Shown here: positions 1-64,000 of the stretch, one piece after another
Numbering within the stretch: the stretch's first letter is position 1
Layout of the letters: every line of letters begins with the position of its first letter
Source of the DNA: Eledone cirrhosa
Lineage: Eukaryota
Direction of reading: 5' to 3'
NCBI GenBank assembly: GCA_964016885.1
Contig: OZ024740.1
Span: forward strand, 110,732,001-110,796,000
DNA length: 64,000 nucleotides
Program-made: the position numbers and the translations under genes
The notes under the pieces: model-generated
Database searches by the model: none
Seen by the model: the letters and a program-made list of their open reading frames with translations, nothing else
What the model was told of the DNA's origin: nothing

Positions 1-1099
1 ACCACCGACAATCTTTCCACAACTTCAAACCTAGCTGTTAGTATATAACAATGTCAGATCTGGATTCCTCAACACCGTTAACACTTTACCTCTAGGTTTT
101 ATCAGTATATAATTACCCCCACAGCATCACATTCTATGATCAGCTCATTCTTCCACTTATCTCCTGTTTATCTACAATAACTATTTGGAATAAACATAAA
201 GTTACCACCATTTATTATAACTACAATAACTTCCTTACTAATATTTTATTCATTTAATTAATATATGGGTAGGTAGGTAGTGATAAAATGAGACATTTAA
301 AATATTATATAGAAAAAAGATTGTATATAAAATTAAATATATAAATTTTAAAATAAATAGCATTATATAAAAAGGATTCACTTATAACATAATATATTGT
401 ATATTAACACATATAATTTAACTAATTGGAGTTGTAAACAACTATACATTTTTCTCTTATACACACATTTATCGCCAATTACCTCCCTTTCCCATTAGCT
501 CCCCTTAGTGCAGGTCTCTAATCACTTCCTGAAATTAAACCGTTAGACAGATCACTCAAGAACAACTCTAACCCTTAATAAGATTATAATAGGAGCAATA
601 TACAATCCATAGTTGTAGCTAGTGATAAACATTTACTAAAATATAACCAATGTAATGGAAAGGAAAACCTTAATATTAATACTCACAACACATGCACATT
701 TGAACATTACCGGAACAATTATCACTTTGCATCCACCATAAACTTCATAGAAACTGCTTTTCATACCCACGCATCTCTGTCTACTTAATATGCTTTTATA
801 CCTGCATTGTGTTATATGATACCTTTGCCATACTGTGATATATATGTTTAGTACCATTGCTTGTTTCTTACCTGGTTATTCTGTACATGCCTAATACCTC
901 TGCACTCTTTCTATACGTTTGTATATGTACTGCTAATGTCCTCATTTTGTGAATAACTTTTTTCTTTAATTCCTCTATAATTGTTGTATTCTTTTATAAT
1001 CTTTGTCGCATCCACTGATACTGACCACATCATCTTCACTCTTTAAATATGACACTGTTAATCACAACACTAACATCTACGTATTTTTGCAATTGTTCT

Positions 1100-1335
1100 G
1101 TGGAATAGGAGGTTAATTATATGTCTAAACGTTGCTAGTGCTGCTGAGATGATTCCAAACGGAAGTTTGGAAAAAACGATTGTTAGCAATAAAATGTTTT
1201 GAACATAGTTTTAATTATTCTATAATTTATATTCCGGCTCTGTAAAACATCTGATATATTTACATTGATCTATTTTTCTTAGTGGTAATAAGGTGGTAAT
1301 GAATTACTGACCTTTCCTGTTTATAATTATATATA
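1100..1335 (+). mobile_element. Decayed PLE pseudo-LTR (family A) with degenerate hammerhead
   Basis: 1142-1188 TGCT-gagatga-TTCCAAAC ggaa GTTTGGAA-aaaac-gatt-GTT-AGCA; homologous to 35815-36390; ends in a TA/TTA tract. Confidence 0.65.
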
Positions 1336-1404
1336 GTGTATATATAAGTATAAATAATATTATTATTATTATATATATATATATTATTATTATATATATA
1401 TTAA

Positions 1405-1435
<31 letters not shown>

Positions 1436-1657
1436 TTATTATATATATATATATATATATTTCGTTTCTGAATTTGTTTAGCAAGATTCTTTATCTGAAA
1501 ACGTGTGTTGAAGCCGATATTGTTATACGTTGCCAATAAGAAACACACGCACCAGTCTTTTCACTTCAATTTATTATAAATTAAATTTATAAATTTAGGA
1601 ATTTATAAATTTTCGGTTGGTTGGTTGGTTCCACAACCAGACGATTGTTCATATACT

Positions 1658-1698
1658 GTCAAAGTTCTTTCGTCACATTCTGTGACCTCTTCAGTGAC
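1658..1698 (-). ncRNA. Minimal type I hammerhead ribozyme in pLTR
   Basis: Minus strand GUCA-CUGAAGA-G-GUCAC agaau GUGAC-GAAAG aa CUU-UGAC. Confidence 0.75.
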
Positions 1699-1963
1699 TG
1701 GGATTCTTTTCTTTGTTTTTGTGCCTCTCCTTTGTTCTGTCCTACGCCATCTTGTTTTTATTTGTGTTGTGTGCTTAGTTTGCGCATATGTTACATCCGG
1801 CTGTCTGTGTGTGTTTATATTTGTTTATTTATTTGTTTATTTACATGTTACTGGTTGGTTGTTTGTTCTATGTGTGTGTTTTCATTTTGTCCTTAATTGT
1901 AAGTTGTGATGTTGCTATTCCATTCATGCTTTCTATTTAATTTTGGTTGGAGTTCATTTATGT

Positions 1964-2521
1964 TTATTGTCTCTGTGATTTTCTAAACATTGCGTCTTTT
2001 CTGTGTGTAGATTCTATTTTTATTTCTATGTTCTTTAATTCACCCTTATGTTCTATTTTAGCATGTTGGTAGAGTACAGATGATTCTTTACTATCTTGAA
2101 GCTCTCGCCAGTGTTCATTTATCCTTTCTCCTATACTACGAGCTGTCTCACCTATGTACACTATATTCTTATCTTTACATTGTCCTTCACTACATCTTAT
2201 GCTATATACTACATTTCTAGTTTTACAGTTAATATGGGGGCTTAGTTTACAGATTATACATTTCTTATCTATACAGGGAGGTCTTTGAAAAGAGTATGTA
2301 TTGCTAATAAGTGTTTTTATGGAGGTACCTGGTCTTTCTACTATCTTAATATTGAGTTTATATTTATCTAGGGACATTCTGAATTTGTAAGCTAATTCAC
2401 CTCTAGGGGTTGTATTGATGAACATTACACTCTGGTTTTTATTGCTATCATACCATGAGTTTATTCTATTAACTTTATTCCTAGTTCTTTCTATTCTATT
2501 CCAAAATTTGCTCCTATACAA
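1964..2521 (-). pseudogene. PLE Cys-rich linker plus GIY-YIG endonuclease (frameshifted)
   Basis: PCIDKKCIICK...NCKTRNVVYSIRC...YIGETARSIGERINEH. Confidence 0.9.
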
Positions 2522-2581
2522 GGGGCAGGTCCCATTTGTATCCTTATTTACTATTTTTTCCCATTTGGTTCTGGCTCCTCT

Positions 2582-4120
2582 TTATACTCTTATCTTATCT
2601 CTCTGATTGTAACCAGAGAACTGCATACAGTGGATGAAGTGTTGTATGTGTCTCTCTAGTTCTTTCGGGTTGCACATGCGGGACACGTTTCTCATTACCC
2701 GTACCAAATCCGCGATCAGTATGTTGATTTTGGTGTGGTCCGACACAGCTGAGTTTCGGTGGATCAGATATTTGGAAGTCATGGGTTTGGCATAATGGGA
2801 ATGAAGGATCTGTTTTTTGTTATTGATAGTATCTAACCAGAGCTCTGTGTCTAGTACATGTAATCGATGGTTGGGGTGTTTGCTTGGGTAGTCTATAGTA
2901 ACTCTAATACTCTGGTGGATGGAGTTAGCTATTTGCTGGATGCTTTCCATGGTGTTTTTCTCTAATTCTTGACTGTTCTCTAGTGGGGGGGGGGGGGGGG
3001 TTACTACGATGTTTATATCATCAACGTAGCGGGAGTACATTATCAGGGTTAAGAGGTTGCTGTCTTCTAATTGTTCTTTAAGTTTAAGTTTAAGTCTATT
3101 GTCCCACCATACCATGAATAGGTTAGCTATGTCACCTCCAATGCTAACACCAATGGCTGCTCCCTCCTCTTGGGCATATGTTTTTCCATTAAATTTGAAT
3201 ATATGTTCCTTAAGGGTTAATTTTATACTGGCCCCCATCGCATGTGCAATCATTTTCTTTAGTTCATCGTGGTTTACGGGGGTCCGTATGGGTCTGGTCC
3301 ACCCGTTCAATCTATCTGTGTGGATTTTCTTGGCCATTGAGGTAATGGTAGGTGGTCTGCCTCTTGCTGGTCTTGTAGGGCACAGGTTGCTAAAGTCATA
3401 TGTATCTAGATAATTATTACTATAGGTAAGTTTAAGTAGGAGTCTCAGCTCACTGGTATCAATCCCACGGAATTCAACATTGCTCTCACTGATCATTTCT
3501 ACGCATTTCTCCACAGCAAAATCCACGTCAATAGATGGATATAGGGACACAACATCCATACTGCCTATTATGCAGTTTGTTAGGTCCCTAGATCGGTTAC
3601 CTTCGCTGATTCTGCTGAGGAGGTCCTCCGTGCTGTCACATATATCTGCGGACATTTCAATGATGGGGCGTATGATCAGAGAGAGGAAGTAGGAAAGTCT
3701 GTAGTTACTAGCAATGTTAGCTCCACAGTGTTGGTGGTCCTGTGACAGGGTCACTGCTCATTTTATGGTCTTTTCGAAGCCCATACAACGCTGGCACGTC
3801 ATTTTTCCAGGTCTGGACGTTGTTGGCAGTCCTTTTGTTGGGCTGCATTATGTTTGTCCACATCATCATATGGGCATTGAGGGTTTTTACCCTATCCTCA
3901 TGCTCTTGTGGTGTTACTTCTCTTGTGTTAGTGATTTGGGGTTGCATTGCCTGGATGTAGTTTGACAGACTGTCTGTTGGAAAGCATGCAATCTCTCCAT
4001 TACGCGAGCGGTGCATGAGCTTACGCAAGACATTTGCAGATTTTTCTCCCAGTTGCTGGGCCTCGATTCTATGTTGCTTCTTACTATACTGTTCTATAAT
4101 GTTTCTAAGTTTAGATCTAG
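2582..4120 (-). pseudogene. PLE reverse transcriptase (frameshifted pieces 2582-3754 and 3717-4120)
   Basis: LYGLRKDHK, GSMDVVSLYPSID, QEEGAAIG, YSRYVDDINIV, LDTELW, HYAKP, thumb ending FSGY. Confidence 0.92.
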
Positions 4121-4192
4121 CTATACTAAACAAAAACAAGATGGCGTAGGATAGAACAAAGGAGAGGCACAAAAACAAAGAAAAGAATCCCA

Positions 4193-4235
4193 CTCACTGA
4201 AGAGGTCACAGAATGTTTGACGAAAGAACTTTGAC
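4193..4235 (+). ncRNA. Hammerhead ribozyme in inverted pLTR
   Basis: CUGAAGA-G-GUCA...UGAC-GAAAG aa CUU-UGAC; inverted copy of 1658-1698. Confidence 0.65.
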
Positions 4236-4390
4236 AGTATATGAACAATCGTATGGTTGTGGAACCAACCAGCCAATCGGAAATTTATAAATTCCTAAAT
4301 TTATAAATTTAATTTATAATAAATTGAAGTGAAACATCTGGTGCGTGTGTTTCTTATTGGCATATTGGCAACATGACCCTCCCAAAGTAT

Positions 4391-4458
<68 letters not shown>

Positions 4459-5190
4459 GCTATTAATGTATGAATCATTGAGAGTGATTTGAAAAGGTAT
4501 TAGCCACAATGTGGATATCTATAAATAATAATTAGATAATCGGGTAAAATGGCTCAAGCGACAATAAAAATGGATAGGGTTGCTTGCAAGAATCAAACCA
4601 GGAATATTTCGTATAACAAACGTGAGCATCGAAGTATTAGGCAAAAGCCAATTGCTGTCATTTTAGAAGTGGAAATATTTGGTATATTTACAAAGCATTT
4701 GGTAAATTTGAAATATCATATTTTATAACAATTTACTGTGCGTATCTGTTTGTATGCGTGTGTTTGTGTGAGTATGCCTGTGTAGTCTGTATTTACCACT
4801 CACTGTTTAAGGCTTGGTCTGCTTTGTAATCCCGGTCAACTGTATGGAGAAGACATTGCCTCGGATAATGGAGAGTGAGACGCGCTGGAACAACTACGCT
4901 ACCTCGTGGGACTTGCATTAACGGGTAATCAACTCCGCCCCGATAGCAGTGAGTAGGCATGTAGTGTTAGTGTCAAGAACGCCGGCAGTCACCACTGTCA
5001 AAGAAAGGCTCGACATAAAACCTTTCAGAGAGCAGTCGATTCTTTGACAGTTTGCCGTCTTAGGCTTGACGAGCGACGAAGCTGGGCTTGTAGCTGAATG
5101 CCCCTAGTAGCTGCTGGAGTATGTCTCGCAACATGAAGCATCACAGATGAGTGACATACCCATGCATATATTGGCAGGTAGATGCGCTTG

Positions 5191-5450
5191 GTTAAGCCTA
5201 CATTACGTTTATTGGTTGGTGACATGCGTTTCTCTATTGATCAGCTCAAGGTTCGATCTGTATCGACCTGGCTCGACTCTGGAATCAAAAGCTTCTCGGA
5301 CCTCTGTCATTACTACAACAGAGGTTCGAGGAGCTTTTGATTCCAGAGTCGGCCCAGATCGATGCAGATCGAACCTTGAGCTGATCAATAGCGAAACGCG
5401 CGTCACCAACCAATAAACGTAATGAAGGTTTAACAATTCGTCCTTGTATT
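5191..5450. repeat. Fold-back element with about 120-bp arms carrying the 3' half of a hammerhead (GAAAC-GCGC-GUC)
   Basis: Imperfect palindrome centred near 5312; right arm has a short extra tail followed by TA repeats. Confidence 0.8.
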
Positions 5451-5497
5451 ATATATATATAAATATACATATATATGTAAATACACGCCCCCCCCCC

Positions 5498-5538
<41 letters not shown>

Positions 5539-5590
5539 GACGTAAAATAAGAAAATTTTAAAAATTAAAAATTAACTTACTAAAATTTTC

Positions 5591-5672
5591 ACTCCAACTA
5601 ATTAGTTTCTGTAATGGGATAAATATAGTTACACAATGTAACTATCGAGAATTCATTACGTCATCAGGGAGT
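5591..5672 (-). ncRNA. Type I hammerhead ribozyme with extended stem II
   Basis: Minus strand ACUCC-CUGAUGA-cGUAAUG...(ATAGTTACA ttg TGTAACTAT hairpin)...CAUUACa-GAAAC UAAUUA GUU-GGAGU; palindromic stem III. Confidence 0.88.
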
Positions 5673-5690
5673 CTATTCTCAGCTAACTGT

Positions 5691-7129
5691 ATGAATTTAG
5701 CGTCTAAATTCATACAGTTCGACATAGAGAGCTACTATGCTTCAATCACCTTACCGCTACTTACTGCCGCCTTGGACTTCGCCGAAACACTTGTGCCCAT
5801 CACCGACCAGGAAAGAAAAATCATCCTCCACGCCAGGAAGACAGTCTTACTCTTTGACGACTCTAAATGGATAAAAAGAGCTCCCGACTCACCCTTCGAC
5901 GTCAGCATGGGCGCCACGGATTCGGCGGAGGTCACAGATCTTATAGGATTATTCCTAATAGCCAAACTCATCGATATGTTTCCTGCATTCGGTGGTGGAT
6001 TGTACCGTGATGATGGGCTCCTTACCCTTAAAGGGTACAACCCCATTAGTACAGATCGGGTCCGGAAACAATTATTCAGCTTCTTCCGCGACTGGGGATT
6101 TAAAATAACCCTACAAACGTCCCTGACCCGAGTAAACCCGAGTAAACCCGAGTAAACTTCCTCGACCTCGAAAACGACCTGTACTACCCATACAGGAAAC
6201 CTAATGACAACCTGCACTACATCCACCGCCGATCAAACCATCCTAGGAACATCACCATCAACCTGGTCAAAAACATCTCCCTCCGCATATCCCGTTTGTC
6301 AGCTAATGAGCGGATATTCGATGAACATGCGCCTTATTACAACCAGGCCCTCAAGCGGAGTGGTTTCCGGGAGGAAATATCCTACTGTCCAGCTCCCATT
6401 AGCGGAACCAGCAGGAGACACCGCCGCTCACGCAATGTAACATGGTTCAATCTTCCCCACAACGCAGAGGTGACAACTCCCATCGGGAAACTATTCTTTA
6501 GGCTCATTGAAAAACACTTCCCACTACAACACCGCTACCACAACATAATTAACAAAAATACCATCAAACTCTCTTACAGCACTACACCAAACTTCGCACA
6601 AAACATCGCCTCCTCTAACAACAAAAAACTCAACCCCGATGGCAGAAATAACCTAAATAGCAGTGGAGAGCCGACCAGGAGGTGCAACAGTCCGGATAGA
6701 TCCATTTGCCCACTCGACAATAGATGCAGAGACCGTAATGTGATCTACCAGTGCAACGTGAGGACGGACACCTCCAACAAAGCTTATATAGGACTAACCG
6801 CATGTGACTTCAAGACCCGGCTATACCAACATAGACATACCTTCCGAAACCCGGCCCGGCGTCACGCCACTACACTTTCGGGCCACATATGGGACCTCAA
6901 GGACAACAACATCACCTATGATCTCACTTGGAGATTACTGTCCAGAGCCAATTCTTACACGGGAGGACGCTGTCCGTGCAATTTATGCTCGGAGGAAACT
7001 TTACAAATGCTGTTTTCGACGGACCAACTCCTAAACAAGAACGTTGAACTGGTTACTGCATGTAAACATAGATTGCGTAGGACCTACATCGCCCTCAAAC
7101 CCCATAATGACCCGGGGGGGAGGGGGTAA
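5691..7129 (+). pseudogene. Naiad-type Penelope-like RT plus GIY-YIG (5'-truncated, frameshifted at a CCCGAGTAAA x3 duplication)
   Basis: FIQFDIESYY, FDVSMG, GLYRDDGL, YRKP...SNHP, WFNLP, KLSYS, CPLDNRC, NVIY...YIGLT, CNLC, CKH. Confidence 0.9.
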
Positions 7130-8349
7130 ACTAGGGCTATAACACCCCACTTGCCGATTTTGCAATGGGTAACCCCTGCTTGCCAAGGGAGACGTAAGAT
7201 CTTTTTATTCTTTTATCGCTTCCTTTATTTCCTTCTTCCCCCCATCCCTCCTTAGTCCTTCTACCCCAGTTCTTCTTCTTTGTCGGCGTCTTCTCTCGCC
7301 CACCCGAGGCTGCCCTTTGGCCCCTTGTAGCCTCAGTACCCCCACCCCCTCCGCTAGTCTATGATAGATTTGGCGGACTCCGCTTTTTATAGCAGTTGTG
7401 TTAGACCTCGGATACTTGCCCCCTTTTCCCGACCGCTCCCACTATTTTCCGTGCCTTCTATATTTCTTAGTGGCACTTATGCCTTATTTTCTCGTTTCAG
7501 TATTTCTTTCTTCTCTTTTCTTTTGGGCGGGGTGGATTCTGAATTTATTTTTCCGTATTCTACCTTTACTTCGTACGAACTTATATAAGATCTTTTAGAG
7601 TTAGCATTAGTATATATTTTTTTCGGGACTCAGAATTATTATCTCGTACTAGTTTACTTTGCTGCACTGGGTGGTTGCTGGCATTGTGCCCGGGATAGAA
7701 ACCTTTATTATTTATTTCGTGGTAGTTTCTTTAGTATTTTGGCCCCATTTGTTGACCCGTCACCGTATGATTTACGTACTTATACCTCTTAAAAGGGTCT
7801 TTGCCTATTCAGTCCCACCTAGTTTATTTACTTATTTCGTTATTTCTTTATTTCTTTCTTTATTTCTTTCTTTCTTTATTTATTTATTTATCTAGCCTAA
7901 CAATAGCTAGAGACTTAGGTCGTAGAACTTACTTCACTTTTTTCTTTACACTTATTCGCTTTTCATCACTCTCAGTATTTTTTCTTTCATATATATATTT
8001 TTACCCCTCATTGTTCTACCTACCGTTCCGACTTCCCCCCCCTCCCCCTCCCCAGTATCTTCTTTGACCTCATGCCCAGCTGTAGCTGGCACTACCAACG
8101 CATGATTGGGTCTACTCCACCCCCTCCCCTTTTTCACCTACTGGCAGGTTTAGCCACCATCTCCCCTACTAATTTGCAATCACAGAATTACTACTGACTT
8201 TTGACAATCACTTTGACCATATATGGAATTACCCTTTGAGAAGCTCAGCCGTCGGGGTCTTACTGGTTCCTATTACCCACTCTACTACCCTGAGTATTGA
8301 GTACTTTGGTGCGTTATGGTCCACCTGGTTCCTTACCACATTTCCTTCG

Positions 8350-8400
<51 letters not shown>

Positions 8401-8405
<5 letters not shown>

Positions 8406-9067
8406 GAAAGGTATAGAAATTGTTTTAGCGAAAAGCTAACAGTAGTCCATAACATATATGCGACTATGTCGTCAAGATGGGAAAAATAGTTAACGTAAGA
8501 TGTAGGAAAAATAATTCAAACTCATCTCAAAAGAGAATCAGGATACAAATTCATCCACAGAATTTAGTGAAATCCAGGGAAAAATCAATAGACCCTTAAC
8601 TCATGATAAAATAAAGTTTAAAATACTTATCCTTCAATTTGGAAAAACATCAAATGCTCTGTATAGTCTTAAAGACTATTTCATGAAAACTTTCAGTGGA
8701 GATGGTCACGGTTGGATTTCAATCGTCAGCAGAGCTCAACAGATAACCAGGGCTCCCACAGAATTATAGGCCAAAAATGGAATTCTAAAACTGCCTACTT
8801 CACCATCATGCGTGATTATGAAAAACGCACATGAGGAAAAACAGGGCTAGTGACGTCAGGATGAAAATGAATGTTTGTTTACAAGAAATAACAGTCAAAT
8901 ACATTCCGAAAAAACTCTACAAAAAGGAGTTCAGCAAACAGCAATATTATCGCAGTTTTTATAAAAAAACCGGGATTAGTCACAGATAATTTAAGCACTC
9001 AAGGAAAAAAATCCGAGTATAAATATAAATGAAAGGTATAGAAATTGTTTTAGCGAGAAGCTAACAT
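8401..9067 (-). mobile_element. ORF-less hammerhead-bearing unit with about 40-bp terminal direct repeat (period 625 bp)
   Basis: TAAATGAAAGGTATAGAAATTGTTTTAGCGA at 8401 and 9026; HHR inside; microsatellite flanks. Confidence 0.7.
8656..8735 (-). ncRNA. Type I hammerhead ribozyme
   Basis: Minus strand GCUCUG-CUGACGA-uUGAAA...UUUCAu-GAAA UAGUCUU u AAGACUA UA-CAGAGC; 6-bp stem I, long near-palindromic stem III. Confidence 0.88.
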
Positions 9068-9094
9068 GTATGTATGTATGTATTACGTATGTAT

Positions 9095-9622
9095 GGCAAC
9101 CCCACCAAGGTTTCTTGGTGAGGAGGGTGACTTTGGACATCCTGCAGGACTTAAAACAAAACCTGTCAAAGGGCAAAGGAGCTCTTAAGAGTCAATGGCC
9201 ATCCAAAATCACCGGGAGAGATGACCCCTTAGCCTTTGTCAAAGCAGAATTCTAGGAGAAGGAAAACTCTGATATAACACCTGCAACCCTGATGGTATTC
9301 AATGATGTTGACTTGTTCTTCTTTTTGTTAAATATCATCTGGGTTAAGAGAGTGGGACTGGCTTTGTGCAGTACCTTTGCTCACTATAAAGGCTTCACGA
9401 CACAGGCATTGCTTTATATCTGGAGATCTCTCTGCACTTGTCGTCACATGGTACCATGGGCCCAGCACTTTGTGTCAATAATTGTCACAAGTGTAGTGTT
9501 TGTACCAGAGTTTTCAAGTAGCTGGTTGGACTAAAAAGTCACACTCGTCCAGCGCATCAGTAGAGTTTCTCCTACATGGATATAAAGTAGTGGCCGTACT
9601 CGAAAACGAGTTAGCAGCCACC
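9095..9622 (+). mobile_element. Non-autonomous retro-element flanked by (ATGT)n, probably RTE-derived
   Basis: Close inverted copy at 52656-53220; CTAGGAGAAGGAAAACTCTGA resembles RTE 5'-UTR motifs (recalled); tetranucleotide tail. Confidence 0.6.
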
Positions 9623-10109
9623 ATGTATGTATGTATGTTTGTATCTATATGTATGTATATATGTATATTTAAATTGAAGAAACGAAGGTTTTTAAATCAC
9701 ATCTATTTTTAATCTCTAAAATAAAACTGGTATATGCTATAAATTATTATCTTAATTATCTATATGACTTGCAATCTATCCAGTGGGATAAGTAGATAGA
9801 TTGTTTGATACATTCGTACATAGATAGCCAAGAATATAGACCAAATGACAGATTGACTGGTAGAAAGATAGAGAGAGTGAGTAGGAGAAAGAAATGGATA
9901 AATAGGTATGAGAGCTAAATATGGAAGGATGTGGACTAAGAAATGAGCGAAAGTGTTTACCAGAGGGGGAGAGAGAGAGAAAATGAAAGCTAAGGTGACG
10001 GAGAGAATGAGAAAGGGTGAGAGAGAGGGCGAGAAAGCGAAAGGGAGACAAGAGAAATTTGGCGTGGAGCCATGAAACTGAAGTTTCGAGAAAGGTAGTA
10101 TGTAGCAGG

Positions 10110-10610
<501 letters not shown>

Positions 10611-11559
10611 GTGGAATAACAGGGAGAAAGAGAGATGAGTTGTAAAGAAATTACATCCCATCATATTTTTGATGAGTCATGTGAAAGATCGATAAGAAGT
10701 AATTGAGTCCCCTACTTGAGTTTTCTAAGGAATACTTCAGTGAAGCAATACTCAATGTTTGCTACTTTTCTTTCTCTTACAGATGATATTGTTTTACTTC
10801 ATCTGTTATTGTTGTTGTCATTGAAGAGATGATGTTTTTACTTTTAGTCTTAGGTCGGCCTCCAGTGAATCTGCCTTCGGCATTTATACTGCTTTAACTG
10901 ACACTCATAGGCATTGTTCCTCGTCTTTTATAAGGTCTGTGCTTATGGTATTCATAGGCATTGTTCTTACGTCTTTTATAGGGTTTGCGCCTATGACATA
11001 TATAGGCATTTGTGTCAGTGCTTTGTATAGGACCTGTATATATGGCCTTTATAGGATTTGATCCTATGACATTTAAAAGATTTATGTCACTTGCTTGGAA
11101 GGCCTGTGTCCAGATAACCTATGCCTCTGTTGTTTATAGGCTGTGTGTCTATAACATTTATTCGATATGTCCCTCTGACGTTTAAAGGGCTTTTGCTTCT
11201 AATGTTTATGAAGTCCGTCTCCACAGTATGTTGATGTGTCAGTCGAAGGAAAGGGGATTACCCATTTGCTGGTAAGAGGTAGAACTGATCCAGCTTCGAC
11301 CAGTGAGTTTGTGTGGGAGGCATTGTTTTAAAGTAGTATGAAGTGAGGTTTTATAATGATGTTTGAAGTCATTGATAGTTGTTATTGGAAATAATGCTTA
11401 CTTTATTAGAATAACACTTCATGACTCTTCGTGTTGTGAACGATCCCACTGCTTGATACATCAGCATCGTACATTGGGTCAAATACATGTTATCACTTAT
11501 TGCACAATATCTGAATTAATAGATAGAAGGGAAAGATGTGGACCTTACTTAAATATGGA

Positions 11560-12200
11560 ATGATACGCGATGCCTCGCCCCCATCCATCACAGCCCCGGC
11601 GGTTAGAATGGAGAAGGCGTTTCCCCAGAGGACGGCAAAGAAGACGCGCTGTAAAAGCCACTCCAACTCGCGGGGCTCAGACCTGCGGCTGGCCAGCTCA
11701 GCGCCTATGGTGGTGAGTAGGGAGGTCGCCCTAGGCCCGAGGACACCAGAAATCTCCACTGCCAGGGGTACAACTGAAAACCTGTCGGAGAGCGACCAGT
11801 ATTTGAGTTTAGTTTCCTCAGCTCGACGTGCAGCAGAACCCGGGTTAGTCGCAGACTGCACCAGGTTGCGGCTGCAGAAATTGACGGACGGTGCAAGTGG
11901 CATCCCAGAGGAGGTGTTTGCCACCGCGGAACGGGAAGTTGGTCATGCCATCTGGCCTTTTGCCGTCCCCTCGGTCCAGCCTCACCTGCTCGAGCTGGAA
12001 AGGGAAGCCTGCAGCGTCCAAGCCATGCTTTATGACCTCATTAAGGGCAGCATGGCGTGGAAGGCGGCCGGCACTGTGGCGACAGGGAAGCGGGTGGAGG
12101 CCGGAAGAGTCCACGGTGGATCCGCAGCGACATTGGTGTTATCACTTTGTAGGAGTAAGGCGGTATGCTGCTTTACCATTCTCGAAATCGGGTATGAATA
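11560..12200 (-). pseudogene. CRE-clade non-LTR retrotransposon C-terminus (zinc-knuckle remnant plus restriction-like endonuclease), frameshifted
   Basis: RHAALNEVIK...DGKRPDG...LLWDATC then PLAVEISGVLG...QRVFFAVLWGNAFSIL. Confidence 0.82.
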
Positions 12201-12379
12201 ACTAGTCACTGGCCGAATTCCTCAAGTGCCTCGGAGGCACAACTACTACCGTATGTCTTAAGACCACGAAAGGATAAAAAAATACTTGTATGACAACTGG
12301 ACTAAAGATAATCATAGATACATGACAACACTGAGAGAAACGGTTGCTCTCGAGTTCCCATTTCCAGTAGTATGTGATA

Positions 12380-12464
<85 letters not shown>

Positions 12465-12492
12465 ATTATTTGTGTGTTTGTATATATTTATA

Positions 12493-12536
<44 letters not shown>

Positions 12537-12858
12537 TATATGTACAAACACACACAAATACGTACGTATGTATGCATGCTTATATGTGTGAGGGTGTCTA
12601 TTTAAGCGAATATGCCAGGGTATGTGTGGGTACATCTATATTTGATATACACCCAACTCTGGTAGATGTGAATAATATATATATATATGCATGTCAGTGT
12701 TCTTGCATGTTTATATATGCACACATGCACACACACACGCACACACGCACGTACGCACACACAGACACACACACACACAAGACTTGTTGTACCTCTGTTT
12801 GTGGTTTCCTTGAACTATATATATGTATATATATATATATATATATATAAATTTACCT

Positions 12859-12913
<55 letters not shown>

Positions 12914-14218
12914 ATGTTTTGCCTGTGTGAAGTAGTGTAGGATGTAGTTTGTATGGTACTTTAAGAGGGTGAGAAATAGTATGAAATATAGGAAGATAAA
13001 ATAAGTGGAAAGAAGAGAGTAGTAAACGTAATTGTTTAAAATGAAATATTTTATTACCAAGCAATCAATCATTTTAATTACAACCTGGGACAGACGTCTC
13101 CATTTTCAAATCAGGATCATCTCGTAATATTATGCCTGGATTCAAAAGCAATTTGAAATAAAAGAAAAAAAAAGAAGAAAACATTAAGCAATAAAATAAT
13201 AAATGAAATACAAAGAAAATTTAATGTCTATTTGAAGAATTAAAAAATAAATAAAGAGAAGATAAAAAGACGGAAGGCCGAAATAAACGAATGAAGGACA
13301 AAAGACTGGAAAACATAAACAAAATGGAAGCATGAAACAAACGTTTTTCTATTGTCTGACGCCATTATTAGAGGCATTTGATTAAGAAAACAAAGATAGC
13401 AGTCGACTTTTAAAGCAATTTTTGATTTAGTAGCCGTCTATTGTACTCGTGTATGCTATTTTTGAAAAGGAGATTTTGAATCTGAAGATCTAGCTTCGTA
13501 TTCAAATCTAAATAAAAGAAAATGCTACTAATGATTGTGTTTTGGTAAAGGGTGTGGCAGTCGTGTTTGTATTGGTTTTAAATTGTGTTTATTCAAATTT
13601 TGTATAGTTATCTCTCCATATTTTATAGCGTGTGCTTTGTTTGCTTATCTTTTCCTGGACAATTTGATCCTAAAATATTAATCGATTTCTCAAGATATAA
13701 ACATCGAATCGTGAGGAGTGCATTTGCTTTCAATTATTGGTACTGAAATAACTGAAACGGAGAGAAATATAAACAGAATCCGGCTAGCCAGGAAGGATAG
13801 ATAGGGTGTATGACCATTTTCAGAATCTCCAAGTTTGGTAGGTGGGAAGAAGTTATCAGCGAACCGGACATTTAGCTTAAATGGTTCCAGCACAGCGGAA
13901 GCCGCTGAATGCCTATAATAACAAGTCAGTTTTATTAAACCGAATTACTAAGTCTATCACGTATATAGGCTAGAGTGATGGGTCAATTGAGAAGGCGAAG
14001 AGCTGGAACAGATGCCGCATACCACAGAACTTTGGACTAATTGTATACTTATCAATTACTAAGCTTCTAATTTTAGATTCAAATTCATTTTAATCTGATT
14101 ATCTATTGAAGCAAATCCACTCGTCTGATTAAGGTTTGGCTTAAAAACGAAAGTAAAAAAAAAATCATTACCTTCAATATATTGAATCCCTTTCACACGG
14201 AATGTGACAGTTGAAATG

Positions 14219-14301
14219 AAACAGGGCTTTCCCCAACAATAGCCCGATATATCGAGCTATTGTTGGGGAAAGTCCTGTTTATAACAATAGCCCGATATAT
14301 C
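14219..14301. repeat. 31-bp-arm palindrome plus third partial copy
   Basis: AAACAGGGCTTTCCCCAACAATAGCCCGATA/TATCGAGCTATTGTTGGGGAAAGTCCTGTTT. Confidence 0.85.
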
Positions 14302-14434
14302 TCCACCTCCCAAAAATAAAAAAAAATAATTAAAACAAAAATTGAGATTGAAAGCCAAATTGGATTTCGATTACATTTCGATTTCGATTTGAATAGAGAA
14401 AGTCGGAAGAAATAGTCGACATTCTAACGACTAC

Positions 14435-14514
<80 letters not shown>

Positions 14515-14814
14515 CACACAAGCACACACACACACACAAGCACACACACACATATATATATACACATATATATATATATCCATATGTGGTTGACGTCTGA
14601 GAGAAAAGAGTACTCAATACTGAAGTAGAGTTTGAATATTCATTATATTAAGGCTAAATGATGAGTCTTGTTACTCTGGAGTTTCGCCGCTCACAAGCAA
14701 ACTCATACACACACTCACTTACACACACACGCGCGCGCGCGCGCACACGCACACGCACACGCGCACACACTCACACACACGCACACACTCACACACACAC
14801 ACACAAACACACTC

Positions 14815-14915
<101 letters not shown>

Positions 14916-16024
14916 TTACACGTACCATCTTTATTGATTTTAAAATTGCTAACTATATTTTGATCTTAGCGAAAACGCTGATAACCCGACTTTTGGCCAA
15001 TAATTTCCGTTAGGAGCATATCATAAACCGCCACCCGGAATTTGTTGTTATACTTTGCAATTTTCATAAGCTCGAAATTCTGTAAGCTGAATTAACTGTA
15101 ACATGGGGGTGTGGGTATGTATATCATGTCAGTCTCTGCTGCAAATGTATGACATTTTATTGCAGCATACACCATAACTTATAAGTAAATTCACAATCCT
15201 ACTTATATAAAATGACTGCTGTTCAGATGAGGCAACAACGATAAGTTTACGTATAACAAGTTCTGAATTTTGTTACTTAAATTTATTGGTTATCTTTATT
15301 GCAATGTTCAATGTAAGGCTGTGAATTTAAAGAGTCGTAAGTGTGTAGCACAAAATGTTTTGGGGTAAATGTTCTTACTATCTGTCTTCTGAGTTCAAAT
15401 CAACTTCGCTTTTCAACTTCTCGAATTGTAGAGGTATAAAATTGTAGATTGATGGAATAGTTACGGAGCAGAACGAGATGGTATTTGCGGTATTTGTTTC
15501 GGTCCTTTGCGTTCTGAGTTCCAATCTGATATTGACCTATTAGAATTAATCTGTCATCACCTCTCCAGTTTGAGGATAGCTATTTTTCTCTCACCCGCCT
15601 CTGAAGGCTCGGAAAAGATGACGGGCACTGTTTCCTCCTGACTAGCCAATGATATTTTTTTTTTTTAGACAACAGAATTCAAAATAGCTGATATTCAAAT
15701 AACACAACTATAATGAGCTTTGCTTGTAAGCGGTGGTAGTATTGTAAGACAGAAAGTGGTAGGAAAACATATATATATATATATAACTGTGCCTGTCAAT
15801 TGTCTTAACATGAACATCAACATCAAACCAATCCATAAACTTACATTCAAACCCACTCATTAAATCCATATCACATTAGCGGTGAAGTAAAAATCAGACA
15901 CTTCTTCAAAACTATTACATAAACCTCCCAGAAAAACAACAACCAAACTTCTCAAATTATTTATAAAGGGGTGACGGATGTCATCAGGATGCAGCTGTCA
16001 ACTTGACTCAACTGAAAAAATGAA

Positions 16025-16190
16025 TTGTACCTGTAATTCAAAGGGTCTAATTTGTCGCACGCTTTGTCTCATTGAATCTCTCCGAGAATTACAATAATCT
16101 CTGGAATGTTTAGTCACTTGATTTCAGTAGCAGGCTGTTCCGTTGACCAAAGTACCGGCATGTTCATAATCGAAACCGGCGGAGATTCAA
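16025..16190 (+). repeat. Old dispersed repeat (also about 57020-57180 + and about 63800-63960 -)
   Basis: Shared TGTACCT.TAA.TCAAAGG...TTGAATCTC...AGCCACTT...ATTTCA motifs. Confidence 0.55.
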
Positions 16191-16789
16191 CACTGATAGT
16201 GGTGTTGCTTATATTAGAGGTGCTGGCGATAATCAATCAAGATTTTTTTCTACGGTACATAGAATTTAGAAGACCAAGTTGATTTAATTCGCCGAATTTT
16301 TCAATTTTAATATAATTCCAATATCAATGTTTGTTTCAAATAACTTAAATTTGTAAACAAACAAACCAAAATTATATATTTTATATTTTTATGTTTTTTC
16401 CTGTTAGATCTTCAGATTTTGATGAGGTTTGAATAGTCACGGTGTGAAATTTATAGACAGCAGAGAAGGTCTCTTTGAATTTTTTCTGTGTTATCAGCTT
16501 TGTATTTTTAATTTGCCTTGGTTTGGTTTTTAATAATGTCTATTGCCCTCGTTGCATACAGTTTTTGTATATCTTCAATTTGTTTTTGTTACTACTGTTA
16601 TTACTAATCCCGTCATTGTTGTTATTTTCCTGTTGTTATTGTTGCTGCTGTATTTAGTTGCACGGGATGATCTATTTAATTCCATCCAATCCAGGCTCAA
16701 TCGTAAGCGCTGCTACATTGACACTGCGTGTAGCAAAGTTACTCAATTATGTTCCTTCCTCCTATATCTTTCTATCTGGCACCTCGAGT

Positions 16790-17740
16790 GCCTTCAGGCG
16801 CTCATATCCCTCTACCAAGCGGAAACGGCAATCAGCGGAGACTCCACTTCGACATTCTATAAGGGATTAGTGGAGGATAAGTACGACGACGTTCTCGGGG
16901 AAACTCTAGGCATCGAGGACGAACTGACCAGTCTGTTCGGGAGGACTTTCCGTCCAGGGCCTATGGATAACTTCCAGAGGTCTCTGGCCTGGCAGTGCTA
17001 CCGAGGAGCTCTACCAGTTCGAGACAAAATATACAGGCACGGACGCCCTGGCAGAGATCCTGCCAAAAGGACCTGTCGAAGATGCGAACAGGACATGGAA
17101 ACCGTTCTGCACGCAATTGTTCAGTGCCCAGGGGTGACCGACCTGTGGAATTAGGTCGAACAGCTACTGTCACGTGTGGGACGCATCCAGTTGTCAGCCA
17201 AGTCCATCGTGAGGATCAACCCACCGCCTTCATTTAAGAATGAAGGAGAGGCGGTTTTCCTCTGTCTGGTGGCTATGGCGAAAGAGGTAATATGGTGGAC
17301 GAGGTTAAAAGGACTGAGGGCAAGCACTTTTCTCTCCGGACAACAACTTATCCCCTTCTTTAAGTATCACTTCAGAAGGAAAGTGAGAGTGGAGAGAGAG
17401 GCGCTACACCCCAGTAAATTCGCTGAAAGGTGGGTGAGTGTGGCGAAAATAGCCCGAGTGAATGGGCCTTCTCTGTATATAAACCTGTAGGTTGAGGAAG
17501 ATAAACAAAGGAAAGACGGGAACACCTACAAAACGTGTTCCTCGTGTTGAGGGTTGTTTTATCCACGGGGTGTAAAACAACCGTGCAGTAACGTTCCCCT
17601 TATTTTGGATTTCAATTGTTATTTTATTATATATAGTTTATTGTTATTTATTAATGTTAAAGTTATATCATTTTTATGTAAAACCCCGCTGTCATGTCTT
17701 GTAATGTCCCATTTTTGTACGCCCCTGTGGCAAATAAAGA
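16790..17740 (+). mobile_element. Tx1/L1-clade LINE 3' fragment (zf-RVT domain plus 3' UTR ending AATAAA)
   Basis: AWQCYRGALPVRDK...TCRRCEQDMETVLHAIVQCP; AKEVIWWTR; in-frame stop at 17152. Confidence 0.82.
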
Positions 17741-18124
17741 AAGATGGGTCCATAACTCCTGATAGACCTGTAGGAGTGCTGTCGTATCATACAGAGTACT
17801 CTGTGTATTTAAAAGCTCAACACTCTCCGGGTTATAAATATATATATAACACGGCATTCACAAATATATGTACACACGTGTAGTGTACGCTATCACAGAA
17901 GAGAATAAAGAACTTGAGTTGAGTCAGTTAGATTCAAAATCGCATGCCCATGCTATCTAGCCTATCTGCTCCTATCTTCGTTCCTGTGTGTAATTGTTCA
18001 AGTACGATATTTAATTTATCGATAACGATAAGGTTTACAGAACATAAATAAACAGTAAGCTTCGATGGAAAACACACTGACACACACAGACACAAGAACC
18101 TGTGCATATACAGGCACAAGCATA

Positions 18125-18463
18125 TCTGAGTGTTTAAGGAGTTCGTTTCGCAACACTTTGGCTCAGGATTCAATACCGTTGTCTGTCATCAGGTGCATGT
18201 GTCTACTACTATAGCTAAGGTTTCAATGCCTTGTGAATGAAGTTATGTAGACAGAAACTACAGAAGCCCGTCGTACGTATGTGTGTGCAGCGGCCCGTGT
18301 TTAATTTTGTGTTTGTTTGCGTTTATGTCCAATAACTTAGCGGTTCAATAAAAAAAAAGCCCCATTAGATAGGTATTGGTGTCGATACGATTGACTAAAT
18401 CAAGATGGTTCCCCAGTATGGCCACAGTTTTTTAACTGAAAGTAGGAATGGGATGAAAGATAA
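18125..18463 (+). mobile_element. Decayed tRNA-derived SINE (Octopus-like family)
   Basis: Degenerate A/B boxes, GTAGACAGAAACT..GAAGCCCGTCG core, AACTTAGCGGTTC, CCAGTATGGCCACAGT 3' end. Confidence 0.6.
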
Positions 18464-19055
18464 GCAATTCTAGCATATATAGTGTCTCAATGATTTAGGC
18501 TACAGTAGACTTTGAAACCTTAGGTACAAGCAACTTTGAGAAATTATTTATAGTAATAATATATTTAGCTTTGTACATTTTTCTTTATCTATTCTACTGA
18601 AACTCTTGGCACCATATATATGCGAAATGTAAACAGAAAAAACAAAGCAGACAACACAGCAATGAAGGAATATATTATCTTAACGCTTTATATAGTAGGC
18701 AAATAGTCTTACGTCTTCCAAGAAGAAATAGAAAGATGGGGAGTGAGAAGAGGAAAAAATGAAAAACAATATTTTAGAGAAAAAGCAGTTTCCGTCTACC
18801 AAATTTCACTCACAAAGCATTGGTCAATACGATGCTATGGTAGAAGGCACCTGCCCAAGATGAGAAGGGAGTTGATAGTGAACCTGATATCACATGGTTA
18901 CGAAACGAACTTCTTAACCCCACAGGCATGCCTGCGTCACTATCTATCTCTCTCTTTCTCTCTTTGTCTCTGCTTCTCTGCTTCTCTCTCCATCTCCATG
19001 CACACACACACATACATATATATATGTATGTATATATAATATATATATATGTGTG

Positions 19056-19125
<70 letters not shown>

Positions 19126-19128
<3 letters not shown>

Positions 19129-20180
19129 TGATGAAGGGTGATACCCAGAAACAGTCTCTCCAGTTCTGTGTACATGCCAACACAAGGGCAATATTGAAGT
19201 GCTCATTCTACTGACATGGCTATAAAATTAAGGCGAATGTTATTATTAATATTAGAAACAATTATTAATATTCGAAAAACTCAGATTACATTTATTGTAT
19301 TCAGCCATGTAGAGCGAACATTTTCTTTGTTATTTGAATTTGGCAAAACCAGCCATTTATCACTCGTATACAGGAAACTGACTGGCCAGTCTGCTGATAT
19401 GCAAATCTGGCTGATCAGAGGATCTGCTATTATGCAGATCTGACTGATCAGCCAGTCTGCTAATATGCAAATCAGGCCGATCTGTCACTGTGTATTTTTG
19501 AAAATAGCATATATTTTCACTAGCTCTGACAGTTTGGCAGGTGAATAGTGAGCTGTACTGATGAAGGGTGATACCCAGAAACATTAGTGTCAGCAGTTCT
19601 GTTCACATGCCAACACAAGAGCAATAATGAAGGGTTCATTCTACTGCCATCGCTATAAAATTGAAGCTTGTTTGCGTAATTGCAAACGAATCGAATGTTA
19701 TTATTAATATTCGAAAATAGGGCGATGAATTGGCAGTATCGGTAGAGGGTCGGACGCCATGCTTTCCAGCATTGTTACGTCCCTTTACGGTCTGAGTTCA
19801 AATTCCGTCGAGGTTAACTTTGCCTTTCATCCTTACCGGGTCGATAAAATAAAGTACCAGTAATGAACTGGGTAATTTCTGGCCTTGTGCCAAAAGTAGA
19901 AAGAATTATTAATATTCGAAAATGGTGAGTGTATTGTAAGTATCGGTAGAGGGTCGGACGCCATGCTTTGGCGCATAGACTTACGGCCCTTGCCATTCTG
20001 AGTTCAAATCCCGCCGAGGTTAACTTTGCCTTTAAGCCTTACCAGGGTCGATAAAATAAAGTACCAGTAATGCACTGGGTACTTGCTGGCCTTGTGCAAA
20101 AAGTAGAAACAATTATTAATATTCGAAAAACTCAGATTACATTTATTGTTTTCAGCTATGTAGAGCGAAAATTTTCATTT

Positions 20181-20185
<5 letters not shown>
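19126..20185 (+). mobile_element. Tandem hammerhead-bearing repeat (430-bp period, retrozyme/pLTR-like) interrupted by two SINEs
   Basis: CTGATGA-a-GGGT gat ACCC-a-GAAAC at 19128 and 19558; downstream sequence repeated and resumes at about 20110; (TA)n flanks. Confidence 0.75.
19720..20115 (+). mobile_element. Two tandem tRNA-derived SINEs with Meta-domain-like core
   Basis: TTGGCAGTATCGGTAG (A box), GAGTTCAAATCC (B box), GCCTTTCATCCTTAC.GGGTCGATAAAATAAAGTACCAG. Confidence 0.85.
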
Positions 20186-20215
<30 letters not shown>

Positions 20216-20606
20216 TAAATTTATTTTTCACCTTTGTTTAATGTTAACTTTTATTTGCTATTCTATCATTGCTGCTGCCATTTAAATCTTCTTTCGTTGT
20301 GAAATTTAAAGCGGTGAGCGGGTGTTGGAAGGCTTCTTTCTATCGTCTTGATGGCGTTGTGGATTGGAGCAGAGATTGTCGTTGTAAGAACGTTTGTATG
20401 CAATGCAGCAGCGCCGCATTACAGCGGGACAATGTCCCTGATGTATATGACAAGAGTGTGAGGGTGAGGGCAAGAGTAAGATAGCGGTGTTGATGGTGGT
20501 GGAGGTGGTGTGGCCCTGGTGATGGAGGTTGAGAAAATAAACCTGGAATGCATGAGAGCAATTTGTATTTATATGTATGACTGTAGGTTTGAAGAGAGAG
20601 AGAAAG

Positions 20607-20659
<53 letters not shown>

Positions 20660-20923
20660 AAGATGATGATGAGACAAAGAGAGAAAGAGAGAGTGAAAGC
20701 GGAATGAAGAGACAAAGAGAGTGAGAGAGTGATAGAAAGGTGGTAATAAATAAGGACACTGTTAAACAATACGTGTGTATGTGTTTGACAGTGTGTGCGC
20801 GTGTGTGTGTGTGCATGTGTGTATGTGTGTGTGTGCGTGTGAGAGAGAGAGTTGCTGGTAGTAAGATAGAAATGTCGAATGATGGACTGTATGCAAATGA
20901 CCATTGGATGTGTATGTCAATTG

Positions 20924-20959
<36 letters not shown>

Positions 20960-20979
20960 ATATATTTATGTATATATAT

Positions 20980-21240
20980 AAGTAGAAGTTGTATTTAATT
21001 TGTTGGAAGTTCGACAAACATAAATGTTTATAACTGATTTAGAGCACTGAACGTGTTACTGGAGTAAATATTCAATGATATTAAATGAATGGAAACTATA
21101 TTTATAAAACCATTTTTATTTTATTATATATATTTCAAGGGCAACCAAGACAACATTGGTACGCTTTCATCAGATAAAATACAAAGTTTGTTTTCATAAA
21201 TAGAGACGTACCCATGGAAATCATACCTTATCACCCTAAC
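20980..21240 (-). mobile_element. pLTR family C with hammerhead at 21119-21179
   Basis: Minus strand UUUUAU-CUGAUGA-AAGcguACCAA..UUGGUugccCUU-GAAA UAUAUA UA-AUAAAA; homologous to 44295 and 50950. Confidence 0.8.
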
Positions 21241-21392
21241 AAATTTGGTCCTTAGGATTCGAACACATGTATGTTTATATTAGTGTTCATCTCTCTTGTT
21301 TATTCAATTATATTGTACGGGTCGGAAAAGCTTTTTTCTTATAGGTATTTAATTGTAAAAGACTACTCTGAGTTCTTAACTCAATATATATC

Positions 21393-21469
<77 letters not shown>

Positions 21470-22414
21470 TTTTTTTTTTTTTTTTACCTGTTTCAGCCAT
21501 CCGGCTGAGGCCATGCTGGGATATATATATATATATGTATATATTTATGTATACATATTTATATATATACATCTTTTGTTTCGTCTGAGAGACAGCATGT
21601 TCATGCGAATGTACGGGTGGTGGCAGTGGTGTAAGTACATAAAGAAGGAATGACAGTGAAACTATTAAATTAGACATTTTTTTAGAAAAGTATAATTGTG
21701 TAAATAGTGTTTAAAAGAATGAGACAGGAGGAAATAGAGAAAACTACAAAATAGAAACTGAATGAGGTCGATAGTCCATCTCACTCAAATCCTCCCTTGT
21801 ATATGCTATGGCGGGTGATGGTGGTGCGGATTGTGTATATATATATATATATATACACACACAGTGCAAGAAATGACAAGACTAACACAGAGATGCAAAA
21901 TCACAGTCTGTAATATATATATATATATATATAGTTCAAGAAATGACAAGACAAACACAGAGATACAGAAACAGTTTTATTATTCACGCTTATATTTATA
22001 TATATGTATGTATGTGTGTGTGTGTGTGTTTGTTTTCCACTCTATAATATACACCTATAAATTCCATGTGTCAATATAAGGAATCGTGCTTACGTAATGC
22101 TGTAATTTGTATGTAGTAGCTGTAACAGGCCGAATCTTTTGAGCTGTCTTGATAACGTGATAGAAGCTCGAAATCTCTTTTGTTAATCTGTCGGTTGTCA
22201 CAATCAAGACATTGCATTGAGAAATTGGTCAACAAATACAGTAGTAAAATTTCCTACGTAGATAATGAGATCTTGAAGCTAGACATCAGATCAACGATTT
22301 ATGTAGTGATGATCAGGCAGAAGTATAAGAATGACGAACTGCATACCTTTCCACTATTTGTTGAAGTCATTAATTTCAGAGTTCAAATACTGACCAAGTC
22401 GATTTTGTATAATA

Positions 22415-22525
22415 TAATTGTTTCTACTTTTGGCACAAGGCCAGCAATTACCTAGTGCATTACTGGTTCTTTATTTTATCGAACCCGTAAGGATGAAAGG
22501 CAAAGTTAACCTCGGCGGGATTTAA
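22415..22525 (-). mobile_element. Partial Meta-type SINE
   Basis: Reverse complement of the family core. Confidence 0.8.
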
Positions 22526-22908
22526 TACCAGTTCATTTGTAATGACGACAACATTCCCACGGAACAAAGCCCTTAAAAAAAAAAGAAAATGAAGAAAAAC
22601 CTTTGAAACAAACCCCCTCGGTGAAAGTGGAAAATTGGACAGAACTACTTTCGTTAATGTTCCTTCGCCTAAATTTTTTCCAGAATTTATTATTATCTTT
22701 TTAAACATTGTTAAAATTTGTTTACACGCAAAACCCACACACAAACACACACACGCACACACTCTATGTTTTTGTCCTGTACTGTATAATGTTTTTCTTG
22801 ATGTGGACTCTTTGTGGTTAATAAAGGAATCATTATCATTATTATTAGAAATATATGTCGGCCCTTGTGGTCATTGAATGAAACCATTATTATTTTCCAG
22901 TTCTCCAG

Positions 22909-23305
22909 ATGGACATAAGCTGGGACGAGGTAACGTTCAAGGTGGCTACTCTCACACAGAAATGGGTCGAGAGGAAGCTATCCTTCAAAGGCCGGGCAAA
23001 GGTGGCGAACACGTACATCGCGTCCGTCATCTACTCCCGCTTTGCCATCGTGCCTTGTCCTAGGCTACGCCAGTTTGCACTGGAGCGTCTACTCTTTCGC
23101 TTTTTGTGAAAGGGCCTGGTTCCATTGGTCAGGTGATCCATCTGCTATCAACACACGCCACAGAGAGGATTGGGTATGCCGCGGCTGATCATGTGCAAAC
23201 ATGTGCTGAGGCTACGCCATCTTCAACTTTTCCTGGATGGTGAACAGTTTTACCCCAGCTCATCTCCTTGACAGAGCTGCTATCTCGGGTCAAGCGAAGA
23301 CCTGA
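22909..23305 (+). pseudogene. Tx1/L1-clade LINE ORF2 internal fragment
   Basis: WVERKLSFKGRAKVANTYIAS...LERLLFRFL*KG...RGLGMP. Confidence 0.75.
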
Positions 23306-23709
23306 AAAACCTGAAACAACGTTTTAAAATGTGTGCAGAAACTACTTATATACGAAGAGCTCAAAATTGTACACAAATAATTTGAGAATGATCCCAACGG
23401 AAGGTATTCTTTTGCATAGTTTGTCGTTATATAGAAAGTGAAGCAATTACTTTCTGGTTACTGAATATAGCTAAATGGAAACGAGAAAAGGAGTACTTAA
23501 TACTTGTACTAGATTTTATGTTTGTATAAAGCCAATGATTCACTCCATAGCAACTTGGAATTTCATACAAGAGCCAGGTGTTCGAATATGTTAATATAGA
23601 TGTAAAGATACATGCTGCTCAACGGCTGCTTTTAAATGAAATGATGATGGCAATGATAATAGGGCTTCTGTTACAATTATTGATAAGGCCTTTACTGTTG
23701 CTAAGATGT

Positions 23710-23747
<38 letters not shown>

Positions 23748-24110
23748 TTTGTACTGCTGTTGTTCTTGTTGTCATAAGTGTTGCTACTGTTGTGACATAA
23801 AACTTTACTGAATTTAATGGTTTCTAGTCTAGTGACGTCATCACAGTTCAGTGAACATTCGGTTGACAGCTAATGATAGATGACCCTTCTCACAGGAACC
23901 TATTCTGGAATTGGCGACACTGTGTCGCCACCTCGAGGGACACCCCATTGACCTTAACAGACACAGAGAGAGAGAGAGAGAGCGGGTGAGAGAGTGAAGA
24001 GGAGGTGGGGGAAATAGAAGTGGAGTTGGGAGAGACAGTGAGAAAAGATAGAAAGAAAGCAGGTGAGAGAGAGGAGGTAGGAGAGACTGAGAGAGAGGAG
24101 AGCAATAATT

Positions 24111-24147
<37 letters not shown>

Positions 24148-24764
24148 CACACACAACAAAAATATAGACAAACACGTACACAACCCTATATATTCACTAA
24201 TATTTGCCGAGATCACCTGGACCGTAGTCCTGATCAACATCATCATTGTTTTGTAGAATCGTTAGAGGATCGAACAAATGACTTGAAGTACTTAGTAACG
24301 ACTCTTTTCCTTCTGAGTTCGAACCCTACCAAGTTCAACGTAGCCTTTCACTCGTCCGATGTCAATAAAATAATATAAAGTAGCAGTAAACTGCATGGGT
24401 CAGGAGCCGGATTTAGATCGCAGGAGTGGGGTGGCCATTGGTTGGTCATTCGGGTTTTGGTACCACTCATACACACAAAAGAAAAAGTTAAGATACACAA
24501 CTAAACAACTAAACCACAAGTTTACATTTCAAAGTCTGCTGGGCACATGTAATTAGAATCGTCCCGTTCAACATACAGTTGTTAAATGCAAAAAAAAGTT
24601 GACTATATTCATCTCAAGTGCATTTACCACACTGATATGTGTTAGCCGGATTGTGCATGTATGTATGTATGTATGTATGTATGTATGTATGTATGTATGT
24701 ATGTATGTATGTATGTATGTATGTATGCATGTATGTATGTATGTATGTATGTATGTATGTATGC

Positions 24765-24829
<65 letters not shown>

Positions 24830-24945
24830 TAAGAGGAATTCCAACTTTGTCTGATTTACTCGTTTTATTTACAATCCTTTAAAATATATATAATATGGTA
24901 TTATAATGAAATAGTATGATAGAATATTAAATTCTAAGTGTTAAT

Positions 24946-24984
24946 TGAACAAGTACTTTCATGCTTTCGCAATCTTCAGGTTCA
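24946..24984 (-). ncRNA. Minimal hammerhead ribozyme
   Basis: UGAAC-CUGAAGA-uUGC gaaa GCAu-GAAAG ua CUU-GUUCA. Confidence 0.88.
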
Positions 24985-25035
24985 TGATATGTGGTGACAG
25001 TCGAATTTGCAATTTTCAACTGTCACCACATATCA

Positions 25036-25074
25036 TGAACCTGAAGATTGCGAAAGCATGAAAGTACTTGTTCA
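25036..25074 (+). ncRNA. Minimal hammerhead ribozyme
   Basis: TGAAC CTGAAGA TTGC GAAA GCAT GAAA GTAC TT GTTCA; palindromic AAGTACTT stem III. Confidence 0.88.
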
Positions 25075-25237
25075 ATTAACACTTAGAATTTAATATTCTA
25101 TCATACTATTTCATTATAATACCATATTATATATATTTTAAAGGATTGTAAATAAAACGAGTAAATCAGACAAAGTTGGAATTCCTCTTATTAATATAAT
25201 CTATACACAATCATACACACCCGTGTATATTTACCTA

Positions 25238-25335
<98 letters not shown>

Positions 25336-25337
25336 CA

Positions 25338-27850
25338 TATTGTTATACTTGGTGAGGGTCATATTTGTGTAATAATATTGCCAGAATTAATACCAGAACA
25401 CACTCACTGTTTGGTTGGTTTTCGCTTCTGTGTCTTTTATATCGGTTAATTTAATTTATTCGGTCCTCAATGTTTCCATTGACTGACCAACGGTCAAAAA
25501 TACAGATATAATTTAGACACAAACACATATATATAGTCTAACAAAGTTCTTTCGTTGCACATCTGCAACATCGTCAGTGGTGCCATTATGTTTCCTCCCG
25601 TTGTATTGTATGCCTACGCCCTCTTATTTAGTCTGTTAATTAATTAATTTATTTTTTGTCTTCTCTGCGCATGCGTTTGGGTGTGTGTATAGTGTTTAAT
25701 GTGTGTTCGTGTTTGGGTGACTGTGTATTGGTTATTGTATTCTATCTTAGTTTACTAGTGTGTGTTTATATGTGCTTGTTGTTATTGTGCTTGTGTATGT
25801 ATTTATTTACTTATTTATCTCTTAGGTTGGTATTGTTTGTTTGGGTGTTGTTGTTATTCCATGCATTTTTTCTGTTTAACCTTGGCTTTATAAGTTCTAT
25901 TTCGCTGACCTCTCTGATTTGCCTATCTGCTGGGTCATTTCTATGTTTAGATATTATTCTAATTTCTATGTTACCGTCGTTTTGTTGTCTGGCATGTTCG
26001 TATAGTACTGAAACGTTTTATCGTCCTTTTAGTTCCCCCCAGTGTTGGTCTATCCTTTCACCTATGCTGCAAGCTGTCTCGCCTATGTATGTTGTTGTCA
26101 TGTTTCTGCAAGTATCCTCTGTACATCTTATTCTATAGACTACGTTTCTAGTTTTACAGTTTATCCGGGGGTTTACTTTACATATAATACATTTCCTATT
26201 AGTACAGTGGGTTTTCTTAAAAGGGTAGGTTTTGCTGATCAGGGATTTAATGGTGGTTCCTGGCTTTTCTACCACCTTAATCTTTAAGTGGGTCTTTCTC
26301 AGGGCCTTTCTACACTGGTTAGCTAATTTCCCTCCAGGGGTAGCGTCCACAAATATGGCACTCTGTATCTCTGGTTGTCGTACCATGAGGTGGCTTTCCC
26401 TATCTTATGTCTAGTCCTATCTAAGCTATTCCATGATTTGCTCCTGTATAATGGGAAAATTCCTTTCATGTCCAGTTCTATGATGGTCTTATACCTCTCC
26501 GTGGCTCCTTCGTATACTCTGATTCTGTCTCTTTGGTTGTAGCCAGAGAACTGCATGCGGTTTATGAAGTGTTGGATGTGTCTTTCCATTTCTATTGGGT
26601 CGCACATGCGGGACACGTTCTTCATCACTCGTACCAAGTCTGCGATCATAATATTAAACTTAGCACTACTGGACATTGCTGAGTTTTTGAGTATCAGGTA
26701 TTTGGAGGCCATGGGTTTAGCATAGTGTGAGTGGAGAATTTGGGCTCTCTCATCTATAGTGTTAATCCAGAGTTCCGTGTCTAATACAGGTAGTCTATTG
26801 TTAGGGTGTTTGGAAGGGTAGTCGATAGTTACAGTTATACTCTGGTGTATGGAATTAGCTATCTGCTGAATGCCTTCCTTTGTGCAACGTTCTAAATCAA
26901 ACTTGTTAGTACTCTCTTGTGGGGATGTCCTTATTACTATATTGATGTCGTCTACGTAACCAGAGTACATGATGAGGTCTATGGAGCACTCATCAAGGAG
27001 ATCTTTGAGTCTCCTTTCCCACCATACCAGATCTTTGAGTCTCCTTTCCCACTGCTCCATTATTTTTGGTGTAGATCTTCTCGTTGAATTTGAATATGTG
27101 GCCCTTTAGGGTAGTTTTGATACTAGCCTCTATTGCATGTGCGACCATTTTTCTTACCTGATCATTGTTTTGGGGGGTCCGTATAGCTTTGGTCCACCCA
27201 ATCCACCTTCCCATGGGAGTCTTTTTCGCTATTGAGGTTATGGTGGAGTGTCTACCTCTTATGGGTCTACTGGGGCAGAAACATCTAAGGTCATGGCTGT
27301 CTAGGTAGTCAGTGTCATAGGTAAGTCTAAGTAGGAGGCCCAGTTCGTCTGTGTCGACGTCGCAGAACTCCACCTCACTCTCAATGATCATCTCCACACA
27401 TTTTTCCACAGCAAAATTAATGTTAATGGATGGGTACAGTGATACCACATCCATACTGCCTATTATGCAGTTGGATTGGTTTTTGTTTTTGTTGCACTCA
27501 CTGATTCTGCTGAGGAGGTCCTCTGTACTGTCACATACATCTGGGGACATCATCATTATGGGGAGTATTACCATTGAGAGGAAGTAGGAGATCCTGTAGT
27601 TGCTAACTACATTTGCTCCGCATACATGTCTTGTTGGTGTTCCTGTTATCGGGTCGCCGATTGTCTTGTGGTTTTTGCAGAGCCCATACAAGTGTGGTAT
27701 GCCATTGTTAGACGCCTGTAAGTTGTTGGCAGTGCGTTTGCTTGGCTTTAGGATGTCAGTCCATATCATCATGTGAGCGTTGAGGATTTTCTCTCTCCCA
27801 TCATGTATTTGCTGTGCAATTTCGCTCGTGTTGGTGATGTGGGGTTGCAA
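25338..27850 (-). mobile_element. 5'-truncated Penelope-like element (RT 26323-27853, GIY-YIG about 25890-26386, pLTR with HHR 25541-25580)
   Basis: GSMDVVSLYPS, YSGYVDDINIV, LPVLDTELW, NCKTRNVVYRIRC, YIGET; relative of the 1461-4397 element. Confidence 0.92.
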
Positions 27851-29646
27851 CAAATGAGGGGGCAGCCATTGGCCTCAGCATAGCTGGTGACGTTTCCAAA
27901 CTTTTTATGGTATGGTGGGAAAGTAGACTCAAAGATCTCCTTGAAGAGTGCTCCATAGACCTCATCATGTACTCTGGTTACGTAGACGACATCAATATAG
28001 TAATAAGGACATCCCCACAAGAGAGTACTAACAAGTTTTATTTAGAACGTAGCATAATGGAAAGCATCCAGCAGATAGCTAATTCCATACACCAGCGTTT
28101 AACTGTAACTATCGACTACCCTTCTAAACACCCTAACAATAGACTACCTGTATTAGACACGGAACTCTGGATTAACACTATAGACGAGGGAGCCCAAATT
28201 CTCCACTCACACTATGCTAAACCCATGGCCTCCAAATACCTGATACTCAAAAACTCAGCAATGTCCAGTAGTGCTAAGTTTAATATTCTGATCGCAGACT
28301 TGGTACGAGTGATGAAGAACGTGTCCCGCATGTGCTACCCAACAGAAATGGAAAGACACATCCAACACTTCATAAACCGCATGCAGTTCTCTGGCTACAA
28401 CCGAAGAGACAGAATTAGAGTATACAAAGGAGCCACGGAGAAGTATAAGACCCTCATAGAACAGGACATGAAAGGAATTGTCCATTATACAGGAGCAAAT
28501 CATGGAATAGCTTAAATAGGACTAGACATAAGATAGGGAAAGCCACCTCATGGTACGACAACCAGAGATACCAGAGTGCCATGTTTATAGACGCTACCCC
28601 TGGAGAGAAATTAGCTAACCAGTGTAGAAAGGCCCCTGAGAAAGACCCACTTAAATATTAAGGTGGTAGAAAAGCCAGGAACCACCATTAAATCCCTGAT
28701 CAGCAAAACCTACCCTTTTAAGAAAACCCACTGTACAAATAGGAAATGTATTATATGTAAAGTAAACCCCCGGATAAACTGTAAAACTAGAAACGTAGTC
28801 TATAGCATAAGATGTACAGAGGATACTTACAGAAACATGACAACAACATACATAGGCGAGACAACTCGTAGTATAGGTGAAAGGATAGACCAACACTGGG
28901 GGGAACTAAAAGGACTAAAAAACGGTCAGTACTATACGAACATGCCAGACAACAACAACACGACGGTAACATAGACAACATAGAAATTAGAATAATATCT
29001 AAACATATAAATGACCCAGCAGAAAGCAAATCAGAGAGACCAGCGAAATAGAACTTAGAAGGCCAAGGCTAAACAGCAAAAATAAGTGGAATAACAACAC
29101 CCAAACAAACAATACCGACCTAAGAGCAGTATAAATAAATAAATAAATACATACACAAGCACAATAACAACAAACACATATAAACACACACTAGTAAACT
29201 AAGATAGAATACAATAACAAATACACAGTCACCCCAAAACGAACACACATCAAACACTATACACACACGCAAACGCATGTGCAGAGAAGACAAAAAAAAA
29301 ATAAACATAAAAAATAAATAAATAAAAAGACTAAATAAAGATGGCGTAGGCATACAATACAACGGGAGGAAACATAATAGCACCACTGACGATGTTGCAG
29401 ATGTGCAACGAAAGAACTTTGTTAGACTATATATATGTGTTTGTGTCTATATTATATGTGTATTTTTGACCGTAACATTGAGGAACGAATAAATTAAATT
29501 AGCCGATATAAAAGACACAGAAGCGAAAACCAACCAAACAGTGAGTGTGTTCAGTTATTAATTCTGGGAATATTATTACACAAATATGACCCTCCCCAAG
29601 TATAACAATATTTCTTTCGACACACATATCAAAAACCTCGCATTAC

Positions 29647-29650
<4 letters not shown>
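27851..29650 (+). mobile_element. Inverted second copy of the same PLE (RT C-terminus 27907-28515, GIY-YIG 28663-28974, pLTR with HHR 29383-29422, tail)
   Basis: ORFs nearly identical to the left arm; CTGACGA-t-GTTGCA gatg TGCAAC-GAAAG aa CTT; ends ATGACCCTCCCCAAGTATAACAAT plus tail and (TA)n. Confidence 0.92.
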
Positions 29651-29692
<42 letters not shown>

Positions 29693-30153
29693 TGTACATC
29701 ATATACACATATGTGTATATCATAATTATCTTGTGTACTACCTCATATGCATATACGTTCCTTCTGTTTTTTTATATATATTCTGTACACATTTTCTTTG
29801 TACGGTCTGAGCATACTATGTACTGTAATATCATGAACGCCCATTATGTGGCCTTGCGTGAAGATTCCATACTTGGATTGATCCATGATCGCAACGTAAC
29901 AACATTTCTGTAGACACATGCAACTGGGCGCACCCTTTCATGTATAGAACACTGTGTATCTCCATGTGCCATTTATGTATATTTTTAATATTTTTAATAT
30001 TGTTAATATATCTTATATTTTATATTTTTTTATATATATATATTTTTATGCGTGCGTGGGTGTGTATGGAAATATGCGCATATTTGTATGAGTGTATATG
30101 AGCCTGTGTGTGTGTGTGTGTGTACAAACACCCCTGTAGGGAAAGGGTTTGTT

Positions 30154-30192
<39 letters not shown>

Positions 30193-31504
30193 TAGCAGAA
30201 GTACCTGGCGTTGCCCGGGTGTAAGTCGACCTTTGCTCTTTTGTTAAAATGTATGAAAGTTACTTCCCGCGCATCACAGGTGCAAAAACCTTCGAAACTC
30301 AATGAAAAAAAAAACAGAGGTTAGTAGAAGCAGATGTGTAATTATGCATAAATAATGGATCAATTGTAGGTTCACAGTGTATCGTTGAAATTGTTCTTTG
30401 CACGACGGATGTCAAATTCACTTGAAATTGAATTTTCAGTTGATTTTTAAAGGAGGGTGAAAAAGTCGTTTTTTTTCAAATTTTTTTTTCTTTTATAATT
30501 TTCGCGCTCACATGTGCAGAAGAAATAAAAGGGACTTTATCTGAACCGCGGCAAAATGGCGAGTCTTTTGCGACAAGAAAATCGGACGTTCCTGTAAAAA
30601 GTTTTTCAATGTGCAACGTTACTTTGTTTTTTGCGCAAAGTCGAACCTCCGCTTCAGTTTTATTGATTTTTTACATGAATGCGTGACCTCTGAAGTAGAT
30701 TTGAGTGGCTAAAAACCTGTCCCGGTAAATTTGCTATAGGTGAAAAAAAGTTGACCAAAATTGTGTCTAGTGTTATTGCCCTTTGCAACAGCCCCAACGT
30801 GTTTTCAAGTATGGTTTGTTAATTTGTTATGGAACTAAATCGACTTTCGTTAAATTGAACCGAGGAAACAATGTTTCCATTTGTCTTTCTAGCTGGTGTA
30901 CCCGGTTACACTCGGGGTTATGTGGCGCTGGATTTAAACGGGTCTGCGCTAAATTCAAGCAGGATGCTTTAACCGAAATAAATGAAGAACAAACGGTTCT
31001 TTTTGTGCTCCAATCTGTGATATTGGTATTTTTAAAAAATAGTCCACAAACATCCATGGAGCATGTGTAACGCATGTATCAGGTTAGGAGAAAAAGGGTT
31101 TTCGATTCTCCATTCATAAGATACCAAAAAATTGCACGCAAATAAACCGGGATTTTAAGACACTGCCCAATTCATAGCAAGTGGAATAATTTGTTGTTGT
31201 TTGCGGCTGACAGGGCGTGGATGCGGCATGCCAATTGAGTTGCACCTCGGGAATGTAGAGAGCACCGGGAGCCATGATGAGTGTTTGAGAAAACCGGGTG
31301 CAAGGCAGGAGTTTATCGGCCATACATGATCGGTAGGCTTTGGAGGAGAAAGAGATGAATGTTTGTTTAATTTTGTAAATATGGTCAAAATGAATGTAAA
31401 AAGACTTACACAGGATCGTCTTCATGTTCGGTGCTGTCTTTGGTCTGAGATAATGGGCGGTTATGTGCGGCGCAGGAATAAACCATGCTCATGACATTTG
31501 AGCA

Positions 31505-32370
31505 AGTTGCTGACAGGGCAGGAATGCCGCATGGTGAGCCATGGCAGTCGTGAGGGACCAAGGTGTGCGGGCAAGGGAGAGGGTAGGGGTTGACGGTGGC
31601 AGGGATGGGGCTTGGTTAGGCATGGCAGTCTTGAAGGAGCACGGTGGGCAGGAAAAATAAAGGGCTGAGGAGGGGATGGCGGCTAACAGATGATGGATGC
31701 GGCATGGTGAGGCATAACGATGCAGTGGGTCGACGGCGTGCAGGGAAGGGAGATGGCCGGGATTAACGGTTGCAGGGATTCCGCATGGCGAGCCATGGCA
31801 CTCGTGAAGGACCAAGGCGTGCGGGTAAGGGAGAGGGCAGGGGAGGGCATGGCGGCTGACAGAGCATGGATGCGGCATGGTGAGGCATGACGATGCAGTT
31901 GGACGACGGCGTGCAGGGAAGGGAGAGGGCAGGACTTGATGGTGGCAGGGATGCGGCTTGGTTAGGCATGGCAGTCTTGAAGGATCACGGCCGGCAGGCA
32001 AAGTAAGGTCTGAGGAGGGGATGGTGGCCGACAGGGCAGTAATGCGGCATGGTGAGGCATGACGATCCAGTGGGACGACGGCGTGCAGGGAAGGGAGAGG
32101 GCAGGGGTTGACGGTGGCAGGGATGCGGCTTGGTCAGTCATGGAACTCTTGAGCTCTCCCGGAGTGTAGGCAATTGAAATGGGCAGGGTGGATGGTGGCA
32201 GGGATTCGGCATGTTGAGCCGTGGCAGTCCTTAGGGACCACGGAGGGCAGGCAATGGAAAGGGCCGGGGAATGAATTGCGGCTGACAGGGCAGAGATGCG
32301 CATGGTGATACACAACGATGCAGTGGGTCGACGGCGTGCAGGGAAGGGGGAGGGCAGGGTTTGACGGATG
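31505..32370. repeat. GC-rich minisatellite (about 80-95 bp units) inside the Helitron
   Basis: Recurring GGATGCGGCATGGTGAGGCATG...GCAGGGAAGGGAGAGGGCAGG. Confidence 0.85.
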
Positions 32371-32649
32371 CCTCATTATGCTAAGGTAGTGGGACAACAG
32401 GAATGAAGAGAGCGCATGGAGGCTCGATGATGGCTTCAGAAGACTGGGCGCAATACAGGATGATGCGCGGCGGTATAGTCTTGATAGTTCTTATATAAGA
32501 AATGGAAAAATCGGCATAAAAGGTTTGCTGAATATGGTGAGCGTTAATTTAAAGCGACTTACGGTGGATAATCCTGATAGATTGAACGTTTTTTGCATGG
32601 CGGGAGTCACGACAAATGGAAGCAAGAAGAATGGCGTTTTTCGGTTGCC

Positions 32650-33010
32650 GGAATTTGCCTCTGGGGGTCAGATTATCCGAATTTCAAGTACCCCAAGTTG
32701 ATCCCCGCATCAAAATACATACCTACGTCAAATTTCATTGGAATCGGACAAATTTCGTAAATATCGATTTTTTGCTTCTGGTGATCAAATTATCGATTTT
32801 TCGAAAGTTTAATGTAGCCCACGTTCACCCACCGAACAAAATACACAATTGCGTCGAGTTTCATCGAAATTGGATGATTTTTGAAAATATCGATGTTTGG
32901 CTTCTGGGGACCCGATTATCGATTTTCCGAAAATTTTAAGTAGTCTATTCCAATCTACGGGTCGAGTTTTATATATGTGTCAAGTTTCATGAAAATCGGA
33001 TGAACGGTGT
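32650..33010. repeat. Three approximately 120-bp subterminal repeats of the Helitron
   Basis: Recurring GCTTCTGG..ATTATCGATTTT...TTTCAT..AATCGG. Confidence 0.75.
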
Positions 33011-33855
33011 AGCCTGCAAGTTCGGGACACCAAACAAACAAACAACACCCAACTTCACTTTATATATATAGAAGATATATGCGTGTTTACGAGCGAGTGT
33101 GTATCTGTGCGTGTATATATGGGTACGTGTGTATATGTGTGTGCGTGGGTGGAGAGAGGGGTCTACGTACATGTTTGTACGTGTTTGTGTGTACGTGTAT
33201 ACATACGCGTATGCATGTGTATGAGCATGTGTCTGTGCGTGTTTATGTATATCGGCCTGTGGGCATGTGTCTATGTATAACGTGACTCTCTGGATGAATG
33301 TATGCGTATGTTTATGTTCTCCTTAATGTGTGGGTATAGCGGGAACCTATTCGTACGACTGTCGGTATCTATGTGGTTGTGTGTGTGTGTATGTGTGTGT
33401 GTGTGAGTGCGCGCGTGGATGTGTGGACTACCAAACACAGCAGTAATTCATTGAAGCGTAGCAGACATGCGACAGCAAAATAATACCTGTGGTCAGTATT
33501 TATGATGACGTAGCAAGTAGCGTGCAATCACTGGACGCGCGAAGAAGATGAAGTTTTTGACAGTACTGGCCCACAGGGTCAGATATCCTAGTGGAAGAAT
33601 ATGCTACGAAATCATTATACATGTCCGTCGAACCTGCGGGTCGAGAATCAGACAGATCCACACAATGATCGCGTCTCGAGCTGTCCGCCGGCGAAACAAT
33701 TGTAACACACAATAAATTGAGTTCAGATGCATCACTGATTTTTCGTTTTATATTATATCACACTCTCCTCCTCTGTAAGAACATAGAGTGCTCAACCGGC
33801 ATACCGCCTATGGAAGCATCTTAGCTACCATCCGACAGACATATATATATATATA

Positions 33856-33929
<74 letters not shown>

Positions 33930-33930
<1 letters not shown>

Positions 33931-34200
33931 TTTTGTCCCAAAAGTAAGGGTACAGTTTTTCCTGTGCGTGACTCGGTAAGGTAGCACTGCGATGACAATC
34001 TCGTCAATAAATCAACAAAGTGTGGAAGTGGTGCAAGCAGTGATGCAGTAATGGTGAAAGATCGCCAAGTAAGTGTTAGGATGATTGCAGAAGAAACAGG
34101 CTTGGATAAACATGCAGTTCACAGGATTTTAACAGATCATTTGCACATACGAAACATGTGCTAGAAAGACACGGAATTGAGCCAAATTTTTGGGATAAAG
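33930..34200 (+). mobile_element. Internally deleted mariner transposon
   Basis: TIR-like CTTTTGTCCCAAAA / TTTTGGGATAAAG with TA flanks; transposase HTH remnant VKDRQVSVRMIAEETGLDKHAVHRILTDHL at about 34054-34160. Confidence 0.8.
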
Positions 34201-34877
34201 TAATATGGTATGTATAATGATGGTAAAGTGCTTGAATGTGTGTGTCGGGATGGAAAAGGGAAGTTATGACAAGTGGAGGAAACTGAGACAATAAGGAAGG
34301 TATGGATATAGTGTGCCCGATGACGATGACGATGATGGTATGTGTTGATGATGATGATGGTAAGAATTATTAAGAGGGGTGAAAATATGGGTGAAGATGA
34401 TGATGATGATAGGGTAAATGAAATGAATATGTATATATTAATCGGTGGAAGTGAGGATTAATTAAGATGTTTACTGAAAAGTATTTATTGAGAAATAGAA
34501 TTACTTGTGAAAAGAAACAGGATGGTCTGAATCAAATGAAATGGTTCAGTAGATTTTTGGAGTGGGTTGTAGTGATGGTGGTAAAAATATATTTAGTGGT
34601 CTGTGTTTGGTAGTGATGATGTGAAAACATTTTTCTGTAAATGTCTTAATTTATCTTCACCCCACCTATGTCTTTCTATATTCTTATAAAGCTACTCAAT
34701 GGATATGAAAATTGTCTTTATTTAGATATACACTGTATCAAAAGATTTCTACTTTTCTGTGTGTGATTGTTAATATGCTTTTACAATCGGTTACTTAGAA
34801 CTTTTAATTTTTAACTGTATAGGTAGTGTCAAGTCATCTTAATTTTAAAACCTTTATTTTATTTATTCATTATTTAT

Positions 34878-35060
34878 TGGATTGGTAGTATCAGTAGAGG
34901 GTCGGACGCCATGCTTTCCAGCATAGTTACGTCCCTTTATGATCTGAGTTCAAATCCCGCCGAGGTTGACTTTGCCTTTCATCCTTACGGGGTCGATAAA
35001 ATAAAGTACCAGTAATGCACTGGGTAATTTGCTGGCCTTGTGCCTAAAGTAGAAACAATT
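34878..35060 (+). mobile_element. Meta-type tRNA SINE
   Basis: Full family consensus. Confidence 0.88.
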
Positions 35061-35137
35061 ATTTATTTGTTAATTATGCGGTTAGTGTACTTTAATGTAA
35101 TTTTAAATGTAGGTATTTGGTGTAATATTAATGCTGG

Positions 35138-35408
35138 AAAATATTCAACTACCACACAGTAAAAATAAGCTACTCTTGTGCCAAAAAATGCAAAAGCCTT
35201 CCACCTTACGGATGTTCATGCAGAAGGCAAGAGGCATACATCCCGGACCAACAGGGCAACACTCCATACGATGCAGAAGTGACCTTCACCAATCCGAACC
35301 ATCAAACTGAAAGCTGGGACTTATGTAGGAATGTGTGAGAGCCGAGTACAAAACTGTTTCCTGAGTCACGGAAAGATCTTCATACATCCTGACAAAAACC
35401 ATACGATT
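35138..35408 (+). pseudogene. Degraded Naiad-type PLE linker/GIY-YIG fragment
   Basis: KIFNYHTVKISYSC, GCSCR, YDAEV, then (frameshift) TYVGMCE..FLSH..F; parallels 6296-7129. Confidence 0.7.
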
Positions 35409-35527
35409 CAGATCTTAAGTAAGTCTTTGTATATGTGACTGTTGTAAACGGGTATACTTAACTCGTCCTATGAACCGAGTGCTCTAAACTCTTGGATATT
35501 TATACCAGTTTTGTACTGCAGTATATG

Positions 35528-35600
<73 letters not shown>

Positions 35601-35603
<3 letters not shown>

Positions 35604-35760
35604 ATTGTTTCTACTTTTGGCACAAGGCCAGCAATTACCCAGTACGTTACTGGTACTTTATTTTATCGACCCCGTAAGGATGAAAGGCAAAGTTAACCTC
35701 GGCAAGATTTGAACTCAGATCGTAAGGGGACGTAACTATGCTGGAAAGCATGTCCGACCC
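35601..35760 (-). mobile_element. Meta-type tRNA SINE
   Basis: Reverse complement of the family consensus. Confidence 0.85.
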
Positions 35761-35814
35761 TATTATTGTTATTATATATATATAATAATAATAATACTAT
35801 TTATAGTTATGTAT

Positions 35815-36390
35815 ATACTATAAACAACTATAAACAGGAAAGGTCAGTAATTTCCTACTACCTTATTACCACTAAGAGAAATAACTCAATGTAAGAACAT
35901 CAGTTGTTTTACAGAGCAGGAAAATAAATAAATTAGACAATTATCAAAGTTGTCTTCAAATCATTTAATAGCTGACAATCGTTTCTTCCAAACTCTCGTT
36001 TGGATTCATCGGAGCATTATCAATGTTTGTACATGCAATTAACCTCTTTCTTTCTCAAACCTCCTTTCTCAATGCCTATTTACTTATTAGACTATTCTCT
36101 TATATTATCTGTTGCATGTATTCCACTCTGTGCTTTTAATTTGAATTTGAATTTTTGTACAATTCTCGTAAAATATATGTCACATCCATTCCACACTGTA
36201 AATACGAGACTGTTGCTCACAACATCAATATATATGTATCTATATTATTGTTCAGTTGAATAGGAGGTTAATTACATGTACAAACATTGATAATGTCCCG
36301 ATGATTCCAAACGAGAGTTTGGAAGAAACGATTGTCAGCTATTAAATGATTTGAACACAACTTTGATGATTATCTAGTTTATTTATATAT
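35815..36390. mobile_element. Family A inverted pLTR pair with hammerheads at 35971-36015 (-) and 36295-36339 (+)
   Basis: GCU-CCGAUGA-(a/u)UCCAAAC gaga GUUUGGAA-GAAAC gauu GUC-AGC; inverted arms around a spacer of about 215 bp. Confidence 0.8.
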
Positions 36391-36408
36391 ATAAAATACT
36401 CTTTCTCC

Positions 36409-36455
<47 letters not shown>

Positions 36456-36549
36456 AGTGTTTGTGTGTGTGCGTGTGTGTGTGTGTGTGGATCTTTTCAT
36501 ATATATATATATATATTCGTGTTATCTTCTCGAACATAGGAATGAGTAA

Positions 36550-36735
36550 CAATTATTTCTACTTTTAGTACAAAGCCAGCAATTATCCCAGTACATTACT
36601 AGTACTTTATTTTATCGACCCCGTAAGGATGAAAGGCAAAGTTAACCTCGGCGGGATTTGAACTCAGAATGCCAAGGGCCGTAACTCTATGCGTCAAAGC
36701 ATGGCGTCCGACCCTCTACCGATACTGCCAATCCA
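36550..36735 (-). mobile_element. Meta-type tRNA SINE
   Basis: Reverse complement of the family consensus. Confidence 0.88.
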
Positions 36736-37016
36736 ATGAATACCGAATTGTTGTTTGAATATTCTTTATTATTGGTACTTAGCAATAGGAAAGAAAAATG
36801 GAAGCATTGTTTCCTCACACCGATTTGCCGAGCTCCATCCCACTCGTTAAGCGAATGAGGTCTGGGTTCTTGTAGATCAACTGTTATATATTATTGCAAA
36901 GTGGTGAGTGTTGTTACTCTCGAATTTCTCTTCAGTACTTACAGGATCACCAGACAAGAACCATCACTTAGCCATAATAAAGAGTGTATATATATACACA
37001 CACATATATATATATA

Positions 37017-37642
37017 TAAATACCAATGATCGTTGGCAAATCACTGATGAGGGACTCATTTTATAACATGTAATCCATGTGCAACCATGCAGTATTCTTC
37101 TCCCCATATTTTTCATATATTTACCTAAACTGCGATTCTATGTTTCTCTCTTTCTCTCTTACTGCTCCCTCGTTCTCTCTGTTTCTCTTACTTTCTTTCG
37201 TCCCCTCTGTCATGTCAGTTAACACTTTCTCTCTACTGACCTCTTCCTCGCACTTCCACTCACTCACTCTCTGTTTCTCCCCTTCTTACTTCCTCCCGTT
37301 GGCTACGAACCCGATTTTCCTTCTTTCTCACATCAGATTCACTAGCGAAAGGTCTGTATCTTACTCGCTCATGTATTCACCCAGCTTATGCTGACAGAAT
37401 AACCATGTTGCTTGTGTTTCTTTCCATCTTCGGTTAGCTTTCCCCTGTGTTGTTTACTTGTCTCACTCGCTTTACGCGTTTCAATTGTCCCAATAACTTA
37501 TTTTAGTTATTGTCGCACCAACGTGAGGTATATGATTTTTAATGCGATGAAATACCAATGATCATTGGCAAATCACTGATGAGGGACTCATTTTATAACA
37601 TGTAATCCATGTGCAACCATGCAGTATTCTTCTCCCCATATT

Positions 37643-37650
<8 letters not shown>
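37017..37650 (+). repeat. About 100-bp direct repeats (period 532 bp) flanking a unique core, in (TA)n
   Basis: AAATACCAATGATC...CACTGATGAGGGACTC...CCCCATATTTTTCATATAT occurs twice. Confidence 0.8.
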
Positions 37651-37696
<46 letters not shown>

Positions 37697-37710
37697 TTAT
37701 ATATAGATAG

Positions 37711-37748
<38 letters not shown>

Positions 37749-38799
37749 CTTATTTCCTTATCAAGAATAGCGAATATTCATTTTGTTATTATTAATATTT
37801 AACTCCAGGTCAAACTTGATCAAACCGATTTAGCGCTAAAAGCAATATCAGGAAACAAGAAACAATAATCCATGTAGAGTAGATGATTGACTAAAGAGGA
37901 AGCGGTGGCCACTAACTAATAATGGGTATGAGTTTGGCTTCTATAGTCAGTATTATTTTAGAGAAATATGAGACAAATATATACACCTGATATTTTACAG
38001 TTTACCGCTAAGCCACTTCCACTGGTCTCCTATCGAGTAGTATCCTATATGTGGATTCTCGGGTGTTTCTCATGATAATCAACATGAAATGAAGCATATT
38101 TGTCGAGGATGATCCAACGCCTGGGTCAGGAATCGAATCTCTGACCTTGTAATTGTGAGTCAATCACTAGGCTTCGTGTGTTTACATATGCACACACATA
38201 CAGAGCATTCATATATGATCTGGATACTCTCTCATTTTTTATTTATTCCATGTCTGTCTGCCACCCCTCTGTCACCCTCTCACTTTCCCCCTCTCTATTT
38301 TTCTCTTTCTTTCGCTCATTCTCTTTCTTATATTTGTTCTGTTCTTTCTCTCAGTAACTGTCTTCCTCTTTCTCATTCTCACTCCATCCATTTTCTCTCT
38401 CACTCTCTCTCTCTCTCTCTCTTTATATTTATCTTCTCCCTTTATATTTATCTTCATATTTCTCAACAGTATAGTTGCTGCCTCCATCACACTAATTCAT
38501 TCCCCCTCTATCACTCCCTTTCACACAATCTCACTCGCATACACATTCAATCTCATCTCTCTTTCTTTCTTTCTTTCTTTTCTTCTTTCTCTCTCTCTCT
38601 CTCTCTCTCTCTATGAGCTACACACACGCAACCCTTTCTCCATTTTCATAGCCTCTCTCTCGCTCACCCCTTCTCACTGTCCTCATACCACACACCCCTG
38701 CAGTAAACTCCAATCCAATATTTTAGTTGCTGAAACCAAAGAGATTAACGACCAATGAGGGACTAATTCTATTGAAACTGGTAGCTCTTGCGTATAAAA

Positions 38800-39270
38800 C
38801 AGACATACAATATACACAACATAGACATCGCAAGCACACTGTATAGATACCACAAATACCATGGACAGCACACACAACATAGACAGCATATACACAATGG
38901 ACAACAAACACAACATAGACACCACATACTCAATGGACAACATAGACAGCACATACACTATGGAAAACATAACATAGACATCACAAACACACAACATACA
39001 CAACATAGAAACCACATAAACACAACGTAGACAGCACATACACTATGGGCAGCACACACAACCTACAGCACACACAACACACACAATCTAGACACCACAA
39101 ACACACGACACACACAACCCAGGCACCACAAACACACAACATACACAGCATAGACACCACAAACACAACGTAGACAGCACATACACTATGGACAGCACAC
39201 ACAACATGGACACTACAAGTACACAACACACACAACATTGACACCATACGCAATACAATACAGACATCCA
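38800..39270. repeat. CA-rich degenerate minisatellite
   Basis: Recurring ACAACATAGACA(G/C)CAC(A). Confidence 0.8.
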
Positions 39271-39572
39271 TCTATACAGTTCAACAGTCAACATATCATA
39301 ATGATTTAATGACTGCCGTAACGTCTGCTGCTCTTTTCATTTATTGAAGTTACATGTCGGCTGCCAACTACACCACTAGTACCATTACCATCAACACAAC
39401 CACCATTACCATCATCACCACTACCGCTAACAACAATAACAACAACTAATACAATCACCGCCACCAATACCACCTTTATTTATTGAACTTTCATGTCACC
39501 ACCTTCAATATCTTATTTTTGCTTTTGTTACTGTTGTTGTTACTTTTATTTATGTATGTGTATATGTGTATG

Positions 39573-39613
<41 letters not shown>

Positions 39614-39729
39614 ACACATATATATATATATATATATGTATAAACATACACATACACACATACACACATACATACATATATATATATATATATATGTATG
39701 TATAAACAGGCACATACACACACATGCAC

Positions 39730-39772
<43 letters not shown>

Positions 39773-42199
39773 CACGTATATACATGTGTTGTTAAATACA
39801 GGAGTATTTGTGTCTATATACATTGGCGTTGTTTTGGTCCGACTGGTTGCTGTTTTCGTTATGAACACAGTGCAATAGAGACAATAGCGTGCAGAGTCAA
39901 GATTGTGTAATTGGGTAGAAGATGGGGGGAAGGAGGGGTCAATTCTAGTTTGATTACATGATGGTCTCTGAAGTAACACTAGCTGCTCACCCATGTATAC
40001 AGCAGAAACACTTAATTATAACTTGTCGCTTATGTGATGATAAACAAAACAAACAAAAAAAAAGAAAAACAAATAAAAGTGTTGCGGGAGGTACAGTTTG
40101 GATAGGGGACCTCCACCGTCAATGATAAAGAACATTAAAGAAATAAATTTTAAAATGAGATAAAAAATGAAATGGAAACTACAGGAAGTGAGATTGAATG
40201 TCGTGATGTGAAATATAAAAAATATATATCTCATATAAAACAATTACATTTTACAAACAGACAAAATATTCAAATATCACAATATTTAGACAGGAGGTGA
40301 CTATTGTTGCTATCGTTGGAGGTGGTGGACGCCATGTTGATATTAGTGTTGTTGTTGTTGTTGTTTAGCTACAGTTATTACATTTGTCGTTGGCGCTGTT
40401 TTTGTTGTTGGTGTTGACCTTCTTGTTATATATTGCTGCTGTTGATATTGCTGTTTTATTGGTAGTTGTTGCTTCTGTTGTTTATCTTTGTTGTCTAATT
40501 CGAAGTAAATGAGCTCTGACTGAGCAAACGTATACTGAGCGTCGTGTCTTGCCCCGAAACTAGTTTTAAATATCACACAGCAGGAAGTTACGTATTACCG
40601 ACCGCATTGCCCAACTGATAGAGAACTCTGAGCGTCTGACAACACTCTTTATGTTTAAAATTTGTCGCTGCTTGAGCCAGGTCACTCTCGAGTGCTACTG
40701 GTAGCGTGTAACCCAGTTCAGCCTGTCGCATGGTCGGGACACTCTGCAGGACAAAAAACAAAACCTGACAAAAGGCGGAAGAACTCACAAGAGTCAACTG
40801 CCATCTAACAAAGAAAAAAAAATCTTGCCAAATCAATGGGTGGCAGTAGTTCCAGCTGCACGCATCGAAAGTGTAGTGGTTCTGAGAACAACGGGGCTTT
40901 GCAGATGATCAATGCAAATTGAAAATGGAAAGGCGCTCCCGCTCGAGTTAGAAGAGAACTATTGACCTTCAGGAGAAGCAACGACCCCTGATTGTATTCA
41001 ACAACCGAAACAAATATGAAATAAACCAAATCCAACGCTCCTAGGGGCGGCCCTGGTTCTTCTTATTTGAGAGTGTAAATTCGGCCAGATTAGAGATTAG
41101 ATTAAATTGCTTGAGCCAGGGCATACAGGAAATATTTTGTACATTTGGGTTACAATGCATGAGGAGCTGGACAATTTGATATCAAACAAACGTAGATGCA
41201 AAGAAGGGACAGATGAAATGGATAAAATACGAAAAACATTTAGGGTTACACATCCACACACGAATGAGAACCCACTAGTTAAATCTAGTCAGCAATATAC
41301 TTCCATACGCACAGAAAAATATTTCTGTTCGCCCATCATACATCATAAAGCACCCGGAGATTATTGAAATATATCTTAAACATTTCTTCGATGAAGTCAT
41401 CAATAAAAACATCCGCATCTTCTGGACAAATGCACTTTATATTTTGGTATGCCTCTTCCGTCTTTAAAATTTTATTATCCTGAATCGCGCAGTAGTAATC
41501 CCTATTTCCGTGTCGCTCTACATATTGCATGGATTTACCCCCTCCAATGTACACACCTTATTAAGCAAACCAATGTTACTGGTTCAAACAAGCGTGTATT
41601 TTAAAGAATCACTTTGTATAACTGATTTCTATTTTTTCTTTTTATATAATAATAATTGTTTTTACTTTTTTCACAAGGCAAGCAATTTGAAGGGGAGGGG
41701 AAAGTCGATTAAATCGATCCCAGTGCGTTATATGTACGTTATTTTATCGATCCCATAAGGATGAAAACAAAGTTTATTACCAGGAAACACTCGGTAGTAA
41801 CCGCCCCCCCTTTCCTTGCCCATCTATATATTGCTAATACAATAATAATAAAAATAATGAATTGTTTTATTTGCCACAGGAGTGTCAGATGAAGGGGTTA
41901 TTACAAAGGTATGTTACATGATTTGATGGGGTTAACACAGAAATTGATTGACGTAAAATAACAGGATCCAAAAAGTTGTTGAGATAAAACATATACATAG
42001 TGTAGTGGTGAAACAGTCCTATATCTGTACACAAGGACCTCAGTAGGGACGATAGAGGAACTCTACACAATTTACGGTCAATCTGACCGCCAAAAGCATA
42101 AAAATAATAGTAATGATATTTGACACAATGTAAATGGAAAAGGAAGCAATCGATAACAGTAACAAAACAAATATCAACAACGTTTACAGCTATAACCAT

Positions 42200-42231
<32 letters not shown>

Positions 42232-42317
42232 GTAGTAGTGGTGGTAGCGGTAGTAGTAGTAATAGTAGCAGTAGTAGTAGCAACAGTAGTAGTAGCAACA
42301 GTATTATTATTATTACA

Positions 42318-42437
42318 GTCTGAGTTCAAATCCCGCCAAGGTTAACTTTGCCTTTCATCCTTACAGGGTCGATAAAATAAAGTACCAGTAATGTACTGGG
42401 TAATTGCTGGCCTTGTGCCTAAAGTAGAAACAATTAT
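42318..42437 (+). mobile_element. 5'-truncated Meta-type SINE
   Basis: B box plus core and tail. Confidence 0.85.
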
Positions 42438-42810
42438 TATTATTATTATTATTATTAGTAGTAGTAGTAGTAGATGAGGAGGATTTCTTTAATAACCACA
42501 AAAGGTTTACGAAAGATCGAGGATGATACAATGATATATTTTATTTGCCACAAGGGCATCGGATAAATGAGATATTACACAGGCAAATTTCAACATAAAG
42601 TATGAGTGGGGAGGGGGAACATAGAAAAGAAAAAAATATAGGATGTAAATAGACAGGAGTAAGAGAGAGAGAGAGACAGAAGCAAACCAAGCACTCAATA
42701 GGAACCTAATGAAATAATTCGGTTACGGCTGATATATTCAATATGGCTGCCGCCTCTATAATATATTGTTGGAGTTTTCGGTGTATGTATGTATATATGT
42801 ATTATGAATT

Positions 42811-42842
<32 letters not shown>

Positions 42843-43561
42843 TGTATGTATGTATGTATGTATGTATGTATGTATGTATGTATGTATGCATGTATGTATG
42901 TATGCATGTATGTATATATGCATGTATGTAGTATGTATGTATCTATTTATATATATATGTATGTGTGTAATATGTATGTATCTATATATATATATGTATA
43001 TATGTATGTATGTTTATATATGTACTTATGTATGTATATGTATACATATATATGTATGTATGTGTGTATGTAGTATTTATGTATATATATTTGGACGTAT
43101 ATTTATGTATTTGTGTAATATGTATGTATGTAGGTACATAAGTTTATGTATGTATGTATATATGTATGTTTGTATGTATGTATGTATGTGTGTGTGAATG
43201 TATGTGTGTATGCATGTATGTATGTATGTATATATGTATGTATGTATGCATGTGTGTATGCATGTGTGTATGCATGTATGTATGTACGTACGTGTGGGGT
43301 GGTCTAACTGTTGTGTAACCACTTCTACCTAACTCGTCCCATGGACTGAGTGCTCTACCACTACTGATATTACGTTCCAGTGTTCTACCACTATATATAT
43401 ATATATATTTGCTTCAATATATTTTATATTTATATAATAAATCTAGATAATTTTTATTTTTTAGTTTTGTTTCCTTTTTAAGCATTTTCTATGTCTGTTT
43501 AGTGGTAACACCATTGTTTCAAATAACACACACGCACTATATATATATATATATATATATA

Positions 43562-43790
43562 GCGAAGGAAAAGTGGTAAGGAACCAGGTGGACCATAACG
43601 CACCAAAGTACTCAATACTTAGGGTAGTAGAGTGGGTAATAGGAGTAAGTGAGACCCCGACGGCTGAGCTCAAGCCGTTTCGACGGCTAATTCTGTACTC
43701 AAGAAGCAATCGATAATTCGACGGCTAATTGAGTACAGAATTAGCCGTCGAAACGGCTTGAGCTCAGCCGTCGGGGTCTTACTTACTCAT
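43562..43790. mobile_element. Family B fold-back element (hammerhead 3' half)
   Basis: GAATTAGCCGTC-GAAAC-GGCT TGAGCTCA GCC-GTC-GGGG in inverted arms; (TA)n flanks. Confidence 0.82.
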
Positions 43791-43805
43791 ATATATATAT
43801 ATATA

Positions 43806-44046
43806 TATTGTTATATTTTGGGAGGGTCATGTTGCCAATAAGAAACACACGCACCGGATGCTTTCACTTCAATTTATTATAAATTAAATTCATAAATTTA
43901 GGAATTTATAAATTTCCGGTTGGTTGGTTGGTTCCACAACCAGACGATTGTTCATATATTGTCAAAGTTCTTTCGTCACACATTAACAATATCGGTTTCA
44001 ACACACGTTTTCAGATAAAGAATCTTGCTAAACAAATTCAGAAACG

Positions 44047-44047
<1 letters not shown>
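43806..44047 (-). mobile_element. pLTR fragment of the 1461-4397 family joined to its inverted tail
   Basis: Matches about 1520-1678, stops in HHR stem II (TTCGTCACACAT), then reverse complement of 1461-1525. Confidence 0.85.
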
Positions 44048-44088
<41 letters not shown>

Positions 44089-44099
44089 TTTACACAGAT

Positions 44100-44268
44100 A
44101 TTAGAAATTAGAAATTATAAGCTTTCACCGTATTTTAGACTAAAGAAATTTCTAGCCTGATAGTGGGGTTTATAACCCTCGGAGAAATGGAAAAGATGAG
44201 TGTTGCCGTACATGGGAGTCGAACCCACATCTTTGGTTATCCAGACCACTGTGTTACCATTACACCGA
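44100..44268 (-). mobile_element. tRNA-derived SINE-like fragment
   Basis: Minus strand GGTGTAATGGTA (A box/D arm), GTGGG TTCGACT CCCAT (T arm); 5' acceptor strand replaced by (TA)n. Confidence 0.55.
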
Positions 44269-44293
44269 TATATATATATAATATATAATATAT

Positions 44294-44630
44294 GTAGAGG
44301 TTATATTTAATTTGTTGGGATACAACAAGCAAAATATTTTTATAAGTGATATAAAGCACTCAACAAATTATTTGAGTAAATATACAATTATTTGAGTAAA
44401 TATACAAATGGAAACTTTATTTATAAAACCATATTTATTTCATTATACATATTTCAAGGGCCACCAAAGTAAACTATAAGGGTATGTCAATATTTATTTA
44501 TAAAACTAACCTATATTATATTTTATCTGATGAAAGCGCACCATAGTTTACTTTGGTGGCCCTTGAAATATGTATAATGAAATAAATATGGTTTTATAAA
44601 TATAGTTTCCATTTGTTAATATATTGTAAT
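44294..44630. mobile_element. Family C inverted pLTR pair; intact HHR 44521-44582 (+), left arm truncated in the stem II loop
   Basis: TTTTAT-CTGATGA-AAGcgCACCA..TGGTGgccCTT-GAAA TATGTA TA-ATGAAA. Confidence 0.82.
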
Positions 44631-45092
44631 ATATAATATATATATATATGTGTAAATATATATCCTCCTCTCTCTCTTTCTCCCCTGTATCTCTATTTGT
44701 TGTCTTTTTTATATTCTTCTTTCCGTCGTCCATATTTTTCTTTCTTTCGTTCTTATCTATTTATCTATTTTTTTTATTCATTTTTTTCTTTTGTTTCATT
44801 TCTTTCTTACTGTATTTCTTTTCCTCTTTTATTTCCTTCATTTATCCTTTCTTCTATTTTTCTATCATTCTTTCTATGTATTTCTCTTTGTTTATTTCTC
44901 TTTGTTTATTTCTCTTTGTTTATTTCAATGTTATCTTTCTGTTTTCTTTTCTTCTATATTTATTTATTTGTTTCTTTCTTTATTTTCCTTCCTCTCTTTC
45001 TCTCCTCCTTTTTATTTCCCTCAACTTCTCTCATTAATTCTCTATTCCGCTCCTCGTTTCTGTTCTTCCTTTCTTCCTCTCTCTCTGTCTAA

Positions 45093-45175
<83 letters not shown>

Positions 45176-45314
45176 CCTCCCTCTCTCAACAACTCATTCA
45201 TTTCATTCATTCCACCATTCTTCATTTTCTTTTTAACTTTTATTTATCCTTCTTTTACTTATTCACCACTATTCTCCTTCACTCTTTTGCGTATTCCAGC
45301 TGACAGGCGGGTGT

Positions 45315-45679
45315 CATGCTGTAGCACGACGACTGAGGCCATGCTGTAGTACGATGCCTGAGGCCATGCTGTAGCACGATGGCTGAGGTAATGCTGTAGT
45401 ACGATAACTGAGGCCATGCTGTAGTACGATGACTGAGGCCATGCTGTAGCACGATGACTGAGGACATGCTGTAGTACGATGACTGAGGCCATGCTGTAGC
45501 ACGATGACTGAGGCCATGCTGTAGTACGATAACTGAGGCCATGCTGTAGCACGATGACTGAGACCATGCTGTAGTACGATGACTGAGGCCATGCTGTAGC
45601 ACCATGACTAAGGCCATGCTGTAACACCATGACTAAGGCCATGCTGTAGTCCCATGATTGAGGCCATGCTGTAGTACCA
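45315..45679. repeat. 25-bp minisatellite, about 14.5 copies, with mostly alternating C/T variants
   Basis: CATGCTGTAG(C/T)ACGATGACTGAGGC. Confidence 0.95.
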
Positions 45680-45726
45680 CCACTTTTCTTCTTTTTTCTA
45701 ATTTTTCTTCTTTCGTTTCTACATAG

Positions 45727-46480
45727 TTATTGTGCTGCTGCTGTTGCTACTTTTGTTGTAATGGTTGTTGTTGCTGCTGTTGCTACTGCCGCAAGTGTTG
45801 TTGTTGTTGTTGTTATTGCTAGTGTTGTGGTGTTGATGCTTGTTGTTATTGCTAGTGTTGTCGAGCTGGCTGTTAGTGCTAGTGTTGATTTTGTTGTTGT
45901 TGTTTTTACTATTGTGGTAGTGGTTGTTGTTATTGTTGTTATTGCTAGTGTTGTGGTGATGCTTGTTGTTGCTATTTTTGCTAGTGCTCTTGTGGTTGTT
46001 GTTGTTATTGTTAGTGTTGTTGTTGTTGTCATTGCTAAATTTGTGGTGGTGTTTGTTGTTGTTATTGCTAGTGTTGTGGTTGTTGTTGTTGTTGTTATTA
46101 TTGTTAGTATTGTTGTTGTTGTCATTGCTTTTGGTGGGTGTTGTTATTATTGCTAGTGATGTTGTTGTTGTTTTTGTTGTTGTTATTGCTAGATTCGTGG
46201 TGGTGGTTATTGTTGTTATTGCTATTAGTGGTGGTCGTTATTGTTGTTATTGCTAGTGTTGTTATTGTTGTTGTTGTTGTTGCAGCTGCTAGATTTGTGA
46301 TGGTGTTTGTTGTTAATATTAGTGTTATGGTGGTGGTTATTGTAGTTATTGCTAGTGTTGTTGTTGAAGTTGCTTTTGGTGGTTGTTGTTGTTATTATTG
46401 CTAGTGTTGTTGTTGTTGTTGCTGCTAGATTTGTGGTGGTGGTTGTTGTTGTTATTGCTAGTGTTGTTGTTGTTGTTCTC
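45727..46480. repeat. Degenerate (GTT)n trinucleotide tract with recurring ATTGCTAGT
   Basis: Direct inspection. Confidence 0.9.
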
Positions 46481-46585
46481 AGAGCTATGAATGTAAATTA
46501 CGATGATGAACTACTTCAACACAGACCAATGGGAAGAAATATGTTCCTTTTTTTCTATCAGCAATGTAAAGAATAGAGGTGACGG

Positions 46586-46643
<58 letters not shown>

Positions 46644-46737
46644 GAGGAACAAGAGTTTTATTCTTTATTCCACTTACAGACAGAAATGGATTGAGACTTT
46701 CCGAAATGGACACATCACATATCATTGTTGTAGGTGA

Positions 46738-46778
<41 letters not shown>

Positions 46779-47399
46779 CATCTACAACAATGATACGTGT
46801 ATGATATACATATATACATATGTATATATATATATATTTTTTTTTTATATATACATATGCATATACATATATATGTGCGGATGTATATATATATATATAC
46901 ATACACGCGCACAAACACACATATGTATTTGTGCTTGCTAGGGTGTACATACAAGAGTGTGCGTGTGTGTAAGTATGCAAATGGGTATGAAAATGTATGT
47001 GTATATATTAATGGTGGAGTAGGCGATCGACATCCTAACGATATTTATTTCATTATTTTTTTCGTTTTATTAACTTAGTAAATATAAAATTACTCAAGTA
47101 AGATAAAGCTGGGCAGGGAATATTACATCATATGGTGTGAGTAAAGACGTCGTGCTTCCCATCCATTCCACCACGTCTGTCAGGTCATATCACCAAGAAG
47201 AAGACATGCAGAGATTTCTATAGTTATATGAATTATGAACTCGGGCAGGGGACACTGTCACCATCTTGAAAAAAAGTGAGTGAAAGTGTTGTGATTGTCG
47301 TCACACAATCCAAACATACACACACGTAAACAGAAATACACACACACTCACACTCTCTCTCTCTCTCACTCTCTCTCTCTCTCACTCTCTCACTCTCTC

Positions 47400-47745
47400 A
47401 CTCTTGTGTATATACATATTTGCACTAAGAATGTAGTCGATGTAAGGTATATATACACACACGTACACACATAAATACACACACACACACACACACACAA
47501 ATCCGCACACGCATACACACACACTCTCTCACTCACTCGTGTATATATACATATTTGCAATAAGAATGTAGTCGATGTAAGGTATATATATATACACACG
47601 TGCACACATAAATACACACACACATACAAACACACACACGCATACACACTCCCTCACTTACTCGTGTATATACATATTTGCAATAAGAATGTAGTCGATG
47701 TAATGTATACACACACACGTACACACATAAATACACACACACGTG
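47400..47745. repeat. Three-copy approximately 125-135 bp minisatellite
   Basis: TACATATTTGCA.TAAGAATGTAGTCGATGTAA repeated. Confidence 0.85.
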
Positions 47746-47872
47746 TGTACACTAACAGATATAGTAGTTCTAAGAGATATGGTGTGTTTCATAGGTTTCA
47801 CATATCATCTGATGACACACACCTCTATGAAAGAGTGATAACCTATTTTATAGTATATACAAGCATCTGAAT

Positions 47873-47920
<48 letters not shown>

Positions 47921-47931
<11 letters not shown>

Positions 47932-48348
47932 CACGGGTGTGTATGATTGTGTATAGAAGATTATATTAATAAAAGGAATTCCAACTTTGTCTGATTTACT
48001 CGTTTTATTTACAATCCTTTAAATTTATAATGATATTATAATGAAATAGTATGGTAGAATATTAAATGTTAAGATTTAATTGAACAAGTACTTTCATGCT
48101 TTCGCAATCTTCAGGTTCACATTATGTGGTGACAGTCAAGTTTGCAATTTTCAACTGTTGAAAATTGCAGCCTTGACTGTCACCACACATTATGAACCTG
48201 AAGATTGCGAAAGCATGAAAGTAGTTGTTCAATTAACACTTAACATTTAATATTCTACCATACTATTTCATTCTAATGCCATTATAAATTTAAAGGATTG
48301 TAAATAAAACGAGTAAATCAGACAAAGTTGGAATTCCTTTTATTAATA
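47921..48348. mobile_element. Family D hairpin element, second copy, with HHRs 48081-48119 (-) and 48193-48231 (+)
   Basis: Homologous to 24822-25240 with the tail on the opposite side; centre TTTTCAAC-T-GTTGAAAA. Confidence 0.9.
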
Positions 48349-48362
48349 TATATATATATATA

Positions 48363-48549
48363 AGAAGGAAATGTGGTAAGGAACCAGGTGGACCATAACG
48401 CACCAAAGTACTCAATACTTAGGGTAGTAGAGTGGGTAATAGGAACGAGTAGGACCCCGACGGCTGAGCTCAAGCCGTTTCGACGGCTAATTCTAGACAG
48501 AATTAGCCGTCGAAACGGCTTGAGCTCAGCTGTCGGGGTCCTACTCGTT

Positions 48550-48553
<4 letters not shown>
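48363..48553. mobile_element. Family B fold-back element centred on a GACGGCTAATTCT-agac-AGAATTAGCCGTC hairpin
   Basis: Inverted arms with GAAAC...GTC; (TA)n flanks. Confidence 0.85.
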
Positions 48554-48592
<39 letters not shown>

Positions 48593-48967
48593 ATAATAAT
48601 AATAATAAATTTGAAGACTAAAATCCAAAGAGGGCTCGATAAGGATAGATATATATCAAATATATAAGAACCCTAGAGCAAATATTTATTAAGGGTGAAA
48701 GCAGCGATTATTTGCTTAAACTTTAATCTGTTATTTTAAGAAAAATATATTCTTTTCTTTTCAATGGCTGACAATACCTGACGGCCCCACTCGAATAAGG
48801 TAGTTATTTAACCTATAAATGGGGCCCTAACAGGTACTACTACTCCGAGCCAGAGCAGACCTGGGAGTTATGACAACTAAGGGGTAACTCCACATACCCC
48901 GCAGCTCCTGAACACCCGAACTGGAGCCTTGCCACTGAGTGTAGTTTAATGTCATACCCAGGACAAA

Positions 48968-49011
<44 letters not shown>

Positions 49012-49020
49012 GTATATATA

Positions 49021-49452
49021 GGAGAAAGTATGACCCCGACGGCAGAGCTCAAGCCGTTTGGACGACTATTTCTGGACTAAAGTAAGAGTTTTTTTAGTCT
49101 GGTAAATAAATAGCCGAACTTATGGGAAGATTGTAGTTGTCAAGGGATTGGTCAAAATTTGTAGCAGACACAAAAAAGTCTATCATAGCAGTGGGGCGGG
49201 GAGGGGGTGGCTGAACTTTCTTGTAGAACAATAGGGGAGTGGTTCGTCTTTTTTGTTTAGGAGCTGATCCTTCGTAAACAGCATTTGTAATGTTTCCTCT
49301 GAGCATAAGTTACACGGACGGCTTCCTCCCGTGTAAGAGTTAGCTCTGGACTGTAAGCTTCAAGTAAGATCGTATTACCCACTCTACTACCCTAAGTATT
49401 GAGTACTCTGGTGCATTATTGTCCATCTGGTTCCTTACCACAACTCCTTCGT
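49021..49452. mobile_element. Diverged family B inverted pLTR element
   Basis: GACCCCGACGGCAGAGCTCAAGCCGTTT at left, family tail at right, (TA)n flanks. Confidence 0.7.
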
Positions 49453-49472
49453 TATATATATATATATATATT

Positions 49473-49650
49473 GTCGATCGACTTTCGTCAAATCGGACCG
49501 AGGAAACAATGTTTCCGTTGGTCTTTCCAATTGCTGATACTATCTATCGGTCGCAACTCCAGGTAGAAGGAGCGACGGGAAATAAAGGGTCTTGCTGAAG
49601 GACATAACGCATTGCTCGATGCAGGAATAGAACTCACAACCTCACCATTC
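49473..49650 (-). mobile_element. tRNA-derived SINE (family of 55238-55447)
   Basis: Reverse-complement homology to 55280-55447. Confidence 0.8.
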
Positions 49651-49904
49651 ACTATTAGTTTTAAAGTAGTTACTATATCACTTACTTATACTTTCGGCAA
49701 AGGCTGAGAAAATGGCTTACAGCTATTTCTGGGTGCTTGGTGTTGATCAAAAAGCCTTTGCCGAAAATATAAATAAGTGACATAGTCACTACTTTAAAAG
49801 TGATACCGAATGGTGTTCTAAATGTTTTTAATTAAACATACGGTATATTGCCAAATATATATGTACTATACATACATTCATGCACACATCGGTATTTCAG
49901 AGTA

Positions 49905-49957
<53 letters not shown>

Positions 49958-49963
<6 letters not shown>

Positions 49964-50341
49964 TCAGGTTATCAATAATGTAGTGATAATATATCGTTAC
50001 GTTAGAGATGAACAGCGTACGTGCAGGTTTGCTCAACGAGTATAAATTATATTCCGGAGAAATGTAGAAAGGATGAATATAAAATGAAAGTGCTTTTGTT
50101 AAAAAAGGAATTTATTAGGTATTGACATGTTTCTGTAACAGACCGAATACCTATGTATCGCTGCTTGCGTAATCATATAATGTTAGCAAGTATTCGATAG
50201 CAAATATTTGCTATCGAATACTTGCTAACATTATATGATTACGCAAGCAGCGATACATAGGTATTCGGTCTGTTACAGAAACATGTCAATACCTAATAAA
50301 TTCCTTTTTTAACAAAAGCACTTTCATTTTATATTCATCCT

Positions 50342-50346
<5 letters not shown>
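49958..50346. mobile_element. Spacer-less perfect palindrome (141-bp arms, 50065-50346) with one-sided tail; hammerhead 3' half GAAAC-AU-GUC
   Basis: Centre at 50205/50206; (TA)n flanks. Confidence 0.85.
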
Positions 50347-50412
<66 letters not shown>

Positions 50413-50779
50413 TTAACACAAATCAATATATTTGATAAACACAAATATCCTCATATTTATGTTTGTATTGTAAATGACCAAGTTAGCTAGATAGAAATAT
50501 ACTAATAATAATATTACAGTTTGCCTATCATGACTTAAGATAATACATCATAAATCAACAAAAACAAATTGTATTGGCAATGGCCGTAGTGCTTGGACAA
50601 ATTTAAATTTCAAAATCAAACCTGTTCCGTAGACAGGTTTAAACCTTAAAATCCAAATATGTTTCGAATAATGAAAAAGTGGAAGAAAATACCGCATGTT
50701 GATCTCTTCAGCAAGCACTATAAAAATTGGTATGTTCCACTTCAAAATATTTAGGAAGACTGTTTAGCGCACGAGGTAA

Positions 50780-50882
<103 letters not shown>

Positions 50883-50913
50883 TTTGGTGAGCAGATATCT
50901 ATCTATCTATCTA

Positions 50914-50949
<36 letters not shown>

Positions 50950-50951
<2 letters not shown>

Positions 50952-52001
50952 TAGAAGGGGTATTTAATTTGTTGGAAGTCCGACAAATATAAATGTTTAT
51001 AACTGATTTAAAGCACTCAACAAATAAGTGGAGTAAATATTCAATGATATTAAATAAATGGAAACTATATTTATAAAACCATATTTATTTTATTATATAT
51101 ATTTCAAGGGTACCAAGACACATTGGTACGCTTTCCTCAGAAAAAATACAAAGTTTGTTTTATAAATAGGGACATACCCATGAAAATCATACCTTATCGG
51201 TTGGATATTCTCTGGATAGTGGAAATATATTAGGGATTATTCAAACTTATGGGTGAATATGCAAATGAATATGTAAATAATTGAAAAACAACCGTTTATT
51301 TAAACGACTAAGGAGAGAGAAGAGATAAACGGAGAAGGATAAAATAGTGAGAAAGAGGGAGATATAAATATAAATATTCTTCTTAACTCAGTTAATTTAA
51401 TTTACTTTAACTTAATATTTATTTACATTAAATACAAAACGAATATCCCTCATAACTCATTAGAACAATTATCTATAACATGATATACCCATGTATTTAT
51501 TTATTTATGTATTTATTTATTTATCTACTTATAACAGAAGAAAAATATTATATTATAAACAAATTTTAAACAACTGATAATCGTAAATACACGTACTATA
51601 TACTTAGAATATATACTTAGAATATATTTCCCTCAAATTAACGTTATATGAGTTTTTATTCATCTTCTCTTGTTTCTTTCTTCTCTCTCTCTCGCACTAT
51701 TTTATCCTTCTCCTCTTAACTTTTCTCTCTCTCTCCTTAGTCGTTTAAATAAACGGTTGTTTTTCAATTATTTACATATTCATTTGCATATTCACACATA
51801 AGTTTGAAAAATCCCTAATATATTTCCACTATCCAGTGAATATCCAACCGATAAGGTATGATTTTCATGGGTATGTCTCTATTTATAAAACAAACTTTGT
51901 ATTTTATCTGAGGAAAGCGTACCAATGTGTCTTGGTACCCTTGAAATATATATAATAAAATAAATATGGTTTTATAAATATAGTTTCCATTTATTTAATA
52001 T

Positions 52002-52007
<6 letters not shown>
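50950..52007. mobile_element. Family C long inverted-repeat element with HHRs 51088-51146 (-) and 51902-51960 (+)
   Basis: TTTTAT-CTGAGGA-AAGcGTACCAA tgtgtc TTGGTACcCTT-GAAA TATATA TA-ATAAAA; arms of about 330 bp. Confidence 0.88.
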
Positions 52008-52095
<88 letters not shown>

Positions 52096-52655
52096 ACTTC
52101 ATACTCATCATACAATCCTGCATTCTGTCTCCATGGTTTTAAAGTTGGAGCTACCCAATTAAAAGAATACTGTGTATTAAGTAGAGGCTGTATGTAGGTG
52201 ACGATACAGATCAAATTGACATCCACATGGTTAGGATCAAGAAAGGGAATAGTTATTGGGCAGAATGGAAGAGAAAGTTAGAAAGGTATAAGAAGTTGAA
52301 AGATGTAAAAGCAGGAAAATTATGAGAAAATGATGTTTTTCACATTTGTCTGATCAACTGGTCGGGCGGATGTTCTTGATTGTAGTTTTTCCATTGCAGG
52401 AAAAGGTACTTCTAGTCACGAGCGCATAATAAGAATATCACCTAGGCTTAATCTGAAAAGCACACCGTTACAATAATTCAGCACCCAGCAGAATCTAGAT
52501 GATGGAACATATCCAAACAGTACTGGTTTCAGTTTAAAAGCCACATATTATCCATTTCGAATCATTTTTCTAAATCTATAAATTGTTTTTGAAAATCTCA
52601 TACACAAGTAGACAAACGTGCAAGTTTTTTTATATACATACATACATACATACAT

Positions 52656-53220
52656 GGTGGCTGCCAACTCGTTTTCGAGTACGGCCACTACTTTATATCC
52701 ATGTAGGAGAACCCCTACCGATGCGCTGAACAAATGTGACTTTTTAGTCCAGCCAGCGACTTGAAAACTCTGGTACAAACACTACACATGTGACAATTAT
52801 TGACACATAGTGCTGGGCCCATGGTACCATGTGACGACAAGTGCAGAGAGATCTCCAGATATAAAGCAATGCCTATGCCGTGAAGCTTTTATAGTGAGCA
52901 AAGGCACTGCACAAAGCCAGTCCCACTCTTTTAACCAAGATGATATTTACCAAAAAGAAGAACAAGTCAACATCATTGGATACCATCAAGGTTGCAGGTG
53001 TTATATCAGAGTTTTCCTTCTCCTAGAATTCTGCCTTGACAAAGGCTAAGGGGTCATCTCTGCCGGTGATTTTGGATGGCCATTGACTCTTAAGAGCTCC
53101 TTTGCCCTTTGACAGGTTTTGTTTTTAGTCCTGCAGGATGTCCAAAGTCACACTCCTCACCAAGAAACCTTGGCGGGGTTGCCAGTTTAGTCGCCAACGA
53201 CCCGACCATGGGCGAGGTTG
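52656..53220 (-). mobile_element. (ATGT)n-flanked non-autonomous element, longer copy of 9095-9622
   Basis: Reverse-complement homology. Confidence 0.75.
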
Positions 53221-53305
53221 TACATACATACATACATACATACATACATACATACATACATACGCACATATATATATATATATATACATGTGTGTATATA
53301 TATAT

Positions 53306-53347
<42 letters not shown>

Positions 53348-53522
53348 TTCAAGAGTAACCAATCTTAAAGAGAGAGGTGGAGATAGGAGAGGAGATATGA
53401 GAGGAGAGATTGGTGAATTAGTTAGAAGCCAAAGCGTAAAGGCAAGTGCTCAATGTGCAATATGCAGTAGAAACCAGCTAGGTGGCTGGGTTCATGCAGA
53501 AGTTAGGTGCGCAGAGCTGGAA

Positions 53523-54055
53523 ATATTCGTTAGTTAAGCAAAACAAGACCACAAATTTCACACGGAAGACATTGTTAAAAGATTGTCAACATATTTTAGT
53601 TTGATGTAAGGAATGTAGAGAATAATAATAATAATAATATTAATAATAATAATGTCCGTTTACAATTGTTTCGACAGCCTCGACAGATGAATACTGCTTG
53701 ATTATGGCTGACAACTGATGCAACCAAGACACCATAGTGAAAACCAATGTATGGAACATTATATTATGTAACATTCTTTCATTATTTTAATTTATATTCC
53801 TTTGAAGTTCCGATGAGCCGCTCTGTCTTTTAAATATGTTAATTATTTTCAACTGAACCAGATCAATTATGATATATAGTCATCTGATCCAGAAATATCA
53901 TATGGAGTAGCGAAACAATTGTAAACGGACATTATTATTATTAATATTATTATTATTATTATTCTCTACATTCCTTACATCAAACTAAAATATGTTGAAA
54001 ATCTTTTAATAATGTCTTCCTTGTGAAATTTGCGGTCTTGTTTTGCTTAACTAAC

Positions 54056-54061
<6 letters not shown>
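53523..54061. mobile_element. Inverted pLTR element (150-bp arms) with hammerhead 53807-53926 (+) having a stem II region of about 95 nt
   Basis: GTT-CCGATGA-GCcgCTC...GAGtaGC-GAAAC AATT GTA-AAC; left arm stops at GTTTCG. Confidence 0.8.
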
Positions 54062-54092
<31 letters not shown>

Positions 54093-54095
<3 letters not shown>

Positions 54096-54202
54096 CGTTT
54101 CTGAATTTGTTTAGCAAGATTCTTTATCTGAAATCGTGTGTTGAAACCGATATTGTTATACTTTGGGAGGGTCATTATGGCAACATGACCCTCCCAAAGT
54201 AT

Positions 54203-54239
<37 letters not shown>

Positions 54240-54580
54240 GATATATTATAAAATTATAAAATAACAGGAGGCTGGACTGGTGTAAATCCTTGAAAGGTTT
54301 ATTAAACTATGATCATTTCAAATATATATATACTTCGTTTTTGAAGTTGTTTTGCAAGATTTCTTATCTGAAAAGGTGTGTTGAAAAAACAGATACTGTT
54401 ATACTTTGAGAGGTTCATGCTGCCAATATAAATACAAGCACCTGTTGGTTTTCACTTCAATTTATTCTAAATTTCCTGTTGGTTGGTTGGTTCGATAACC
54501 CGATGGTTGTTTCTATACTGTCAAAGCTCTTTCGTCACACATTCTGTAAACTCCTCAGTGACTAGGTTCTTATTTTACAC
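54093..54580 (-). mobile_element. Two pLTR fragments related to the 1461-4397 family (54093-54210 mini fold-back; 54333-54580 with HHR)
   Basis: TTCGTTTCTGAATTTGTTTAGCAAG tail; minus strand GUCA-CUGAGGA...GAC-GAAAG ag CUU-UGAC. Confidence 0.75.
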
Positions 54581-54618
54581 CACCTTGTTAGAGTGTGCTG
54601 TCAGCTGTATTAGTGTAA

Positions 54619-54680
<62 letters not shown>

Positions 54681-55036
54681 ATATGAATAAAGAAACGACA
54701 CCGTTGTACTTAGGTTACAGAAGACGCAACTAATTCTAATTGTCCCTTCTCCTATTTCCCCCCATTTAATATACTTTTAGTTCTACTCGGAGAATAACAT
54801 CCTCACATCAACATTCTTTCTGAATCAACCTCTTTAATGGCAATACATTTGACCCCCGACATATTTATGAGTTACTTTATATCGCAAACCCTATCAATTT
54901 CTCGAACTCTTAATATATTCAACACTTATATATATATATATATATACAACGTATCTCTAGCAGTCGACTGATGAGGTGGGTCTGTCTGTATTCGTTCCTT
55001 TTCCTGTCGTCGCCCATATTTTGTTTTCACCCTTCC

Positions 55037-55447
<411 letters not shown>

Positions 55448-55468
55448 TTCCTTTTTCTTTTATACATA

Positions 55469-55502
<34 letters not shown>

Positions 55503-55517
55503 CATATATATATATAC

Positions 55518-55618
<101 letters not shown>

Positions 55619-55718
55619 CATTTATATATATATACATATAAATATATATACATATATATATATCTACATATATATATATATACATTTATATATATCTACA
55701 TATATATATATATACATT

Positions 55719-55754
<36 letters not shown>

Positions 55755-55807
55755 CATATATATACATTTATACATATATATATATATATATACATATATA
55801 TACATTT

Positions 55808-55857
<50 letters not shown>

Positions 55858-56099
55858 CATTTGTGTTCTATTCATTTCTCTTTAGTTTCCTTTGTACATC
55901 TATAGGGTCATTAGACAGTCATACCTGTATGATGATACTTTTTCTGATTTAACTGACCAAATATTTACAATATGATACTCTACTTTCACCACGGTCAAGG
56001 CACAGCACACAGCTTGTCAAAAGGGAGAAATAAAATACGTATTCCTTTTTATCATGAAAGAAATACGTAAAAGCGATCCTAAGCCTGGAGGCTCCTCCG

Positions 56100-56350
56100 T
56101 CTAATTCGTTTTCATTGGCGTTAAGCGAATGAGGGACATCCTTCTGGACAGGACGTCAGTCCATCGCAAAGTTAACCCTCAGCTACTGCAAGTATTTATT
56201 TTTAGTCGGAGTAAATTGAAACGAGGAGTAGTTGCCCAAGAACAACTGAAGTAAAGTGATTTACTCAAAAATACATCATGCCAGCCGGTCCAGGAACCGA
56301 GCCCCACGACATTATGATCGTTTATTCAACACCATAACCATTATACCACA
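56100..56350 (-). mobile_element. Old tRNA-derived SINE
   Basis: Minus strand GTGGTATAATGGTT A box and degenerate B box GGCTCGGTTCC. Confidence 0.5.
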
Positions 56351-56617
56351 CGTATTTACCTTATTATGAAATACTAACGTAACGTTTCGGCTGTTATAAC
56401 TTCAGCCTTACTGTTGATGTAACAACCAGGACCTGAACACTAGTTCGAAATAGATCGGCTTATATACATAATAATTTCTCATTTGAGAAATTCATACAAA
56501 ATTTCCACTGATTCTTGAGTGTATGAAGTGTTTCTATTACTTAATTAATTCGGGTTGCGAATCATTGCACTGCTACGCAAATTAGACAAATCAATTTGGT
56601 GATTATTTTGCGCAGAC

Positions 56618-56656
<39 letters not shown>

Positions 56657-56659
<3 letters not shown>

Positions 56660-56790
56660 GAACACTGGAAGGCTATATCCGTAGTAGTAGAGCACTCAGT
56701 CCATGGGACGAGTTTTGTAGAAGTAGTAACACAACAGTTAGTTCACCATACCGAGAACAAATGTTTCACCTTATGCGGATCGTCAGTCTG
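56657..56790 (-). mobile_element. pLTR family E with degenerate HHR (56752-56790); tails also at about 35440-35520 and 43300-43392
   Basis: CUGACGA-hairpin-GAAAC auuu GUU; shared ACTCGTCCCATGGACTGAGTGCTCTA next to (TA)n. Confidence 0.6.
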
Positions 56791-58397
56791 AGCTGAAGAT
56801 CATTCGCATTACACACACAGACACATATGTACCTATATAAGCATATATATACATATATATTATATATATATATATATATATATTGTACATAAATATATGT
56901 ATATATATATTTATATACAATATATTTATACATAATCATTAGGTCGCGGGCAAGTATCACTTATAGTCATTTCTTCAATGAACTTGGATAAGTGTAAACC
57001 ATTTGGAAGCCCCTTAGATGAATTGTACCTCTAAATCAAAGGCTCAGCCTCGTCATACTGTGTCACGTTGAATCTCCCTTAGAATCGAGTTAAGCGTATA
57101 TTTGTCTGTGGAATACTCAGCCACTTATTAATTTCAAGGTCTGTCTGTTCTGTTAATTGAACAACTGGATTACTCAGCGTAGACAGAGGTCTATCGAAAT
57201 ATATATATATTATATGTGTATACATTTACATTCAGACACACATCTAAATGTGTGTCAATATATATGTGCATACATACACATTTACTTCCCCACCTCTCAC
57301 TCATTTTTATATTTTTGCTCTCTGTTTAATAACTAAATTAAGAGAACCAGACGAGTGTTAATTCATGAGATTTGTTGCCAACTACCATGGGAGTTCTCCA
57401 GTCATATATACTGTCTCAGGCCTATGGAGTTGGAGAATTAGGTTGCCCATAAGCGGAACACTTTATTGTCGATAATTATTTATTTACCACTTAACATATA
57501 GGTAGGCGGCAAATTGGCAGCCAGTGAAATTTCCAAGTCAAACATTGAAATCAAGTCACCCATCTATCTCGGTCTTTTTTCTCACTCTTTCTCTTTATTT
57601 CTCATTTTTCCTCTTAATCTCTCCCCACCCAACCTCTCAAAAATTGATTTTGTTTACTTTTTGAGATAGACGGGCTCCAACAGGTTTAAATGCTCAAGAC
57701 ACGCTTTGTATCACTACGACACGCTATCTGTCATACAGGAGTTAAGACTCAATGTGTGCAGCATGTAGTCATGGTGATAGTAAGCTGCATGACAGAATCG
57801 TTAACAAGTTTAGCAAGTTTATTTCTTGATAATGAAGTTCCGACTTCCATCCCACTGTGTGGCATCTTTCGTACATTTATTTGAATCGACACAAAATATT
57901 TGAATGAAATTGGTGAGACAGGGAACTGCTATTTCTAGCAACAAGACCAGTCACGTAGAAACTTTCTTGTTGAATCTCTCGTTGTTATTTAGCTCTAAAG
58001 TCAGCACTGATCCCAGGGTCTGCTGGGTTTGATACAAATTTATCTTTTTTTTTTCTCTAGGATTACGCTATCCAGTTGTCATTTTCAAAAGGTTGAGATT
58101 TGAGGTGGATGACTGCTATATTTTAGCAGATACTCAATAGGTGCCTTTCTAGTGAATCTCGAGTTCTTAAGTTATATTTTGCTATGGGACCTAAACACCC
58201 GATGGAGTCGTAGGGGCGCCGTCGTGATAAACGGAGTTTTTCAAAATCTAGCGGATGCTATCACTTGCCATGTCATAGCACAGTCGTTTACTCTCAGAGA
58301 AAGCAGACACATTAGAGAACAAAACAACGTATTTATAGCGGTCGACTGATGAGAGGGGACTTCTGTGTTTCGTTCGTTTTCCCGGTGTCTTCGCACT

Positions 58398-58444
<47 letters not shown>

Positions 58445-59149
58445 TATTGAAGTTTGCTTGAAGCATTGTGGAACAATAAGTAAATATCTTTAAGTCGTTT
58501 GGAAGCCTCGACAATGCAAATGGGTAAATATCCGGGTAACAAGGTCCGGTGGTGGAGAGAGAGATGTAAGTTGGTGTACGTTGAGATGCGTGGTGTGTAT
58601 AAGATGTGTGAGATGTGTAGAATGAAGGGAAGAGTATCAAGGATAAAAAAAATAACAACACAAGAGAGAGTTACCTTGGGAGAGATTTAATAGTCCCTAT
58701 ATATTTCGGATTCACATCCATCAACTGGGATTTTTTTCTGGAGTGGGGGAAAGTCCGGAACGCGTCTTTCGCTGTTTGTTGATTTGAATATATACATGTA
58801 TACACGCACACACACACACATCATATATATATAAGTAAGGGGAAAATGGAGGGGGGGTCAACTCGGTGGGATTTGAACTCAGAGTTTATACGAAAATCAC
58901 GAAGCATTTTATCGGACGTTCTAACTAAATGCTTTGGAGGTAAAGCTGTACGAAATAGAAATGTTTGCTTTGTAAAATAACTCAACTGCATTTAACATCG
59001 TTTATTTACAGTTCTTTCACAACTTATATCTATCTGATCTGCGAATTCTTTCATTAAGATTAATTTACATTGGCACACAATGTCAATACGTCTCTGGTTT
59101 CATTTAGACACACAATAATTTCTGTTACGATATTGATAAGGCTTCGTGG

Positions 59150-59685
59150 GTTGGAGAAATTACTACCAAAACTGCAATATTGTGAGAGGTAGGGTAATGA
59201 ATCATACTGTATCTTCCTTCGAGTGGGTTAAAAAGAGATGTGTTCAGGCCTAAGGTAGAGGCACCTGATTGAAAAATATATCATGCCGTAAAAAGTGGCG
59301 ATATGCCTGTGACGTGTCGTGGGAGGCATGGGATGGGTGCACAAATATTGCGTATCCCGAGACCTCAATGAGAGTTAGAAAGGGAACAAATCTTGACAAT
59401 TAGAACCTGGAACATCACAACTATTACAATTAAGGAGCAGCAATTAGTGGAGGAAGCTATATGCTAGCGGCTAGATATAGTCGAGGTTTCCTTAACAAAG
59501 TTCTGTGGCTGTGGTACGGTAGATTTGGGTGGAGGTTGGAAACTCCACTATTCAGGTGTTGCGCCAACCGTATCAGTTGGAGACGGTTGCTTCTGACAGG
59601 ATCTGCTGGAAGAAGCGTTTGAGGACACTGCCCCCACGACCCTCCAGAATAAGTGGGCGAAGAAGAAGAAGAAGAAGAAGAAGAA
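59150..59685 (+). mobile_element. Internally deleted RTE-clade LINE (APE endonuclease N-terminus joined to 3' end with (GAA)n tail)
   Basis: 59393-59575 LTIRTWNITT...RLDIV...GWKLHYSGV; 3' LRTLPPRP then (GAA)n. Confidence 0.75.
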
Positions 59686-60281
59686 TGAAATCTTAAACAA
59701 CTACGACGACGAGAAAAGAAACAAAAACAGCTACTACAGTGATAATGCCTCTTTAGAATATATCAATAACACAGATAATTTATTGGAGATTAAGAGTGAT
59801 GGATAACAAGTTAAAACGCTCAATAGCAATTTGAGAAATACGGAGTTCGATACTTCGTTGGTGATGCTGGCCACTTTTTCTTGTCTACAGAGGTATTTTA
59901 CACGATTTTGGAGGCTATTATTCATAGCAGTCCACTGTAATTACAGTTGGTATTTTTACATTTTCTAGGAAATTCAATCCCACCCAACACTTCGATATTT
60001 TCGAAATGTTGTTTACATCTAACTTGTTAATTTAGTTTTCTGTTTAAGACGGAAGTCATTGTCAGACGGTATTTAGTTTAGAAAGTTCATCCGGAATTTG
60101 AGAGTTGCAGAGTTTGGTTCTTCGTAACGGCTGCTGACACTTTTTGCCGTCTATAGGGGTATTTTACCCGATTTACTATTTGTAGTTTACACTTATTTTC
60201 TATATTTGGTATTTCTACATTTCCTACATTTATACATACATACATACAGAAACACACTCACATATATACAAATCTATATAC

Positions 60282-60325
<44 letters not shown>

Positions 60326-60334
60326 ATTATATAT

Positions 60335-60706
60335 GACACAAGGACAGCAATTATGCCAGTGTATTACTGGTACTTTATTTTATCGATCCCGTAAGGATGA
60401 AAGGCAAAGTTAACCTCGACGGGATTTGAACTCAGACCATAAAGGGCCGACCCTCTACCGATACTGCCAATCCACCACCCTTTCTGTTAATGATAATAAT
60501 AACCATTGTAATATTTCATTATACTATTGGCAGTATCGGTAGAGGACCGGGCGGCTTGCTTTGACGCATAGAGTTACGGCCCTTGCCATTCTGAGTTCAA
60601 ATCCCGCCGAGGTTAACTTTGCCATTCCTCCTTACGGGGTCGATAAAATAAAGTACCAGTAATGTACTGGGTAATTGCTGGCCTTGTGCCAATAGTAGAA
60701 ACAATT
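60335..60706. mobile_element. Head-to-head pair of Meta-type SINEs (60335-60480 -, 60526-60706 +)
   Basis: Family consensus on both strands. Confidence 0.85.
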
Positions 60707-61077
60707 ATACTAGGATGGCTAATACAGATAATACATGAGCTAATAGAAAATAATCGATGATCCAGCGGTTACAAATGTCGCTTATTTCATTGATATCAGT
60801 TATAAAAAAATAAAAGATAACTTCATGTCATATGACAACTAAGGCTAGCTTGAATCATTTCTGTCCTTATTACTAATTTACAGATTTCTATTTATTGGCC
60901 TTTTAACTCTGAATGGTATCGTTGGAGCGGTGTCATGCGGCGTGACTTGGACATTTAAAAAACCTTGGCAGCGTCCATCCCGCACCAGGTTTGATCAAAA
61001 AGATATCATTCAGAGAAACAGAAAACAAAAAAAAAACAAAAAAAAAAAAATGAGAAAAGAAATATCAACTCCAGCAC

Positions 61078-61685
61078 TCGACTGGTATTATATTTATCAA
61101 AGGATGAAAGGCAAAGTTAACCTCGGCAGGATTTGAACTCAGACCGTAAAGGGACGTAATTCTATACTGCAAAGCAGTAGAGGGTTGAACTCCATGCTTT
61201 GCAGCATAGAATTACATCCCTTTACGGTCTGAGTTCAAATCCTGCCGAGGTGAACTTTGTGCTTCATCCTTACGGGATCGATAAAATAAAGTACCAGTAA
61301 TGCACTATGATAATTGCTGGCCTTGTACCAAAAATAGAAACAATTATATTTATCAACCCCGAGAGGATGAAAAGAGAAGTAGACTTCGGCGTGATTGGGA
61401 ACTCAAACCACAGAGAGCCAGAATGAATACCGAAAAGCATTCTATCCTAACGAGTCTGCCAATATGCCGACTATTATCAATTTCGCCACACGGCGGTGGA
61501 TTGGCAGTATCGGTAGAGGGTCGGACGCCATGCTTTGCAGCATAGAGTGACGGCCCTTGCCATTCTGAGTTCAAATCGCGCCGAGGTTAACTTTGCCTTT
61601 CATCCTTACGGGGTCGATAAAATAAAGTACCAGTAATACACTACTGGTGAATTGCTGGCCTTGTGCCAAAAGTAGAAACAATTAT
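61078..61685. mobile_element. Cluster of four Meta-type SINE copies in alternating orientation
   Basis: Inverted pair 61078-61345, decayed minus copy about 61345-61470, full plus copy 61490-61685. Confidence 0.82.
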
Positions 61686-62264
61686 TAATTTCGCCACAAA
61701 AGTAAAAAAAAAGAGAAAAAAAAAAAAGAATCAGACAAAAAAATAACAGCCACAATAACAACAAACATCACTTATGATGTATTAGGAAGACGAGTTGTCC
61801 AAAGTGGTTCTAGCTATGTATGAGACAAACACACGACCAGTGAATTAACATTTGCTGAACGGGTATCATATGACGCGAAGAAAATCCGAAAAGTTCCACA
61901 AGGTTCTAACAATTCAAACGTTGATATATTATTATAAAAACGGAGAGACAAGAAAATATGAACTTGATACCGTAATGTCATCATCATCTGCAGTCATTGA
62001 GTCCTGACTAGAAACCAGACGATGTGACACGTGCCTTATTTAATACACGTGACATGTAGGATCACAGGCATATATATATATATATACAGAGAGAGAGTGT
62101 GTGTGTGTGTGTCAACAACTGTTTACACATATTTATTAGAATGCTGTTGAAGTGTGTGTACATTTTTCGGGACACCTTATATATATATATACAAAGATAT
62201 ATTCATATAAAATAAATGTAGTTTTATATGCATATACAAACTCACTCTAGCCCACATTATCTCT

Positions 62265-62296
<32 letters not shown>

Positions 62297-62440
62297 TTCT
62301 ATATATATTTATATATATATATATATATATATAAATTATGTAGTCAACACATGTTTAAAAACAAGACTTACACGTCATTAATGCAAATATACATGCAAAA
62401 ATGCATTTATAGCATCACACACACGCACACGTGCACACAT

Positions 62441-62510
<70 letters not shown>

Positions 62511-62844
62511 AAATATTTATGAAACAGAACATCTATCATGTCGGTCAAAGACTGGTCAATGATGAGAATTATAAATTAACGTTGACAATATAACGGTCAT
62601 TAGAGTGTCTGCCATGTCTGTCCTGCTTTTATTGGAACATCTGAATAAATCGTGTACATATCAAGTTTTATTTTGTTGTGTTTTTTTGTGAGGTGGGGGG
62701 AAATGTGATACTCTGTAGTACAAAGACATTTAATGATTCAGCTTTTCGCTTTCTCTCTGGGGTGACATATTATAGCTCGCACACACACACAAACACATAA
62801 CACACTCACACACGCACATATATATATATATATATCTATCTATA

Positions 62845-62892
<48 letters not shown>

Positions 62893-63554
62893 CATATATC
62901 AACAACTAGATAAACGTTTCTTTTATTTACATCGCTGTGCAGTAACATCAACTAATGTCAACTTTACCACCACTAAAGTTGGTTTCGCATCTGCCAGAAT
63001 TGAGGAAGATGACACCTGCCTTACGCAAAATAAAAACAAAAAAAAATCCGAAGATACCAATAATGGCAGAAAAAACAAAACAAAAGCCAAAACCAACAAA
63101 AAACACAACAAAATGTCAAACAAAATGAACTATCTAATATAAAAGTGAACATCTGCTTTGGAAAAATATTTCTGAAATAGGATAGTTGAGATCCCGAGTC
63201 CAGCTTCATTTTTTGATTTTTGGTTGTCGGAAGCGAGAACGGCCTTCTCGTTCATCATTATTCATCATTGCCGCAATTCTCCTCTTTTTCGTTCGAAAGA
63301 CCAATTTTTAGTCGGCTTAGTCTCTCACATACGTGTTTTAAATTCACATAAATTAGGATTTGGTGCGCCTGATTTATATTAGCTTTTGTTTTATTTTATG
63401 TTGTTTATTTATCGGCAATGAGTTAACGTCACGAATTATGTGAATTTCTAATAAAACTTTTTCCTCCCATATCATCCACAATTCGTCACCATTCAGTCAC
63501 CATTCAGTCATTTATACAGTCATTCCCCTCACTCACTCATTTGCCCACTCACAT

Positions 63555-63705
63555 AATAATTGTTTCTACTTTAAGCACAAGGCCAGCAATTTTAAGGGAA
63601 TGGAATGTCAATTAAATTGACCCAGTGCATTACTGGTACTTTATTTTATTGACCTCCCGTAAGGATGAAAGGCAAAGTTAACCTCGGTGGGATTTGAACT
63701 CAGAA
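63555..63705 (-). mobile_element. Partial Meta-type SINE
   Basis: Reverse complement of core and B box. Confidence 0.82.
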
Positions 63706-64000
63706 TGAAAAGCTTAACTTCACTCACATAGTAATGCACATACACATGCACATAGTAATGCACTCATATGCACAAGAAATGGAATGGTCGTTCGTCGGTT
63801 TCGAGGATGAATGTTCTAGTTATTCGATCAACTAAGAGACCTGCTCTTGAAATTAATGTGTAAATGGCTGATCATTCAAAAGACACGTGTATCCACAGCA
63901 TAATTCTTCTGGCGAATCGGCGTTACAAGACTAGCCACTGTTGAATTACAGCTACAGTCCATTTAAAAGATTTAGAAATAGTTTCTGTCAATCTCAATTT

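What the first reader, a model, noticed from the sequence alone, without database searches (positions are those of the whole stretch)
24822..25240. Double-hammerhead hairpin element present as two independent copies
Seen: two back-to-back minimal HHRs on opposite strands in inverted arms of about 180 bp. A second, diverged copy (47921-48348) turns around at the same TTTTCAACTG site and has the extra tail of about 40 bp on the other side. Inference: either the hairpin transposes as a unit (a ribozyme in each polarity, reminiscent of viroid-like rod RNAs) or this site is a reproducible 5' end or fold-back point of the family. Any read-through transcript would form long dsRNA.
Basis: partly seen in the sequence, partly recalled or inferred. 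Interest (0 to 1): 0.75.

Follow-up and report, generated by a model that had tools for sequence, protein, structure and literature searches.

The report
Head-to-head Penelope ends carrying hammerheads
Both hairpins are real and carry a hammerhead-ribozyme motif on each arm, but they are likely the short head-to-head remnants that Penelope-like jumping genes commonly leave at each insertion, not a viroid-like RNA; their shared turning point probably marks where the element's RNA starts.

Summary
Confirmed: two hairpins (24822-25240, 47921-48350), each with inverted arms of about 190 bp, a minimal type I hammerhead motif in all four arms, a one-sided 30-41 nt tail and (TA)n on both flanks. [quoted passage not shown] Three more opposite-strand hammerhead pairs lie in the window, two enclosing RT/GIY-YIG frames, and sibling families turn at different points. 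Arm differences sort by locus (13 columns) and never by side (0). In a whole-hairpin RNA the hammerhead is predicted to be fully sequestered, and each strand has only one, so the viroid-like reading fails. The shared turn is a 25-nt quasi-palindrome 72 nt upstream of the cut site, probably the RNA 5' end. Likely mechanism: both nicked target strands prime cDNA and the two meet head to head. Unit transposition is not excluded (two loci only; copy 2's arms differ at common family alleles). The scan reported the same pattern before in other genomes. No parent ORF or expression was shown. Ordinary, with one modest mechanistic clue.

The parts
24822..25022 (-). Copy 1, tail-less arm: pLTR-like monomer read on the minus strand, running to the family head
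24946..24984 (-). Minimal type I hammerhead motif (stem I to stem I); predicted cut after 24951
   Evidence: cut position
24998..25022 (.). 25-nt quasi-palindromic head shared by the two arms of copy 1 (the turn); its unpaired centre reads in the orientation of the tail-less arm
25017..25198 (+). Copy 1, tail-bearing arm (175 of 175 shared columns identical to the left arm)
25036..25074 (+). Minimal type I hammerhead motif; predicted cut after 25069
25199..25240 (+). One-sided AC-rich tail (30 nt to the end of a predicted 6-bp stem-loop at 25213-25228, then a short AT-rich run into (TA)n)
24770..24825 (.). (TA)n target microsatellite, left flank of copy 1
25241..25336 (.). (TA)n target microsatellite, right flank of copy 1; another PLE fold-back starts at 25337
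47921..47961 (-). Copy 2 tail (contigs of run X1 leave into TA-rich flank before 47923 and 47929)
47962..48157 (-). Copy 2, tail-bearing arm, running to the head
48081..48119 (-). Minimal type I hammerhead motif
48157..48350 (+). Copy 2, tail-less arm (161 of 170 shared columns identical to the left arm), starting 1-3 nt inside the head
48193..48231 (+). Minimal hammerhead motif with a changed loop 3 (GTAG)

Best explanation
Each hairpin is two head-to-head copies of the same 200-240 nt hammerhead-bearing segment, one with a tail and one without, set in (TA)n, and each was likely built anew at its own insertion from the RNA of a Penelope-like element. Shown: the anatomy, the two alternative 3' ends in other family copies, the same pattern in sibling families attached to RT/GIY-YIG frames. 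From the literature: a PLE enzyme nicks and extends both target strands in AT-rich DNA and starts reverse transcription at two internal RNA sites that bound the tail (PMC11167929). Inferred: one target strand primes at the tail-less site and the other at the tail end; both cDNAs run towards the RNA 5' end and are joined there, by annealing across the 25-nt quasi-palindrome (copy 1) or almost blunt (copy 2). Inferred, weaker (about 0.5): the shared turn is the 5' end of the RNA (start site in the pLTR), so priming at the 5'-proximal tail sites gives an 'empty' PLE unit of fixed length. The second hammerhead is a mirror by-product with no role of its own.
For: Published structure matches point by point: inverted 5'-truncated copy plus 30-40 bp tail at either end (PMC8557442); head-to-head arrangement, palindrome at the pLTR 5' end, inverted pLTR overlapping the direct one by 15 bp (PMC3846280); dual minimal hammerheads about 100-700 bp apart on opposite strands (PMC4209133). 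In the window three more opposite-strand hammerhead pairs occur (-1694/+4197, -25577/+29386, -51140/+51908); the first two enclose RT and GIY-YIG frames (Pfam GIY-YIG E 1.9e-4 and RVT_1 E 7e-4, both under the curated cut-off). Arm variants: 13 columns by locus, 0 by side; copy 1's two arms share minority family alleles, e.g. 48121 (15%) and 48068 (2-4%). Run X1 shows both 3' ends going into TA-rich flank: 29 contigs leave at 47962, 16 and 12 at 47923 and 47929. Of 15 fold-back loci looked at (14 plus 49018-49451), the tail-less arm is longer in 7, the arms are equal within 4 nt in 4, the tail-bearing arm is longer in 1, and 3 could not be assigned; a tail-primed cDNA folding on itself cannot make a longer tail-less arm. 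Copy 2's arms differ at 9 columns, 4 of them common family alleles (binomial P about 8e-4), as two different RNA templates would give. The head lies 38 nt before helix I; in D. virilis Penelope the start site lies 46 nt before an intron that ends at helix I. The hammerhead cut is 72 nt downstream of the head, so it does not make the turn.
Against: No parent ORF for this family was found: none in the window, no genome held, pattern scans empty. Only two loci were compared, and copy 1's arms are identical, so 'by side = 0' could not have come out otherwise; gene conversion between arms would give the same result. The 4 common-allele differences in copy 2 also fit side-specific markers of a unit-moving master hairpin, and two of them (48122, 48124) can be read as part of one 7-nt micro-inversion. 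A fixed head is weakly supported outside the window: 3 of the 8 listed X1 pieces and 1 of the 8 listed X4 pieces end at 48154-48155, but 2258 pieces were not shown, the ends are 2-3 nt from the edge of my reference, and no strand-change joint was listed. No promoter evidence: the head has only a 5-letter initiator-like match (consensus recalled). No target-site duplication can be read inside (TA)n.
Confidence: 0.75

Rival explanations
1. Same PLE origin, but the second arm is made by self-priming: one cDNA (or an antisense transcript) folds back at the quasi-palindromic head and copies itself; the tail is added from the other end.
For: Proposed for head-to-head PLE palindromes in PMC3846280. 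Copy 1's arms are identical (175 of 175) and its loop reads exactly as a snap-back of the tail-less strand predicts. Four loci have arms of equal length.
Against: Self-copying cannot supply the tail on the copied arm, nor explain 1461-4394, where the tail-bearing copy is 2.6 kb of ORF and the inverted arm a short pLTR. Copy 2's arms differ at 4 common family alleles. In copy 1 snap-back in cis and annealing in trans give the same sequence, so this rival partly overlaps the best explanation.
Confidence: 0.25
2. A non-autonomous hairpin element: the whole inverted unit is transcribed and retrotransposed as one piece by a PLE enzyme.
For: Same head in both loci; very abundant family (2191 contigs laid in X1, 2518 of 12.5 million reads in X17); several alleles near 30-65% could be side markers, and copy 2's arms differ at four of them; non-autonomous PLE derivatives are known.
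Against: The two junctions differ; 13 columns sort by locus, 0 by side; sibling families show the same architecture with varying turns; the enzyme would have to copy through about 190 bp of perfect duplex.
Confidence: 0.1
3. A viroid-like RNA with a ribozyme in each polarity that replicates or circularises as RNA.
For: A hammerhead motif on each strand and a rod-like fold.
Against: The two motifs are mirror copies, one per strand; both are predicted fully sequestered in either whole transcript; circular retrozyme RNAs come from tandem same-strand canonical hammerheads (PMC7229834); single minimal hammerheads showed no cleavage in vitro (PMC4209133).
Confidence: 0.02
4. Assembly or library artefact (fold-back chimera).
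For: Copy 1's arms are identical; the junctions were not checked against reads.
Against: One-sided tail, asymmetric loop, 94.7% arms in copy 2, and more than ten hairpins of at least four families with the same logic.
Confidence: 0.02

Closest known systems
Inverted-pLTR insertion units of endonuclease-positive Penelope-like elements (PMC3846280, PMC8557442)
   Same: Head-to-head inverted copy, palindrome and overlap at the 5' junction, 30-40 bp tail on one end only, microsatellite target.
   Different: No ORF and no second direct pLTR between the arms: only the inverted arm and the tail-bearing arm. Parent ORF not found.
Minimal type I hammerheads of PLE pLTRs (PMC4209133)
   Same: Type I topology, conserved core, 5-bp helix I, palindromic loop 3, pairs on opposite strands.
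   Different: Helix II is only 3 bp with U-U at its base instead of the conserved G10.1-C11.1 (a U-U base is reported for an axolotl retrozyme motif, PMC7229834); the cores are 62 and 84 nt apart, closer than the 100-700 bp quoted.
Poseidon PAc of Anolis in vitro (PMC11167929)
   Same: Two alternative 3' ends bounding an AC-rich tail with a stem-loop, AT-rich target.
   Different: That study did not reconstitute head-to-head joining; the two-primer model here is my inference from it.
Non-LTR retrozymes (PMC7229834; bioRxiv 10.64898/2026.07.22.740005)
   Same: Short, non-coding, about 240-nt unit with a type I hammerhead, PLE-related.
   Different: Retrozymes are head-to-tail tandems with same-strand hammerheads that cut out circles; these copies are head-to-head with one motif per strand.
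Viroids and other RNA replicons with a ribozyme in each polarity (recalled, not tested by a call)
   Same: Rod-like fold and a ribozyme motif on each strand.
   Different: Here the rod is a plain inverted duplication in host DNA and the ribozymes are each other's complement.

Membership tests
EN+ Penelope-like element (pLTR remnant) | Minimal type I hammerhead in the terminal repeat | tested here: met
   4 of 4 arms; 10 hits against 0.1 in shuffles
EN+ Penelope-like element (pLTR remnant) | Adjacent inverted copy, head to head, with palindrome or overlap at the junction | tested here: met
EN+ Penelope-like element (pLTR remnant) | 30-40 bp tail on one end only; two alternative 3' ends | tested here: met
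   loose ends at 47962 and 47923/47929 in run X1, at 47962 and 47929 in X4
EN+ Penelope-like element (pLTR remnant) | Insertion into AT-rich microsatellite | tested here: met
EN+ Penelope-like element (pLTR remnant) | Joined to an RT plus GIY-YIG ORF in full-length copies | tested here: inconclusive
   No such copy of this family in the window; no genome held; scans empty. Met for sibling families at 1461-4394, 25337-29611 and 49018-49451.
EN+ Penelope-like element (pLTR remnant) | Target-site duplication | not testable with these tools
   Both ends lie in (TA)n
Minimal PLE hammerhead consensus | G10.1-C11.1 pair at the base of helix II | tested here: not met
   U-U in all four arms (consensus)
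Minimal PLE hammerhead consensus | Palindromic loop 3 | tested here: met
   3 of 4 arms; copy 2 right arm changed
Minimal PLE hammerhead consensus | Self-cleavage | not testable with these tools
   Stem I is predicted weak even in single arms (probability 0-0.09)
Non-LTR retrozyme | Head-to-tail tandem with same-strand hammerheads | tested here: not met
   Both loci are head to head
Non-LTR retrozyme | Expressed as circular RNA | not testable with these tools
   No RNA run available
Viroid-like RNA with ribozymes in both polarities | A foldable ribozyme in each polarity of the unit RNA | tested here: not met
   Predicted stem probabilities 0.0 in all four whole-hairpin folds; equilibrium prediction only
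Unit-transposing hairpin element | Arms group by side; one shared junction | tested here: inconclusive
   13 by locus, 0 by side, junctions differ; only two loci, and copy 2's arms differ at 4 common alleles

The most novel reading that the evidence does not exclude
The hairpin is a non-autonomous Penelope-derived element that moves as one fold-back unit with a fixed centre, present at very high copy number, each copy a ready-made source of 190-bp double-stranded RNA with a ribozyme motif in either polarity.
Probability: 0.1. Interest if true: 0.65.

Novelty: new member of a known kind. Interest (0 to 1): 0.22.

Why it matters
As a structure it is ordinary: a new family showing the known PLE pattern. 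The useful part is mechanistic. How PLEs make their head-to-head repeats is still described as undefined (PMC8557442). A very abundant family with a fixed head, plus neighbours in which the tail-less arm is often the longer one, gives a simple genome-wide test between two-primer synthesis and self-priming. If the hairpin did move as a unit it would be a kind of non-autonomous retroelement that my five searches did not turn up.

Tried and rejected
No whole genome is held, so the genome-wide arm tree could not be built. Exact-pattern scans for further copies found nothing: metagenome contigs twice, viral contigs, prokaryote genomes. Earlier-scan look-ups by sequence and place were empty. Sequencing runs: no RNA holder listed. 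Of 19 listed runs 4 were laid, on one arm only (47921-48157). X14 gave 1 read. The X17 depth ratio head/hammerhead of 0.86 fits a fixed head and long random truncation alike. Rfam miRNA matches are generic hairpin scores under threshold. The three frames of the monomer hold stops and no convincing ORF start (the copy 1 frames there were off by one base and were not used). A PDB search with the neighbouring RT gave one weak RT match (E 0.0014). The arm alignment for 43800-44050 caught only TA repeats; that locus was read. Hammerhead cleavage as the cause of the turn was rejected (cut 72 nt from the head).

Full report
Observation. The finding is accurate. Copy 1 has inverted arms at 24822-25005 and 25015-25198 (99% complementary); copy 2 at 47962-48155 and 48157-48350 (94%). 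They are the only family loci in the window. All four arms hold a minimal type I hammerhead motif: 5-bp stem I, CTGAAGA core, 3-bp stem II with a U-U base, GAAA, 4-nt loop 3, cut after UU. The strict descriptor hits 10 times in the window and 0.1 times on average in 30 shuffles. Rfam does not score these motifs. A tail of 30-41 nt lies on one side only, and (TA)n flanks both ends. Copy 2 is copy 1's structure in the opposite orientation.

Setting. The window is microsatellite-rich animal DNA with many broken RT and GIY-YIG frames. A SINE at 60520-60720 looks to me like an octopus repeat; that is recalled, from no call. A masked self-comparison shows many fold-backs. I examined 15: the 14 and 49018-49451. 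Family C (1461-4394, 43800-44047, 54095-54210, 25337-29611) has inverted arms from about 8 nt to 1.7 kb, hammerheads in both arms of the two long loci, and RT/GIY-YIG frames between them. Family D (44282-44645, 50950-52014) also turns at different points and has a hammerhead pair in the second locus. Family B (43563-43792, 48364-48554, 49018-49451) turns within about 10 nt in two loci and far upstream, inside a GIY-YIG-type C-terminus, in the third. So 'two hammerheads back to back' is what PLE families do here.

The turn. The 5' end of the monomer is a 25-nt quasi-palindrome (24998-25022). In copy 1 the arms overlap across it and the unpaired centre reads in the direction of the tail-less arm; in copy 2 both arms reach it and join with a 1-nt loop. 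It lies 38 nt before helix I and 72 nt before the predicted cut, so ribozyme cleavage does not define it.

Arm relationships. Over 175 shared columns copy 1's arms are identical; copy 2's are 161 of 170; between loci 92-93%. Thirteen columns sort by locus, none by side, nine are private to one arm of copy 2. Family allele shares from runs X1 and X17 show that copy 1's arms share minority alleles (15% at 48121, 2-4% at 48068), as one source would give. Against a simple reading: 4 of copy 2's 9 arm differences (48033, 48039, 48122, 48124) are common family alleles (P about 8e-4 if 9 of 170 sites segregate; 44 of the 84 table rows were not shown; two of the four may be one micro-inversion). This fits two different RNA templates, later conversion, or side-specific markers of a master hairpin. 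Two loci cannot decide.

Other copies. The family is highly repeated: 2191 contigs laid in X1, 2518 reads in X17, 37 contigs in X4, 1 read in X14. Both 3' ends recur and run into TA-rich flank. No common variant is listed across the hammerhead (48081-48119; one row at 48092 under 5%), while 48120-48125 beside it is variable. Four of the 16 listed pieces end at 48154-48155, weak support for a fixed head; the RAD run is cut at 48149 and no strand-change joint was listed.

Ribozyme function. In both strands of both whole hairpins the predicted probability of stems I and II is 0.0; in single arms stem II reaches 0.4-0.76 in two of three folds and stem I at most 0.09. The antisense arm is transcribed first, so co-transcriptional folding would not rescue it (inference). 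A single minimal hammerhead showed no cleavage in vitro (PMC4209133) and the PAc hammerhead needed protein and was dispensable for insertion in vitro (PMC11167929).

Mechanism. PAc nicks and extends both target strands, prefers AT-rich DNA, is predicted to be a dimer, and starts reverse transcription at two internal sites that bound the tail, in an AC-rich stem-loop. The tail here is AC-rich and ends in a predicted 6-bp stem-loop. I infer two primers: one cDNA from the tail-less site, one from the tail end, meeting head to head. Of the 15 loci the tail-less arm is longer in 7 (24822, 35798, 43800, 44282, 49018, 54095, 25337), equal within 4 nt in 4 (47921, 43563, 48364, 49990), shorter in 1 (1461) and unassigned in 3 (5191, 50950, 53523); direction at 35798 and 49990 rests on flank logic only. 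A tail-primed cDNA folding on itself cannot give the first class. If priming occurs at the tail sites nearest the RNA start, both cDNAs stop at the RNA 5' end and the turn is fixed. D. virilis Penelope starts 46 nt before an intron whose end meets helix I, close to the 38 nt here; this is an analogy, not a test. Self-priming (PMC3846280) remains a live rival for copy 1.

Comparison with what is known. Inverted 5'-truncated copy with a one-sided 30-40 bp tail: PMC8557442 (passages). Head-to-head junction palindromes and a 15-bp overlap: PMC3846280 (passages). Dual minimal hammerheads on opposite strands: PMC4209133 (parts 1-2 of 4). PMC11167929: parts 1-2 of 4. PMC2377424 and PMC7229834: passages. 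bioRxiv 10.64898/2026.07.22.740005: part 1 of 5. No supplements were read; those of PMC4209133 and PMC8557442 may list this or related families. Searches listed no paper whose title or abstract describes a unit-moving double-hammerhead hairpin or two-primer synthesis for PLEs; subscription papers are not covered. Five earlier notes of this scan describe the same pattern in other genomes; they agree but are not independent evidence.

Verdict. Works like, and very probably is, the ORF-less remnant of a PLE insertion; family membership lacks the ORF link. New member of a known kind, interest 0.22. The fixed head and the arm-length bias are worth a genome-wide count.

Noticed in passing
window 25337-29611: Large PLE fold-back: 1.7-kb inverted arms (1599 of 1672 identical), each with a hammerhead (-25577, +29386), RT and GIY-YIG frames, 878-nt spacer belonging to the tail-less arm; starts right after copy 1's (TA)n.
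   Followed up: partly
window 1461-4394: PLE with RT plus GIY-YIG frames on the minus strand, tail at 1461-1525 and a short inverted pLTR at 4128-4394; hammerheads at -1694 and +4197.
   Followed up: partly
window 50950-52014, 44282-44645, 20981-21232: Second hammerhead family with long helix II; double-hammerhead fold-back at 50950-52014 with an unexplained 319-nt spacer; other copies turn or end at different points.
   Followed up: partly
window 43563-43792, 48364-48554, 49018-49451, 8242-8349: Fold-back family with an 80-nt tail and no hammerhead found in the part present; the 43563 junction holds a 26-nt filler that repeats 12 nt of the arm; 49242-49374 matches the end of the frame at 6146-7129.
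   Followed up: partly
window 50062-50349: Near-perfect palindrome (143 of 144, no spacer) with about 100 nt extra on the left, between (TA)n runs; family not identified.
   Followed up: no
window 5191-5434, 35798-36386, 53523-54061, 54095-54210: Further fold-backs, the last with 26-nt arms and a 57-nt tail.
   Followed up: partly
window 25240-25337, 43792-43800, 48350-48364, 54061-54095: Fold-back insertions of different families sit side by side on the same (TA)n run, suggesting repeated targeting of these microsatellites.
   Followed up: no
window 19697-20129, 22410-22536, 34865-35068, 35600-35761, 36547-36748, 42313-42432, 60334-61693, 63555-63712: Abundant SINE-like repeat of about 190 nt, more than ten copies; resembles an octopus SINE (recalled).
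   Followed up: no
window 44212-44266 (-): tRNA-like Rfam match (36.8 bits) directly beside a PLE fold-back; may be a SINE head.
   Followed up: no
window 9094-9647 and 52631-53184: 554-nt repeat, 95% identical, in opposite orientation 43 kb apart; not identified.
   Followed up: no
window 45240-45739 and 31482-32371: Tandem arrays with units of 25 nt and about 86/173 nt.
   Followed up: no

Follow-up and report, generated by a model that had tools for sequence, protein, structure and literature searches.

The window analysed here (C1:110732001-110796000, 64,000 nt of a 3.0-Gb animal genome) abounds in (TA)n and in fragments of Penelope-like elements (PLEs), and the palindrome at 48363-48551 raises the question of why a retroelement copy should fold back inside its own hammerhead ribozyme. 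An earlier note had proposed that the PLE reverse transcriptase (RT) stalls at stem II of the ribozyme and that the cDNA snaps back or switches template to create MITE-like hairpins, in unrelated families alike. In what follows, families carry the letters A-H, labels coined for this analysis; positions are counted in nt 5′ of the ribozyme GAAA box (-17, for instance), and domain II is the stretch from the core box to the GAAA box.

The palindrome was confirmed, with (TA)n on both sides of an inverted arm (48363-48498) and a direct arm (48499-48551) (Table 1). As the earlier note had read it, the 3′ half of the ribozyme is kept and the CUGAUGA half is absent; the two GAAA boxes lie 30 nt apart. 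The central hairpin, in contrast, is a product of the inversion and not native stem II, on whose 3′ strand the junction sits, 13-17 nt 5′ of GAAA. The upstream half missing from the palindrome is known from native long copies of the same family, family C, in which the core is mostly of the U3-A8 type and not CUGANGA. The NUH site is retained on both arms, in line with the claim that the templates had kept their cleavage site; use of uncleaved template has already been reported in vitro (PMC11167929, sections consulted).

Table 1. Features of the focal palindrome and of related insertions in the window
Feature	Coordinates	Strand	Basis
(TA)n target, left flank	48347..48362	.	sequence
PLE tail, 79 nt, left arm only; continues into the reading frame in ORF-linked copies	48363..48441	-	
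Inverted arm: stem I 3′ strand, NUH, stem III, GAAA box, 17 nt of stem II 3′ strand	48442..48498	-	
Inverted-arm landmarks: NUH site; GAAA box	48459-48461; 48478-48481	-	
Direct, tail-less arm: 13 nt of stem II 3′ strand, GAAA, stem III, NUH, stem I 3′ strand	48499..48551	+	
Direct-arm landmarks: GAAA box; NUH site	48512-48515; 48532-48534	+	
(TA)n target, right flank	48552..48589	.	sequence
Family C ORF, RT and C-terminal GIY-YIG, here split over two frames	5562..7129	+	
3′ UTR and pLTR with tail of the ORF-bearing family C copy	7130..8352	+	
Second family C palindrome, other subfamily; arms reach ~20 nt into stem II	43562..43789	.	
Third family C copy: ORF end, UTR and pLTR (49018-49374, -) joined to inverted tail-only arm (49370-49471)	49018..49471	-	
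Family D palindrome; centre 5307-5318, 5′ of the core; whole ribozyme on both arms	5191..5434	.	
Family A arm ending in loop II, joined to inverted tail	43806..44047	-	
Family B: inverted arm stops in loop II; ribozyme of the partner complete, CUGANGA box at 44527	44294..44631	.	
Family G palindrome; centre ~42 nt 5′ of the ribozyme core; also at 24822-25198	47962..48350	.	
Family H: arm that stops in loop II, with an inverted tail attached	48610..48750	.	
Family E palindrome; centre 72 nt 5′ of GAAA, in 92-nt putative domain II of a doubtful ribozyme	50062..50349	.	
Family F: inverted arm ends at stem II base; partner complete, variant core 53810-53816	53523..54061	.	

Long copies of family C (3,985 exact matches) supply the missing half, namely stem I, a variant core and a native stem II that is an imperfect hairpin of 54-56 nt, and complete the order of a type I hammerhead, with stems read by eye: stem I, core box, stem II closed by G10.1-C11.1, GAAA, stem III and NUH. 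Among 35 de-duplicated long copies, the 5′ core was U3-A8 in 23, C3/A8 in 6, U3-A8 with another base 7 in 5 and of some other form in 1, and none was CUGANGA; a U3-A8 core variant has been reported in Schistosoma PLEs (PMC4209133, sections consulted). Unconstrained RNAfold returned the long stem II as the minimum free energy structure in one of six folded copies, and the start of the native apical loop was placed by eye and by the fold of one copy (L102). An Rfam scan of the window contained no hammerhead among the matches listed (150 of 168), which were microsatellite-driven miRNA hits apart from one tRNA-like hit. Stems II and III contain two similar GC-rich motifs, and an identical G-to-C substitution was seen repeatedly in both, as a rule on a single arm.

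Three loci with the family C ribozyme (L418-L420) matched the ORF region of the window (5704-8249) at 88-96%, which upholds the derivation of these insertions from PLEs encoding RT and GIY-YIG. The protein P0001, taken from L420, is a single open frame in which an RT catalytic motif and a C-terminal VIY..YIG could be recognized by eye, along with RWR in place of RWK, DKT, a CxCx5C linker and CxxC and CxH around E and N, with no CCHH; a Pfam search of P0001 gave no hit. When these motifs were compared with the Hydra-clade list in section 11 of PMC8557442, family C could be assigned, by motif only, as a probable Hydra-clade PLE, and the focal palindrome belongs to this Penelope-like family with Hydra-clade protein features. 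As expected for that clade, family C insertions target (TA)n. The family departs from it in having a tandem unit of ~3.53 kb versus less than ~3 kb, and a variant core with a long stem II versus a canonical ribozyme. Head-to-tail arrays of at least four such 3.53-kb units, 99% identical to the query, were seen at C1:437200346-437211089 and C1:91476487-91487264; a circular template or local duplication could be their source. In the ORF-bearing copy of the window, the 3′ pLTR is missing half of stem III and the greater part of domain II, and the deletion (8242-8262) lies between two short direct repeats. The second palindrome carries a junction insert that re-copies nearby arm sequence, and the third copy is not broken in stem II.

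Genome-wide, a 14-nt motif from the 3′ half of family C had 72,889 exact matches, against 1 for a control motif. When gaps between the GAAA boxes of head-to-head ribozyme 3′ halves were counted up to 90 nt, 17,849 pairs were obtained, 7,465 of them at 0-30 nt, 9,724 at 31-60 nt and 660 at 61-90 nt. The 17,189 pairs (96%) at most 60 nt apart contain 49% of all motif matches. Breakpoints were profiled on all 100 consecutive motif matches in the first 10.78 Mb of C1, a sample that is partly non-independent, 48 copies being the arms of 24 pairs. Ends inside domain II were found in 83 copies, and 63 of these fell at -12..-22. Per nt, the rate of ends was 0.012-0.017 at 0..-11, 0.08-0.11 at -12..-22, 0.011 at -23..-31 and 0.002-0.003 at -32..-111, a drop of 25-50-fold beyond ~-22, where the native apical loop starts. 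Fourteen copies extend at least 248 nt. The pattern reaches beyond pairs, since among the 52 copies that do not belong to an exact-match pair 34 likewise extend no further than -28, and about 10 of the unpaired copies adjoin TA or only an inverted tail (by eye). A further sample of 30 loci was excluded from the rates because its query began 16 nt 5′ of GAAA and was biased for that reason. The pile-up of breakpoints in stem II claimed by the earlier note was borne out, on a very large scale, for the focal family.

Its extension to a general rule was not. For each comparator family we took the first 30 matches along the genome, reading G and H by eye, dropping one chance match (L236) from E and leaving unscored as ends the internal deletions in two A copies (L161, L177) and one D copy (L251). 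Domain II ends amounted to 2/30 in A (domain II of 18 nt), 0/30 in B (~30 nt), 0/30 in G (12 nt), 1/30 in H (13 nt), 5/29 in E (92 nt), 7/30 in F (95 nt) and 11/30 in D (60 nt), every family lying below C (Fisher p of 3e-6 or less). Because domain II lengths differ, contrasts within a family carry more weight: in F, the 7/30 in domain II compare with 8/23 in the following 95 nt. The D value is raised, yet it has no control window because this short element ends near -80..-120. Family D (1,525 exact matches) is a non-coding, ribozyme-bearing element of ~200 nt that resembles a dispersed retrozyme monomer. Two families have hot zones elsewhere. In G (7,181 exact matches), 18/30 copies end at -47..-66, outside stem II, and the gap is 96-142 nt in 14 of the 21 pairs listed; in H (33,919 exact matches), 12/30 end at -17..-27, within the core and the stem I 5′ strand. 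Thus, breakpoint mapping against the hammerhead helices, which the earlier note had called for, revealed an excess of ends in stem II beyond chance for family C only, and no such rule in the seven comparators.

The geometry that the earlier note had seen in unrelated families of the window held in part. At four loci one copy does end in domain II, in families where such ends are uncommon; the palindrome at 43562-43790 fits but is family C itself, and that at 5191-5434 contradicts the geometry. One arm ends in domain II at 43806-44047, 44389-44477 (family B) and 53523-53673, whereas the partner ribozyme is complete at 44527 and 53810; the fold at 50062-50349 lies within a putative domain II, but its ribozyme is doubtful. 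Several side observations were made on these families and their surroundings. The G hot zone lies at the 5′ side of an 8-bp hairpin predicted, by eye, upstream of the ribozyme; the H core has A at position 4; and ends in family A (L161-L190) cluster near -84..-131, several of them at a motif that resembles a YY1 site. Other decayed PLE ORFs occur at 1964-4193 and 25845-29113 (weak RVT_1 and GIY-YIG Pfam hits), beside family A-type ribozymes. A many-copy repeat of ~190 nt, with some inverted pairs (19700-20129, 34878-35066, 60334-61693 and others), is probably a SINE. Sequencing runs of other organisms (X5-X12) share part of the window, and the tail and arm of family C have matches in X5 contigs.

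We next consider the anatomy of family C pairs, of which 93 were parsed from the first 27.1 Mb of C1. The tail was present on exactly one arm in 90 pairs, on both in 1 and on neither in 2. Within those 90, the tail arm was longer in 41, the tail-less arm in 33, and both were equal in 16 (p=0.42); looser parsing gave 42/34/14. The RNA position at which an arm stops is the same whether or not it bears the tail, even though the 3′ ends of the two kinds of arm are ~80 nt apart, and a stop at a fixed distance from the RT start was ruled out on this ground. The two arms came from the same subfamily in 84 of 86 classifiable pairs (1,335 versus 10 genome-wide), which fits either one RNA copied twice or one source active at a time. 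Junctions were distinct in 79/93 pairs and comprised 29 inserts, 16 blunt joins and 48 cases of microhomology, the last figure being inflated by mismatch tolerance; inserts often repeat adjacent arm sequence. End-joining repair leaves inserts of this kind, which repeat nearby sequence. A non-native T followed -21 in 12 of 15 pair arms reaching that position, where 23 of 25 references have A; it lies beyond the native three-U tract, and its presence points to an event at the cDNA end, either A-stutter or A-tailing. Seven arms reaching -21, from two overlapping samples, kept the native A and ran on to -22..-28. Three tail-bearing copies (L317, L318 and L510) start within 1 nt of the predicted cleavage site and possibly represent a minority of self-cleaved templates.

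These features bear on how the palindromes arose. The snap-back route of the earlier note, in which a single cDNA that has stalled in stem II turns back and serves as its own primer for the second arm, would account for arms of one subfamily, for microhomology at the junction and for a tail confined to one arm. It predicts, however, that the tail arm, being the first strand and having to contain the loop, cannot be the shorter of the two, and self-copying cannot yield sequence that the tail arm lacks; yet in about 10 of the 100 profiled copies and in the window copy at 49018-49471 (by eye) the partner contains sequence that the tail arm does not reach. That the tail arm is often shorter and stops before its partner's sequence indicates two separate cDNAs, and we consider snap-back improbable, above all as the main route. 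Still less probable is a spread from a small number of short palindromic masters that behave as non-autonomous, MITE-like elements, or a loss of the central part of long palindromes once they had inserted. In favour, the commonest gap is exactly 30 nt (15/90 pairs), and arm sequence recurs in some inserts, as might be left by copying twice over. Against these readings stand the distinct junctions, the occurrence of the same junction in both orientations relative to the tail, the end position shared by unpaired copies and the long inverted copies that persist intact (723 nt at 100% and 1,866 nt at 98.6%). The label MITE-like is apt for the shape of the insertions, but a MITE has symmetric TIRs and is uniform inside and in size; the diverse junctions and single tail of these insertions do not suit it, and their partner is an RT and not a DNA transposase. 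As to a fold-back artefact of the assembly or library, the short-read run that matches best (X1) may be the assembly's own sample. X1 contigs nevertheless span the centre of a family C palindrome (in family copies other than 48363-48551). Several structural regularities also make an artefact unlikely, to a degree that we find it hardly credible: the tail sits on a single arm, (TA)n flanks the insertions left and right, an arm can have substitutions that its partner lacks, and the phenomenon is limited to one family.

Whether stem II blocks the RT as such could be judged from loci where the enzyme met the ribozyme again after a whole unit. We fetched 30 loci with the tail running into the ORF, drawn from the best 40 of 774 candidates scored. 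Twenty-four had the GAAA anchor, and of these only 1 ends in domain II while 23 run at least 115 nt; the remaining 6 either stop on the 3′ side of it or bear a deletion. Read-through also held for 17 of 18 loci once tandem neighbours were collapsed. Compared with 3′ copies of similar subfamily (26/35), the difference had p=4e-8, or 1e-6 on the 18 collapsed loci. Since 23 of 24 upstream ribozymes were crossed, stem II is not an intrinsic block, contrary to the stalling that the earlier note had supposed.

The best explanation, which we judge about as apt to be right as wrong, is that two cDNAs start on the two nicked strands of the target, stop in the ribozyme nearest to initiation and are then end-joined. 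The element protein would nick both strands of the (TA)n target, and the cDNAs would start at two internal sites, one giving the arm with the tail and the other the arm without it. Both, probably copied from the same RNA, would stop in the ribozyme beside the start sites, within the long stem II, and their ends would likely be joined by end-joining repair. PLE RTs are not known to carry RNase H. The read-through of ORF-linked copies makes an extra assumption necessary, namely that the block acts only near initiation; it may be imposed on a newly started RT by a folded and probably protein-bound ribozyme. This stop model is favoured by the coincidence of the cliff with the apical loop, by ends that are native to -28 and by the rarity of ORF-linked copies starting at -18. 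Against it, a long domain II is also found in families E and F, where ends do not accumulate in this way, the hot zones of G and H lie at other positions, and the long stem II was obtained for only one of the six copies folded without constraint. The pair anatomy fits, by analogy, what is seen in vitro with an anole PLE, which cuts and extends the two target strands, copies uncleaved RNA and has a tail delimited by a pair of RT start sites; in the same system the size of the products depends on where the RNA begins and does not change when the ribozyme is mutated, which counts against the stop model (PMC11167929, sections consulted).

A close rival of the stop model is run-off ("strong-stop") at an internal transcription start, a possible though less probable source of the same two cDNAs and the same joining, in which the RT falls off the RNA 5′ end near -18. 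The RNA would begin at an internal pLTR promoter or at a cut in loop II, and long copies would have circular, tandem or read-through RNAs as their templates. Where a template ends, A addition without a template is to be expected. The sharp cliff upstream of the hot zone, internal passes without a stop and family-specific hot zones not bound to one helix all suit run-off, as does an initiator-like hexamer, noticed after the fact, that coincides with the commonest end of families C, G and H. Further support comes from the dependence of product length on the RNA 5′ end in vitro (PMC11167929) and from the internal promoter with Inr in the pLTR of D. virilis Penelope (sections consulted of PMC2377424). 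On the other hand, unit-length copies should pile up at the main start, yet a beginning near -18 was seen in just 1 of the 18 ORF-linked loci; G, as would derive from a cap, is not in excess at -19 in copies abutting TA (G 50 versus C 71, a confounded count, as both letters can be native in some subfamilies); and some truncated arms hold native sequence to -22..-28.

Returning to a stop near initiation, it is conceivable, though we think it unlikely, that the long stem II acts as a telomerase-like template boundary that anchors a dimeric PLE protein at the start; most starts would abort there with A-stutter, two short cDNAs would be joined into a hairpin, and only RTs that escape would become processive. 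If so, the hot zone of each family would map its protein-bound boundary, and the ribozyme fold would have a role other than cleavage. Stop and RNA 5′ end are two clean rival predictions, for which family C offers more than 17,000 natural products with nucleotide-level endpoints. The symmetry of the arms and the one-tail rule give genomic support to both-strand priming, hitherto seen in vitro for one element. If transcribed, the dispersed, near-perfect hairpins of 55-60 bp could feed dsRNA pathways. The significance is nevertheless below the earlier note's estimate, because stem II breakage is not a general rule.

Among known systems, L1 twin priming likewise uses both target strands as primers and gives an inverted and a direct part without overlap. 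Family C differs in that the same 55-60 nt are copied twice. In telomerase, a related RT, a helix 5′ of the start site serves as template boundary element and bounds synthesis; its likeness to the family C stem II is an analogy only. PLE hammerheads described before (Cervera and de la Pena 2014, PMC4209133) share with family C a type I ribozyme in the pLTR, the U3-A8 core and pairs of ribozymes on opposite strands, but in the sections consulted these pairs are whole motifs ~100-700 bp apart, the descriptor used could not find halves broken in stem II, and stems II and III are much shorter than in family C. The EN+ PLEs of Craig et al. 2021 (PMC8557442) have a head-to-head inverted truncated copy, a tail at one end and (TA)n targeting; as far as the consulted sections go, they have no fixed breakpoint and a tail of 30-40 nt, whereas in family C both ends lie within ~11 nt in most events and the tail is ~80 nt. 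That paper states the origin of tandem and inverted PLE insertions as an open question. The PAc Poseidon element studied in vitro (Frangieh et al. 2024, PMC11167929) has, like family C, a tail continuous with the ORF and, as we infer for family C, two internal RT starts, cutting and extension of both target strands and an uncleaved template; its consulted sections report no ribozyme stop and do not deal with cDNA joining, and family C belongs to another clade, with a stem II of 54-56 nt. A preprint (bioRxiv 10.64898/2026.07.22.740005) deals, in the part consulted, with tandem retrozymes. Our literature search, which covered papers without their supplements, found neither a breakpoint hot zone in a PLE ribozyme nor a restriction to the first pass, and the ribozyme tables of PMC8557442 may include family C. 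The inverted truncated copy, one-sided tail and TA targeting (PMC8557442), the ribozyme pairs and U3-A8 core (PMC4209133) and the uncleaved template (PMC11167929) are already published in the sections consulted. Set beside them, the hot zone is genuine, extensive and informative about mechanism, but it belongs to a single family; it varies a structure already known and does not amount to a general rule.
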